In this document: piece by piece, positions 1-64,000 of the stretch
How positions within the stretch are numbered: position 1 is the stretch's first letter
How the letters are laid out: every line of letters starts with the position of its first letter
From: Octopus sinensis
Lineage: Eukaryota
NCBI RefSeq assembly: GCF_006345805.1
Contig: NC_043007.1
Span: 22,568,001 to 22,632,000 of the forward strand
Direction: 5' to 3'
Length of the DNA: 64,000 bases
Notes under the pieces: model-generated
What the model saw: only the letters and a program-made list of their open reading frames with translations
Databases searched by the model: none
What the model was told of the DNA's origin: nothing
Made by a program: the position numbers and the translations under genes

Positions 1-598
1 ATAATAAATTAGCTTTAATTAGAAAATAATCACCAAATTGTTTTCTCCTACACTATTTTAAAATGTATTAGGTGTTAATTCAATTTCTGATAGATTCGTG
101 CGGTTCACTTCGTTTGTTGTCGCCGAAAGAGAAAGTGAAAAAGAAATATACATACATTTGTAGTTAGCAATTTCTAACATACGCTTATTAAAAAAAACAG
201 AATTAATTATTGAGAAAAGAGTTAATTTCCAATATAAAAAGGCACTTTCACTTTTTAAGTATTACTATTTAAAATTTGTCCAAATTTACTATATTTAAAA
301 AGTTAAGGCGACTCGGGGAGCTTACCGCATTTGAGGTTATGTAACGAAGCTGAATGGGAAAAATTCATATAAAAAAATAACGAAATGATGAACATATACT
401 AAAATATTAGCAAGGATATTATGAAGTTAATTGAACTCAAAATTACAGGTCTCATCCCACATGGTGTCTAATAAGGAGGATGATCACGGTTGGAATGCCT
501 TAGATTATTGGGTTTGAACTGAGGGTGTAAAATGAAATAGGTAGTAATTAAATTGAACTCTGAATAGAAGAAAAAAAAATTATATTTGTTAAAATTAC

Positions 599-707
599 CG
601 CCATCGTTAACTTCATCGGGCAACTCTTCTGTTACCAGCTTGATATCATCACTGGACGGTTTGCCAGCAAAGTGTTTAGCTAAAACGAATTTTTTTGACA
701 GAACCAT
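599..707 (-). CDS. PTGR1: First coding exon of prostaglandin reductase 1-like (LTB4 12-hydroxydehydrogenase, MDR family); rest of gene lies left of the window
   Basis: Translates MVLSKKFVLAKHFAGKPSSDDIKLVTEELPDEVNDG, matching the recalled PTGR1 N-terminus (human [35 protein letters not shown]). ORF becomes low-complexity after a phase-1 GTAATT donor at 598. Confidence 0.8.
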
Positions 708-1324
708 AATCAGTCACGTTCCTTCGGCAAAGAAAAGTTCTGTTTGAATGGAATTGCCCGCGCACCGTCTCCTGACTGCGCATCTAGGGGGACCTAACTA
801 AAAATTGCTTTTAGCCTTTTCAAGTCGACCTATATTTTGAGATTAAGAAAGTCAATTAATAGTGAGTGAGGGTGTATTTTCTTCAAATATTTACTTATAT
901 CAAGTAAACAAATGACCTCTTAATGCATTAAAACCATCATAACATGATGAGATGACTATTTCAGAAAATTATCAGCGTTTTCTTTGAGTGTTTAAAAGAC
1001 AAATTTAGCTGGGGCAAAATGAGTAAGCCAAGATAAGATAAATTTGCTGCTCCCATTCACCCAGAGATAACATTTGAAAACAAGCCCGTGCACATCGTTA
1101 TCCATTCATAGACACTAGAAAGATCAGAAATGCAAAAATAAATAAATGAATGAATGAATAAATAAATAAAAATAAGAATTAAAAATCCAAATATCTGGGT
1201 CAAATGAAAGAGGATCAGGGAAAAAAAAACACGTGGAATTTAACGAAACTCGACAAAATAAAAAAAATATATAAAAAACTCAAGATAAAATATTTGCTGA
1301 TATTGTTGTTTGCTCCTTCTCGAG

Positions 1325-1585
1325 CTATGCCTGGCTCATAAAGGCCGGTTTTCTTAGGTTCCCCACCTGGACGGGACGACAGTCCGTCGCAGGTGAGCTG
1401 CAAGATGCAGGAGGAAAGAGTGAGAGAATGTTGTGGCGAAAGAGTCAGCAGAGATTCACCATTACCTACTGCTGGAGCCGCGTGGAGCTTAGGTGTTTCG
1501 CTCATAAACACACACATCACCCAGTCTGAGATTCGAACCCGCGATCCCTCGACCGCGAGTCCGCTACTCTAACCACTAGGCCACC
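1325..1585 (-). mobile_element. tRNA-derived SINE, family A
   Basis: Minus strand starts with a tRNA-like head (TGGCCTAGTGGTTAG A box, GGTTCGAATC B box). Body is shared with copies at 39680, 45540, 47405, 57815 and 63641. Confidence 0.75.
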
Positions 1586-2040
1586 CCTCATATTACTTAC
1601 CATTATTTTTTGAAACTTGAAAATTATCAAACTAGACAACAGTGTGAGAAAAATTGACTTGAAATCCAAAAGAAAAACGAATATTTATTGTTAATCACCA
1701 AAAATTATTCAGATATTTTATTAGCGACCTCAATTACAATCGGGTTCAAAGTTGGAAACAATTTTTTGGAAACCGGACTTGCCACCTGACGATGTTTCGG
1801 TCTCTCACAACTTTTATAACTATGCTGACTGATACAGCAGCACCAAATAATCAAACCATACTTGCAATGTCATGATTTCAAAGAGGTAAGGAGAAAATAA
1901 CGAGAAATCAGGAGTTACTCATTTTGACCCGGTTACTAATTTTGCACGACCGGCCATCCTTAGAAAATTTCCTTAAAAGAATTTGATTGAAAGATATGGA
2001 GAAACAAAGTCGCCGAGTGACATACGTACGAAGGTATACC

Positions 2041-2292
2041 TATTTCTTTACTACCAACAAGGGGCTAAACACAGAGAGGACAAACAAGGACAGACAAACG
2101 GATTAAGTAGATTACATCGACGCCAGTGAGTAACTGGTACTTATTTAATCGACCCCGAAAGGATGAAAAGCAAAGTCGACCTCGGCGGAATTTGAACTCA
2201 AAACGTAATGGCATATGAAATACCTATTTCTTTTACTACCCACAAGGGGCTAAACACAGAGGAGACAAACAAGGACAGACAAACGGATTAAT
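2041..2292 (-). mobile_element. SINE family B, tandem dimer with truncated second unit
   Basis: Family-B body (GGGGCTAAACACAGAG...CGAAAGGATGAAAGGCAAAGTCGACCTCGGCGGAATTTGAACTC on +) with junction GAAATACCTATTTC at 2217-2230. Confidence 0.85.
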
Positions 2293-3267
2293 TCGATTTT
2301 CTTCAGGCATTGTCGTGTGAAGCACGTTTAGGCAAAGTGATGTGGCAAAAAGTATATCCTAAATACGAAGAAATTTCAAAAAGTAAAACGTAAAAAAAGG
2401 TGGTTTTAATTCCTACTACGTCAACATGCCCCACATTCTTTTAATTTTACATGTTTCCGTTGGTTAGCACCAAAAAATTCATTTAATCGTTATTGAACAA
2501 TTATTAAGAAAAAATGTCTCCGTTCGAAATTCATAAAAGAAGGTAAACAGTTCTTGTTTTGTACCAAAGATAAATTTTTAGACAGCCGTAGTAAAGTAAG
2601 TATTTTCTTTTAAATTTAGGAAAAGCTTACAAAGTATAATGCTCACAGCAGCTATAAAGTCAGTGTAGTCCAAATGACTAAGCAAAATGTTCTGTCTTAC
2701 ACTAATGCAATTAGTTTTTCTCGCAAAAAATCGATTGAAATAGTTGAATTGTACTCAACGCTGTAGCAGTTGACGACCTTGAAAATTAGTGCATTCACGC
2801 AGCGAACATTACTCCTCTGCATTGGATCAGCTTATCTGTCGTTCGCTCAAAACCAATGACATCGCCAAAAAATTCTTGTCGACCCTTAAGAATTGGAATT
2901 TTTGAAAAGTCAAAATTTTGCATTATTTAGCTTGTTATTCTCTTTAAGTGAACATTTTTCTGGTTGAAATACACCGAAAAATGGCGACACAGCAGTCAAA
3001 AAATCGTAAGAAAAATAGGGATTTTCATAGAAAAAAAGCACCTTTTTGATGTAAATATTTTTTGGTCTTTGCATGGTCCGATTTGAATTGTTTTCTTCTA
3101 CGGAATGAAGAGCAGGCCTTCTTCTATCATACTCTCAATTTTGGTCAACTTGCACCGCAGGGTCTCGGAGGAAATAGTGTTAGTTGAAGGCTACCAAACC
3201 TGCCACACACACACACAGACAACTTCAGCTTTATATATATAGAAATATATATATATGATGATGATGA

Positions 3268-3304
<37 letters not shown>

Positions 3305-3409
3305 CGTAAATGTCGAACGGTAAAAATGAGTGGTCAACACCGCATTAATGGGTAGAATTTCTTTATTCGTGTATTAAGGCTACCATTGGTTTCATGTTAA
3401 GAAAAATAA

Positions 3410-3785
3410 AAGTTATTTCACGTTAAAGTAGTCATATTTCGGTAATTTCAACCAATCAATGACGTGTATTCAGCTGAATAAAATTTCTGCTGTTGTTTGT
3501 CAACAAAAACTTCCGGAGGTGTATATTTCGTTTGTCACTATTATTTATGACAACCCTAACCCTAAAACCTTAACCCTAACCTTAAAACCCTAACACTTAT
3601 CCTAAAACCTTAAAGCTAAAATCAGTACAAATGCACAAAGGATGTCATAAATAACAGTGACAAACGAAGTATACATCGCCGATAATTGTTGTTGACAAAC
3701 AACAGCAGTAATTTTATTCAGCTGAATACACGTCATTGATTGGTTGAAATTAACGAAATAGGACAACTTTAACGTAAAATAACTT
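3410..3785. mobile_element. Foldback/MITE-like palindrome with telomere-like spacer
   Basis: 143-bp inverted arms 3410-3552 and 3643-3785 around a 90-bp spacer of degenerate CCCTAA/CCTTAA repeats. No TSD found. Confidence 0.8.
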
Positions 3786-4539
3786 CGTAAATATAAGTTT
3801 TTCTCATGTTTTTATATTGGAAGCACGTCTTCACAGTTATCTAGAAGAATTTCTAATCAATACACGACATTTAGGGATAGGAATAAACGTAACAGTACAG
3901 GGTTTAGTAAATTAATTTGCGATCTAAAAGACCACAATAAACAGTTGAATTTAGATTGGTTGATTCTCTCAATCTCGATACCTTATGACAAAGGCAAGGA
4001 ATTCTGTCTTCTCTGTAATTCTGAACTATTTTTTGTTCTTTTTTCTAAAAATCCCCTTGTAAACACGGTTATAGAGCGTGCATACCGATGTAAACATTGG
4101 CAAAAACATACCTTTAGTTCATATAAGTGATTTCTATCATTCTATATAATTTAAACATTAATTTTCTTTTTACACTTCACATTCACTAGAGATATATATT
4201 TTCCTAGTCTATTAGGTTTTATTTACTATACATATAGTCATATACTTCACATTTATTTAGTTTTTCCTTACTTTATCCCTCCTCTTTCTATAGGCTACCT
4301 CTGACGTTATATCCTATAACGTTTTTTTGAAACAATATTAATAGCGTTCAGTTAATCACTATACATATCCATCATTTTCTGTTAAAATGTCTTATTGATG
4401 AGTTTCATTTCTTCACTTCCCTGAAGAGAAGATTACATCGTTTTACACCATTTTATTCCTTTGGAATAATATCAGTGATATCTTCGAAACATGTGTTGGA
4501 AGTAAATGAATTTGAATAACACCTGCGTTAAACTCCATT

Positions 4540-4608
<69 letters not shown>

Positions 4609-4806
4609 CAGGTCATTAAGAATAAGATGCCCAATTTTCTTATACATCAAGTTTGACAGTTATTAACTGTAATGTTCTATCCTGACATTTCAAAAGTGTA
4701 TTGATAATTAAGGTGCATACTTTGATTAACTATAATTGCTTTTTGCTGAAAAAAACTGAAATAAACAAAACTGAATTTTTCCTTGTAAGTTTGGAGTTAT
4801 ACTCCC

Positions 4807-4843
<37 letters not shown>

Positions 4844-5019
4844 ATGTACTGAGAATAGTTAAAATATATATGTATATATATATATATGAAAATACACTGA
4901 GAATAATTTAACTATATATGTGCATATATATATATATATTTATATGTATATATATGTATGTATATATATATATGTATATATATATATGTATATATATATA
5001 TGTATATATATATTATATA

Positions 5020-5050
<31 letters not shown>

Positions 5051-5340
5051 AATGTTCAATTCATAGGAAAGATCCAGAGGAACAGTTCCAATGTAGGCAG
5101 ATGTCACATAAACGTCCTAGGAATTAGTAATAACAGTTGTATGGGATTTAATTCCGGGGAGAAGTAAGACGTGTTTTGGACAACTTAAGAATAATGGAAA
5201 ATGGCGACAAACACACAAGATGTTATTTAAATCATTAATATCACCATATCACCGACATATTTTTTGATAGATGCATTAAAAGAGGATGAATAATGTGGAA
5301 CAATGCATCAATGTTACCAGGGAGGATATAAACGAAAGTG

Positions 5341-5381
<41 letters not shown>

Positions 5382-5610
5382 CAAAATGGGACAAGAACGC
5401 AAAACATCCAGACAGTTAGATGATACAAAAAAGGAACAACAAACTATCCAGATAGCCGGTACAAAGAAAACAAGGATGGGTCATTCGGAGTTTTCTTTCC
5501 TCGGTCGAGTTCGTGATTATCTTTGCAACTTTGGCTGATTATACTCGAGATTGCTCCAATCTGGCCAGCCCCAAGGAAAAACTAAGCTAAGAGCATGTGT
5601 ATATGCATGT

Positions 5611-5659
<49 letters not shown>

Positions 5660-5843
5660 TATGCATATACACACATACATATATGGTAAACAATATATAT
5701 ATATATATACTTTATTTAAAAGCAACAGAAATTCAACAAAACCTGTTGAATTTCTGCTGCTTTTAAATAAAGCATTTTACTCTACCCCTGGTATTTGAGT
5801 ACTCTTTTTTCCACCTTGTTTCACATTTATGTGTTTACTCTGG

Positions 5844-5910
<67 letters not shown>

Positions 5911-5927
5911 ATATATGTATGTATGTA

Positions 5928-5973
<46 letters not shown>

Positions 5974-5974
5974 G

Positions 5975-6027
<53 letters not shown>

Positions 6028-6028
6028 G

Positions 6029-6084
<56 letters not shown>

Positions 6085-6898
6085 GTACATGGGTAAGTTA
6101 AAAGTAATGCAATTTTCTTTATTTGATGTGAAGTTTTTGATAAAAATAACTGAAATGATTATATAATTTATGTTCTGAAATATTTCGTTTCTTACTTTTC
6201 AGGCTTTTAGACTGGTATGGAAAATTCAATGGCTGCCCCTCAGAGTTACGTCAAAAACAAAGAGCAGTGATTGAATTTCTTGTTGCTGAGGGGAAAAACC
6301 CCTGTGAACAATCACCGATGATTACAAAATATATTTGAGGACAATACTTTAGATTATAGCAATGTGGGTCCGTCAACTGTAAGATGAAAAGGTGGGAACT
6401 GTGAATGTAGCCGATAAACCCCGTTCTGGCCGGCCGGCCGCTTCTGTGAATCCTGCTAATATAGCAAAAGCAGATGCCCTGATCAGAGAAGACAGGTGCA
6501 TAACTCTTGATGAGTTGGCAGAAAACCTTGAAGTGGGTCATGGAAGTGCTGACATCATTGTCGAATCACTTGGCTTTTCAAAAGTGTGTGCCTCGTCGGG
6601 TACCGAGAGGGCTGACTACCGAACGCAAGACAGACAGGGTCAATGCCTGCACTGAACTTCTCGAACAAAGTCAAAGAGACAACACCTTCTTTCGAAGGTT
6701 CATAACAGGTGATGAAACATGGGTTCATCATTATGAACCGGAATCAAAGAGGCAGTCATTGGAGTGGAGCCACTCTACATCACCACCACCGAAAAATTCA
6801 TATTATACATATATATGTATATACATATATATCATATATATATATATATTATATATATATTATATATATATATATAATATGTATATATATATATATAG

Positions 6899-6950
<52 letters not shown>

Positions 6951-7034
6951 ATTATATATATATGTATGTATGTATATATATATATGTATATATATATATA
7001 TGTAATATATATATATATGTATATATATATAATG

Positions 7035-7099
<65 letters not shown>

Positions 7100-7117
7100 G
7101 TATATATAATATATATG

Positions 7118-7150
<33 letters not shown>

Positions 7151-7396
7151 GTATATACATATATATATATATAGTATATATATATATATTTACTCCACCA
7201 CCTACACCACCAAACGGTATACACAGGTGCTTATAATTATCAAGTACTCACCCCGAATTTCTCTCTCTCTCTCTCTATATATATATATACATACATATAT
7301 ATATGATATATATATATATATATATACACATATATATATTATATATATATATAATATATATATATGTATCTATATATATATGTATATGTATATATA

Positions 7397-7441
<45 letters not shown>

Positions 7442-7535
7442 ATATATATATGTGTATATATATATATATATATTATATATATATATATATATATAAATGC
7501 GCGCGTGTATCTATGTGTATGTGTGTGTGTGTGTG
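4540..7535. repeat. Field of (TA)n, (TG)n and (TATG)n microsatellites
   Basis: Runs at ~4540-4608, 4810-5050, 5344-5378, 5600-5710, 5843-6085 and 6800-7535. These explain all the IYIY-type ORFs. Confidence 0.95.
6217..6797 (+). pseudogene. Mariner (DD34D) transposase remnant, frameshifted and truncated by (TA)n
   Basis: Across frameshifts: ..QRAVIEFLVAEG..DKPRSGRP..IREDRCITLDELA..LGFSKVCA/RRVPRGL (WVPREL-like)..FITGDETWVHHYEPESKRQSLEW. Confidence 0.9.
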
Positions 7536-7690
7536 TGCACATGCAATGCTTGTCCCCATCACCTCTTGACAACCGGTGCTGGTTTGTTGACGTCTCCATA
7601 AGCCAGTGGTTTAGCAAAACGGACTTATTAACATTCCAAGGCAGTGCCCCAGCATGGTCGCAGTTCAGTAACTGAAACAAGTAAAAAAAA
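7495..7690 (+). mobile_element. SINE family D, 3' half
   Basis: (TG)n then CTTGACAACCGGTGCTGG...CCAGCATGGTCGCAGTTCAGTAACTGAAACAAGTAAAA, matching the D copy at 53808-54202. Confidence 0.7.
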
Positions 7691-8093
7691 AAATGAAAGA
7701 TATTTCATACACCCTCTTAACACCTAAATATTCTGGATAAGTTAAGTGCTGAATTGTGAAGGTGATACCTTGCCGTACCAAAGTTCAAGCTATGGTAATC
7801 TGATAATTATACCTGCTGAGACGTGTATATGTGACCTCCTGCAAAATGTTTCTGATTTACCTGTAACCGCCCCAGCCTTGTTAACTTCTCAGTGTGCACG
7901 TCCCCAATGTAAAACAATTAATTCAGTTAAGAAAGACTACGTTTGTGTTTTATTTTTATTTGTTGATAAGATAATATATGTGCTATTTCGGGCTGCGAGC
8001 TGGCAGCATCGTTAGCAAGCCAGACAAAATGCTGAGCAGCATTTCGTCCCTACTTTATAATTTGAGTTCAAATTACGCCGAAATCCACTTTGC

Positions 8094-8504
8094 GGATCTT
8101 TTCGGTTTGAACGGCAGTTTTTTCTAGCGGTGTCATATGAAATTGTCACCCGTAATTATGACCCTAGTATCGATCTATTGCATTTCAATCTATTTTAGGG
8201 TTAGGGGTGGGGGGAAGGGTATCTGTTTTTCTTCACAAATGTAAATAAACCTAATCTGTTTCTTAAACGAGGGACATATTCATACGGCACAGAATGTTGT
8301 ATACCTCAATGGACATCATTGATTGGTTGAAATTGCAGAAATTGAAGAAAAAAAACAACAAATATCTTACAAACTATATAATTTTCTCAATAAAGCCAAG
8401 AGAAAAAGATGTTTTATAAACACATTCTACCAGTATACAAAGTTTAAAATTTTTTAGTTACCTAGAAATTATGTTAAAAACTCCTGTTCAAACCGAAAAG
8501 ATCC
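8094..8504. mobile_element. MITE with GGATCTTTTCGGTTTGAAC TIRs (Merlin-like), copy 1, nested in a SINE B
   Basis: TIRs at both ends. 9-bp TSD CCACTTTGC (8085-8093) / CGACTTTGC (8505-8513). Internal TTAGGG G-run. Confidence 0.8.
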
Positions 8505-8791
8505 CGACTTTGCCTCTCATCTGTTTGGGTTTGATAAAATAAGTACCAGTTGAGCACTGAGACCGATGTAATTGACTTAACCCCTTCCACTGAATTTGCT
8601 GGCATTGTGCCAAAATTTGAAACCAACATACACGTTATTTGTGAGAGATGAGTAAAATATGCAAGCATAATTACAGCAAAAAATAAATAAATAAAAGTTA
8701 ATTTTAATTGCTAGAAACTTGACCAAAAAAGATAGTCAATAAACGATTCAGGCTTCTTACGAGTACGGAAATTGAAAAGATGGGGAATACC

Positions 8792-9026
8792 GATTTCTTT
8801 ACTACCCACAAGGGGCTAAACACAGAGGGGACAAACAAGGACAGACAAAGGGATTAAGTCGATTATATCGAACCCAGTGCATAACTGGTACTTATTTAAT
8901 CGACCCCGAAAGGATGAAAGGCAAAGTCGACCACGGCGGAATTTGAACTCAGAACATAGTGGCAGACGAAATACTGCTAAGCATTTCGCCTGGCGTGCTA
9001 ACGTTTCTGCCAGCTTGCTGCCTTAT
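8792..9026 (-). mobile_element. SINE family B, full length
   Basis: Head AAGGCAGCAAGCTGGCAGAA on -. Degenerate 22-bp flanking duplication at 8770-8791 / 9027-9048 (18/22). Confidence 0.85.
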
Positions 9027-9224
9027 AATTAAAAAGTAGGGTAATACCACCATATAGCGTACCCACCTTCTGTCACTGTTTCTGAGGTGTTTAAGCGAAA
9101 GAAAATACAAGACAATTCACATTTTAAGAGGACGCAGAGTTAAACACCCACCCCAGCTATTGTTGGTACACATTTTCAGCTGAATGGACTAGAGCAACAA
9201 GCGTTCACTTGGTGAAATGAAGTG

Positions 9225-9639
9225 GGATCTTTTCGGTTTGAACGGCAGTTTTTCAAGCGGTGTCATGAAATTGTCACCCATAATTATGACCCTAGTATCG
9301 ATCTATTGCATTTCAATCTGTTTTAGGGTTAGGGTTAGGGGTGGGGGGAAGGGTATCTTTTTTTCTTCACAAATGTAAATAAACTCAATCTGCTTCTTAA
9401 ACGAGGGACATATTCATACGGCACAGAATGTTTTTTTACCTCAATACACGTCATTGATTGGTTGAAATTACAGAAATTGAAGAAAAAACAACAGCAAATA
9501 TCTTACAAACTAGAATTTTCTCAATAAAACCAAGAGAAAAGGATGTTTTATAAACACATTCAACCAGTATACAAAGTTTGAAATTTTTTCAGTTACCTAG
9601 AAATTATGTTAGAAACTGCCGTTCAAACCGAAAAGATCC
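9225..9639. mobile_element. Merlin-like MITE, copy 2
   Basis: Same TIRs and body as 8094-8504. 8-bp TSD ATGAAGTG (9217-9224) / ATGAAGCG (9640-9647). (TTAGGG)3 at 9323-9340. Confidence 0.8.
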
Positions 9640-10622
9640 ATGAAGCGTCTTGCTCAACGTAATAAAGAAGTGCTTTGCCCAAAAAACACAACATACTGCT
9701 CTGTTTAAGAATTGAACTCACGATCTAGCGAATGAGTGCCCAACAATCTAACCACCAAGTCATGATCTTCCCAAGAAAAAGTACAAGTTCATTTCAGGAT
9801 GGGAACTTTCACAATAGTTAAATTAAACTAAACATTATGTGAAAAAGCAATTTGAGGTCGAACCCCCCCCAAAAAAAAACACAGGAACACTAGAGTTCCT
9901 AGTTGTGACTTTTACTCAATAGATCACAGAGAGTATTTCTCTTCTCAAACATTGAATCATAGTTTTATAATGACATGGTGATGTCGTCTTAGAGAAATTC
10001 GCTGAAAACAATATTGTTTGGCATGCGAAATCTCTTCTCAGAACTTCGTGCCTACGAGCTCCATCCGGCTCTAATCCCTTGAGTCGACAGACTCCTATCG
10101 GTTCGCATGCAGCATCCCGATTTTGCTGACAGAACACTTTGTCTTACTTTGGTGTGGACATATTTGGACTGTATAGTTCGTGTACATGTCATGACAGTGT
10201 CGAAACCTCTGCTGATTTTCGTTCAAGATAAATAATACCTCAATATGCCAGTTGTATCCAAAGGAAACAGGAACTTCTTTTATGACCATGTATTGACCCA
10301 TTCTCCTTCGGTTCTCACACAGACTAATACTCAAGGCATTGGTTGGACGAGGATATTGCTGGCTCTTTGCATTAGTGTTCAAACAGTATGAAGCTGGAAG
10401 TTTCACGCTGTTACCTGCTGATGCTTCCCTCCCACTGCTATTACATCAAATACTCATTTAATTGGTCCCGCTGAATTTTCGCGTTGATTGTCCTGTTCTT
10501 CATGATTTTCTGAGCGTTCTTGTTTGTGAAGAGGGCATTTCTGACTAGGGTTCTACCATTGACATCAATCTAATTTAATACCTGTCCCGCATGCTTTCCG
10601 CCAACAATATCAGACTCTATAG

Positions 10623-10840
10623 CAGTGCTTTTCAACATTTTTGCTGGAGCGGAACCCCAAGGAAACATTCCACTGGCTCGAGGAACCCCTGTGCAATAAT
10701 TTAATAGTCTTATGCACACATATCTGCACAGAAGAATTAAAAATTACTGCCGATTTTAGCAGTTTTGTAACTTCTTGCAGACCCCTGGACTGTACTGGCG
10801 GAACCCTAAGGTTCCGCGGAACCCTGGTTGAAAACCACTG
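10623..10840. mobile_element. hAT (Charlie-like) MITE
   Basis: TIRs CAGTGCTTTTCAA / TTGAAAACCACTG and perfect 8-bp TSD CTCTATAG. Second copy at 47848. Confidence 0.9.
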
Positions 10841-11113
10841 CTCTATAGCATTAGCCGTCTCTTTGTTCTTGTGGTGTCTAAACCCATTAAGGCGAGATAT
10901 TTTCTGTACTTAGCATGAAATAAAGTTATTATAGCACATACATACAAAGGTATTTCAAAGCAAATTATTCTATGAGAGTTTATCTTCCCTTTCCACAGAA
11001 AATGTCATAGGGAAAGGGACAAAATCTTTAAGAAGAAAGATTTTCCCCAAAAAGAAAATGCCAGTGAAAGCGTCTTATATACATAAAGCAATATATCTAT
11101 ATTCTGTTGTATC

Positions 11114-11525
11114 ATTTCTTTACTGCCCACAAGGGGCTACACACAGAGGGGACAAGCAAGGACAGACAAACGGATTAAGTCGATTACATTGACCTCAGTG
11201 CGTAACTGGTACTTAATTTATCGACCCTGAAAGATGAAAGGCAAAGTCGACCACAGCGGAATTTGAACTCAGAACGTAACGGCAGACGAAATACCTATTT
11301 CTTTACTACCCACAAGGGGATAAACACAGAGGGGACAAACAAGGACAGACGTAGGTATTAAGTCGATTATATCGACCTCAGTGCGTAACTGGTATTTATT
11401 TAATCGACCCTGAAAGGACGAAAGGTAAAGTCGACGTCGGCGGAATTTGAACTCAGAACGTAGCGGCAGACGAAACACCGCTAAGCATTTCGCCCGGCGT
11501 ACTAATGTTTCTGCCAGCTCGCCGG
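11114..11525 (-). mobile_element. SINE family B tandem dimer
   Basis: Full head plus two ~185-bp bodies. Junction GAAATACCTATTTC at 11288-11301. Confidence 0.9.
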
Positions 11526-12089
11526 TTTTTTTTTGTATCTTGAGAGGGTCATTATGCTAATAACAAATACACGCGCTGGTTCCTTTTCACTTATAATTTT
11601 TATTTGTCAAAACAATTAATTAATTGATTATTTGATGTACTGTTCAGTTAGTCATCAATCAGCTAGGTTCGTCTGGGTCCACTTGTCGCCATTCACAGCC
11701 TCGTCAAGGACATGCCCCCTCTGCTTCGCATGTTTACTATTGGCATACAAATCGTCTTGAGATGTATCAGAATATGTTCCAACACAGGAGTTCATGACAA
11801 GAATTTTGCAAACCGAAAACAAATACGAAATATATTCATAGAAAAACATTTACTAGATTTTTATCACCCGAAAGTATTATCCGATGACATAAGCCTGATG
11901 CATTATGACTACTGGATCTCTCAACTAGTAGGCCTGCTAACTAACTAACGGGTTTCTTGAGTAATGGACCTTCTTAAAATAAGGTCGGAGGTACTGTCTC
12001 TATGTAGCAATTAAAGAAAGTTATATGAGCACTTCTTTTTCTTAGACTAAAAACAGAATAAAATAGGTTTCGTGTGTGTGTAAACATAT

Positions 12090-12290
12090 ATTTCTTTATT
12101 GCCCACAAGGGGCTAAACATAGAGGGGACAAACAAGGACAGACAAAGGGATTAAGTCGATTACATCGATCCAGTGCGAAACTGGTACTTTATTTATCGAC
12201 CCCGAGAGGATGAAAGGTAAAGTCGACCTCGGCGGAATTTGAACTCAGAACGTAACGACAGACGAAATACGGCTACGCATTTCGCCCGGC
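12090..12290 (-). mobile_element. SINE family B monomer
   Basis: Family-B body with slightly truncated head. Confidence 0.85.
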
Positions 12291-13479
12291 CTGTGTGTGT
12301 GTATATATAAACTTTTAACGGTTCTTGAAGAGAACTTTGGCAGTAAATACTACCAGTTGCGTAGCAAAGGTTCGCAGCACCCGTGAGCAAAGACTAAGGC
12401 AACGTCACCTTAATAAATAGCCATGATAAGAAAGAGGAAATTTTGCATTTCTTCATACCAAAGGGCCGCTGCCCCTCGTTTCTATTTATCACATCTCCGA
12501 CTGCAATGTAGACCAAGTTTTTCTTACCGATAAAATAAAATACAAGAAACAATATAAACGGCCTTAATTCTCTTAAGAGTTATACAACATGGTATTTAAC
12601 CCTCGTTGGATCGTTTAGTTACTCGAAGATAAAGTCTTCGAAAAATCAGTCTAGCAGTGTCTTGTCCTTGGAGTGATATAATTGAGGAATGAAACGAAAA
12701 GGATTAACCTAGAACCGAACCTGTTACGTCGCCTCTGCTTATCAGTACCTCACTGTACCTGCACGGCTTATTAACTACACTCAAATAATCTTTTAATTTA
12801 AAAGATAACTGAGTAAACACTACGATATATTTTTGATTATCTATGGTATAAGAATAAAACAGAAATTCTTTTTAGGTATGTTTTCAATTGGTACCTAAGC
12901 ATCTTTTATAAATAAAGAAAATAAAAGTCGGGAGAATGACTAAAAAATCCATAAAATGGAAAATAACAAAATACTGCGGATAAAAATTACATCCAAGAGA
13001 AATAGTTTATTTGCAAGATGTAAACTTGCTTAAGTGGGGCACCAAATATTTAATCTCCCCTCGCACTCACGCAGTAGTTTCATGAACTCTTGACCTTGAC
13101 ACATTTAATAATCAGTCAGGTCAGTAAATAAAGCTGATTCAAGTTCCCACTGAATGTTTCGTTTAATTGAAAACCTTCCGAGACTACAATATAAAGGTTC
13201 TCCGTTCATTAAATAAAAAAAAATAGAGTCTGAAATATAAATTATTATGAGATGATTAATTGATGAAATACTGACAGCAAAATTAATTTTTGTTATTTTA
13301 ATTTGATAAAGGTAACTAAATTTGACATAAAAGCGTAGTGATTAGAGGAACCAGATTCATTTCTCTCAGTTCTTTTCCGAAGTATTCTTCGAGATCAACG
13401 TGAAATTATTTCTCTGCTAGCAATATGCTTTACAGTGAGAAAAAGATCTTATGGTTAATTCGATTATACCGTTGATAAA

Positions 13480-13648
13480 TTGGTCGGTAAACTTGGTGGC
13501 GTGCGTCGAGAAACACTGGCAATGTTTAATGACAGGACAGAAGTGATGCTACACCGCAGAGATGCTAGCGCCATCGTGAGGCAAATGACTGCAACAGTGT
13601 TTTATTTACAAAAACAATTAATTTCTCAGGGAAAATGTCAAACTAAAG
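13480..13648 (+). other. Candidate non-coding first exon of the zinc-finger gene (start approximate)
   Basis: CpG-enriched unique sequence ending at a perfect AAG|GTAAGT donor (13649). GACTACAAT motif upstream at ~13182. No transcript evidence. Confidence 0.35.
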
Positions 13649-13916
13649 GTAAGTTTAAAGGAAGTAATTTCACCCCGAAATTCCGTTAATGCAACAGTAC
13701 AAGTAGATGGTTCTCCCCTCTCGCTTCTCCCGTGTAATTAACCGTCGACTGAGCATTGTTTATGCCAGACTCTGTCAATCTTGTGTCAAGACCTACATAT
13801 GTAGACAGCTTCTTCTCTCTTGACACGATTCGTCTTCATCACTGTTTTTCTCGACTCTCCTCTGCTCTCTCTCTCTCTCCAACTCGCTATTTTCCTCTTT
13901 ATCCCTCTCTTTTCTT

Positions 13917-14198
13917 CTGTTAATCATTCACCCCAGAATCCGTCAAAACCAGCGAATAACCCAACAATTAATCGCATGAACCCTCCAAGTCCTTGCATAT
14001 TAAAAACCATAAACAAGCCTTAGAACCTCTTCGTTAAAAATCTCGCTTGCTTATCCATAGATCTGTTAATAATTCCCCCCAGAATCGGTCAAACCGAGCG
14101 AATAATCCAGCAATTAATCGCATGAACCCCCTAAATCCTTGCATTAAAAACAAGCTTAGAACCCCTGTGTTAAATCTTGCTTGCTTATCCATAGATCT
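13917..14198. repeat. Two diverged tandem copies of a ~146/136-bp unit
   Basis: CTGTTAAT...CAATTAATCGCATGAACCC...GCTTGCTTATCCATAGATCT at 13917 and 14063. Confidence 0.85.
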
Positions 14199-15954
14199 TC
14201 CCCAGAAAAGTTTTGAAAGTATCTTTGGGCATCTGAAGGTTGTTCCCACTATTTTTCTTTCTCTTATTTATAATATTTACATCATTGGAGTTTTATTCGA
14301 GTTCGTTCATTTCTAGCCTTTATTATTTTTTTGTTATTGTTTAGTAGTAATTCGTCCTGGCTTTGGTCCAAATAAAAAATTAAAAAAAAAAGTAAAATAT
14401 ATTTTAAACAATAAGTTGAATTCGAATTAATTACTTCATTATTTTTTCTTCGGTTTTGTTCAACGCTGCAGAAAATAATAACAAGTTTTTTGGTAACAGC
14501 AATCAGTTTAAAACAAAAAAATATGTTGTTATTTAGCTTCAGGTCAAGCCTGATTGAGTAGACCTAGGATCAAAAAGTATTTCATCCGTGACCATCCCAT
14601 CTTTGTTTAGAAGGGATTTCTTGGACTGCAACATATATTTGTTAGTTGCACATAAAAACCGTATGTTTTTTTTGGTTTTTTTTTAGCCCCAAGTCAACTC
14701 ATATCGATCAGACTTATGATTTAACGTTTTCCGACCGGGACCAGACAATCTTTTTGTGGAGTATTTCATACTGCATTACTTAATGTGTCCTTAGACGATA
14801 TGGTGTTGTTGAGGGAGGTGTGCTGCTACATCTAGCTAGTCCAGAGGCTGTGTAGACGTTCCTTTGGCTCCACATGTATATTGTTGTGCCTCTCGATAAA
14901 GTACGGAATAACGTTTAGGGCAAATGCAAATTGTCGGATTTTCTCATCCGATCATCCGAAGAAGCGTTAGTTGGTCTTTATTTCATTTTACTGCATAATA
15001 TAACACACTTTTTTTTTCTTAGTTTATATTTCCAAACTGATTCTTGCTGACGCAGACCAATAGCTTACCTGTCCTAGTCACTACACTTGTTTAAATGACG
15101 AGCTAAGAAACGTGTACGCGATTGCGCGACCTTTCAGAAATAGCTGTCAAATCTCCCTCATATTTCACCTTACTGTCTAAAAAGAAATAAAAAAAAATGA
15201 GAGGAAGAAAGAAGAATACGTTGTATGAAGAAGTCTGTCCACTGCGTGTAAAAAAGAAAAAAGAGTATGGTTATAATTGAAATTCATATTAACATTGGTT
15301 AGTCTGCTCCATCAGGATTGACCGGAGCATAACAATAACTTATTTTATTTTATTTTTGTATGGTTTTGTTTGGAGAAAGGTTGCCATACGTAATGCCTTC
15401 TCGTGTGTTCCGAGATAGTTGATTTAGTTTTTAAAGTTTGGCCATAAACCTTACACCGAACATCGCAGTATATTTCATTTATCATATAAAAATATAGGAC
15501 ATTGTGTCTGGTGAAAAGGCGCCAGTAGCCGCTATGTTAGAAAATACTGTCTGCAGAGGCAGGAACCTCACAACATCCAGTTTATCTCATTGTCTTGTAA
15601 ATCTGGTGTTTTGTGATTGCATGAAATCAATAATACCTGTGTGAGAATCTATTTGTAGACATCTGTGCAGGACATTGCGTTACAGCACTTGCATGTTTGT
15701 GTCTGTTTCGTGTTATTCTGGCCGTGGACGAGCAGAATCGTTAGTTTCGAACAGAATGTTTGTTGTGTATTTACTTCCGGCCCTTTACATTCTTAGTTCA
15801 AATCCCGCCAAGGATTTTGCTTTTCATCTTTTCGCAGTCGAATATCGTTAGATGGGAACGGAACTACCATTGAAGAAAGATTAAGTGTCTTACTTTAAAC
15901 CAGATAGTATTATCTTTCCTTCTGGCTGCGATGTACCATAATACATATAACTGG

Positions 15955-16165
15955 TGTTTAGGTCAGCCCTGATCGAGCAAACGCATGATCGAACACAGTC
16001 CAGCTACGACCATCTCGTCTTGTTTTCAAGTATACTGTATCTTGGACAACGTTATTCAGTCCGTCTCTTTTTACTCAAGATGGTAGGACGTGATGCGAAG
16101 GAAATTTGGCTGCTATTTCTAGCAAGTAAAACGACTGTACAGAGACTTCTTCAGCGTTTCTGATA
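15955..16165 (+). repeat. Unclassified interspersed repeat (family H)
   Basis: AGGTCAGCCCTGATCGAGCA...GAAATTTGGCTGCTATTTCTAGC. Related segments near 14535, 14700-14840, 17690-17860 and 38070-38210. Confidence 0.55.
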
Positions 16166-16479
16166 CATGTAGCCTGTGTGAAAGATTTAATTTATCATCT
16201 GTTTAACATCACCTATCTCTTGGGTTCCTTTAACAAAGTCCCGTCTTCTTACAAGTATTTGGTCCAGGTCCCCGGGTATGAGGATGGCTTCTCTTACCCA
16301 GCTTCAGATGCACAGAAAGGGGTAGTAAATACTGTCCTTAGCTTAGGCGATCTGAACCAGTCGAAAGTTAAGCACCATGGCTAGATAAAACAGTGTATGG
16401 AATATAAATTGTCAGCCTCCCAATACATTAGCCAGTGTCTTGATTTGGATCTCAGTCATAAAGTATTAGAGAGATAGAT

Positions 16480-16690
16480 ATATTCAAGGGGCTAAACATA
16501 GAGGGGACAAACAAGGACAGACAAAGGGATTGAGTCGATTACATCGACCCCAGTGTGTAACTGGTACTTTATTTATCGACCCCGAGAGGATGAAAGGCAA
16601 AATCGACCTCAGCGGAATTTGAACTCAGAACGTAACGACAGACGAAATATGGCTATGCATTTCGCCCGGCGCGCTAACGTTTCTGCCAGA
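16480..16690 (-). mobile_element. SINE family B monomer
   Basis: Family-B body and head. Confidence 0.8.
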
Positions 16691-16923
16691 GAGCAGAACT
16701 TATTGGCTAGGATGCTGGCTATTGAGTTGAAAGGCTGGAAGTCCATATTGTGTACAAGCTTTGTTGAATCTGTAATAAAGTTGCTTAACTCTTGACTGGC
16801 TCAGTCCACTTAACTAAAAGCATGTACCACAAGCAGACACAATCTGTACCTCTAAGCAGTAGAAACATTGTAACATTGATGTGTTATTCATTAGCTTGCA
16901 TAGTTGAATTTATATTGACAAAC

Positions 16924-17398
16924 CTGTGCCGGTGGCACGTAAAAAGCACCATCCAAACGTGACTGATCCCAGCGCCGCCTTGACCGGCTTCTGTGCCGGT
17001 GGCACGTGACCTGCTGACCTATTGAGTCAAGTACATCAACATCAAAATAAATATCAAATGGAAATTGTAGTTGTGATACCTGTATCGGTCGCACATAAAA
17101 AGCACCATCCGAACATGGCCGATGCCAGCGCCACCTTGACTGGCTTCTGTGCTGATGGCACGTAAAAAGCACCAACCGATTGTGGTCGCTGCCAGCCTCC
17201 CCTGGCACCTGTGCTGGTGGCACGTAAAAAGCACCCACTACACTCACGGAGTGGTTGGCGTTAGGAAGGGCATCCAGCTGTAGAAACACTGCCAGATCAG
17301 ACTGGAGCCTGGTGCAGCCTCCTGGTTTCCCAGACCCTGGTCAAACCGTCCAATCCGTGTTAGCACGGAAAACGGCCGTTAAACGATGATGATGATGT
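16924..17398 (+). mobile_element. RTE LINE 3' end (VNTR units, terminal domain, (GAT)n tail)
   Basis: GTGGCACGTAAAAAGCACC units, then GGTTGGCGTTAGGAAGGGCATCCAGCTGTAG...GTTAAACGATGATGATG. Same 3' end follows RTE ORF2 at 59930-60776. Confidence 0.8.
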
Positions 17399-17989
17399 GG
17401 GTCTGGAGATGTCACTCTTGTACTCTGGGTAAAAAGCTAGGAACACTCCTGGACATACTTTTGGACTAGAGTTTCTCATCATTTTGTCCTGGCTTGCAAC
17501 AAGGCTTGGATCTAGGTTTTCTGGTTTTGATTATAAGCTGTGGATCTTGGCTGATGTTTAACATTTCATTCCACATTAAATTCAACATGGACATCCTCGA
17601 TATCCATGTTAGATGTATGTTCTCCTTGGCCACAACTGATCGGCTACCGTAATATGCATGCGTTTATGATGGATTGTCATTTAACCTGTGGTCAGCCCTG
17701 ACTGGACAAGCATAAGGTAGAAGGCATTCCATCTATGACCATTCCATCTGTGACCATTTCAGACATTACTTGAGAAAAGCATATCTGGAATTGCATTATT
17801 CAATGTGTCTCTCACTTTTCAAGCTGGTAGGGTGATTTAGTTACTGTTTCTAGCAGATCAGGAAAGCTTCCTTGTTGGTATGTTGTAACTTGTAAGGGTG
17901 GATATATTTATGTTTTGGTTCAAATCCTGCCCAGTGTAGAGTTTGTTTTTCATCCTTTTGAGATTGATAAAATAACTATCAGTGAATTC

Positions 17990-18135
17990 ATCATCATCAT
18001 CATCATTTAACGTCCGCTTTCCATGCTAGCATGGGTTGGACGATTTTGACTGAGGGCTGGTGAACCGGATGGCTGCACCAGGCTCCAATCTTGATCTGGC
18101 AGAGTTTCTACAGCTGGATGCCCTTCCTAACGCCA
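17990..18135 (-). mobile_element. RTE 3' terminal fragment
   Basis: (CAT)n then TTTAACGTCCGCTTTCCATGCTAGC...GGATGCCCTTCCTAACGCC. Confidence 0.8.
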
Positions 18136-18251
18136 CACACCTTGCATGGCAGTGACACAACTATGACGTGAAGTCAAGCCAAAGAGACAGTAACACACAT
18201 ACAATACAAATACACACACACACACACACGTGATTGGGAAGCAAGCATCTT

Positions 18252-18653
18252 GTTTCTTTATTGCCCACAAGGGGCTAAACATAGAGGGGACAAACAAGGA
18301 CAGACAAAGGGATTATGTCAATTACATCGACCCAGTGTGTAACTGGTACTTAATTTATTGACCCCGAAAGGATGAAAGGCAAAGTCGACCTCGGCGGAAT
18401 TTGAACTCAGAACGTAACGGCAAACGAAATACCTATTTCTTTACTACCCACAAAGGGCTAAGCATAGAGGGGACAAACAAGGACAGACAAAGGGATTAAG
18501 TCAATTACATCGACCCCAGTGTGTAACTGGTACTTAATTTATTGACCCTGAAAGGATGAAAGGCAAAGTCGACCTCGGCGGAATTTGAACTCAGAACGTA
18601 ACGGCAGACAAAATACAGCTACGCATTTCGCCCGGCGTGCTAACGTTTCTGCC
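18252..18653 (-). mobile_element. SINE family B tandem dimer inserted in a SINE D head
   Basis: Junction GAAATACCTATTTC at 18426-18439. AGCATCTT is repeated on both flanks. Confidence 0.85.
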
Positions 18654-18819
18654 AGCATCTTCCCACACAGCACCACCTATGCCTATGTTCTCCCTATATT
18701 CTCACTTTATTTTTTTATGCTTATTTTTGTTTTCATTTATTTGTAGCTGTTGAAAATGTCTGCATAATTTAGACGTAATGCAGAGCAGATAAATGCATGG
18801 AAAATATGGAAAAATGTAT

Positions 18820-19201
18820 GCTGGTGGCACGTAAAAAGCACCATCCGTATGTGGTCGATGCCAGTACCTCCTCGACTGGCTTCTGTGCCGGTGGCACGTA
18901 AAAAGCACCATCCATACGTGGTCGATACCAGTGCCACCTTGACTAGCTTCCATGCCGGTGGCATGTAAAAAGTACCAACCGATCATGGCCATTGCCAGCC
19001 TTCCCTGGCACCTGTGCCAGTGGCACGTAAAAAGCACCCACTACACTCTCAGAGTGGTTGGTGTTAGGAAGGGCATTCAGCAGTAGAAACTCTACCAGAT
19101 CAGACCGGAGCCTGGTGCAGCCATCTGGTTTGCTAGTCCTCAGTCAAATCGTCCAACCCATGCTAGCATGGAAAACGGACATTAAACGATGATGATGATG
19201 A
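18820..19201 (+). mobile_element. RTE 3' end with ~3 VNTR units
   Basis: As 16924-17398. Confidence 0.8.
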
Positions 19202-19593
19202 TTTTATGAACTGCTTAGTTCTGCTATTATATGACCTCCTAGGATCAGAGTTGGTCATGTGTCTATAGCTGTATTTGCAAGCTGGGCAAAGATTTTTGTG
19301 TAGGATTGACAATTGTCTCTATGCATGACTTCCCTCTTTGGATTACTGATGTTACCTGAAGGGGAGACTGCTCCCTTATCCCTCTGCTATTCAAATTACT
19401 GTCAAATGTAATGTTTATCTATTCATGTTATTTTGAATTAATCAGGGATTATCTCATAGCTTTGGGATTTCAATGCTGTGACTTTACTTTTAGTATGACT
19501 TTGTAGGGTTGGTGTGAGAGGCTGGATCTGGCCAATTTGGACATAAAACAGGCAGAATATTTGGGCCAGATATGGTCAGTTTAAATACTAAAG

Positions 19594-19758
19594 TAGGGGT
19601 TCCTAACCTTTTCACTACCAAGGACCCCATTTATTTAAATGAGTTTTCCCAAGGACCCCAGGATATTGAAAGGTCAGTCAGTTTAACATGTTCGCGGACC
19701 CCTAGTACTATGTTTGTGGAACATCAAGAGTGCGTGGACCACAGGTTGGGAACCACTG
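19594..19758. mobile_element. hAT MITE (second family)
   Basis: TIRs TAGGGGTTCCTAACCT / AGGTTGGGAACCACTG and perfect 8-bp TSD TACTAAAG. Confidence 0.8.
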
Positions 19759-19896
19759 TACTAAAGGGTTGGGGCTGATAGTTTTAGCTCCACTGTCCAT
19801 TGCAAGCATTGCTGTCAGAATGCAAAAAAAAAAAAATGGCACCTGGCCATACTCAAGACCCATACTCCACAGTAGAAGTGATCCTTCGGGTTGTGC

Positions 19897-20480
19897 AAAG
19901 TGGTGTCGCATAAAAGTACCCATGTGGTGCCACGTAAAAGTGCCCATTCAGCAACATGTAAGCGCACCATGTGGTATCATATAAAAGCACCCATGTGGTG
20001 CCACATAAAAGTACCATTGTAGCGCCACATAAAAGCAACCATGTGGTACCACATAAAAGCACCATTGTAATGCCACATAAAAGCACCCATGTGGTGCCAC
20101 ATAAAAGCACCCATGTGGTACCACATAAATGCACCCATGCAGTGCCATGTAAAAGCACCAATGTAGTGCCACATAAAAGCACCCATGTGGTTCCACATTA
20201 AAATGCCCATGTGGTGCCACATAAAAGCACCCATGTGGTGCCACATAAAATGTCCATGTGGTGTCATGTAAAAGTGCCCGTGCAGTGTCACATGTAAGCG
20301 CCTGTGTAGTGTCACGTAAAAGCACCCAGCACACTCTGTAAAGTGGTTGGTGTTCGGAAGGGCATCCAGCTGTAGAAATCATGCCAAATCCCCCCCCCCA
20401 AGCTTGCCAGCTCTGGTCACACCATCCAACCCATGCCAGCATGGACAACGGATGTTAAATGATGATTATGATGATGATGA
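19897..20480 (+). mobile_element. RTE 3' end carrying a 24-bp minisatellite (~18 units, 19897-20327)
   Basis: Unit CATGTGGTGCCACATAAAAGCACC, followed by the RTE terminal domain and a (GAT)n tail. Confidence 0.8.
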
Positions 20481-20959
20481 AAGACAACCTGTTTGATGTT
20501 ACTGTCATCATCATCATCTTCATTTTAATGCACTCACAAGGGTTTAATAAGATTAGGACTATAGTAGAAGACATTTGCCCAGTAATAGACTTGCAAAGAA
20601 CAAGTCCATGGTCGATTTCTTTGACTACTGTTGGCGCTCCAGCATGGCCGCAGTCAAATGATTGAAACAAGTAAAAAGAAAAAAAGACTACATTGTCCAC
20701 TGTGTGCTCCCTTTTTAAAGATAGTTGAATGTGATTTGGAGGAAAATTTAGGTGCTATTTCTTATAGATTTAGCAAGCATATAGGGCTCCCTCATAGTTT
20801 TGGACTGCAGTATGTTTTGTGTTACAGTAACCCACTTATTGTCATAATATCCATTGAATGTATACATTAATATATGTTAAAAAGTAACCAAATATGTAAT
20901 ATAGGGATATTATCAAAGTTCTGAAGGGCCCATGGTGGTTAATGATTTGCCTTGTTTTA

Positions 20960-21757
20960 ATCAGAAGTGAGATCGCAGCCATGCATGTCCAGCCCAGCTA
21001 AGAGTACCCCTGATGCATTGTGCGATATGATATGCTTTAGAAGACCTGTTGAGTCAAGTAAAACCAAAATCGTAACTGTGACCAGTGCCCCCTGACTGGC
21101 TCCTGTAAAGGGGCATATAAAAAGCACCATCCGAATGTGGTTGATGCCAGGCCCGCCTGACTGGCTCCTGTGCTGGTGACACGTAAAAAGCACCATCCGA
21201 ATGTGGTTGATGCCAGGCCCGCCTGACTGGCTCCTGTGCTGGTGACACGTAAAAAGCACCATCCGAATGTGGTTGATGCCAGGCCCGAGTGACTGGCTCC
21301 TGTGCCAGTGGCATATAAAAAGCACCATCCGAATGTGGTTGATGCCAGGCCCGCCTGACTGGCTCCTGTGCTGGTGGCACATAAAAAGCACCATCCGAAT
21401 GTGGTTGATGCCAGGCCCACCTGACTGGCTCCTGTGCTGGTGGAACATAAAAAGCACCATCCGAATGTGGTTGATGCCAGGCCCACCTGACTGGCTCCTG
21501 TGCTGGTGGAACATAAAAAGCACCATCCGAATGTGGTTGATGCCAGGCCCAACTGACTGGCTCCTGTGCTGGTGGAACATAAAAAGCACTCACTACACTC
21601 TTGGAGTGGGTGGCATTAGGAAGGGCATCCAGCTGTAGGAACCTTGCCAGATGAGACTGGAGCTTGGTGCGACCTCCTGTCTTGCCAGTCCCCAGTCAAA
21701 CTGTCCAACCCATGCCAGCATGGAAAACAGACGTCAAATGACGACGACGATGATGAT
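20960..21757 (+). mobile_element. RTE 3' end carrying seven near-perfect 66-bp VNTR units (21119-21580)
   Basis: AAAAAGCAC recurs at 21119, 21185, 21251, 21317, 21383, 21449, 21515 and 21581. Terminal domain and tail follow. Confidence 0.9.
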
Positions 21758-22293
21758 GGATGAATTGAGGTCTCTCAACCCATTTCAAACCCAGAAGGTT
21801 TGAAAAAGTGGTTTGAGAATATTAGGTAGAAGCCAAGAGATTTTGTATACATGCATCCACCCACACATCCTCCCTTACTGTTCACTCACCTTGCATCCTC
21901 ACTCTCTTTTCTAAAATGTAAGTAGTCTTCTACCTTCTATACAGCTAAAAACCTGTTCTACTTTGGCCCCTTTTTCTTATACCTAAACCCTTTGTCTTCA
22001 CAATCATGCAAGGTGTACAGCATCCTCACTAGTGCTGGTGGTACATAAAAAGCAGTCAGGACATACTGTAAAGTGGTTGGCATTAGGAATGGTATCCAGC
22101 CATAGTAATGAAGCCAAGGCAGACATTGGAGTATGATGCAGTCCTTGGACCCAGTGGATCTTGAACCATGCAGTCCTGTCAGCATGGGACATGGATGTTG
22201 AATGATGATGATGAGGGTTTTGTGAACCGGGGGACTGGGCCACTGGAAACATGTAACTGGCAACAGTATTATTTAAAAAAGAATATGATATAA

Positions 22294-22673
22294 AACAAGA
22301 GCTCTTAGAGGGCACAAGCTTCCACCAAGGCCACATCAACGTCCTCTCAACGATTAGCCAGAGATGATTTTTAAAATGAGAATATCTGAAATAAACTCAA
22401 CTGCTCTCACAAACGAGAATACTAAAAATGAATCTGACTGCTTCCAAAAATTAAGTAAAAAACAAGAAAAATAATTCAGAATCTTTGTCCGGTACTGGAT
22501 CGATCCCAAAATCTAATCAGTTCATGCCTGCCACGAGGCCAAACATCCCTGAAAGTTTTATCTGAATCCATCCAGCGGTTCTTGAGATATATTGTCCACA
22601 GACAAACAAACAAACATACAAACAAATGTGACTGAAAACAATACCTCTGCCGCTGCTAAAGTAGAGGTAATAA
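22294..22673 (+). mobile_element. Putative Helentron-associated (HINE/DINE-1-like) element
   Basis: Starts AACAAGAG, has an (ACAA)n tract at ~22600-22625 and a 3' hairpin TACCTCTGC...GTAGAGGTA (22642-22669). Architecture recalled, not database-checked. Confidence 0.5.
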
Positions 22674-22739
22674 CATATAATAATTCCACATTACCATCTT
22701 AATAGGAGACATTGATTAATGTAATCCCAGATACACAAT

Positions 22740-22940
22740 GCTAAACACAGAGGGGACAAACAAGGACAAACAAACGGATTAAGTCGATTATATCGACCCC
22801 AGTGTGTAACTGGTACTTATTTAATCGACCCCAAAAGGATGAAAGGCAAAGTCAACCTTGGCGGAATTTGAACTCACAACGTAACGGCAGACGAAATACC
22901 GCTAAGCATTTTCGCCTGGCAAGCTAATGATTCTACCAGC
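22740..22940 (-). mobile_element. SINE family B monomer
   Basis: Family-B body with head AAGGCGGCAAGCTGGTAGAA on -. Confidence 0.85.
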
Positions 22941-23354
22941 TTGCCGCCTTGATGGAAACTTCTTGCCATACAGCCACACCTGCACTCATGATAATCATCA
23001 TGGGTTGGAAGGTTTGATGGGAACTGGCAAGGCCAGGGGCTACACCAGGCTCTATTCTCTGTTTTGGCTTGGTTTCCACAACTCTATGTCCTTCTTAACA
23101 CCGTCCACTTCACAGAGTACACTGGGTGCTTTTTATGTTCTTTCTGCTTTAGGCACAAAGGCTGAAATTTTGGGGGAAGAGACAAATCATTTACATTGAC
23201 CCTGGTCCTCAACTGGTCCTTATTTTATCAATCCTGAAAGGATGAAAGGTAAAGTTGACCATGGCGGAATTTGAACTCAGAACGTGAAGATGGATGAAAT
23301 ACTGCTAAGCATGTTGTCTGGTGAGGTAACAATTCTGCCAGCTCACCACATTAA

Positions 23355-23743
23355 CCCTTTCATTACCAACCCAGCTGAAACTGGCTCTGGCTCTGCAGTA
23401 CAAATGTTTTGTTTCCATAAGTTTTGAATCAAAATCTTCCACCAAACCTTAGTCACAATTTATGTTCCTAACACTAGCTGAATGATAACTAAGTTATTTT
23501 ACTAAATTCTTTGTTATATTTAAAATAATTCAAAGAAACACAGAGCATCTCAAATGGCTGAAATTGGCTCTGACTTTGTAGTACAAATGTTTTGTTTTCA
23601 TAAGTTTTGAATTAAGATCTTCCACTAAATCTTAGTCACAATTTATCTAATGGTAACTAAGTTATTTTACTAAATTCTTTGTTATATTTAAAGTAATTAA
23701 AAGAAACACAAAGCATCTCAGCAAAAATACAGTAACGAAAGGG
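23355..23743. mobile_element. piggyBac-like MITE with internal tandem duplication
   Basis: TTAA|CCCTTTCATTAC ... GTAACGAAAGGG|TTAA. The body consists of two diverged ~170-190-bp copies. Confidence 0.8.
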
Positions 23744-23767
23744 TTAAAAATTAAAATAATAATTATG

Positions 23768-23799
<32 letters not shown>

Positions 23800-24131
23800 T
23801 ATGATAATAATAATACTAATAATAACAACAACGATATGCATAGGCACAGGTATGGTAGTGTGGTAAGCAGCTTGCTTCTAAACCACATGGTTCCAGGTTC
23901 AGTCAAAATATTACAAGACAGAACAAAATCCGACTTGGCATTTTCTTTGATTTTCTTACAATTCCACCAGTCTTCAATTTAGATAAGCTATGTGTTTGTA
24001 TAGCAAATGTTTTCCTTTTTTTATTTATCCTAATCTATTATTTTCTTCTTCTTTTCAGAAACCCATCTGTTGTGACAAACAAAGTTGTTTGTCAGCAGAC
24101 CGGAAAGGATAACTTCATAATCAGTGACCGT

Positions 24132-24179
24132 ATGGGGAAAAAACCCCGCAAAAATCTCATGAACATGAGTAATTCAGTG
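24132..24179 (+). CDS. Candidate small upstream coding segment of the zinc-finger gene (exon 24059-24179): MGKKPRKNLMNMSNSV
   Basis: Strong acceptor TTTTCTTCTTCTTTTCAG at 24058, open frame, ATG at 24132, and a phase-0 GTATTT donor at 24180 that matches the phase-0 acceptor at 24414. Confidence 0.55.
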
Positions 24180-24414
24180 GTATTTACAGATTCTTCTGAA
24201 TGTCTGCTGGAATATTTAACCATTTCTTTTTCATTTAAAATCCTATAGCTTACATTGTTGGTAATCTAGCAGTCATTTTGCAGTGTATAGAATTTTGTTT
24301 TGATATTTGTCACAATGTCCTTATAAGGTAGATTCCTATAGTTTTTATACTTTTTTTTTTTGCCATGTACATAAAGAAACTAGATATCTACATGATTTAG
24401 ACATTTTTTGACAG

Positions 24415-27400
24415 GACAAATTCAAAATGTCAGCTGTTAATAGGGAGAAGGGCAGAGAGAATTCTTTGAGGGTGAAGGTGAAACGATTCAAGTGCAATTT
24501 CTGTGACAAGGCTTTCTCGACTGCTAGCAACATGCGTGAACATCAGAGGACTCACACAGGGGAAAGGCCTTACAAATGTGAGTTTTGTGGAAAAACATTC
24601 GCACAATCAAGCACACACTCCAAACATGTCCAGATCCACAGAAAAAAGGCATTAATGAAAAAATCAAAGAGTCCATCGCAGCTCGACACGGATCTATCGG
24701 CTGATGAGTTGCAACTGAGTAGAATTTCAATTCCTTCCACATCATTTGACACAGCGGCTCGTTTACCTGCTGATGAAAATTCTCCAGACCAGTACGCAAC
24801 TGTGATTGGGGATGTAGATTCTGATGTTGATGTAATCCATGACCATAGAGCGAATCCTGTCTGTGATAGTGTTGAGAGTGCTGCTATTGTACCTAATGTT
24901 GTTAACAATGACCAAATTAGACCATTTCTGTCCTATTCCCAATTACCAGAGGTATCGGATAAAGATTATGTAAAACCAGTTATTACAGGAATTTTTAAAA
25001 ATTTAGCTTGTGAAGTGATGCCTAAGACTCCACCTCTCATTGAATCCAACATGTGGAATGCAAATGAGCAGATTAAGAACGGAGACATAATCTACAGCAA
25101 TTCTGACATGAGTATATATCCACAGGGTTCGGAAACCAAATTGAAGTCATTTGGCAAATTTCCTGAGGGAAACTTGCCAAATGACTTAATTCAAAATCTA
25201 GAACCTTCTAGAACATTTGAAGAGCCCCAATCAAGAGATTTTGTAACGATATCACATAACGGAAGCAATGAGGTTATCAACATTGATGATCAGGATGAAG
25301 ATGAAGATGACAGCCAGGATAGTTTACCATCGAAATCTTTTGATGTCTGGACTAACCCTACCGGCTCAGTCGCAGGTTATTCTTTGGAAAAATCCTACAA
25401 ATGTACATTTTGTAATGAAAATTTTGTTTCTGTTGAAGAAATGGAGGAACACATCCAGTGTCACTTGACAGAGAAAGTATTTAAATGCCGTATTTGTCAT
25501 CGTGAATTCAACAAGTCTTTCTCACTTTTACAACACATACAAAGCCATAACACAGAAGAAAAGCTAAGTTCTGTGAGGCCAAGCAAATTGATGTTAAGTC
25601 CATCTGGTCAATACGAAGTGATTGACATTCAGGAGGGAAGCTGTCAGAAGATTTTGGAATCAGATAGTCCGTATGGTGCCTCTGCAAAAAGGACAGTGAA
25701 GTCTCTTAATGCCAGAATGCAGTACCTTGAAAGAGACTACAGGTCAAACAATCAGCAAAGTAATTTAAATGATCCTGGTTCCAGCAGCAGTCTAGACAAT
25801 TCCAACAGTTCATCATTTGTGGCCCTTACATTTGGGGACGCCGAGCATTCTTCGCATATTGATCTTACTCAAAATAGCGATGAGCCTGTTGGACAGTCGA
25901 AAGACGCTTACGACAGTGATAACGATGACACTAATGAAGATGTCATTCTGATAGAGCCTGATTTTCCAAAGAAAGAGACAAAGATGCAGGACGAATCGTC
26001 GGACAGTTCTTCTGAGAAACTGAATTATTTTGATAGTTACTTTGCTATGGGAGTGCAAGAACCGGGAGGTAGCAGCAATAAATCCTTGAAAGTGGAAGAA
26101 AGTGGTGGCCCCGATTACTTGCATTCACCGTTTCCTGACCAGTTGATCAAGAATTATAGTGGTTGCTCAAGAGGAGGGATTGTGACAAGTCAACGGAAGC
26201 ATAGGGAGCAGTTTGCCAGTAGGAGAAACCCGTTAAAAGTTGCATGCATGTTGTGTCCACGGAGGTTTTCGACTGCTAGTAACATGCGTGAACATATGAG
26301 GACACATACGGGGGAAAGACCGTTTGTCTGTAAAATCTGCCACAAAAGTTTCGCTCAGTCCAGCACACATTCTAAACACGTTCTCACTCATACAAAGAGT
26401 AAGATGTTCAGCTGTAATCTATGTGATAAAACCTTCACAAGAGCTAATAACTACAAGAAGCATTTACAGAAACATAGTGCCAAAGAGATTGCTGAACAGC
26501 TAGAGTCTAGCCCTGTGGTTTCCTCTAGTGATGGAACATCTAAAGGGATAGGTATTTGCTCTGAGTTTCTAAGAAATCTGCTAAAGAAGAAGAATGAAAT
26601 TGATCAAAGTAGCACTTCGCCCTTGTCTAATTCTAGTGACTTGTCCCATATTGCAGCAAACAGTTTGGAGAAGGAAGCCAAAGTTCGGTTGAATAAGAAG
26701 GATTTGCGACCGAGATTTTCAACTGGAGGGGAAAACCAAATGTACCAAAGTTACTCTTTCTCGAATAAAGGAGGGAGAAAAACCATCTTTAACAAATATT
26801 GTAAGCGTAAACTATCACCAGGGGTCAATCATTCGGCAACTGTGCAAGACCGGCAGCAGGAACTGATTGTAGGGGAGAACTTAACTGATGTTGTTGATCC
26901 CAGCATTCATGAAAGTAGGTTGACATCGATGAAAAGCAGAGTTGAAGAACTGCTGAAGACCAACCGTAATAGGTCGAGAGAGACTCAAGTGCTGTTGCCA
27001 TCTAACACGAGTAAAAGATATTCACAACGTAAAAGAGTTTCAAAATACATTCAGAAACTAAAGAACTACCGCCCCCATCGCTGTCTCTACTGTCCTCGAA
27101 CATTCTCCACTTCTGGTAATATGAAGGAGCACATGCGTACGCATACGGGCGAGAAACCTTACGAGTGTGAAATCTGCCACCGAAAATTTGCTCAGTCAAG
27201 CACTCATTCTAAACATGTCCTAACTCACTCTCACAAAGAACAGCTTACCTGTACATTTTGTTCAAAATCTTTCACCCACCCTGGACCTCTAAAATACCAC
27301 ATGTTTCAATGTTACAAAATAAATTATATGAAGAAAACGAAAAACAAACGTATATCTTCGTTAATACGGGGATCATCATCTTCTGAGAACCAGTCAGCAG

Positions 27401-28233
27401 ATAAGGAAACCAACTCTGTAGTTGCATCAAATTCAAGTTCTTCGGATGATAACAGCACTGAGCAATTACTGCCAAGAAATGCCGAAAAGGATCCTGGCAC
27501 TCCCTCTGCAACTTTTGTGGACAGTGAAAATATTTCTAAAATATCTAAGAGTATAGATTTACAAACATCAAATGTTTCAAAGGATCTTATTAAAAAACTC
27601 CCAGAAACATTTAGATTGTTAACTAAGCAATGCAATGATTTTTGGAGTGGTTCAGAAAGAAGTTCTCTTGCTGATCAAGATGAGAATTATTCCAAGAAAG
27701 ACCTGTGCATCTCAGACGTAAAATCTGTAATTCAAACCTCTTCAGATAAAGCAGAAGAGTTGTCCAATTCTTCGGAATTGGTTTCTATTTTGAACAACAA
27801 CTTGCTTGATAAAGTTATGAATGCTGATCTTGACAAAGAAGATTCTTCAGTGAAACAACAGGATTCAACAAGTTCTGCTGACAGCAAAATAACTTTTACC
27901 AGTCAAGAATCCCTTACATCATGGGCAGAAAATGAAGCCAGTCCGTTCTCTGGAATGAGTGAAAAATTAAATTATCTAAATTCTTCCAAAGAGAATCAAA
28001 TAGAATTAAACAAATCTGGTTTATTAGTTGACAGTGTTGTAGATTCAAGCAAAAGCTTGCAGCCGGTTTCTGTTGTGGATCTAAATTCACAGGAAAATTT
28101 ACCAATCAGCATTGAGAATATAAAGAAAGAAATTTGCGAAGACGATAATAGCGTCGATGCATTGTGTAATGATAAAAGAACACACACAACAACAAGAGCA
28201 AACAGGGCAATTGTGCAGTATGAGGATGATGAA

Positions 28234-28265
<32 letters not shown>

Positions 28266-31200
28266 CGATGATGATAATATGAAGCATATGTATCAAGTGA
28301 AAGTTGAAATTCCTTTCGAATCAAGTAGTTTCCAGCTGTCCATGACATCTTCTGAGAACCTTTCGACAGCCGGTGACCAGAATTGTGAAGCTGTAGATGA
28401 CATAATGGCCCTTAACAGAAACAATCAATTGATTAGTTACAAGACTGCTCCCTTTAGCTGCTCGTCTAAGAAAACAACCAAGAAGAACTTGCCTAACATA
28501 GATAAACAAGTCCGGGGTCTTAAAAGCAGTTTCCACCCTTTCAAGTGTGACTACTGCCCGCGCACATTTTCCACCAGCAGCAACATGAAAGAACACACCA
28601 GAATTCATACAGGTGAGAAGCCGTTCAAGTGCGAGTATTGTTATCGTACCTTTGCCCAGTCCAGTACACGGGCGAAACACTTATATACACACATCCGGGA
28701 TCAGAAATTTGTCTGCACCTATTGTTGTAAAACATTCTCTGATGCTGCTGACCTAAAGGTTCACGTAATGACTCACAGCAACGTCGATGATTCTACGGGA
28801 CTTCTCTCTACCAATTTTTCGGTCAAGACTCCAAGCAGCATGTCTAAAGACGAGGCGGATTGTCTTTCGGCTGATCGTTCATTACAAGATACATCAGACA
28901 CGGACATCCAGAATGATGATAGTTACAAAGAAGCAGAGTATAATAAAGATCTTGAAATCTCAGATGTTGATGATGATACTGAAACAGAGCCTGGTCGCGT
29001 CGATTGGTACCGTAAGAGTCTGGAGATTAAAGATTTAGATGATTTGAGCAAACTTCAATCAAAGAAAAATTTGGATAGCTTTCCCATTGAACTTTGCACT
29101 AAAATCAAATTAGAAAATGTTGGAGAAGATGAACCTGTCGAGGACCAAATGCAAGAAGAGGAAGCCTCAGTTGGTATTGATTCTGAGGTAAATTTGACCT
29201 TTGAATCCAATAAGGACTTGCTTAAAGTTTCTGCCAAATCACTGAAGAGTTTTGGAAATTCAAAAAGTGGCAATGATAAAAGATACTCTTCTCGTTTTAA
29301 AAAGTCAGGACTATCATCTGAATTCCCAGTCAATGTAGAATCAGGGTCTCATTCAAAATTAAACCAAAATGTAGAAAATTTGCCAAAAGTTAACAGCTAC
29401 GAGGGCTTTAGGTGTGTCTTCTGTAGTCGGACATTTTCATCGGCAAGTAATATGAGGGAACATGTCCGTACTCACACAGGCGAGAAACCATTTGAGTGTA
29501 AATTTTGTCATCGCAGATTTGCACAGTCCAGCACCCACTCAAGACACTTAAGAACCCATCTTCATATGAAAAAACACCAATGCTCTGAGTGTGGAAAATA
29601 TTTTCTACAATTACATAACCTCAAAAAACACATTCAAGTTCACCATAAAAAGAGTTCAACAGCTTTTAATGCCATGCTTCCGATATTATCCAATAGACTG
29701 GTAAGCAACACAGTAGACAAGACTATACAGTGTCAGGAGGGTTTTAATTCAACAGACAAGGATCTGAAAGTCACCACTGAAATTTTGTTGCCTTCTTGTG
29801 ATTTGACATCTGACTTTAGTAGCATCGACCATCAGGCAGAACAGGGCTCTGTTGTATTGAATACTACTATTGAAACCCCTAATGGCTCCACTAAACCATT
29901 TAAGTGTACTTTCTGTTATGAAACTTTTTCAAATGCTGTTGATTTTAACGAGCACACATACCTGCATACGACCGACGCTTCTTTTCAGGACTCTTTGCAT
30001 TCTCAACAAATATTTCAATGTTCAGAATGTGACAGAACTTTCCATAATAGCAAAGAACTTGAAAACCATTCTAAACGGCACACTTCCTTTTCTTCATCCA
30101 TTTTAATATGCAATTCTTGCAATCAGGAATTTCCAAACTCTCTTCTATTTCAACAGCATAAAATTCTTTGTTTGGCTCAGTCTGCTACTCTGAAAATGCT
30201 TCAGTTTAGTCCGCAGAAATCTGAAGATCCTTCGATGGATGAGTCTCCCACCTTCAGCCCATATTCTAATCAGCAAATTGAGGAAAGGTCTTCATTGAAT
30301 ACATATCTGAACTATGCGTTGTCACACAAAACAGTTAATACAAACCCTGAGACTGATGACTCAGCAGAATTTTTCTCACTACTAAAAGAGGCTGAGTCAA
30401 ATAAGGCAAGGGAAGATGTAGAAATCATATCAATAGCCAATCCCAGTTCACGTTTCAGTATACAAAAGCTAAAATTCACCAAAGACAATTCTTATTTGGA
30501 ATCATCAACTACTGACATGGCGTATCTGAAAAAACCATCCATTCCTGATCACCTGAAACTTTATCAGCAGCCAGTACAGTCGAATGACATGTTCAATAAA
30601 GGGACTGGATTGTCAGATAAAAATCGGTTAAAGACCCCCAGAAGTAAATATACCCATAAATGTCAGTTTTGTGCCAAACTCTTCAGCACAGCAAACAATC
30701 TTCGGGAACACGTGCGAACCCACACAGGTGAGAGACCGTTCAGTTGTCGAATTTGTCATCAAAGGTTTGCTCAGTCCAGCACACGTTCAAAGCATGAAAA
30801 AAGTGCTCATCGTGAAACCAAATTGTCGAAATTTCATCCAAACAGGTCTGTAATCAACTCAGGTAACTCTGTAGCCCACCTGTCGAGAAGCTTGCAACTT
30901 AATGATCGCCTGAGACTGCGACGAAATTGCCACAAATGTGACTTTTGTTTCAAAGAATTTTCATCTTACAAGTCTTTGTGTTTCCACAAACAAATTCATG
31001 TGAAGAAATTTGCAGTGAGACGAACAACTGTGGATTTTAAAGACAAATTAAATGTTTTTAAGACTGCCATTGTTGATACAGATTTGAACCAGAAACCCAT
31101 AATGCCAAAGATAAATGACCCAAACATTCTTGAAAGGAAACGTTCCTGTGCCAAATTACCAAATGAAATTCCACAAGTAGAAGAGTGTTTAGATAAAATA

Positions 31201-34200
31201 CGTGATAAGAATCAGAAGCTATATTCACCAGGAAACACAATTTCTGAAAACCAAGAAACAGGGTTGCCCTCTTCAATTGTTAATTTACTGAAATCCAAAG
31301 AAAGTTCTTCAGGAAACAACTATAACGATGTTAGTAACCTTAAAATATCTGATATAAAGTCTAAAAGGAATCTGTATTTGAAAACTCGAAGACTGCATCC
31401 ACGTACTCACAAGTGTAACTACTGTAACAAACTGTTTAGCACTCGAAACAACTTGCAAGAGCACGTGCGTACACACACAGGTGAAAGGCCTTTTAAGTGT
31501 TTGATTTGCCATCGCAGGTTTGCCCAGTCCAGTACTTGTTCCAAACACATGAAAACCACCCATCGATTTCACTCCAAACTTGCTTACGAACGGTGCAATA
31601 AAACCAGGTTATTTGAACCGCACACGGATTTCTCTGCTACCAACCAATCTGCAAAACTCCCCATGACTGCCAACGATAATAATACAAAGCCGCTGCCAAG
31701 GAAGAACCTTTACAAATGTGAATATTGTTCCAGAAATTTCTTTTCTTATCAATTTCTCTGTCTTCATAGACTGACTCACACCAAGAAACCATTCCAGAAA
31801 CAAATATTTCAAAAAATGCCACCTGATAATATTGTTTTATCATCTGAAAAATCTGATGAATTTTATGAAGAACACAATGTAAATTATAGAGGAGAACCCC
31901 CAGACAAAATAGTTGGTGATGGATTAATGTCTAGTAGTATGGATCCTTTATATCCTGACAATAATCACTTTAGTTACGGTTTGCAAAAAGGATATGATAT
32001 AATTCAAAATGAAAAAGTTGATAATCCATCAGAATTATCAGGGTATATGTCTTCTAACTCTGAATCAGATTTTAATCAAGCTCAAACCAAAGATTTAATT
32101 ATTGATTCTCATCAGAATCAATTTGAAAACAGCAGGAATAACTCTGGTGAGGAGAACTTACAGAAAATACAAGGTCTAAATTCACGCTTAAAAGAAAAGA
32201 AAGATAAAGTTTTACCGAAGATTTATTCTAAAAGGGATTCTGTAAGAAACCAGGAAATCGATAACGATGAAGGGGACGGTGATAGCATTTGTTGTGATAG
32301 TAACTTGAAGTCTGAAGAGAAATTGGATGAGGTAGAAGAATTACTGTTAAGTCGGCAACACAAAAATGGTAAGAGAGAGGAGGAAAATTTTAGCAGGAAT
32401 GCAACAAGTAGTAACTGCGCCAGTGTAACTGGTAGACAAGATTTGAAGGGGTCGAAGCAGTGTGGTTATTGTCATAAAATTTTCAAGAATGTGAGTAATT
32501 TAAAGGAGCATCACCGAATTCATACAGGGGAACGGCCCTTTCAGTGTTATTTTTGTGCCAAAGTATTCACCCATTCCAGTACGTGTTCGAGACACATGAA
32601 ACTAATGCATTTTCGAAAAAATGCATATGAGAGCTCAGTACCCAGTAGTGAAATTTCTGTTCCAATACGTAACAATAACTACGTACGAAGCAAAATGAAT
32701 CCCAGAACCAAAATTCTAAGACCAACTCATCATGGTTTAACCAAATCCTTAAATCACATGAGAGACGCTGAAAACTGTGTTTGTCCTAATTGCAACAGAG
32801 TCTATTCCGATGTAGCTTCGTTTGCTTTACACAAATTGTCGTGCAATATTACTTTCAGTGGAACAAACTTGTCCAAACCTTATTCCCAGAACTTAACTGA
32901 TTCACTCAACCAAATATACTTAGACATGGATCCATCTCGTAATCCTGGTTGCTTGCCTGAAAAGTCTTCCAGAAATGCCCATCGCTCAAGTCGTCGTGTT
33001 GTTTCTGACTCGAATAAATCTAATGGAAGGTGTGGGGGTACATTTAATGCAAACCCTGAAGATAGTGAAGGGGCAGGAGACCTATCAAGTCCAAGGGGTC
33101 ACTTTGATCATTTAGAAGAATTCTCTGACGAAATTCAGAAACGGTCATTGCAATTTGAAGCTGAGTGTATAAAAAAGGAATACGTCGAAGAATTGGTCAG
33201 TTTCCAATTGACCGAAGAAGACTGGGATCTAAGTCAGCTGGATTCGTCTTCTGCAGAAGTTATAAAGAATACGGAGAGAGTCAAAAAGGACATTTTCTCT
33301 GAGGCAAGTCATCTGAAGAAGAGGATCTCTCCAGACAATGTTGAACAACAAACACTTAGCATTATGGAGGCTGGCACCACTGATGATTGCAAAGTGAAAA
33401 CCAAAGTGGAGGCATCAGATTCAGGTCCGTATGAATATATAGATGCCAGTTCAACCTCAGTGGGCGATTCTGAAGAATGCTTGCAAGTTGAATCAAGGCA
33501 GCCGTCAGGACTTAGCTTTGATGATGTTATTGTTTTATCAGAAGATGAAAGTTCTGACAAAAGTGATGACAGGGAGGATCTGTCTTCAACTGATAACATT
33601 CTGGTGAACTCCGAAAATGCTGGTAAAGTTGTCAAAATGTCTAAGGGTCATCTAAAGAGAAATTTCATGAAGCCTGAAAGTGATGAGTATGGTTTGAACT
33701 TAGGATTAGATGCTCTGGACAGTGAATCAGTCGGATCTGATGAGGTAAGGATAATTCCTTCAAAGGAATTATTCAGTAAACGTTTGAAGTCTCGAAAACG
33801 GTTTCCTGCTTCGAACCGATCTGATGAAGCAATGAATAGAAAACCTTTAAAATCCACCAAGATTCAGGCATCTTGTGAATCTTTCAGAGTTTCTTCTTCC
33901 CTGCAATCCAAACAGCATATTTGCCCTTTCTGTCAGAAGTCTTACTCAAGTGCCAGTAACATGAAGGAACATATGAGAACTCATACAGGGGAAAGACCTT
34001 TTTCTTGCCAAATTTGTCTTAAGACATTTGCTCAGAAAAGCACTTTGTCAAAGCATATGAAAACTCACAAGGGCTTTCTTTCCACAGCTTTACAACACAA
34101 CCCTGACTATTTAGATTTCAGTTGTTCTCAGAACAAGGAATCGCTGAAAACCATTACATCCGATGAGGTTGATGGCAGTGTAGATATATCTAATGATGAA

Positions 34201-34740
34201 GAATTATCTCCAAACTCGCATTTATCCTCTAGTTTATTTACAACACCATATTTCAGAACAGTTTCTTTAGACATTAGTGATACCTCTAGTATTAAAGATA
34301 GTAACACTGTTAGGCAGTTGCAGTCCCATGGTTTAGAAAATGCATCACAATCTGTAGATCGTCTGCAGTCCAATGATGACCTAACTGTGACTGAGGGTGG
34401 TGTGGCTTCTGTAATCGCCAGCGGGAACCAACCTAGTACAATAGCGAACTCTTCTAATTTTGCACGCAACAAACATTCTCCCAGTCCCACCAAACAAACA
34501 ACACATTCATCCACCAAGAATTCGACGAAAGCCGACTGTTTTACCAAGCCATTTCAGTGTGATATCTGCTGTAAAACATTCACTACATCAGGAAATCTGA
34601 AAGAGCACAGACGAATTCATACAGGAGAAAGACCATTCGAGTGTCCATTTTGTAGCAGAACTTTTGTGCAAGCAAGCACACGATCACGACACGTTAAAAA
34701 CCATTTAAAACATTCAGACATTTCTCTGATTAATGCATGA
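24415..34740 (+). CDS. Giant single coding exon of a C2H2 zinc-finger protein (~3,440 aa; 29 C2H2 + 3 C2HC fingers; ten repeated finger pairs)
   Basis: Uninterrupted 3437-aa ORF 24427-34740 with in-frame acceptor TTTTTTGACAG at 24414. Ten HTGE[RK]P linkers. Acidic and Ser-rich spacers. Confidence 0.95.
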
Positions 34741-35039
34741 AACGTCAGCAATATATTTTCAATTGGAAGACAATTAGTTAAAAATCAAATTAAAAATATT
34801 GGTCAATTTCTACAAAGGGTCTTCTAATTAGTCTATTTTTCATCAATTTTCGTTCATTTTGTATTAAAAATATGTGGATCATAACCATTTTTTTCATGTT
34901 TGATGCACACCTGGCAGGGCAGATTCACATTGATTTAGTTGTTTATTTTGTAAACAATGAATGTATAGTATTGATGGTTTGATGACAGTGAATGCATGTT
35001 GTATACATACTGTAGTGTGAAGGGTACAGTGTTTTAAGT

Positions 35040-35045
35040 AATAAA
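35040..35045 (+). promoter_or_regulatory. Candidate polyadenylation signal of the zinc-finger gene
   Basis: First AATAAA about 300 bp after the stop codon. Confidence 0.4.
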
Positions 35046-35244
35046 TGAAGAATTAATGAATTCCGACAATGCTCTCTAAGAAGGTATCAAAATAAGCCAT
35101 AGTCATGTACCTCTACAATTTGTGGCTTTGTACCAATGTGGTTAGTCCACATGACTCCATAAGGAGCATAGGGCTGGTTTCTCTGGAGTATATATTCCTC
35201 CCTGGATGGGATACTGGTCTATCAGAGGATTCCTCTGTACTCTG

Positions 35245-36250
35245 TCATTTGACAGCGGCCATGCTGGAGCTCCGCCTTTAGTCGAGCAAATCGACCTCAG
35301 GACTTATTCTTTGTAAGCCTAGTACTTATTCTTTTGGTCTCTTTTGCCGAACTGCTAAGTTACGGGGACATAAACACACCAGCATCGGTTGTCAAGCAAT
35401 GTTGGGGGGACAAACACAGACACACAAACATACACACAGCCACTCAGGAGGAGGATGATGATGATGATGATCAACAGCAACAACAACAGCAAAGGTGTTG
35501 CTTATTATTTTTGGGACATCCTGTGAGGCAGTGTTTTTCCAAAGCTAGAAATGTTTTTCACAGAACACTGGAAACAAATAACCTCACATCATTAAGGCGA
35601 CGAGATGGCAGAACCATTAGCACGCTAGGCAAAATGCTTAACGGTATTTCGTCTGTTGTTACATTCTGAGTTCAAATTCCGCTAAGATTGACTTTGCCTT
35701 TCATCCTTTCGGGGTCGATAAATTAAGTACCAGTTACGCACTGGGGTCGATATAATCGACTTAATCCGTTTGTCTGTCTTTGTTTGTCCTCTCTGTGTTT
35801 AGCCCCTTGTGGGTAGTAAAGAAATAGGTATTTTGTCTGCCGCTATGTTCTGAGTTCAAATTCCGCTGAGGTCGACTTTGCTTTTCATCCTTTCGGGGTC
35901 GATAAATTAAGTACCAGTTACGCACTGGGGTCGATATGATCGACTTAATCCGTTTGTCTGTCTTTGTTTGTCCCCTCTGTGTTTAGCCCCTTGTGGGTAG
36001 TAAAGAAATAGATCATCATCATCATGTACAACCATCATGCGATGTCCAGACAAGGGTACACACAAATGCACACACGTACATACATATACAACAGGGCTTC
36101 TTTCAGTTTCCTATCAAATCCAATCACAAAGGATTTAGTCGGTACCGGGCTGTAGTAGAAGACACTTCACCAAGCTGCCAAGCAGTGGGACTGAACCTGA
36201 AACCATGTGGTCAGGAAGCAATCTTCTTAAGCACACAACCATGCATGTGC
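35245..36250 (-). mobile_element. SINE family D split by later insertions
   Basis: D 3' half at 35245-35440 and D head half at ~36060-36250 flank a SINE B dimer. Confidence 0.65.
35604..36010 (+). mobile_element. SINE family B tandem dimer
   Basis: Head AAGGCGACGAGATGGCAGAA and two bodies. Junction GAAATAGGTATTTT at 35821-35834. Confidence 0.9.
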
Positions 36251-36515
36251 CATGCCCATTTCATAAAATGCTTTTTGAGCTTTTTAAATTGAATCCAACA
36301 TGAATGCAAAGAAAGAATTCTATAGATGCAAACTCTAATTTATCTTTTCCTTAATAAAGGGATGGAGGTGAATTGCTGAGAGGTTACGGTGTTTGACCGA
36401 TGATTTTAGGATTGTGGTTTCAATTCCTGGACTGGGTGATTTGTTGATTTGTTGTGTTCTTGAGCAAAACACTTCATTTCACATTGCTCCAGTCCACATG
36501 GATGGTAAAAACGAG

Positions 36516-36749
36516 GAGGTGGTGAGCTGGCAGAAACGTTAGCACGCCAGGCGAAATGCGTAGCCGTATTTCGTCTGCCGTTATGTTCTGAGTTCAAATT
36601 CCGCCGAGGTTGACTTTGCCCTTTCATCCTTTCGGGGTCGATAAATAAAGTACCAGTTACGCACTGGGGTCGATATAATCGACTTAATCCGTTTGTCTGT
36701 CCTTGTTTGTCCTCTCTGTGTTTAGCCCCTTGTGGGTAATAAAGACATA
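36516..36749 (+). mobile_element. SINE family B, full length, nested in another tRNA/CORE-like SINE (~36368-36850)
   Basis: TSD GGTAAAAACGAG (36504-36515) / GGTAAAGACGAG (36750-36761). Confidence 0.85.
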
Positions 36750-37085
36750 GGTAAAGACGAGTAAACCTGCAATGGACTGGCATCCCATCCCAAAAGGAAT
36801 ATCTATGCCAGATGAACCAGGAAACTGGCCCTATGCTCCTCACGGAATAATGTGGACTAACCATTAATAAAGAACAGGATGGGTTGGAGACAAAAGAAAT
36901 TACTTTTAATTTAAACAATTTATTTTTTTTGTGTATGCATGTATGTGTGTGTGTGCATGGTATGTTGGTGGTTTTTCTTTGTGTGACAATCACAGATTGA
37001 GTTCTTATTACCCTGAGGTCATTAATTACTTAGCGCTTTTAAGCAGTACATTCTTCGATTTGTAGGGGTTTAGTAAAAAAGCATA

Positions 37086-37579
37086 CCGTAAATCCTCAAG
37101 TATAATCCGCCTTTTTCCCCCAAAATTTAAAGGTCAAAATCCCTAGTGCATACTATATACAAAGTTAAAAATGAAAATTATTTTCTAAGCAATGTCTGAG
37201 TCTCTATTTGCTGTCCATTTTGTGATGTCGGGTGCGAAAATACCTTAAGCTAAGCCTGAAAGCAATGAAGTCATAAAAGAATCATCCATAACTTGCAGTA
37301 AGCAACATTTATTAAACGTTATTACTGTTATTTCTTTATTTTCTGCAAACAAAATGCACAAAAAAGCTACACGTTTGCATTATGTTATATATACAATAAT
37401 AATTATAAAGGATGTTACTGTATACATTTTTACAAACCAAGGACATTATATAGACCTCCTTGACTCAAGTTAGCGAAGGGGTGCGTATTATACACAAGGT
37501 TTAGGTTTTTCAGAGTTACAGCCCCCTAAAACCCCCTGCATATTATACTCAAGGGCGGACTATACTCGGGGATTTACGG
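37086..37579. mobile_element. Tc1/mariner-pogo-type MITE
   Basis: TA|CCGTAAATCCTCAAGTATAATCCGCC ... GGCGGACTATACTCGGGGATTTACGG|TA. Confidence 0.75.
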
Positions 37580-38435
37580 TATGTGTGCATGGTATGTTGG
37601 TGATTTTTCTTTGTGTGACAACCACAGATTGAGCTCATATGACCCTGAGGTCTTAATTACTTATCTCTTTTTAGCAGTACATTCTTTGATTTGTAGGGGT
37701 TTAGTAAAACAGCATACTATTCTATTTACTGGTTGTTGTTGAGGCACAGGGATCACTGTATAGTCGAGGGGTTTGCTCCTTAACCACATGGTTCTGGGAT
37801 CAGTCTGGTCACCCTGGTGGTTGTAAACGAGCATCATCATACAAGTTGATGTTGTTTCCAATGTTCCAAGAAAAAGGTGTCTGGCTGTGGGAAAATATTT
37901 CCTTGCTTTGAAGCAGATGAGGGTTGGTGAAAGCAGAGGCACCCAGCCATAGAAAATCGGCCCCAACAAGTTCATGCAAGCATGGAAACGTGGACATTAA
38001 ATGATGATTATGTTGTTGATGCCATTGTCATCATCATTGTTGCTGAGTCTCATTTCTGCCCTAATTGAACAGCACTATGATCAAAGACACTCTAGTCTTG
38101 ACCATCCCACCCTTTTAGAGCTATCTAAAACTATATCTAATGGTTCTTTTAGATGTTTAAGACGATAGGGGTGAAATGATATGAGGGAACTTGTCTGCTA
38201 TTTCTAGTAGAATTAAAAAGACAACTGCTTCTTCACTAGTTTGGTTTTTATTTAATGACTAACTATGGTGGTATTTTGAGCTAACATTACGATGGATAAC
38301 TGTTTATCTACAGAGAAGTTATCATCATCATTTAACATCCATTTTCCATCCTGGCATGGTGGAGTTCTAATCCTGCAGAAGCCAACATAGCCATTCATCC
38401 TTTTGTGATCAATAAAAAAAGTATCAGAAAGTATC

Positions 38436-39093
38436 AGGCACTGGAGTGGCTGTGTGGTAAGAAGTTTGCTTCCCATCCACAGGTGTCTTCTACTATAGAC
38501 TCAGGTCGACCAAAGCTTTATGAGTGGATTTTATGTAGATGGAAACTTAAAGAAACCCTTCATATATCATCATCATCATCGTTTAACATCCGTTTTCCAT
38601 GCTAGCATGGGTTGGACGGTTCGACTGGGGTCTGGGAAGCCAGGAGGCTGCACCAGGCTCCAGTCTGATCTGGCAGTGTTTTTACAGCTGGATGCCCTTC
38701 CTAATGCTAACCACTCCGAGAGTGTATTGGGTGCTTTTTATGTGCCATTGGCACAGGAGCCAGAGGTGGCTGCCAACAGTTACAGTCGGTTGGTGCTTTT
38801 TATGTGCCACCGGCACGGAAGCCAGGCAATGCTTCCATGCTGGTGGCATGTAAAAAGTACCAACTGATCGTGGCCATAGCCAACCTCCTCTGTATTTGTA
38901 TTTGTGTGTTTGTCTCCACCACCACTTGACAACCACTGTTGGTGTGTTTACATCCCTGTAACCTAGCGCTTTGCCAAAAGAGACTGATAGAATGAGCACT
39001 AGGCTTACAAACAATAAGTCTTGGAGCCGATTTGTTTGACTACAAGTGGTGCTCCAGCATGGCCACAGTCAAATGACTAAAACAAGTAAAAGA
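38436..39093 (+). mobile_element. SINE family D interrupted by an RTE 3' fragment (38570-38882, -)
   Basis: D head GGAGTGGCTGTGTGGTAAG at ~38444 and D 3' half at 38890-39093. RTE terminal domain with (CAT)n lies between them. Confidence 0.7.
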
Positions 39094-39679
39094 ATCCTGT
39101 CAAAAGCAATCTAATAATTAAGTGGTCTTTAAGTATTTGTCCCCCCCCACATCTAACATCTTTTAATCCCCACCCCTCGCACTCTTCTCAAACCTTCAGT
39201 TTGCTCTGGTAACCCCATCACTACCCTCATTACCTTCTCAGCTACTCCTACCCACTCATAAAATGTGGGTGGCCATAGCCAGCCACATACCTCTTCTAAA
39301 GTGAGACACCTGCACTTGTCCTTCTGTTATAATACTTTAGCCTCACAGCACCTGGCATAAAAAATCCCCTACCCCCTCCCAAATACTCCCACCCCACTCA
39401 CCTAGCCATGGGAGCTTTTGCACATTTTTTCCCTGCTCTTTTTCTGTCTTACAAGTTACTTGGTAACCTCACCAGTGGTTACCAGTACAGAGAACCGAGA
39501 CAAATACTCTGAAGTATTCTATCTAACTCTGTAACAACTGCCCATGTAATATGTTGATATAAGCTGGTGTGGTGTGATCAAATGGAGATTTGGCTGCTAT
39601 ATCTAGCATGTCAAATGATGTGAAGAGGTTTCTTTTTCTGGTTTGTGGACATTGTGTGTCTAGAAAGTCATGGCTCTCT

Positions 39680-39998
39680 GTCGGTTACGACGACAAGGAT
39701 TCCAGTTAATCCAATTAACATGAAAGTGGCTGAGCATTCCACAGACACACATACCCTTAACGTAGCTCTCAGGGAGATTCAGCGTGACACAGAGTGTGAC
39801 AAGGCTGAGCCTTTGAAATACAGGTACAACAGAAACAGGAAGAAGAATGAGAAAATGTTGTGAAAGGGTACCCCCTGTCAGAGCCTCGTGGAGCTATGTG
39901 TTTTCGCTCAATAAACATTCACAACGCCCAGTCTGGGAATCAAAACGATGATCCTACGACCATGAGTCTGCTGCCCTAACCACTGGGCCATTGCACCT
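39680..39998 (-). mobile_element. tRNA-derived SINE family A (long variant)
   Basis: Head GAGGTGCAATGGCCCAGTGGTTAGGGCAGC on -. Body shared with 57815-58155. Confidence 0.75.
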
Positions 39999-41638
39999 CG
40001 ATGTCTAGAAAGTATGTAACCTCATTTGTACAGAGAAGTTTACAAAGTTTTATCATCTACAACTAGGCCAATTGAGAGATGAAACTGCTTGTGTTGATAG
40101 GCTATCAGTCTAAAGGATAAAAGCTTGATGGGAGATATTGAGTTGTATCTAAGACAAAGATATTTAACTTTCGATAGTTCAAGGTATCTTGATGTAAACA
40201 GGTGCAATGGGAAGATAACGGTCTGCTGGGGTAAATGGGTGAAAGGAACATTGTTAGCTTGCTGAGTTAGGTTCAAATTTTCTATGGGTGCCATGAATAT
40301 GAAGGGGGCACTGTTATGCTGTTTCTGCAAATCCATTTTGATGCACGGCCAGAACTATGTATTACTCTTTTACTTGTTTCAGTCATTTTACTGCGGCCAT
40401 GCTGGAGCACCGCCTTTAGTCGAGCAAATCGACCCCAGGACTTATTCTTTGAAAGCCTAATACTTATTTTATTGGTCTTCTGATAAAACAATAACATCAT
40501 CGAAGCTAAGTCCTGACAGCTGCCTTGATTCAACTTGCAAACATTCTTCAGAATCGCCCACTGAGGTTGAACTGGCATCTATATATTCATATTGACCTGA
40601 ATCAGATATGGTTGGTAAGCAAGCTACTTACCACACAGCCACTCCTGCACCTGTATAGAAAAATTGTTAAAATATTTATGTATATTATTGAAGTGTAACC
40701 AATTTATTGAACCTAATTTTAACAACAAAATCTTGTATGGGCCCTTAAAGCACTTACCCAAGATATCCTGAGGTGAGAATGAACCCCAGACCATTTGATT
40801 AGGAAGCAAGCTTCTTACCACACAACCACACCTTTTACTATAGGCACAAGGCCTGAATTTCTTTGGACAGGGTTTACTCGAGTATATCAACCCTAGTGCT
40901 CAACTGGCACTTATCTTATCCAGCCCCCAAAAGGATGAAAGGCGAAGCCAACCTTGTTGGAATTTGAACTCAGAATGGACAAAGCTACAAGGAATGCCTC
41001 TGAGCATTTGTCTGATAGCCTGCCCACTGAAATAACCCCTTCTATTCAAGGTGCAAGACCTGAAATTTTAAGCTGGGTTGGGATGAGTGGGAGGGCTTGT
41101 AAATTACATCGAACCCAGTGCACAAATGGAACTTTTTTTTTTTGATACTGAAAGGGTGAGAGGCAAGATCGACCTCAGCAGAATTTGAACTCAGAAAAAG
41201 CTAGAAGAAATACTAAGTCCTTTGTCCAACCTGCCATCGAATATGCCAGCTTGTCACCGTCTTTGCAATAGTGCTGCTGCTACTGCTACTACTACTACTA
41301 TTACAAATTATGTATATAAAAGTAGAAAAATTGCTTGAAAATATAAATGAAAAATTGCTTTTTTTTTTTTGAGAAATCAAAAGAATTACCTCCCCTTAGT
41401 TTTGTTTTAATAGTGACATCTCTCCATTGAGATAATTTTCATGTAGTCACCCGATCTGTTAAAAACTGGCAAAATTACCCTCGGATTATATTCTAGCACC
41501 CTAAAAATGAAAAATAATTAAACATAAACTGCTATCTCCTTCCTCCCTATACACCATATCATGTTGTGTTGTGTATGTTGTATAGTTTGCTTGCTTCGTT
41601 GATGGCGTGCATGTTCAACTCTGGTATTTCAAACCATT

Positions 41639-41810
41639 ACCGTTACGTTCTGAGTTCAAATTCCACCGAGGTCGACTTTGCCTTTCATCCTTTCGGGGTC
41701 GATAAATTAAGTACCAGTTACGCACTGGGGTCGATATAATCGACTTAATCCGTTTGTCTGTCCTTGTTTGTCCCCTCTGTATTTAGCCCCTTGTGGGTAG
41801 TAAAGAAATA
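41639..41810 (+). mobile_element. SINE family B, 5'-truncated
   Basis: 14-bp TSD TATTTCAAACCATT at 41625-41638 and 41813-41826 (16 bp with the GG/GA mismatch). Confidence 0.9.
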
Positions 41811-41893
41811 GATATTTCAAACCATTTCGTACTATGGTGTACAGTCAATAATGTTTACTGAGCAGAATAAAAATTTTTTTTAAAGCAAGTTAT

Positions 41894-42710
41894 TTGGATA
41901 TATGCTACAAAAGATACCGTTACTCCCTTCACAACACTAATCTCAAGAAGTCTTCTTGTGAACGTGACCTGGGCATTATTGTCGACAGCGATTTGCGTTG
42001 GACAAAAAACATTGCTAAAATTGCCAAGAAGGCTGAGGGTGTCTTGGTATCACTTACCAAGTCCTTTGTGAGCCGCTCTCCGGCTATCTATCTGAGGCTT
42101 TATATAGCTATGGTTCGGCCTCACCTAGACTTTGCATCACTGGTCTGGAACCCATATCTTGCTCAGGATATTAATCATCTGGAAACCGTTCAGCAACGTG
42201 CAACCAAGAGAATACCCTCCATCAGGCATTTGCCATATTCTGAACGCCTTACCTCCCTGGGCATGGACACATTGAAACTCCGACGTCTGGCAGCTGATTT
42301 GGCAGACACCCATAAAAGTATTAACCATCTTACAAACAATAACTCTGAGCACGTTTACAAACTCCTCCTGTCTATACACCCGTGGACATGTTTACAAAGT
42401 CAGAAAACAGCACAGCTCCCATGACTTTTGGAAACATTTTTTTACACTTAGAGTTGCTGAAGCATGGAACAAACTGCCGACATCAGTTGTTAGTTGTTGG
42501 AGCACTGCATCCTTCAAAACTTCCATGCTTCCTGAGATTTGCCAACACAACACCTGATTTTCTCCCCTCCATACACACGCAAGCATGTATCTGACTCATA
42601 CACTGTTCGCTTTCCAGGCATTTGTACATTACTGCATATGCTTTATACGCACTTTTGACAAGTTATGGCGCACCTGAGCACTGTATACAATAATTTCATT
42701 ATTATTATAA
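41894..42710 (+). mobile_element. CR1-clade LINE 3' fragment (RT C-terminus, 3' UTR, (ATT)n tail)
   Basis: ERDLGIIVDSDLRW..LYIAMVRPHLDFASLVWNPY..LETVQQRATKRIP..YSERLTSLG..TLKLRRL. Confidence 0.9.
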
Positions 42711-43125
42711 TTTTTTAAAATGAAATCACTAACACAAAATGCACTGGAAATGCGTTAGGGCCCAGCTGTAAACAATTAGGGGAAAACAAATTCCTTTTAA
42801 ATATTTGTTTAATAAAAGCAGTTCTAGATTCAAATACTGACCATGTTCTAGGCGGTTGTTAGAGCACTGCAAACCGTTAATGTTTACTTGACAACTTCTT
42901 GGTTAATATAGGGTCAAACATTTATAACTTCTAGCATCGAAATGAAAGGCAGGGCATCCATACTTGCATTTCTTGTGCTATAAAACTGTCTCCACAAGAT
43001 GAAGCAAGCCGTAGAACCTCTACGTGGTCGCTGGACTGGCTAGAATTAGCAGCACGTATAGCTCACTCAAGGGGAACAACTGCAAAGGGCTTAAAGGAAA
43101 GTATCAGCAGCTGTATTTCGGTTTA

Positions 43126-43709
43126 CAGTGATCCCTATTACTTCGCGGTTCAACTATCGCGGATTTTAAAAATATCCTTAAATCCTAAAAATGTTTCAGC
43201 CCGAAGGCTGCGGCCATGCTGGGGCACCACCGCTGGTATAGATATATATGAACGCCTAAAATTTTTCATTAAATCCATTAAAATATTAATAATGAATATT
43301 ATTTCCTTGTCTAGGAATAACAAAACAAGCGTAAAATAGCAAAAAAGCATATACAGGGGTATTTGAACTTAAGATGGGCTGTGATTGGCACCACCATCAG
43401 CTTCATCATCATCATTTCTATTGCACAGCAAATTCCTCACCATCATCATTCAAATTTTACTTCAACTTCTTTCGCGTTGAGTACAGTAACAACCTTTATT
43501 TTTTAAAATCTAAAGTGTTATTGCTTAACAGTTGTCCTTGTTATTAATAGACTACTGTAATGGGTGGGCTGTTAACAGTACAGGGAGGGTTTTAAAAGTC
43601 CAAATACACGTTAAATAAATACTGTAAATATGGCGTCCCTACTTCACGGAAATTCAGTTATCACGGCCGGTCTCGAAACCAATCTACCACAATAAACGAG
43701 GGAACACTG
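43126..43709. mobile_element. Tigger/pogo-like non-autonomous DNA transposon
   Basis: TA|CAGTGATCCCT ... AGGGAACACTG|TA imperfect TIRs. Confidence 0.5.
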
Positions 43710-43771
43710 TATAATGGAACACTGTAGAAGAAGAAGTCCACAGTTATGATGGCAATGATAACCAAAGCAGT

Positions 43772-44360
43772 CATCATCATCATCATCATCATCATCATCG
43801 TTTAACGTCCACTTTCCATGCTAGCATGGGTTGGACGATTTGTCTGAGGACTGGCGAACCAGATGGCTGCACCAGGCTCCAATCTGATCTGGCAGTTTCT
43901 ACAGCTGGATGCCCTTCCAAACGCCAACCACTCCGAGAGTGTAGTGGGTGCTTTTTACGTGCTACCGGCACGAGGGCCAGTCAGGCGGTACTGGCAATGA
44001 GCTGGCAGAAACGTTAGCACATTGGTCGAAATGCTTAGCGGTATTTCGTCTGCTGTTACGCTCTGAGTTCAAATTCCGCCAAGGTCGACTTTGCCTTTCA
44101 TCCTTTCGGGGTCGATAAATTAAGTACCAGTTACTCACTGGAGTCGATATAATCGACTTAATCCATTTGTCTGTCTTTGTTTGTCCTCTCTGTGTTTAGC
44201 CCCTTCTGGGTAGTAAAGAAATAGGTACTGGCAATGACCTCGCTCAAATCTTTTTACATGTGCCACCAGCACAGGTGCCAGTGAAGCGACGTTGGTAACA
44301 ATCATGCTCGAATAGTGCCCTTTTATGTGGTACGGGTACAGAAGCCAGTTGGCTGCTCTG
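43772..44360 (-). mobile_element. RTE 3' fragment interrupted by a SINE B
   Basis: (CAT)n tail, terminal domain and VNTR units on both sides of 44001-44223. Confidence 0.75.
44001..44223 (+). mobile_element. SINE family B, near full length
   Basis: Perfect 14-bp TSD GGTACTGGCAATGA at 43987-44000 and 44224-44237. Confidence 0.9.
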
Positions 44361-45140
44361 GCAACGATCAATAAGAATTGCAACGATGAGAGATAAATCA
44401 AGTGTGCATGTTGAATTTGTTTTATTCAGATAGAAAATAAATATATTAATGTATAAACAAAAATCCAATTCAGCAACAGTTTATGAATGGATTGTTAGCT
44501 AAATTACAAACGATTTTCAAAAGGATGAATGAAAGAAGTAGAGAAAGAGAAGGAGGAGGAGGAGGAAGAGAAGAAGTAAAAATGTTGTTGTTGTTTTTGT
44601 TCTTGTTATTTCGTTTATTAGAATAAATTAAAAAGACAGGAGAATAAAATGAAGCAATATTTCAAGTTTAAAGTTGAAGTTGGCTGGTTGTGGTGGTGTT
44701 GGTGGTGGTGGTGGCGACGGCAGCGGTAAGAGGAGATGAATGAGAAGGTGGAACAATTTATTTGTGTGTGTGTGTGTGTGTGTGTCTGTCAGTGGTAGGA
44801 GCGAAGTGGGGGTGGAGTGGGTGGAGCAAGAAAAGATTTGGACAGGTCAGGTGGGTGGGGGTCAATAAGAAATTTTCAAATGACACAGAATTTCCAGGTC
44901 AGGGCCCTTTGTCAATTAACATCAGACACAGTCTGAAGTCTCTCACCTCCTTTTTTTTGTTAAGTTACTTTTGTTTTTCTTTGTCTTTTTTCTATTTGTT
45001 TTTTTTCTTTTTACTTCCCCCAAATATTTATAATTGTTTTTGCTTTTTTTTTTCCAACAGATTATGAGTTTTCACAGAACTTATTTTTGTTTTTTTCTTC
45101 AGCATGCAGTTTAATTAAGTTCCTAATTTAATCTTAGATG

Positions 45141-45205
45141 CTATTTCTTGAATGTATGTGGAAGATCCCTGGGTCCTTTGGGGTGACCGACTCGATGGCC
45201 GAAAC
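45141..45205 (-). CDS. Gene 3 terminal coding exon: (G)FGHRVGHPKGPRDLPHTFKK*
   Basis: Acceptor TTTTTATATATTTTTCAG; phase 1 inherited from the upstream chain; TAG at 45143-45141. All three frames are open for some distance, so the frame rests on the chain. Confidence 0.6.
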
Positions 45206-45317
45206 CTGAAAAATATATAAAAAGAAATTTTAATTTTAAAAATTATAATAGACAATATAGACATGATCATTCAAGTGTGATCGTTACCTGCATTGCCTTA
45301 GTAGCACATGTAAAACA

Positions 45318-45545
45318 TTCAAAGCGAGGTCGTTGCTAGTGCCGCTGGACTGGCTCCTGTGCAGGTGGCACATAAAAAGCACCATCTCAGTGTGGCCGTT
45401 GCCAGTACTGCCTGACTGGCCCCGTGCCAGTGGCATGTAAAAGCACCCACTACACTCTCAGAGTGGTTGGCATTAGGAAGGGCATCCAGCTGTAGAGACT
45501 CTGCCAGATAAAGATTGAAGCCTGTTGCAGCCATCTGGCTTGCCA
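45318..45545 (+). mobile_element. RTE 3' fragment
   Basis: VNTR units and part of the terminal domain. Confidence 0.7.
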
Positions 45546-45728
45546 GCTACAGGAAGGAAGAGTGAGAGAAAGTTGTGGTGAAAGAATACAGCAGGGATCA
45601 CCACCACCCCCTGCCAGAGCCTCGTGGAGCTTTAGGTGTTTTCGCTCAATAAACACTCACAACGCCCGAAACCGTGATCCTACGACCGCGAGTCCGTTGC
45701 CCTAACCACTGGGCCATTGCAGCTCCAC
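45540..45728 (-). mobile_element. SINE family A
   Basis: Matches the family-A head and body. Confidence 0.7.
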
Positions 45729-45760
45729 CCAAACCAATATAAAATACAATATTTACTTAC

Positions 45761-45793
45761 CAATGATAGAAATTTTCTGATGTTTGTGTTTCT
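45761..45793 (-). CDS. Gene 3 microexon, 33 nt, phase 1-1: (E)KHKHQKISII
   Basis: TTTTTCCTTCTTTTTACAG acceptor and GTAAGT donor. Confidence 0.7.
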
Positions 45794-46345
45794 CTGTAAA
45801 AAGAAGGAAAAATGAATTAGGACTTCACAACTAAAGAGACCGTGACACAGGATCTTGCTACACCGGTTCCCCCCTAAACTCTTATTCAAGGATTTGGTAA
45901 GGCAGGAAACATTTATTTCATTTGTCATGCTGAGAACATGACTGTTTGACAGTTGCTTTAAAGTAGACTAGCACCTTGAACCCGGCAACACCGGGTCATG
46001 GTGATAGTGCATGCATATACAGCTGCGTGCGTGTGTCTGCCCAAATCTCAGACCATACAGCTAGCTGGCATTCAAATGGCGTATCAAGTTTCGGGCATTT
46101 TGATTGGGTTTTGGATAGAAAATTCACAAAAAAGTCACTTCTACTGATTTTTAATGGCTTTGCGGGGTGACTGAGGAAATGTAAAGATGTGCACAACCAC
46201 CCTTGGACGGTTTTGAATGACCATAAAAAGTGCGAGCCCTCTAACTGAAAAATTGTAGATTTGTATAAAGGACGCGCACACACACACACAGACATTTTGC
46301 CGTTTATATATATAGAGAAGAGATGATGTTTAAACAAAAGAAATC

Positions 46346-46376
<31 letters not shown>

Positions 46377-47404
46377 TGATAATAATTGAAGGGAGACAAT
46401 TCATTAATAGAAGGGAAACAATCCATCCCTAATTAACTACAGAGTAGGACGTGAAGCGAAGGGAAGAGGGAGTTGGAAATGTGGGCAGATGTTTTAATTG
46501 TCTTTACTGACAGCATAAAAGATTTTTCTTTGTTTATCTGAAAGTATTGTAGGTTATCATTTAACAGATATCAACAGTAGGCGAAAGTTAAAACCTACTG
46601 TGAAACTGAAATTGGTTTTAGATTATATAACAACTGCTTTTATCATTTACGTATATTAGGGCAAAGTAAAAATCTAACAATTGTGTAGCATTGAACATGT
46701 ACACTGTAGAAAGTGACCCCTTTATGCGTGAGTTTACTGTAGTCAAGTTATGTTATTTTAAGGGTGGGGCCAGGCACATTCCATACTATACCACCGATTT
46801 GTGTTTTTCTAAGTGCTGGTGTTTAGACCCCGTTTTTGTCCACATCAACATTTCACGACCACTTCTCTACGCTTACATGAATCAGAATTTGCCGAGGCAG
46901 ATTTCCTATGGCTGGATGCTCTTTCTGTCGCCAACCCTTATTTCCAAAAGTTAGATGTGTTTCCATGGAAGACTGGAAATAAACAGCATCGCTTGTATTA
47001 TTAGCGATGCTTATTTATAGCCATCGGGATGTTTAGTCAGGGGTGTATATGCACATATATTTAACTGGCTTCTTTCAGTTTCCCTGAACCAAATCCAATG
47101 ACAAGGCTTTCGTTTGTCAGAGGCTATGATAGGAGACACTTGCCCAAGGTGTCACACAGTGGGACTGAACCCAAGACCACATAGTTGGGAAAGCAAGCTT
47201 CTAAACTACAAAAACCACACCTGCACCTATTCTTTATAGTTTTAAATGGATAAAATAGAAGTCTATTTTGGTAACACACCCCAGAGAATCTCGCACCTAT
47301 TTCTGTTGGCTTGGTGCACTAAGAATTAAGTCTGCTGCCTAACTCTATGAGAAAAGGGCTCTCTCCAGATACAACAAAACTACAGTAGAGTTTGGGGTCA
47401 GACT

Positions 47405-47628
47405 CTAGATGTTGATTCAATACCATATCACAGCGTTACTCAAGAAACAAAAAAGAGTGAGAGAAAGTTGGGGCGAAAGAGTACAACAGGGGTCGCCACT
47501 GCCGGAGCCTCGTGGAGTTTTTAGGTGTTTTCGCTCAATAAACATACACAACGCCCAGTCTGGGAATCGAAACTGTGATCCTCCAACCGCAAATCCACTG
47601 CCCTAACCACCGGGCCATTGTGCCTCCA
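47405..47628 (-). mobile_element. SINE family A
   Basis: Matches the family-A head and body. Confidence 0.7.
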
Positions 47629-47847
47629 CTATATAAACAGTATATGCAATATAAATTTCCCATTTCAGAAGTAGAGAGTTGTACATTGTTTCTAATTTGG
47701 TAAGAATAACCAAAGATTGAAACAAGTACTGAACCTTATGATCTGTTAATTGGTTTGCAGTTCTATTTCAAGACGTAAGTTCTGTGGTACCCCACCCTTG
47801 CTCATTTCTTTCTTGCAAATGTTAAAGAACAGTCAAAACATCTATAT

Positions 47848-48048
47848 CAGTGCTTTTCAAACTTTTTGCTGGAGCGGAACCCCAAGGAAACATTACACTG
47901 GCTCGAGGACCCCCTGTGCAATAATTTAATAGTCTTATGCACACATATCTGCACAGGAGAATTAAAAATTACTGCTGATTTTAGCAGTTTTGTAACTTCT
48001 TGCGGAACCCCTGGACTGTACTGGCGGAACCCTGGTTGAAAACCACTG
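47848..48048. mobile_element. hAT (Charlie-like) MITE, copy 2
   Basis: Same TIRs and body as 10623-10840. Perfect TSD ATCTATAT. Confidence 0.9.
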
Positions 48049-48285
48049 ATCTATATCGTTGATCTTGGAAGGCTTACAAGGGACATGGGCTCTGCACCTT
48101 CCTCTAGACTCAGAAAATGAAATATAAGGAAAAAAAACCACTCAAATGTGGAGAGTGAAGCCTGTTTGTCAGTCAGGGGGACTGAGGCAAGTAGAATAAT
48201 GTACATTGACCATACAATACAGTTGTCACACTTGAACTTAAGACTATTTAGTGAGATATTCAGAGCTTATATTATTCAATGCCAC

Positions 48286-48523
48286 GAAGGCAGCGAGCTG
48301 GCAGAAACATTAGCACGCCGGGCGAAATGCGTAGCCGTATTTCATCTGACGTTACGTTCTGAGTTCAAATTCCACCGAGGTTGACTTTGCCTTTCATCCT
48401 TTCGGGGTCGATTAAATAAGTACCTGTCACGCACTGGGGTCGATATAATCAACTTAATCCCTTTGTCTGTCCTTGTTTGTCCCCTCTGTGTTCAGCCCCT
48501 TGTGGGTAGTAAACAAAAAAAAA
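48286..48523 (+). mobile_element. SINE family B, full length with A-rich tail
   Basis: 15-bp TSD ATTATTCAATGCCAC at 48271-48285 and 48524-48538. Confidence 0.9.
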
Positions 48524-48564
48524 ATTATTCAATGCCACAATGTAAATTGTCAGAAGATGCTTAC

Positions 48565-48592
48565 CAGAATTCGAACTGTTCTTTATATGTAA
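48565..48592 (-). CDS. Gene 3 microexon, 28 nt, phase 0-1: LHIKNSSNS
   Basis: CTCTTTCTTTTTCTCTTTCTTTCAG acceptor and GTAAGC donor. Confidence 0.7.
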
Positions 48593-48759
48593 CTGAAAGA
48601 AAGAGAAAAAGAAAGAGTAAGGAAAAACGTTTCTAGATTTAGTTTTAGTGTAGTTTTCAGTTCCATACAAAATGCTATAAAATTTGTAGATTTTTGTGCT
48701 GATATATAGAGAAGTGTGTGTGTGTGATTATGTGCAGTAATGTGTGTATTCTCTTTTAA

Positions 48760-49147
48760 TTGTTTCAGCCATTTAACTGCGGCCATGCTGGAGCACTGCC
48801 TTTAGTCAAGCAAATCGACCCCGAGACTTATTCTTTGTAAGCCTAGTACTTATTCTATCAGTCTTTTTTGCTGAACCACTAATTGACGGGGACATAAACA
48901 CACCAGTATTGGTTGTCAAGCGATATTGGGGGGACAAACACAGACACACAAACACACACACACATATATATATACATATATAGGATGGGCTTCTTTCGGT
49001 TTCTGTTTACCAAATCCACTCACAAGGCTTTGGCCGGCCCAAGGCTATAGTAGAAGACACTTGCCCAAGATGCCATGCAGTGATACTGAACCCGGAACCA
49101 TGTGGTTGGTAAGCAAGCTACTTACCACACAGTCATTCCTGCGCCTA
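48760..49147 (-). mobile_element. SINE family D
   Basis: Complete D structure, as at 53808-54202. Confidence 0.8.
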
Positions 49148-49301
49148 TGTACATGTATATGTGCAAGAGGGAACTGTGCAGATGTATGCACAAAGGTGTA
49201 GGGTGTGTAACATCTATACATTTGCATGGATTGTTGTCTATACAGTGTTTGTAAAAAGCAAGTAACAGCTTGATCTGTGTGTGTTGATGAGTGTGCATGT
49301 A

Positions 49302-49866
49302 TTGGGTTCTCTGGAAAGTTTGTTTTGATTTTTAAAGGAAAGAAAAAGGTCAATAAATACTTGCCATTACATTTTTAATCAACCAAATATGAACCCTTTT
49401 GTTGCACAATGCGTCTCCATCTTTCCTTTAACTTGAAAATACCCTCTTCCCTAATTGAGGTAGTTTCATGGCAAAGAATTCATCAAGGTATCTTTTTACA
49501 TCATCCAAGGAATTGAAATTTTTACCATTAAGACTATTCTGCAGAGACCTGAATAAGTGGAAATCCGAAGGAGCAATATCTGGTGAATATGGAGGGTGGG
49601 GTAACACATCCCAGCTGAGCTGCAGCAATTTTCATCTGGTTCCCAAAGCACCAAGTGCCAAAAATGAACTTTCTTATCTTCCATTTTAGAGGGTTACAGA
49701 ATTAACACAGGTTATAGGAACATAAACCTTCTTCAACAAAAAGATAACTTAAACTGTGCTCTAAATGGAGGTGTAGTCAAATCCTATTTTATGGACTCAA
49801 CCATTTTCTAAAATAAGTCGAAAGGTAAGCTACTGTAAATCGGCACAAACTTTCCGGACAACCCAA
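49302..49866 (-). mobile_element. Internally deleted mariner (565 bp) with both TIRs
   Basis: 22-bp TIRs TTGGGTT(C/G)TC(T/C)GGAAAGTTTGT with TA at both ends. MEDKKVHFWHLVLW N-terminus abuts the C-terminal LPHPPYSPDIAPSDFHLF..ERWRRIVQQKGSY. Confidence 0.9.
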
Positions 49867-49888
49867 TATATCTGTTTGTGCACACATG

Positions 49889-50122
49889 CATCATCATCAT
49901 CATCGTTTAACGTCCGTTCTCCATGCTAGCATGGGTTAGACGGTTCGACCGGGGATCTGGGAAGCCAGAAGGCTGCACCAGGCTCCAGTCTTATCTGGCA
50001 GTGTTTCTACAGCTGGATGCCCTTCCTAACGCCAACCACTCCGTGAGTGTAGTGGGTGCTTTTTACGTGCCACCTGCACAGGTGCCAGGCGAGGCTGGCA
50101 ACGGCCACGGTCGGATTGGTGT
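49889..50122 (-). mobile_element. RTE 3' fragment
   Basis: (CAT)n tail, terminal domain and one VNTR unit. Confidence 0.75.
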
Positions 50123-50364
50123 TTGAAAAAAAAAAAGCTACTGGGTATTTCGTGGCCTGTTGATTGTGCGTGCATGAGCCCACATGCCAGTGAATGCATA
50201 GGCACATGTGTGCATGCTTTTGACAAAAGCTGCAGGGGTTTTCTTTGGTCTGTTGAGTGTGTGAGCAGTAGAGAGAGAGAGAGAGAGAGAGACAGAGTGT
50301 ATGTATGTGTGTATGCGTGTGTACGCATGAGTGTGTGTCAAATGTTCTTAAATGGTTCTCTTAC

Positions 50365-50429
50365 CATTTCCAACATCTTTCCTAATTTTCCCGTATGTTT
50401 TTCTTCCTTTGTTTTCTCAAACGGTTCCA
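50365..50429 (-). CDS. Gene 3 small exon, 65 nt, phase 1-0: (M)EPFEKTKEEKHTGKLGKMLEM
   Basis: TTTTTTTTTTTGTCTTTTCAG acceptor and GTAAGA donor. Open in the required phase; the phase-2 reading hits TGA. Confidence 0.75.
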
Positions 50430-50519
50430 CTGAAAAGACAAAAAAAAAAACAAATTTATTTATATTTTTATTATTTTTATTTATTTATTCATTTATTTAG
50501 TTATTTTGTTGGTAACTCT

Positions 50520-50864
50520 ACTCTTATACTCTTTTACTTGTTTCAGTCATTTGACTGTGGCCATACTGGAGCACCGCCTTTCGTCGAGCAAATCGACCCC
50601 AGGACTTATTCTTTGTAAGCCCAGTACTTATTCTATCGGTCTCTTTTGCCGAACCGCTACGTCATAGCGACGTAAACACACCAGCATCGGTTGTCAAGTG
50701 ATATTGGGATGACAAACACAAACACACTCTCTCTCTCTCTTCTCTTTTACTTGTTTCAGACATTTGACTGCGGCCATACTGGAGCACCGCCTTTAGTCGA
50801 ACAAATCAACTCGGAACTTATTCCTTGTAAGCCTAGTACTTATTCTATTAAACAGTATATATAT

Positions 50865-50916
<52 letters not shown>

Positions 50917-51080
50917 TACGATGGGCTTCTTTCAGTTTCCATCTACCAAATCCACTCACAAGGCTTTAGTCGGCCTGAGGCTATAGCAGAAGACACTTGC
51001 CCAAGGTTCCACACAGTGGGACTGAACCCGGAACCATGTGGTTGGTAAGTAAGCTACTTACCACACAGCCACTCCTAGGC
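50520..51080 (-). mobile_element. SINE family D with duplicated 3' segment
   Basis: CTCTTTTACTTGTTTCAG...GGAGCACCGCCTT occurs at ~50527 and ~50741. Head lies at ~51075. Confidence 0.75.
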
Positions 51081-51619
51081 CTAGATAATTTTTTCTACAG
51101 AGTAGGAAGAGGGATAGTAACATGAAACAACATACTTTCCCTTCTTGCAGTGTAATGTAAAAGAGCACGCTTCCCCTGTCTGCAGGGTAACTTCCTAATG
51201 AAAGGGAGTTTCTTACCCTGCAGTTTAAATACAAGGAACCGTTCCTTCACTTCAGCAAAACACAAAGGAGCATTCTTTGTAGTGTAATGTAAAGGAATTT
51301 TCCCAGCATTCTGTAATGTAATGTGGTTTCAAATTTTGGCACAATGCCAGCAATTTTAGGGAGAGGGTGTTTGTCAATGACTTCAACCCAAGTGCTCAAC
51401 TGGTACTTATTTTTCAACCCGAAACGGATGAAAAGCCAAATACCACATTGCTGGTACTGTGAAGCGCACAGTTCTACACAAGGATTTTTGTATTTTTTTC
51501 ATAAATTAGGGGATGGTTACTAACATTAAAATTAAGGATTATATAATGTACAAGTATAAAGAAAGAATTAAAGAAAAAAAGGACTCATTATATTTAATGT
51601 TATCAATAATATATAATAA

Positions 51620-51621
51620 TG

Positions 51622-51655
<34 letters not shown>

Positions 51656-51975
51656 AATTATTGTATACAGTGCTCAGGTGCACCACAACTTGTCAAAGGT
51701 GCATATAAAGCATATGCAGTAGTGTACAAATGTCTGGAAAGTGAACAGTGTATGAGTCAGATACATGCTTGCATGTGTATGGAGGGGAGAAAGTCAGGTG
51801 TAGTGTTGGAGAATCTCAGGAAGCATGGAAGTTTTGAAGGATGCAGTGCTCCGACAACTAACAACTGATGCTGGCAGTTTGTTCCATGCTTCAGCAACTC
51901 TAAGCGTGAAAAAATATTTCCTAAAGTCATGGGAGCTGTGCTGTTTTCTGACTTTGTAAACATGTCCACGGGTGT
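51620..51975 (-). mobile_element. CR1 3' UTR fragment
   Basis: Reverse complement of 42378-42710 with an (AAT)n tail. Confidence 0.8.
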
Positions 51976-52294
51976 ATAGAGTGGAAATAGGGGATGCTGC
52001 AGTTCAGCAGTGCCTATACATGAGCTGACACTGTGAGTGCCAAAGAGTTAAAGGACTGCTTTGGGGGTCATCTTGGGGCTAAACAACAAGTTAAGCAGTC
52101 CAGTCAATTTCTGAATGTTGAAAGATTACAGAAGGGAACAGTGGTGAATTAAAAGAAACTTAAATTATATCAGATAGATATACCTCAGTGTCTCCATCCT
52201 GGACCTTCTCTATACAAAGAGGTATCCAGGTATCTATTTGAGATGATGTCACAAGAAGAGAGAAAGAACAATGGAAGAAACTCGAAGAACTTAC

Positions 52295-52343
52295 TATCAC
52301 TTTTGTATTTCCGTGGTGGGAGGTTTGGTGTGAAACCAGTTTC
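52295..52343 (-). CDS. Gene 3 microexon, 49 nt, phase 0-1: ETGFTPNLPPRKYKSD
   Basis: TTTTTTTTCTTTTTCCTCCCAG acceptor, GTAAGT donor and a PxxPxR motif. Confidence 0.75.
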
Positions 52344-52384
52344 CTGGGAGGAAAAAGAAAAAAAACAAAGTTTTTGAGTGATAA

Positions 52385-53040
52385 TTACAATAAGTGCATT
52401 GATGATGATGATGGTTGTGGCTTTGGTAATGGTAGTTGTAGAGATTTTTTTTTTAAATGCAAATAGTGATGGTGTTGATGACATTGATAGTAAGATTGGC
52501 AATGGTGGGTGAGACTGATGAGGATGAAGATGATAACGACAGGGAGGATTAGGACACTGATGGCAATGGTGATTCCGATGCTGATAGCAATGACGATTAT
52601 GATGCTGATGATGATGATGGTGATAATTATTATGATGGTGATGATGGTAATAACGATTATGATGGTGATGATGATTATGAGGCTGATGATGGTGATGATG
52701 ATTATGAGGCTGATGATGATGGTAATGACGATGATGATGGTGATGATGATTATGATGGTGATGATGATGATGATGATGATGAGGCTGATGATGATGGTAA
52801 TGATGATTATGATGCTGATGATGATGATGGTGATAATGATTATGATGCTAATGATGGTGATGACGATGAGGCTGATGATGATGGTAATGACGATTATGAT
52901 GCTGTCGATGATGTTGCCATCACCACCACCAATTATGCCGAAGACAATGACAACAATGATGACAACACCCATGATGACATCAAACGCCAACAACGATAAC
53001 GAAGACACAAACACTGACGATAATGAGACTGATGGTGATT
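52385..53040. repeat. Degenerate (GAT)n trinucleotide tract with higher-order sub-repeats
   Basis: GAT with mostly single-base variants (GGT, AAT, TAT, GCT, GAG, GAC). Recurrent GATTATGAGGCTGATGAT blocks. Confidence 0.9.
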
Positions 53041-53807
53041 GCAAGGTCACTAAAAATCTGTCTTTACATTTACAATAAAAACAAACTAAAACGAAATTCT
53101 ATTTCAAAGTGAACATAGGGGTCAATCGGGTAAGCACCTTAGGGGACACTGTGTCTACTGGGTGGGATTATTAGGCTTAAAGTGTATCTCTGGCATCCTG
53201 TGTGGGGTATGACCTGAAAGGGACTTGTTTTTCGGGGGTTGGGTTTCCTAAATAAAACAATTTTCTCTGAGTGCAGGTTGAGGGGCCCAGAACCTTGAGA
53301 GTACATGTCAATACTTGTAAATGTTGTAGCGGCAATTCAAGGAACCTAAGATCCTAGCATATGATCCAAAGAGTACAGTATCCTGTTGGGTGAGTAATAT
53401 GTGTGCTTTAAGAGCCCACCCGTATCAAATTTATCCAATTTACAAGTTTGAAACCTTTTTGATAACAAGTGAATGGATGTAAAAACTATTTATACTGGTT
53501 ATTGAGAGTAGTGCTGGTACCATGTAAAAAGCATTCAGTAGCTCTCTGAAGTGGTTGGCATTTGGAAGGGCATCAAACCATAGAAACCATACCAAAGCAG
53601 GCACCGGAGCTTGGTGCAGTCCTTTGGCTTGCCAGCTCCTGCCAAACTGGCCAACCCATACCAGCATTAAAAAAAACAAAAAAAAAAAAAAACAGATGTT
53701 CAACTATGATGATGATGATGATATCTGTGTTCTGCAGTTGATTTACTTGCTTAACCTTTTTGCCAACACAGTTGCTCGAATAACCACTTTTAAAAGCTAA
53801 TGAATAC

Positions 53808-54202
53808 TCTCTTTTACTCTTTTACTTGTTTCAGTCATTTGACTGTGGCCATGCTGGAGAACCGCCTTTAGTCGAGCACATCGACCCCGGGACTTATTCG
53901 TTGTAAGCCTAGTACTTATTTTATCGGCCTCTTTTGCCGAACCACTAAGTTACGGGGACGTAAACACACCAGTATCGGTTGTCAAGCGATGTTGGGGGAA
54001 TAAACACAGACACACAAACATATACACATACATATACATATGACGGGCTTCTTTCAGTTTCTGTCTACCAAATCCACTCACAAGGCTTTGGTCGGCCCAA
54101 GGCTATAGTAGAAGACACTTGCCCAAGGTGCCACACAGTGGGACTGAACCTGGAACCATGTAGTTGGTAAGCAAGCTACTTACCAACAGCCACTCCTACG
54201 CC
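53808..54202 (-). mobile_element. SINE family D reference copy (tRNA-like head, CCTTGGGCAAG CORE-like motif, internal TG/TA microsatellite)
   Basis: Minus strand reads AGGCGTAGGAGTGGCTGTTGGTAAG...GGTTCAGTCCCAC...CCTTGGGCAAGTG and ends GACTGAAACAAGTAAAA. More than ten related copies in the window. Confidence 0.85.
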
Positions 54203-54399
54203 TTTAGTTTTTATAATACACATTTTGTAAAGAACAGTGTCATTGGTTATATGTTTTCAATGGCTAATCAACAGCTCAGTGCATCATTTAATGATCAGAA
54301 TGACAACTTGGGTGGAACAAAGTATTTTTACTTGAATACACCAATTTGTTCTTTACTCGTGTGTACTTTACAGGAATGTATCTGTCTATCTTTCTTTCT

Positions 54400-54563
54400 A
54401 TCTATTTATCTGTCTGTGCGTAACTGGTACTTATTTAATCAAACCTGAAAGGACGAAAGGCAAAGTCAACCTCAGCAGAATTTTAACTCAGAATGTAACG
54501 GCAGACGAAATACTGCTAAGCATTTTGCCCGGTGTGCTAACGATTCTGCCAGCTTGCCGCCTT
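54400..54563 (-). mobile_element. SINE family B, 5' part
   Basis: Head AAGGCGGCAAGCTGGCAGAA and central core. Confidence 0.75.
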
Positions 54564-54939
54564 TTAAAGTAATATGGCAAAGTAAAATTGGTAGTTCTCG
54601 GAGAAGTGAGGGTTACACAAACATTTAGGAAATGCTGTGGGTGAGATGTAACCTGGTTTGTCTAATTCCATGGATCAGTGAAGACAATAGTGGGAGACGA
54701 AGAAAAGGCAAGTGAGGTTTTAAGCAAAGTGCTAAAATACCTGGATCAGGACAATAGCTGAAGTATTTCTGCTATAAAGCTTTAACTGAATTTTGGTTTA
54801 TCAAGCTGTCAAGCAACTGGTACCTACTGAAACTGTACTATTAAATATGAGTAAATATTTGTAAGTTATTCAGTTTGTACTGATTTTAGTAGAGCATAAT
54901 CAAAATTAGTCACACCCTCTCTTTCTCTCTCTCTCTCAC

Positions 54940-55525
54940 ATAATAATAATAATAATAATAATTATATTTGTGTACAGTGCTCAGGTGCACTACAACTCAT
55001 CTAAAGTGTATATATAAATCAGGGTAGTTTCGACGGATTTCGGAAAGCATGAGGGCCTTAAAGGATGCAGTGTCATGGCAGTCAACAACTGATGCAGGCA
55101 GTTTATCCACGCTTCAGCAACCCTGAGCGTGAAAAATGTTTCCGAAAGTCATGGGAGCTGTATTGTTTTCTGACTTTGTAGGCAGTCCACGTGTGTTAGA
55201 CACAGGAGATCAAAAAGGTGTTCAGTGTTGTTGGTGTTGGTTGAGGTGGGTTGATAACTTTGTGGGTGTTTACCAAGTCCGTCGCCAAACGCCGGAGCTT
55301 CAGTGAATCCATGCCCAGGGAAACAAGGCGCTCAGAATATGGTAGGTGTCTGATGGAGGGTATGCGTTTGGTTGCACGCTCTGGACAGATTCCAGGAGGT
55401 CAAAATGTCTGTGCAAGATAGGGGTTCCAAATGATGATGCGAATTCCAGTGTGGTCGTACCATAGCTGTATACAGTTTTAAATAGATGGCTGGAGATGTC
55501 TATATACATGTATTGATACACTTGA
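54940..55525 (-). mobile_element. CR1-clade LINE 3' fragment, degraded
   Basis: Homologous to 42060-42710 (..LYTAMVRPHLEF..WNPYL..). (AAT)n tail. Confidence 0.8.
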
Positions 55526-55709
55526 GTTACATTACTACAAGCAATGTATGCAAAATATTGAAAGTACTTTTCGAGAAGTTTAACCTGTGACTCAACACAA
55601 AAGCTTAAATTTCAGTAATGACATTTTGCTAAAAAGAAAGAGGCTGACATTTTATTTATAAGAGAAATGTGAACAGTCAAAATAAAAGAAAAAATACATA
55701 CACACATTT

Positions 55710-55854
<145 letters not shown>

Positions 55855-56255
55855 AAAGGAAAGGAAATGGCAGAAATGAACAAAAGAAAATGCTGAACCA
55901 AAAATTATATGCTGCATTTGATGGTATATAAATTGCAGTTTTCTCTCCAAAAACATTTCGCACAAACTCACCTCAGGTCCTATGTGTGCAAGTTGGGCCT
56001 TCGTTAAGTTAATTTTCCTTTAATAAAGTAAAAGCATTTTTTTTACCCCTCCTGAAGATGCACTGCTGAAATTGGAGTGCATCTAACATGCCTGAGTGCC
56101 TTTTATGCCACCAAATATGGTAATTACTAATATAAGAGCCATTATTTTGGAAATAAAAAGGTCCTTCTTTGTACATTTGAAGGAATAAGGGATCTGGTTT
56201 ACAATCAGGGATCCAATTGATTGAATATAGTGTACATGGAAATATTACTCTTTTA

Positions 56256-56595
56256 CTTGTTCCAGTCATTTGACTGTGGCCATGCTGGAGCACCGCCTTT
56301 AGTCAAGTAAATCAATCCAGGACTTATTCTTTGTAAGCCTAGTACTTATTCTATCGGTCTCTTTTACGGGGATGTAACATAACCAGCATCGGTTGTCAAG
56401 AGATGTTGGGGAGACAAACACAGACACACAAACATACACACACACATGCAAACATACACACACACACATATATATATATATATGTATACATATATACGAC
56501 AGGCTTCTTTCAGTTTCCGTCAACCAAATCCACTCACAAGGCTTTGGTCGGCCCGAGGCTATACTAGAAGACACTTGCCCAAGATGCCACGCAGG
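56256..56595 (-). mobile_element. SINE family D, head truncated
   Basis: Matches 53808-54130. Confidence 0.8.
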
Positions 56596-56706
56596 CAAAT
56601 AATTTTCTCTGAAAATGGGCTTAACAATTTAAAAAAAAACAAAAGAACTATAAGCTTAAAAACTGAGCATTTCTGCATTATCTGATAGAAAAAAATATTT
56701 TCTTAC

Positions 56707-56729
56707 CGTTTCTCCGAAGTCAACAGAAG
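56707..56729 (-). CDS. Gene 3 microexon, 23 nt, phase 1-0: (A)SVDFGET
   Basis: TTTTCTTTTTCGTTTGTTCTTCAG acceptor and GTAAGA donor. Bridges the phase-1 end of the 684-nt exon to the phase-0 exon at 52343. Confidence 0.7.
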
Positions 56730-56879
56730 CTGAAGAACAAACGAAAAAGAAAATTGGTAAATTTAATATTGAATCATTTAATCAGATTTTAAAGGAAAAG
56801 GAAAAAGTTATTATTGCTACAGGTAGGCAATTTTAAAATATTTCTTGATCAACATCTCTGTTCTTTATAGTCCGTGTTA

Positions 56880-57200
56880 GGTATATGTGGGTGAAGGGTA
56901 AAGACCCCTTTTGGTCATGAATGACCATGGAACTGCACCTTGTAAGTTCCCCTCTGAGGCACAAGTCCAGGCAAGGTTGTTTCTGGAAAGCCAGCAGTCA
57001 CCCATGCAGTCCCCTCTTCACACCACTGATGTTACCCAAGGGAAAGGCAAAGGGGCTGATACAGCTTGGCACCAGTGATTTCACAACTCATTTCTGCAGC
57101 TGAGTGAACTGGAGTAATGTGCACACAGCCGGCCCGAGAATCGAACTCACTACCTCATGATTGTGAGCCTAATGCTCTAATCACTGAGCCATGCACCTTG
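56880..57200 (-). mobile_element. tRNA-derived SINE, further family (F)
   Basis: Head AAGGTGCATGGCTCAGTGATTAGAGC...GAGTTCGATTCTCG on -. Confidence 0.65.
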
Positions 57201-57814
57201 GTGTACACCAGGTACACAAGATAGTCATAAAACTGATGTAATAATTTTATACAATTATTAATTATGACTACAGGTCGTTATCAACTTATGATCACAATTG
57301 GTTCCAACTGACTGGTCGTAAGTCAGCCTATAGGCCTACATAGCTTTGTTTTGAATTTTTACATTCTTAGGGTACATTCTCAGGTAAAAGTCACACACAG
57401 CATTCTGTATTATACTGGTGTTAGTCAAAAAATCTCGAGTCTCAAGCAGTTGTCTTTTAAATACGAGGTTTCCTCAATGTCTCAGTGACAAGATATTCAT
57501 CCAACACTTGGGATAACCACGGTGGTGATCGATAACAAATCTAGGGGAAACATTTGTTAGCTGACATCACCTGTAGATTGGTTAATTTCTAAGCCGGGTG
57601 GTTGACGGCTGACATGAATTCTCAGTCGTCAGCAGCGGTATAGGGCATGAGTGCGGCTGGTCAGTCGGTGCACGAACGCGAAAGAATAAGAATAAGAAGC
57701 GCGGGCAAACGGCGGGAGTAACTCCGACTCTCTCTAGGTGCTAGAGTAGCAAGTAGTCAGTCGGTCAGTCGATTGGTCATAGTAGTTGGCAGCTCCCTCT
57801 CATATTAGAGAAGG

Positions 57815-58155
57815 TTAGGGAAGCACTCCGTCGGTTATGACGATGAGGGTTCCGGTTGATCCGAATCAACGGAACAGCCTGCTCGTGAAATTAACGTGTA
57901 AGTGGCTGAGCACTCCACAGACACGTGCACCCTTAACGTAGTTCTTGGGGATATTCAGCGTGACACAGAGAGTGACAAGGCCGGCCCCTTGAAATACAGG
58001 TACAACAGAAACAGGAAGTAAGAGTGAGAGAAAGTTGTGGTGAAAGAGTACAGCAGGGATCGCCACCACCCCCTGCCGGATCCTCGTGGAGCTTTTTAGG
58101 TGTTTTCGCTCAATAAACACTCACAACGCCCGGTCTGGGAATCGAAACCGCAATC
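57815..58155 (-). mobile_element. SINE family A (long variant), head truncated
   Basis: Body shared with 39680-39998. Confidence 0.75.
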
Positions 58156-59026
58156 ACTTAGAGAAGATAAGACAGGTTTTTAATACACCATTTCTGTTAT
58201 GATTTGATTGTATATTATCTTGACAGTGAGGCAAATTCAATTCTACCCAACTCATTTCCACCTGATCTCTGAAGTTTTCAATAAACTAATAAATAATTAA
58301 GAAAAGCAATCAATATAGCACGGTAAGTATAGCATTTGATTTTAAAACCCAAGCTATCAATTCAAGCTTAAATCAGGTAATACTTGCTCTATTAATTAAT
58401 CATTTATGGACACTAATACAGTGTCCATGAATTCATACAGGTAAGAGATATTCATCATCATCATCATCATCATCGTTTAGTGTCCGTTTTCCATGCTAGC
58501 ATGGGTGTCTATTATAAATTGGTACTTATCTTTTACCTTTTGTTTCAGTTATTAGACTGTGGTCATACTGTGGCACCACCTTGAAGAATCTTAGTTGAAC
58601 AAATTGACCCCCAATACCTGTTTTTATTTTGTAAAGCCTGGTTCTTATTCTATCAGTCTCTTTTGCCTAACTGCTAAGTTATGGTGATGCAAACACACCA
58701 ACACAAGTTGTCAAGCGGTTATAGGGGACAAACACATACCCAAAGACACACACACACACATGTATATACAATGGGCTTTTTTCAGTTTTTGTCTGTGGAA
58801 TCTATTCACAAGGCTTTTGTTAGCCCAAAGCTATAGTAGCAGACACCTGCCCAAGGTGTGCCATGCACTGAACCTGGAACCATGTTGTCTGCAAGAATAC
58901 TTGGCACACATCCACGCTTGCACCTGTAGTGAATCATATGGTACGTTTTGTTCAAATATTAAAATGGTAAAATATTTAGGAAAACAAACCCCCAAAAAAT
59001 GTTTGAAAATGTCATCATTAACTTAC

Positions 59027-59710
59027 CTGGGCTTTTCATGGCAGAGATTTCACAGTAAGTTTTATCGGATTCAGAAAGACTTCTCATGTGAGATTTGCTC
59101 ACAACAGAATAAACATGATCATCGTTGTTTTTAGTATTATCTGCCTTACCATGACCAGACATCGTCAAAGACTTTGCCTTGGAGGATGGCATTTCAGAAT
59201 TCATCAGGGCAGCTGCTCCTTTTGGACATGGTGTTAATTCTTGGTAGGGTGACCGAGAATTATTGCCGTTAAACTGAAGGTGGTCATATCTAGGTGAAAC
59301 TGGTGGTGCTTTAGTTGGGATCACATGTCTGTCAAGGTTGGAAATTGTGTCTTGTGAAGATAAGTTTTCATCCTCTTCTTGATTGCCAGCTGATATGCAT
59401 GTCACAAATTTCTTGGTATCTTCAGAAGTATTATTTACATTAGAATATATCCCGCTTGAAGTGACCTTCCATTCTTGCTCAATTGGAGTGACTGGTCTGC
59501 AAGTCAGGGAATTTGAATAAAGTGCAGGGCTGGGAGTTCTTTGGGTTGGTGAGAGATTTTGTGGGGACATTTCAACAGGAGATAAACTATTCGAGGTACA
59601 TTGTTCAGGGGTTACAGTTAGGGTTTCTGGCTTCTTTTTCCTCTCAGGTGGCAGGGGCGTTTCTTGGCGGGGTTTGCTTTCATAAACAGGAAATGTCGAA
59701 ATGGAATTTT
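59027..59710 (-). CDS. Gene 3 main exon, 684 nt, phase 1-1: Ser/Pro/Tyr-motif-rich disordered region of a docking/adaptor-like protein
   Basis: TTTATTTTCTTTGTATTTAG acceptor and CAG|GTAAGT donor. 228 open codons in non-repetitive sequence. Motifs PLPPER, YSNS, YSNV, YDHL, YQEL, YSVV, YCEI. Confidence 0.85.
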
Positions 59711-59929
59711 CTAAATACAAAGAAAATAAACTGCATGAGTGAAAACAATGGAAGATTCATGACAATTATATACTATTATATTTCCCTGTGAACAAGTCAA
59801 ACTTTTCAGACCAAAACTTACAGCCAAAAAGGATCAGTCAACTTATATACCCAAACAATTCTAAAGGTCCAAAAATTTGTTATATACTATGTTGAGTTCT
59901 ATGTAAAAAAATACAGTATATATTATATT

Positions 59930-60776
59930 CTAAGATATGGATGTGGACATATTCTAATGGATGTGGATGTGAATGTGGATAGCTGTGTGAAAAAGTGCCA
60001 CACCCTAGCGGTTGAGGGAACCTGTGGAAGAGGTAGACCCAGGAAGATCTGGGATGAGGTGGTGAAGCATGACCTTCGAACATTGGAAATATGCTGTGCT
60101 TGAGAAGACTCGGCAAGCGCAAGTGAGACCATAACCTTGTGGCCTATGCCAGGGGTGTAACCAGCCCACTTATGCGTACCTTTCCTTCATTGGACACTGC
60201 TTGCGAAGACCTGTTGAGGCAAGTGAGATCGAAATCAAATTCGATGACTGGCATCCATGCTAGTGGAGCGCTAAGGGTACCATATGTGTGTGATCGTTGC
60301 CAGAGCAACAAGCTGGCCTCTGTGCCAATGGTACGTAAAAACACCATTCAAGCATGATTGTTACCCGCGTCGCCTTACTGGCACTTGTGCTGGTGACACG
60401 TGAAAAAACATTTGAGCGAGGTTGTTGCCAGTGCCGCTAGACTGGCTCCTGTGCAGGTGGCACATAAAAAGCACCATTCGAGCGTGATCATGACCAGTGT
60501 CGCCTTACTGGCACTTGTGCCGATGTGCAGGTGACATGTAAAAAAACACGACTTTTTTGTGGCTGTTGCCAGTACCGCCTGACTGGCCCTCGTGCTGGTG
60601 GCATGTAAAAGCACCCACTACACCCTCGGAGTGGTTGGCGTTAGGAAGGGCATCCAGCTGTAGAAACTCTGCTAGATCAGATTGGAGTCTTGTGCAGCCA
60701 TCTGGTTCGTCAGACCTCAGTCAAATCGTCCAACCCATGCTAGCATGGAAAGCGGATGTTAAATGATGATGATGAT
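59930..60776 (+). mobile_element. RTE-clade LINE 3' end: ORF2 C-terminus, 3' UTR with VNTR, terminal domain and (GAT)n tail
   Basis: 59930-60110 translates ..GHILM..DSCVKKCHTLAVEGTCGRGRPRKIWDEVVKHDL (RTE-type GRGRPRK.W) and is contiguous with the repeat seen throughout the window. Confidence 0.8.
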
Positions 60777-61085
60777 AATGTTAAGGGTTAATAGTAAGAA
60801 CTTCTGTAATGTTGCCTATGGCTGAGGTCCTATTAATATAAATCAACAACAGTTGTAACTGAGAGACCATCATTGTTATTAAATAGAAGGTTTTAGTAGC
60901 AGGATTTAATTAATTATCAATGTAGTGAGCATTAAAGAGTAGAAGCTGAACTTCTTGGTTATCTAAGCTTGTGTGATGGTCACGATCTTTGGCTGATGCC
61001 AGTTTCACTCTGAATGTATGCTGAACACTGAAATATGAACAGGGTGTTGTCAGAAACAGAGATAAGTGAAACAACTGTTATATAT

Positions 61086-61330
61086 ATCATCATCATCATC
61101 ATCATCATTTAACGTCCGTTTTCCGCGCTAGCACGGGTTGGACGGTTTCGACCGGGGTCTGGGGAGCTCGGGACTGCCCCAGGCTCCAGTCTAGTCTGGC
61201 AGTGTTTCTACAGCTGGATGCCCTTCCTAACGCCAACCACTCCGCGAGTGTAGTGGGTGTTTTTTACGTGCCACCTGCACAGGTGCCAGAGGGGTCTGGC
61301 ATCGGCCACGTTCGGATGGTGCTTTTTATG
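61086..61330 (-). mobile_element. RTE 3' fragment abutting the G-rich array
   Basis: (CAT)n tail, terminal domain and one VNTR unit ending at ATGGTGCTTTTTATG. Confidence 0.75.
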
Positions 61331-62405
61331 GGGGGGGCAGAAATATAGGGGGCAGCACCAGTGGGAGGGATGGTTCAGAGGACAGGTACGAGGCAAGTAG
61401 AACGTAGGTTACCGAGAGAGGGGTAATGCATGGTGAAATAGCGTATTGAAGAGGGGGCTTCAAATAGTAGACACCTATAATGGTGTGGGGCGGTGCAGAA
61501 ATATAGGGGAGCACCAGTGGGAGGGGTGGTTCAGAGGACAGGTTCTAGGCAAGTAGAACGTAGGATATCGAGAGAGGGGTAATGCATGGTGAATAGCGTA
61601 TTGAAGAGGGGGGTTCAAAGAGTAGACACCTATAATGGTGTGGGGGGTGCAGAAATATAGGGGAGCACCAGTGGGAGGGGTGGTTCAGAGGACAAGTTCT
61701 AGGCAAGTAGAACGTAGGAGATATCGAGAGAGAGGTAATGCATGGTGAAATAGCGTATTGAAGAGGGGGGTTCAAAGAGTAGACACCTATAATGGTGTGG
61801 GGGGGGGGGGTGCAGAAATATAGGGGAGCACCAGTGGGAGGGGTGGTTCAGAGGACAGGTTCTAGGCAAGTAGAACGTAGGATATCGAGAGAGGGGTATG
61901 CATGGTGAAATAGCGTATTGAAGAGGGGGGTTCAAAGAGTAGACACCTATAATGGTGGTGGGGGGTGCAGAAATATAGGGGAGCACCAGTGGGAGGGGTG
62001 GTTCAGAGGACAAGTTCTAGGTAAGTAGAACGTAGGATATCGAGAGAGAGGTAATGCATGGTGAAATAGCGTATTGAATAGGGGGGGGTTCGGTGGTGGG
62101 GGGTGCAGAAATATAGGGGAGCACCAGTGGGAGGGGTGGTTCAGAGGACAAGTTCTAGGTAATAGAACGTAGATATCGAGAGAGAGGTAATGCATGGTGA
62201 AATAGCGTATTGAAGAGGGGGGGTTTCAAAGAGTAGACACCTATTGGTGGTGGGGGGGGTGCAGAAATATAGGGGAACACCAGTGGGAGGGGTGGTTCAG
62301 AGGACAGGTTCTAGGCAAGTAGAACGTAGGATATCGAGAGAGGGGTAATGCATGGTGAAATAGCGTATTGAAGAGGGGGTTCAAAGAGTAGACACCTATA
62401 TGGTG
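61330..62405. repeat. Tandem array of seven ~156-bp G-rich units
   Basis: CAGAAATATAGG at 61338, 61496, 61650, 61813, 61968, 62106 and 62262. Unit 5 is shortened. Confidence 0.95.
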
Positions 62406-62486
62406 GTTGGGAGAAACGACATCCGGTATAGTTGGAGCAATAAGAGATATTCGTATTGGTGGTGGGGGTGGGTAGGGCGGCGCGCC

Positions 62487-63322
62487 GCGAAGAATCGGCA
62501 GCCAACAGAATATGCAAAGACGAGGCGAGGCGAGGCTGAAATAGTAAACAGAGTGGCGTCTAGGGGATCAAAATAATAATTATAAATAATAATAATAAAT
62601 AGAAATACGGGATAATTAAAGTTCAAGGATTTCTTATCTTGGGATCACTTCGTTTACGGACAGTCTTGGCAAAAGGAATTCGGAATCAAGAATGAGGCAG
62701 CTTACTAGCTTAAGTATGCATAGGAGTCCAGACAGACAATGTAAAAAGAGGGGGAGAGAAGGGCGCGAAGAATCGGCAGCCAATTTCTATCAGCCCTGTA
62801 AGGGAGAATAGATCTTAAATATTTATAACGATAACTAGTGAATTATACAGAATATGCAAAAACGAGGCGAGGCGAGGCTGAAATAGTAAACAGAGTGGCG
62901 TCTAGGGGGATCAGAATAATAATAATTAATAAATAATAATAATAAATAGAAATACGGGATGAATTAAAGTTCAAGGATTCTTATCTTGGGATCACTTCGT
63001 TTACGGACAGTCCTTGGCAAAAGGATTCGGAATCAAGAATGAGGCAGCTTACTAGCTTAAGTATGCATAGGAGTCCAGACAGACAATGTAAAAAGAGGGG
63101 GAGAGAAGGGCGCGAAGAATCGGCAGCCAATTTCTATCAGCCCTGTAAGGGAGAATAGATCTTAAAATTTTATAACGATAACTAGTGAATTATACAGAAT
63201 ATGCAAAAACGAGGCGAGGCGAGGCTGAAATAGTAAACAGAGTGGCGTCTAGGGGATCAGAATAATAATAATTAATAAATAATAATAATAAATAGAAATA
63301 CGGGATGAATTAAAGTTCAAGG

Positions 63323-63328
<6 letters not shown>
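62487..63328. repeat. Tandem array of ~347-bp units (~2.5 copies)
   Basis: GCGAAGAATCGGCAGCCAA at 62487, 62765 and 63112. First unit lacks ~70 bp; third is cut by (TA)n. Confidence 0.9.
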
Positions 63329-63385
<57 letters not shown>

Positions 63386-63441
63386 TATATATACAGAGAG
63401 AGAGAGAGGAAAAGAGAGAATTAAATAGGTTAAACATTTAC

Positions 63442-63463
63442 CAACTGAGATGTTTTCATATCC
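63442..63463 (-). CDS. Gene 3 microexon, 22 nt, phase 0-1: GYENISV
   Basis: TTTTTCTTCTTTTTTCAG acceptor and GTAAAT donor. Joins in frame to the 684-nt exon and encodes a YxN motif. Confidence 0.7.
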
Positions 63464-63640
63464 CTGAAAAAAGAAGAAAAATCATAATTAGAAGAGAACC
63501 TTCATTTACAATAATTGTCATTAATATAGTCAAGATATAGGGTAGAGTATGAAAGAGTATATATATATATATATATATAATGCATGCAGAAATTATATAT
63601 ATATATGTATAGAAATATGTGTATAGTATACATGGAGATG

Positions 63641-63899
63641 GGAGGTGCAATGGCCCAGTGGTTAGGGCAGCGGACTCGCATTCGGAGGATCGCGGTTTCG
63701 ATTCCCAGACCGAGCGTTTATTGAGCGAAAAACACTTAAAGCTCCACGAGTCTCCGGCAGGAGGTGGTGGCGACCCCTGTTGTACTCTTCGGCCCCAACT
63801 TTCTCTCACTCTTTCTTTCTGTTTCTTGAGTAATGCTGCGATGGACTGGCGTCCCGTCCAGCTGGTGGAGGAGGGGAACACATACGCCACAGAAACCGT
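63641..63899 (+). mobile_element. SINE family A reference copy
   Basis: GAGGTGCAATGGCCCAGTGGTTAGGGCAGCGG (A box), GGTTTCGATTCCC (B box) and tail GATGGACTGGCGTCCCGTCCAG...CACAGAAACCG. Confidence 0.8.
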
Positions 63900-64000
63900 T
63901 TCAGTCATTTGACTGTGGCCATACTGGAGCACTGCCTTTAGCTGAGCAAATCGACCCCAGGACTTATTTTTTGTAAGCCGAGTACTTATTCTATCATCCC

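What the first reader, a model, noticed from the sequence alone, without database searches (positions are those of the whole stretch)
24427..34740. Ten copies of one fixed-specificity zinc-finger pair dispersed along a 3,400-aa protein
Seen: of 32 fingers, 20 form ten modules [finger A]-HTGE[RK]P-[finger B], with linkers starting at 24553, 26305, 27142, 28606, 29473, 30721, 31474, 32521, 33982 and 34618. Finger A helices are near-invariant: TASNMRE, TASNMRE, TSGNMKE, TSSNMKE, SASNMRE, TANNLRE, TRNNLQE, NVSNLKE, SASNMKE, TSGNLKE. Finger B helices are too: QSSTHSK x3, QSSTRAK, QSSTHSR, QSSTRSK, QSSTCSK, HSSTCSR, QKSTLSK, QASTRSR. The 200-580-aa spacers are unrelated acidic/Ser-rich sequence and the 12 other fingers vary freely. 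Established: dispersed double fingers occur in Spalt and Schnurri/HIVEP, but with only a few clusters; expanded octopus and KRAB-type ZNFs are usually tandem arrays with diversifying helices. Inference: a multivalent reader holding ten hands for the same ~6-bp motif on long flexible tethers, suited to coating or bridging repetitive DNA (looping, satellite or TE clustering, condensates) rather than reading one long site.
Basis: partly seen in the sequence, partly recalled or inferred. Interest (0 to 1): 0.8.

Follow-up and report, generated by a model that had tools for sequence, protein, structure and literature searches.

The report
Ten-fold repeated zinc-finger pair protein
A real 3,437-residue octopus gene, conserved in other cephalopods, carries ten widely spaced copies of one two-zinc-finger DNA-reading unit whose base-contacting residues selection has kept fixed, so it probably grips many copies of one short DNA word at once, though that function is untested.

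Summary
Window 24427-34740 (+) is one uninterrupted coding exon of 3,437 aa. It holds 32 C2H2 fingers, and 20 of them form ten A-HTGE[RK]P-B modules at the stated coordinates.

The base-contacting helix positions are invariant or nearly so across the ten copies. Variation falls on the non-contact positions.

The copies are old. Synonymous sites between them are saturated. Each Octopus module is closest to the same-position module in Argonauta. Six modules also have positional counterparts in two more distant relatives.

Module helices evolve about 12 times slower than the spacers (dN 0.037 versus 0.43). The module occurs nowhere else in this genome, and no protein outside these relatives was found to carry it.

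A module model matches DNA-bound finger pairs. A spacer model is unfolded. The spacers carry conserved SUMO-interaction-like and SUMO-acceptor-like motifs.

By analogy with engineered fingers, the predicted site is about 5'-GTACAT-3'. No dedicated satellite with that word was found.

The same genome holds at least two other giant proteins built on the same plan, so this is an extreme member of a recurring but undescribed architecture. Multivalent DNA reading is inferred. A role on repeats is untested.

The parts
13515..13648 (+). Putative non-coding first exon and promoter-proximal block, ending in the splice donor AAAG|GTAAGT (GT at 13649-13650)
   Evidence: The stretch 13515-13851 is 74% identical to sequence 5.2 kb upstream of the Argonauta orthologue. 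It contains a run of about 130 nearly identical bases that ends exactly at a consensus donor. Its role as an exon is inferred; no transcript data were available.
13649..24414 (+). Putative intron of about 10.8 kb, ending in the acceptor ttttttgacAG (AG at 24413-24414)
   Evidence: A polypyrimidine tract plus AG lies 12 nt before the ATG. The donor was located. Inferred.
24427..34740 (+). Single coding exon: 3,437 codons plus stop; giant C2H2 zinc-finger protein
   Evidence: Full-length single-exon orthologues exist in Argonauta hians (P0002/L002, 49% identity, 100% coverage) and in an unnamed ENA assembly (P0004/L001).
24484..24645 (+). Module 1 (helices TASNMRE / QSSTHSK)
   Evidence: Best match is Argonauta module 1 at 86%.
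26236..26397 (+). Module 2 (TASNMRE / QSSTHSK); a third finger RANNYKK follows at 26413-26475
   Evidence: 98% to the same-position Argonauta module.
27073..27234 (+). Module 3 (TSGNMKE / QSSTHSK); a third, C2HC finger follows at 27250-27312
   Evidence: 80% to the same-position module of P0004. Finger B of this module is degenerate in the Argonauta protein.
28537..28698 (+). Module 4 (TSSNMKE / QSSTRAK); a third finger follows at 28714-28776
   Evidence: 88% to Argonauta. No counterpart in P0004 or P0013.
29404..29565 (+). Module 5 (SASNMRE / QSSTHSR); a third finger QLHNLKK follows at 29581-29646
   Evidence: 92% to Argonauta, 75% to P0004.
30652..30813 (+). Module 6 (TANNLRE / QSSTRSK); a distal finger SYKSLCF lies at 30937-30999
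   Evidence: A decayed relic aligns at this position in P0004 and P0013.
31405..31566 (+). Module 7 (TRNNLQE / QSSTCSK); a distal finger SYQFLCL lies at 31717-31779
   Evidence: 94% to Argonauta; 77% to module 6, so the unit of module plus distal finger was duplicated. Only finger A survives in P0004 and P0013.
32452..32613 (+). Module 8 (NVSNLKE / HSSTCSR), the most divergent copy; a distal C2HC finger lies at 32776-32844
   Evidence: 90% to Argonauta.
33913..34074 (+). Module 9 (SASNMKE / QKSTLSK)
   Evidence: The helix QKSTLSK is identical in all four orthologues.
34549..34710 (+). Module 10 (TSGNLKE / QASTRSR), at the C-terminus
   Evidence: 98% to Argonauta, 86% to P0004.
25402..25548 (+). 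Non-module finger pair 3-4 (SVEEMEE / KSFSLLQ)
   Evidence: Conserved in Argonauta.
29905..30171 (+). Non-module fingers 17-19, loosely spaced; the last is C2HC
   Evidence: Conserved in Argonauta, absent from P0004 and P0013.
25939..25962 (+). SUMO-interaction-like motif DVILIEPD inside an acidic stretch
   Evidence: The same alignment column holds DIIMIEPD in Argonauta and DDVIIIEAN in P0004. Function inferred from the motif only.
33523..33570 (+). SUMO-interaction-like motif DVIVLSEDESSDKSDD: hydrophobic core followed by acidic and Ser residues
   Evidence: Present at the same column in all four orthologues (EIIIVSDEENDDES in P0004), within a spacer that is otherwise 20% identical.
25270..25311 (+). 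Third SIM-like motif, EVINIDDQDEDEDD
   Evidence: Conserved in Argonauta, weak in P0004.
29098..29133 (+). SUMO-acceptor-like site IKLE followed by acidic residues (TKIKLENVGEDE)
   Evidence: The psi-K-x-E motif lies at the same column in all four orthologues. Three further sites are shared with Argonauta: 28114-28146 (IKKE), 28291-28320 (VKVE) and 33163-33192 (IKKE/VKQE).
34749..34840 (+). Start of the 3' UTR
   Evidence: 86% identical to the sequence directly after the Argonauta stop codon.

Best explanation
This is a genuine, selectively maintained gene that seems to be restricted to cephalopods. It encodes a nuclear DNA-binding scaffold.

Ten two-finger units, each built like a canonical DNA-reading C2H2 pair, carry the same base-contacting residues. 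Each should therefore recognise the same word of about 6 bp, roughly 5'-GTA CAT-3'. They are strung on long, acidic, Ser-rich, unfolded tethers. One molecule could then hold up to ten copies of that word at once. This would give high avidity for regions where the word is clustered, or would bridge distant sites.

Conserved SUMO-interaction-like and SUMO-acceptor-like motifs in the tethers suggest that the protein also recruits, or assembles with, SUMO-dependent chromatin factors.

Shown: the anatomy, the age of the copies, purifying selection focused on the contact residues, the fold of the module, and the absence of the module from other genes.

Inferred: DNA binding itself, the identity of the word, simultaneous engagement of several modules, and SUMO involvement.
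For:
- Contact positions -1, +2, +3 and +6 are the most conserved among the copies (majority fraction about 0.86, against 0.62 for +1, +4 and +5). That is the reverse of diversifying tandem arrays.
- All ten linkers are canonical TGE[RK]P.
- The copies are ancient and not homogenised. Synonymous difference between copies averages pS 0.90, and nucleotide identity averages 58%. Every Octopus module is closest to the same-position Argonauta module, at 81-98%. Six have positional counterparts in P0004 and P0013.
- Selection is focused on the modules. Against Argonauta, module helices are 92.9% identical with dN 0.037; other-finger helices are 79.8% with dN 0.116; spacers are 45% with dN 0.43.
- The AlphaFold model of a module has pLDDT 92.8. 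Its best PDB matches are all DNA-bound pairs: BCL11A ZF4-6, SALL4 ZFC4 (TM 0.91), ZBTB24 (TM 0.93) and Zif268.
- The spacer model has pLDDT 39.8 and pTM 0.14.
- Engineered helices give a predicted site. TSGNLTE targets CAT (PMC7317221), and module 10 has TSGNLKE. QNSTLTE targets CTA (PMC6146835). The standard recognition code gives K/R at +6 a G.
- SIM-like and psi-K-x-E motifs keep their positions within fast-evolving spacers.
Against: - There are no binding data of any kind.
- Finger B has H, R, C or L at helix position +4, where a core Leu is usual. This could weaken the fold or change docking.
- Module-specific residues at non-contact positions are themselves conserved between species, so the ten copies may not be functionally equivalent.
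- P0004 keeps only six modules and Argonauta nine, so ten is not required.
- Clusters of GTACAT are not enriched in the genome: 17,472 against 47,975 for the reversed control. The word is not enriched in the window either: 34 against 37 expected.
- The counts of SIM-like and psi-K-x-E motifs are not significantly above shuffles: 2 against 0.42, and 8 against 4.3 with p about 0.07.
- dS against Argonauta is saturated, so dN/dS ratios are approximate.
Confidence: 0.55

Rival explanations
1. It is an ordinary gene-regulatory transcription factor or co-repressor of the SALL, BCL11 or HIVEP style. Only one or a few modules engage DNA at a time. The extra copies add redundancy, search speed or avidity at homotypic motif clusters in enhancers. 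It does not organise repeats or bridge chromatin.
For: - The known multi-cluster finger proteins with repeated double fingers are gene regulators.
- The closest solved structures are BCL11A and SALL4 pairs.
- The number of modules is not fixed across lineages: 10, 9 and 6.
- No satellite carrying the predicted word was found.
- The variable third fingers next to modules 2-8 could give each site its own extended specificity.
Against: - Ten copies have been maintained with saturated synonymous divergence and a very low helix dN. That is more than simple redundancy would be expected to preserve.
- The tethers of 163-535 aa are far longer than needed to read adjacent sites.
Confidence: 0.27
2. The modules are not DNA readers. 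They bind protein, RNA or a modified partner, and the protein is a non-DNA scaffold.
For: - Pfam also reports a zf-C2H2_jaz (dsRNA-binding type) match, with one stretch at 1666-1687.
- Finger B lacks the usual Leu at +4.
- Several non-module fingers have hydrophobic helices (SYKSLCF, SYQFLCL, DVASFAL) that look unlike base readers.
Against: - All ten pairs have the canonical TGE[RK]P linker that is typical of DNA-binding arrays.
- The conserved residues are exactly the canonical base-contact positions, with N+3, Q-1 and K/R+6.
- The model superposes on DNA-bound pairs at 0.7-1.6 angstrom rmsd.
- The jaz match is a cross-match on a standard finger. The zf-C2H2 family scores far higher, E 3.8e-77.
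Confidence: 0.1
3. It is not a functional gene: a chance ORF, a decaying pseudogene or a transposon-derived ORF.
For: It is a single exon of about 10.3 kb lying in repeat-rich DNA.
Against: - An open frame of 3,442 codons in 38% G+C DNA cannot arise by chance.
- Full-length collinear orthologues exist, with dN much lower than dS.
- A splice acceptor, a conserved upstream exon-like block and a conserved 3' UTR start are present.
- The module occurs only once in the genome, in this gene.
Confidence: 0.02

Closest known systems
Spalt / SALL1-4
   Same: A long protein with several widely separated double C2H2 fingers. The helices are nearly the same from cluster to cluster, and canonical linkers sit inside each pair. 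A single pair (SALL4 ZFC4) is enough to read a short AT-rich word (PMC9672407). The SALL4 ZFC4-DNA structure superposes on the module model at TM 0.91.
   Different: SALL proteins have up to about four doubles, not ten. The N-terminal MSRRKQ motif and the 'SAL box' TKGNLK in the second finger are absent here. The helix residues differ. The whole-protein homologue search returned no SALL protein.
BCL11A/B (CTIP1/2)
   Same: It has two separated finger groups (ZF2-3 and ZF4-6), and PDB entries show both on TGNCCA-type DNA (entry titles). That is a small-scale case of the same specificity present twice in one protein. It gives the best Foldseek E-values and 49-52% identity to the module model.
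   Different: The sequence score of a single module against BCL11A (57-60 bits) is no better than against Zif268. There is no N-terminal NuRD-binding motif. BCL11A has two copies, not ten.
HIVEP / Schnurri (ZAS-domain proteins)
   Same: Giant proteins with widely separated finger pairs next to acidic and Ser/Thr-rich sequence. Both pairs read similar sites (established knowledge, recalled rather than tested here).
   Different: They have only two ZAS pairs. HIVEP3 matches are marginal: E 7e-5 to 7e-4 over 2% of the query.
ZNF236-type proteins
   Same: Long proteins in which whole finger clusters recur with the same helices. In the Diadema ZNF236-like protein P0017, three cluster types each occur twice (read directly from the sequence). 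NCBI names several molluscan and cephalopod giants 'ZNF236-like'.
   Different: They are heterotypic, with several module types of two copies each and 3-5 fingers per cluster. Identity is 22-25% over 10-31% of the query. None carries this module.
Other giant dispersed-module finger proteins of the same genome (G000 C4:75545013-75553367 and C18:25481585-25488589)
   Same: The plan is identical: one coding ORF of 2,300-2,800 aa, with one fixed finger module repeated about 10 and about 5-6 times at long intervals. In the C4 ORF the spacers are Ser-, Asn- and acid-rich.
   Different: Their modules have three fingers and different helices. With fingers masked, there is no similarity between their spacers and those of this protein. 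They are separate families.
Drosophila D1 and vertebrate HMGA1 (multi-AT-hook satellite binders), and Prod
   Different: AT-hooks bind the minor groove, not C2H2 fingers. There is no homology. No repeat target is known for the octopus protein.
KRAB-, SCAN-, BTB- or ZAD-type tandem poly-zinc-finger proteins, including the expanded octopus C2H2 clusters (PMC12513265)
   Same: The C2H2 fold and the TGEKP linkers.
   Different: No effector domain was found. The fingers are dispersed, not tandem. The contact residues are conserved, not diversified. The module is absent from the tandem clusters on C27, C28 and C30.

Membership tests
C2H2 zinc-finger proteins (Pfam PF00096 / PF13465) | C-x2-4-C-x12-H-x3-5-H spacing with a conserved Phe, and a score above the Pfam threshold | tested here: met
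   32 fingers by regex. zf-C2H2 E 3.8e-77 and zf-H2C2_2 E 4.3e-77.
C2H2 zinc-finger proteins (Pfam PF00096 / PF13465) | Beta-beta-alpha fold; tandem fingers joined by a TGEKP-type linker | tested here: met
   The AlphaFold model has pLDDT 92.8 with two beta-beta-alpha units. It superposes on DNA-bound pairs at rmsd 0.7-1.6 angstrom. The linker is TGE[RK]P in 10 of 10 modules.
C2H2 zinc-finger proteins (Pfam PF00096 / PF13465) | Sequence-specific DNA binding | not testable with these tools
   Only predicted: about GTACAT, by analogy with engineered helices.
Spalt / SALL | N-terminal 12-residue NuRD-binding motif (MSRRKQ...) and a C2HC finger at the N-terminus | tested here: not met
   The N-terminus is MSAVNREKGRENS. 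No RRKQ motif occurs anywhere.
Spalt / SALL | 'SAL box' (F-T-T-K-G-N-L-K) in the second finger of each double | tested here: not met
   No T[KR]GNLK occurs. The nearest string, FTTSGNLKEH, is in the first finger of module 10.
BCL11 / CTIP | Specific sequence relationship of the finger pairs and an N-terminal NuRD motif | tested here: not met
   A single module scores 57-60 bits against BCL11A, the same as against Zif268. No N-terminal motif is present.
HIVEP / Schnurri | Two ZAS domains, with homology beyond generic fingers | tested here: not met
   Only marginal hits were found: E 7e-5 to 7e-4 over 2% of the query.
ZNF236 | Collinear orthology: the same succession of cluster types | tested here: not met
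   22-25% identity over 10-31% of the query. No ZNF236-named protein carries more than one helix-specific match.
KRAB / SCAN / BTB / ZAD poly-ZNF | An N-terminal effector domain plus a tandem finger array | tested here: not met
   Pfam finds finger families only. The fingers are dispersed.
The cephalopod family defined here (window protein, Argonauta P0002, P0004, P0013) | Collinear series of A/B modules with N+3 and E+6 in finger A and S+2, T+3 and K/R+6 in finger B; first module at the N-terminus and last at the C-terminus; conserved SIM-like motif ahead of module 9 | tested here: met
SUMO-interacting / SUMO-modified chromatin scaffolds | Functional SIMs and SUMO-acceptor lysines | tested here: inconclusive
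   The motifs are present and keep their positions. Their counts are not significantly above shuffles, and no biochemistry was possible.

The most novel reading that the evidence does not exclude
This is one member of an undescribed class of cephalopod (and possibly wider) chromatin-architecture proteins. Each member repeats one fixed-specificity finger module about 5-12 times on long disordered, SUMO-linked tethers. Together they would act as zinc-finger counterparts of the multi-AT-hook satellite bundlers, gathering dispersed copies of one short DNA word into nuclear bodies or loops.
Probability: 0.18. Interest if true: 0.75.

Novelty: new variant of a known kind. Interest (0 to 1): 0.5.

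Why it matters
Most discussion of expanded animal zinc-finger genes, including the octopus expansions, concerns tandem arrays whose contact residues diversify. This protein does the opposite. One two-finger reader is kept unchanged in its contact residues, copied ten times, and spread over 3,400 residues. Synonymous sites between the copies, and between Octopus and Argonauta, are saturated.

If the modules bind the same word, the protein is a natural test case for homotypic multivalency in DNA recognition by fingers. It would let avidity, bridging and condensate formation be studied directly.

It also points to a set of similarly built giants in the same genome that nobody seems to have described as a class.

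It is readily testable, because each module is a 54-residue domain suited to SELEX, PBM or crystallography.

Tried and rejected
1. A profile of the ten modules was run against 1.84 billion representative proteins, and a five-module query against 5.8 billion proteins. Both lists were swamped by generic tandem poly-finger proteins. A regex for the module found it only in the orthologues.
2. The fix was a query with everything except the two helices masked as X. It returned only P0004 and P0013 as real matches. It covers proteins of 990-3,150 aa only, so shorter or unannotated relatives, for example in Nautilus or other molluscs, cannot be excluded.
3. The PDB sequence search suggested at first that BCL11A was specially close, at 88.7 bits in one stretch. 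A single-module search showed it is no closer than Zif268. I rejected this as a family assignment.
4. A genome search for clusters of the predicted word (GTACAT three times within 25-nt gaps) gave fewer hits than the reversed control, and only ACAT-type microsatellites. No satellite target emerged.
5. PxVxL (HP1), PxDLS (CtBP) and WRPW motifs were not found.
6. I tried to identify the species behind ERZ21867824, SRR29271455 and SRR7369732 through cluster look-up and the literature. Nothing came back, so the statement that P0004 and P0013 are decapodiform cephalopods is only a guess from divergence.
7. The module of P0010, an analogous 12-pair giant from an unknown organism, has no close copy in this genome.
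8. Rfam found nothing in the window.
9. A self-comparison of the spacers found no hidden repeat unit.


Full report
**What is there**

Between 24412 and 34740 on the + strand lies the only long open frame of the region: 3,442 codons from stop to stop. The first Met is at 24427, which gives a protein of 3,437 residues.

A polypyrimidine tract and AG (ttttttgacAG, AG at 24413-24414) sit 12 nt before the ATG. About 10.8 kb upstream, a block at 13515-13851 is 74% identical to sequence upstream of the Argonauta orthologue. Its best-conserved ~130 bases end exactly at a consensus donor, AAAG|GTAAGT, at 13648/13649. The first ~90 bases after the stop codon are 86% identical to Argonauta.

The likely gene structure is therefore a short non-coding exon, one intron, and a single coding exon of 10.3 kb. 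The exon 1 assignment is inferred.

The assembly has 2.72 Gb in 13,516 contigs, and the window is C11:22568001-22632000. The Argonauta orthologue is named after gene LOC115217058. I take this to be an Octopus genome, but that is inference.

**Checking the observation**

A regex scan finds 32 C2H2-type fingers. Pfam reports finger families only.

Ten pairs are joined by TGE[RK]P[FY]x. All 20 helix strings are as listed.

Mean pairwise helix identity is 0.57 among A fingers, 0.71 among B fingers and 0.13 among the other twelve. None of 50,000 random groups of ten fingers reaches 0.57.

The pattern of conservation is informative. In finger A, N at +3 and E at +6 are invariant, and -1 is T, S or N. 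In finger B, S+2, T+3 and K/R+6 are invariant, and Q-1 is 9 of 10. Variation concentrates on +1, +4 and +5, which do not normally touch bases.

With fingers masked, the spacers have no similarity to each other. They are 15% Ser and 16% Asp+Glu with net charge -82, against +85 for the finger parts.

- Inter-module distances are 163-535 aa.
- Modules 2-5 are really three-finger clusters with a variable third finger. Modules 6-8 have a third finger 42-55 aa away. Three 'other' fingers are C2HC.
- The other fingers are individually conserved between octopods.

**Relatives**

The first protein search gave a full-length orthologue in Argonauta hians (P0002, 3,300 aa, 49% identity, 100% coverage, 'uncharacterized protein'). 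It also gave two more distant collinear proteins: P0004 (3,113 aa, ENA assembly) and P0013 (a 5'-truncated Logan contig). The Argonauta and P0004 genes are also single uninterrupted ORFs.

Argonauta has nine intact modules; finger B of module 3 is degenerate. P0004 has six, corresponding to Octopus modules 1, 2, 3, 5, 9 and 10. At the positions of modules 6 and 7, P0004 and P0013 show decayed relics, or a surviving A finger only.

Every Octopus module is most similar to the module at the same position in Argonauta (81-98%), not to its neighbours in the same protein (at most 77%). The six shared modules are next closest to their P0004 or P0013 counterparts. Between the ten Octopus copies, synonymous sites are saturated (mean pS 0.90, minimum 0.69) and nucleotide identity averages 58%.

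The copies are therefore old, are not being homogenised by gene conversion, and resemble each other because the protein sequence is under selection.

**Selection**

In a codon alignment with Argonauta:

| Region | Identity | dN |
|---|---|---|
| Module helices | 92.9% | 0.037 |
| Rest of the module fingers | 84.7% | 0.081 |
| Helices of the other fingers | 79.8% | 0.116 |
| Spacers | 45% | 0.43 |

dS is 1.25-1.76, which is saturated. The ratios (about 0.02 for module helices against about 0.34 for spacers) are therefore rough, but the roughly 12-fold difference in dN is robust. Against P0004, module helices are 67% identical, other helices 26% and spacers 20%.

**Uniqueness**

A six-frame search of the whole genome with module 2 returns the query module itself plus eight of the gene's nine other modules, all above or among the best outside hits. 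The best match outside the gene is 56% identical, which is ordinary finger background.

Two broad database searches were swamped by tandem poly-finger proteins. A regex for the module found it only in the orthologues. A search in which everything but the two helices was masked returned only P0004 and P0013 as true matches among 5.8 billion proteins of 990-3,150 aa.

Within what these tools can reach, the family is confined to the window species, Argonauta and the two unnamed assemblies. I could not establish what those two organisms are.

**Structure and likely DNA word**

AlphaFold gives the module two canonical beta-beta-alpha units at pLDDT 92.8. The best PDB matches are all finger pairs bound to DNA: BCL11A ZF4-6, SALL4 ZFC4 (TM 0.91), ZBTB24 (TM 0.93, rmsd 0.7 angstrom) and Zif268. 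Sequence searches of the PDB show no specific kinship with any of them.

A 351-residue spacer, modelled with its three orthologous sequences, has pLDDT 39.8 and pTM 0.14. Only weak helices appear, around one conserved island. This is consistent with flexible tethers, with the caveat that the alignment is shallow.

For the target, finger A helices (TSGNLKE, TSGNMKE, TASNMRE and so on) match the engineered helix TSGNLTE, which is used for 5'-CAT-3' (PMC7317221). Finger B (QSSTHSK) shares Q-1, S+2 and T+3 with QNSTLTE, which is used for 5'-CTA-3' (PMC6146835). It has K/R at +6, which by the standard recognition code reads G.

Since the C-terminal finger reads the 5' triplet, the prediction is 5'-GTA CAT-3'. 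This is an inference. Finger B also has H, R, C or L at +4 instead of the usual core Leu, which could alter docking.

**Testing the repeat idea**

Three GTACAT words within 25-nt gaps occur 17,472 times in the genome, against 47,975 for the reversed control. The hits are ACAT-type microsatellites. In the window the word occurs 34 times against 37 expected. No dedicated satellite emerged, so a role on repeats remains an open proposal.

**What else the tethers carry**

Three hydrophobic-core-plus-acidic motifs resemble SUMO-interaction motifs:
- DVILIEPD (25939-25962), also present in Argonauta and P0004.
- DVIVLSEDESSDKSDD (33523-33570), present at the same column in all four proteins within a 20%-identical spacer.
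- EVINIDDQDEDEDD (25270-25311), conserved in octopods.

Four psi-K-x-E sites followed by acidic residues are shared with Argonauta, and one of them (IKLE, 29098-29133) is shared by all four.

The motif counts are not significantly above shuffles, so the argument rests on positional conservation only. HP1, CtBP and Groucho-type motifs are absent.

**Context: a recurring plan**

The same genome has other giant single-ORF finger proteins built in the same way:
- C4:75545013-75553367 (-) is a 2,785-aa frame with about ten dispersed three-finger modules (SALxI/V, QxAHLDV, QxxN+xR).
- C18:25481585-25488589 (-) is a 2,334-aa frame with 5-6 dispersed three-finger modules.

Argonauta P0015 and P0033, the Logan protein P0010 (twelve dispersed pairs, organism unknown, no close copy in this genome) and an Amphiura protein show similar plans. 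With fingers masked, none of these shares spacer similarity with the window protein. ZNF236-type proteins repeat three cluster types twice each.

The cephalopod C2H2 paper I checked does not mention dispersed or spaced architectures. The plan is therefore recurrent but, as far as I could find, not described. The window protein is its most extreme two-finger, homotypic example.

**Verdict**

The gene is real and under strong purifying selection that is focused on the presumed DNA-contact residues of ten ancient copies of one finger pair.

The best reading is a multivalent reader of one short DNA word on flexible, possibly SUMO-linked tethers (confidence 0.55). Whether it organises repeats, bridges chromatin, or simply acts as a high-avidity regulator at clustered sites cannot be decided here.

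It is not a member of the SALL, BCL11, HIVEP, ZNF236 or KRAB-type families by their defining features. I class it as a new variant of a known kind, of moderate interest.

Noticed in passing
G000 C4:75545013-75553367 (-) (loci L029+L030): A 2,785-aa open frame with 44 fingers. About ten dispersed copies of one three-finger module (helices x-S-A-L-x-I/V, Q-x-A-H-L-D-V, Q-x-x-N-+-x-R; TGE(S/T)P linkers) are separated by Ser-, Asn- and acid-rich spacers. This is the same plan as the window gene, but with an unrelated module and unrelated spacers.
   Followed up: partly
G000 C18:25481585-25488589 (-) (locus L023, 2586-9590): A 2,334-aa open frame with 33 fingers, including 5-6 dispersed copies of a three-finger module (HLT/RYH, SDLN/KRH, SNLxxH).
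   Followed up: partly
G000 C27:8050000-8058391 (+) (locus L024): More than 90 tandem, almost identical C2H2 fingers (helix QSTNLTD, 28-aa unit) in frames of 1,033 aa (open at the 5' end) and 1,762 aa, separated by a single stop. It is a coding tandem array that looks very recently amplified, or possibly an assembly collapse or expansion. Its architecture is the opposite of the window gene.
   Followed up: no
window 12951-13851: Non-coding sequence conserved with Argonauta (72-74% identity). It includes a run of about 130 nearly identical bases that ends at a splice donor at 13648/13649. It is probably the promoter and first exon of the finger gene. It contains GCGCCATCGTGAGG, which resembles a YY1-type element (a recalled resemblance, not tested).
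   Followed up: partly
window 45116-45250 and 43771-43840: Short stretches 77-89% identical to sequence 8.4-8.9 kb downstream of the Argonauta orthologue. There, a tyrosine-phosphatase-domain gene is annotated on the opposite strand. These may be conserved exons of the syntenic neighbour.
   Followed up: no
window 28222-28275: A run of 18 acidic residues (EDDED14) encoded by a GAT trinucleotide repeat inside the spacer between modules 3 and 4. The run is absent at this position in Argonauta, so it is a lineage-specific microsatellite expansion within the coding sequence.
   Followed up: partly
Argonauta P0002 residues ~878-905 (locus L002): Finger B of module 3 has lost its cysteines in the Argonauta protein (SGVSHQSLVQADTQSKHDLSH), while the reading frame stays open. 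This is either real decay of one module or a local assembly or annotation error.
   Followed up: no
window 6504-6923 (+): An ORF fragment containing FITGDETWVHHYEPESKRQSLEW, which looks like a mariner/Tc1-type transposase remnant. It is flanked by long (TA)n tracts. Recognised by eye, not tested.
   Followed up: no
window 41852-42424 (+): A 190-aa ORF fragment that looks like the C-terminal part of a non-LTR retrotransposon reverse transcriptase. Recognised by eye, not tested.
   Followed up: no
window 18253-21700 and 60329-63325: Several tandem arrays: periods of 184, 67, 24 and 66 bp upstream of the gene, and 64, 156 and 347 bp near the 3' end of the window. The latter region has a strong positive GC skew (0.27-0.33). 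The 184-bp unit recurs at 35643-36011.
   Followed up: no
protein P0010 (locus L016, Logan run SRR7369732): A 3,899-aa protein from an unidentified organism, with about twelve dispersed copies of the pair FNESSNLIKH / FTQSSNLNVH. The second finger ends in Cys (C2HC). It was seen in 26 near-identical versions from many runs. It is an independent example of the same architecture.
   Followed up: partly
window fingers B of all ten modules (e.g. 26329-26391): Helix position +4, normally the core Leu of a C2H2 finger, is H (4 modules), R (3), C (2) or L (1). The residue is module-specific and conserved in Argonauta. Its meaning is unexplained.
   Followed up: partly
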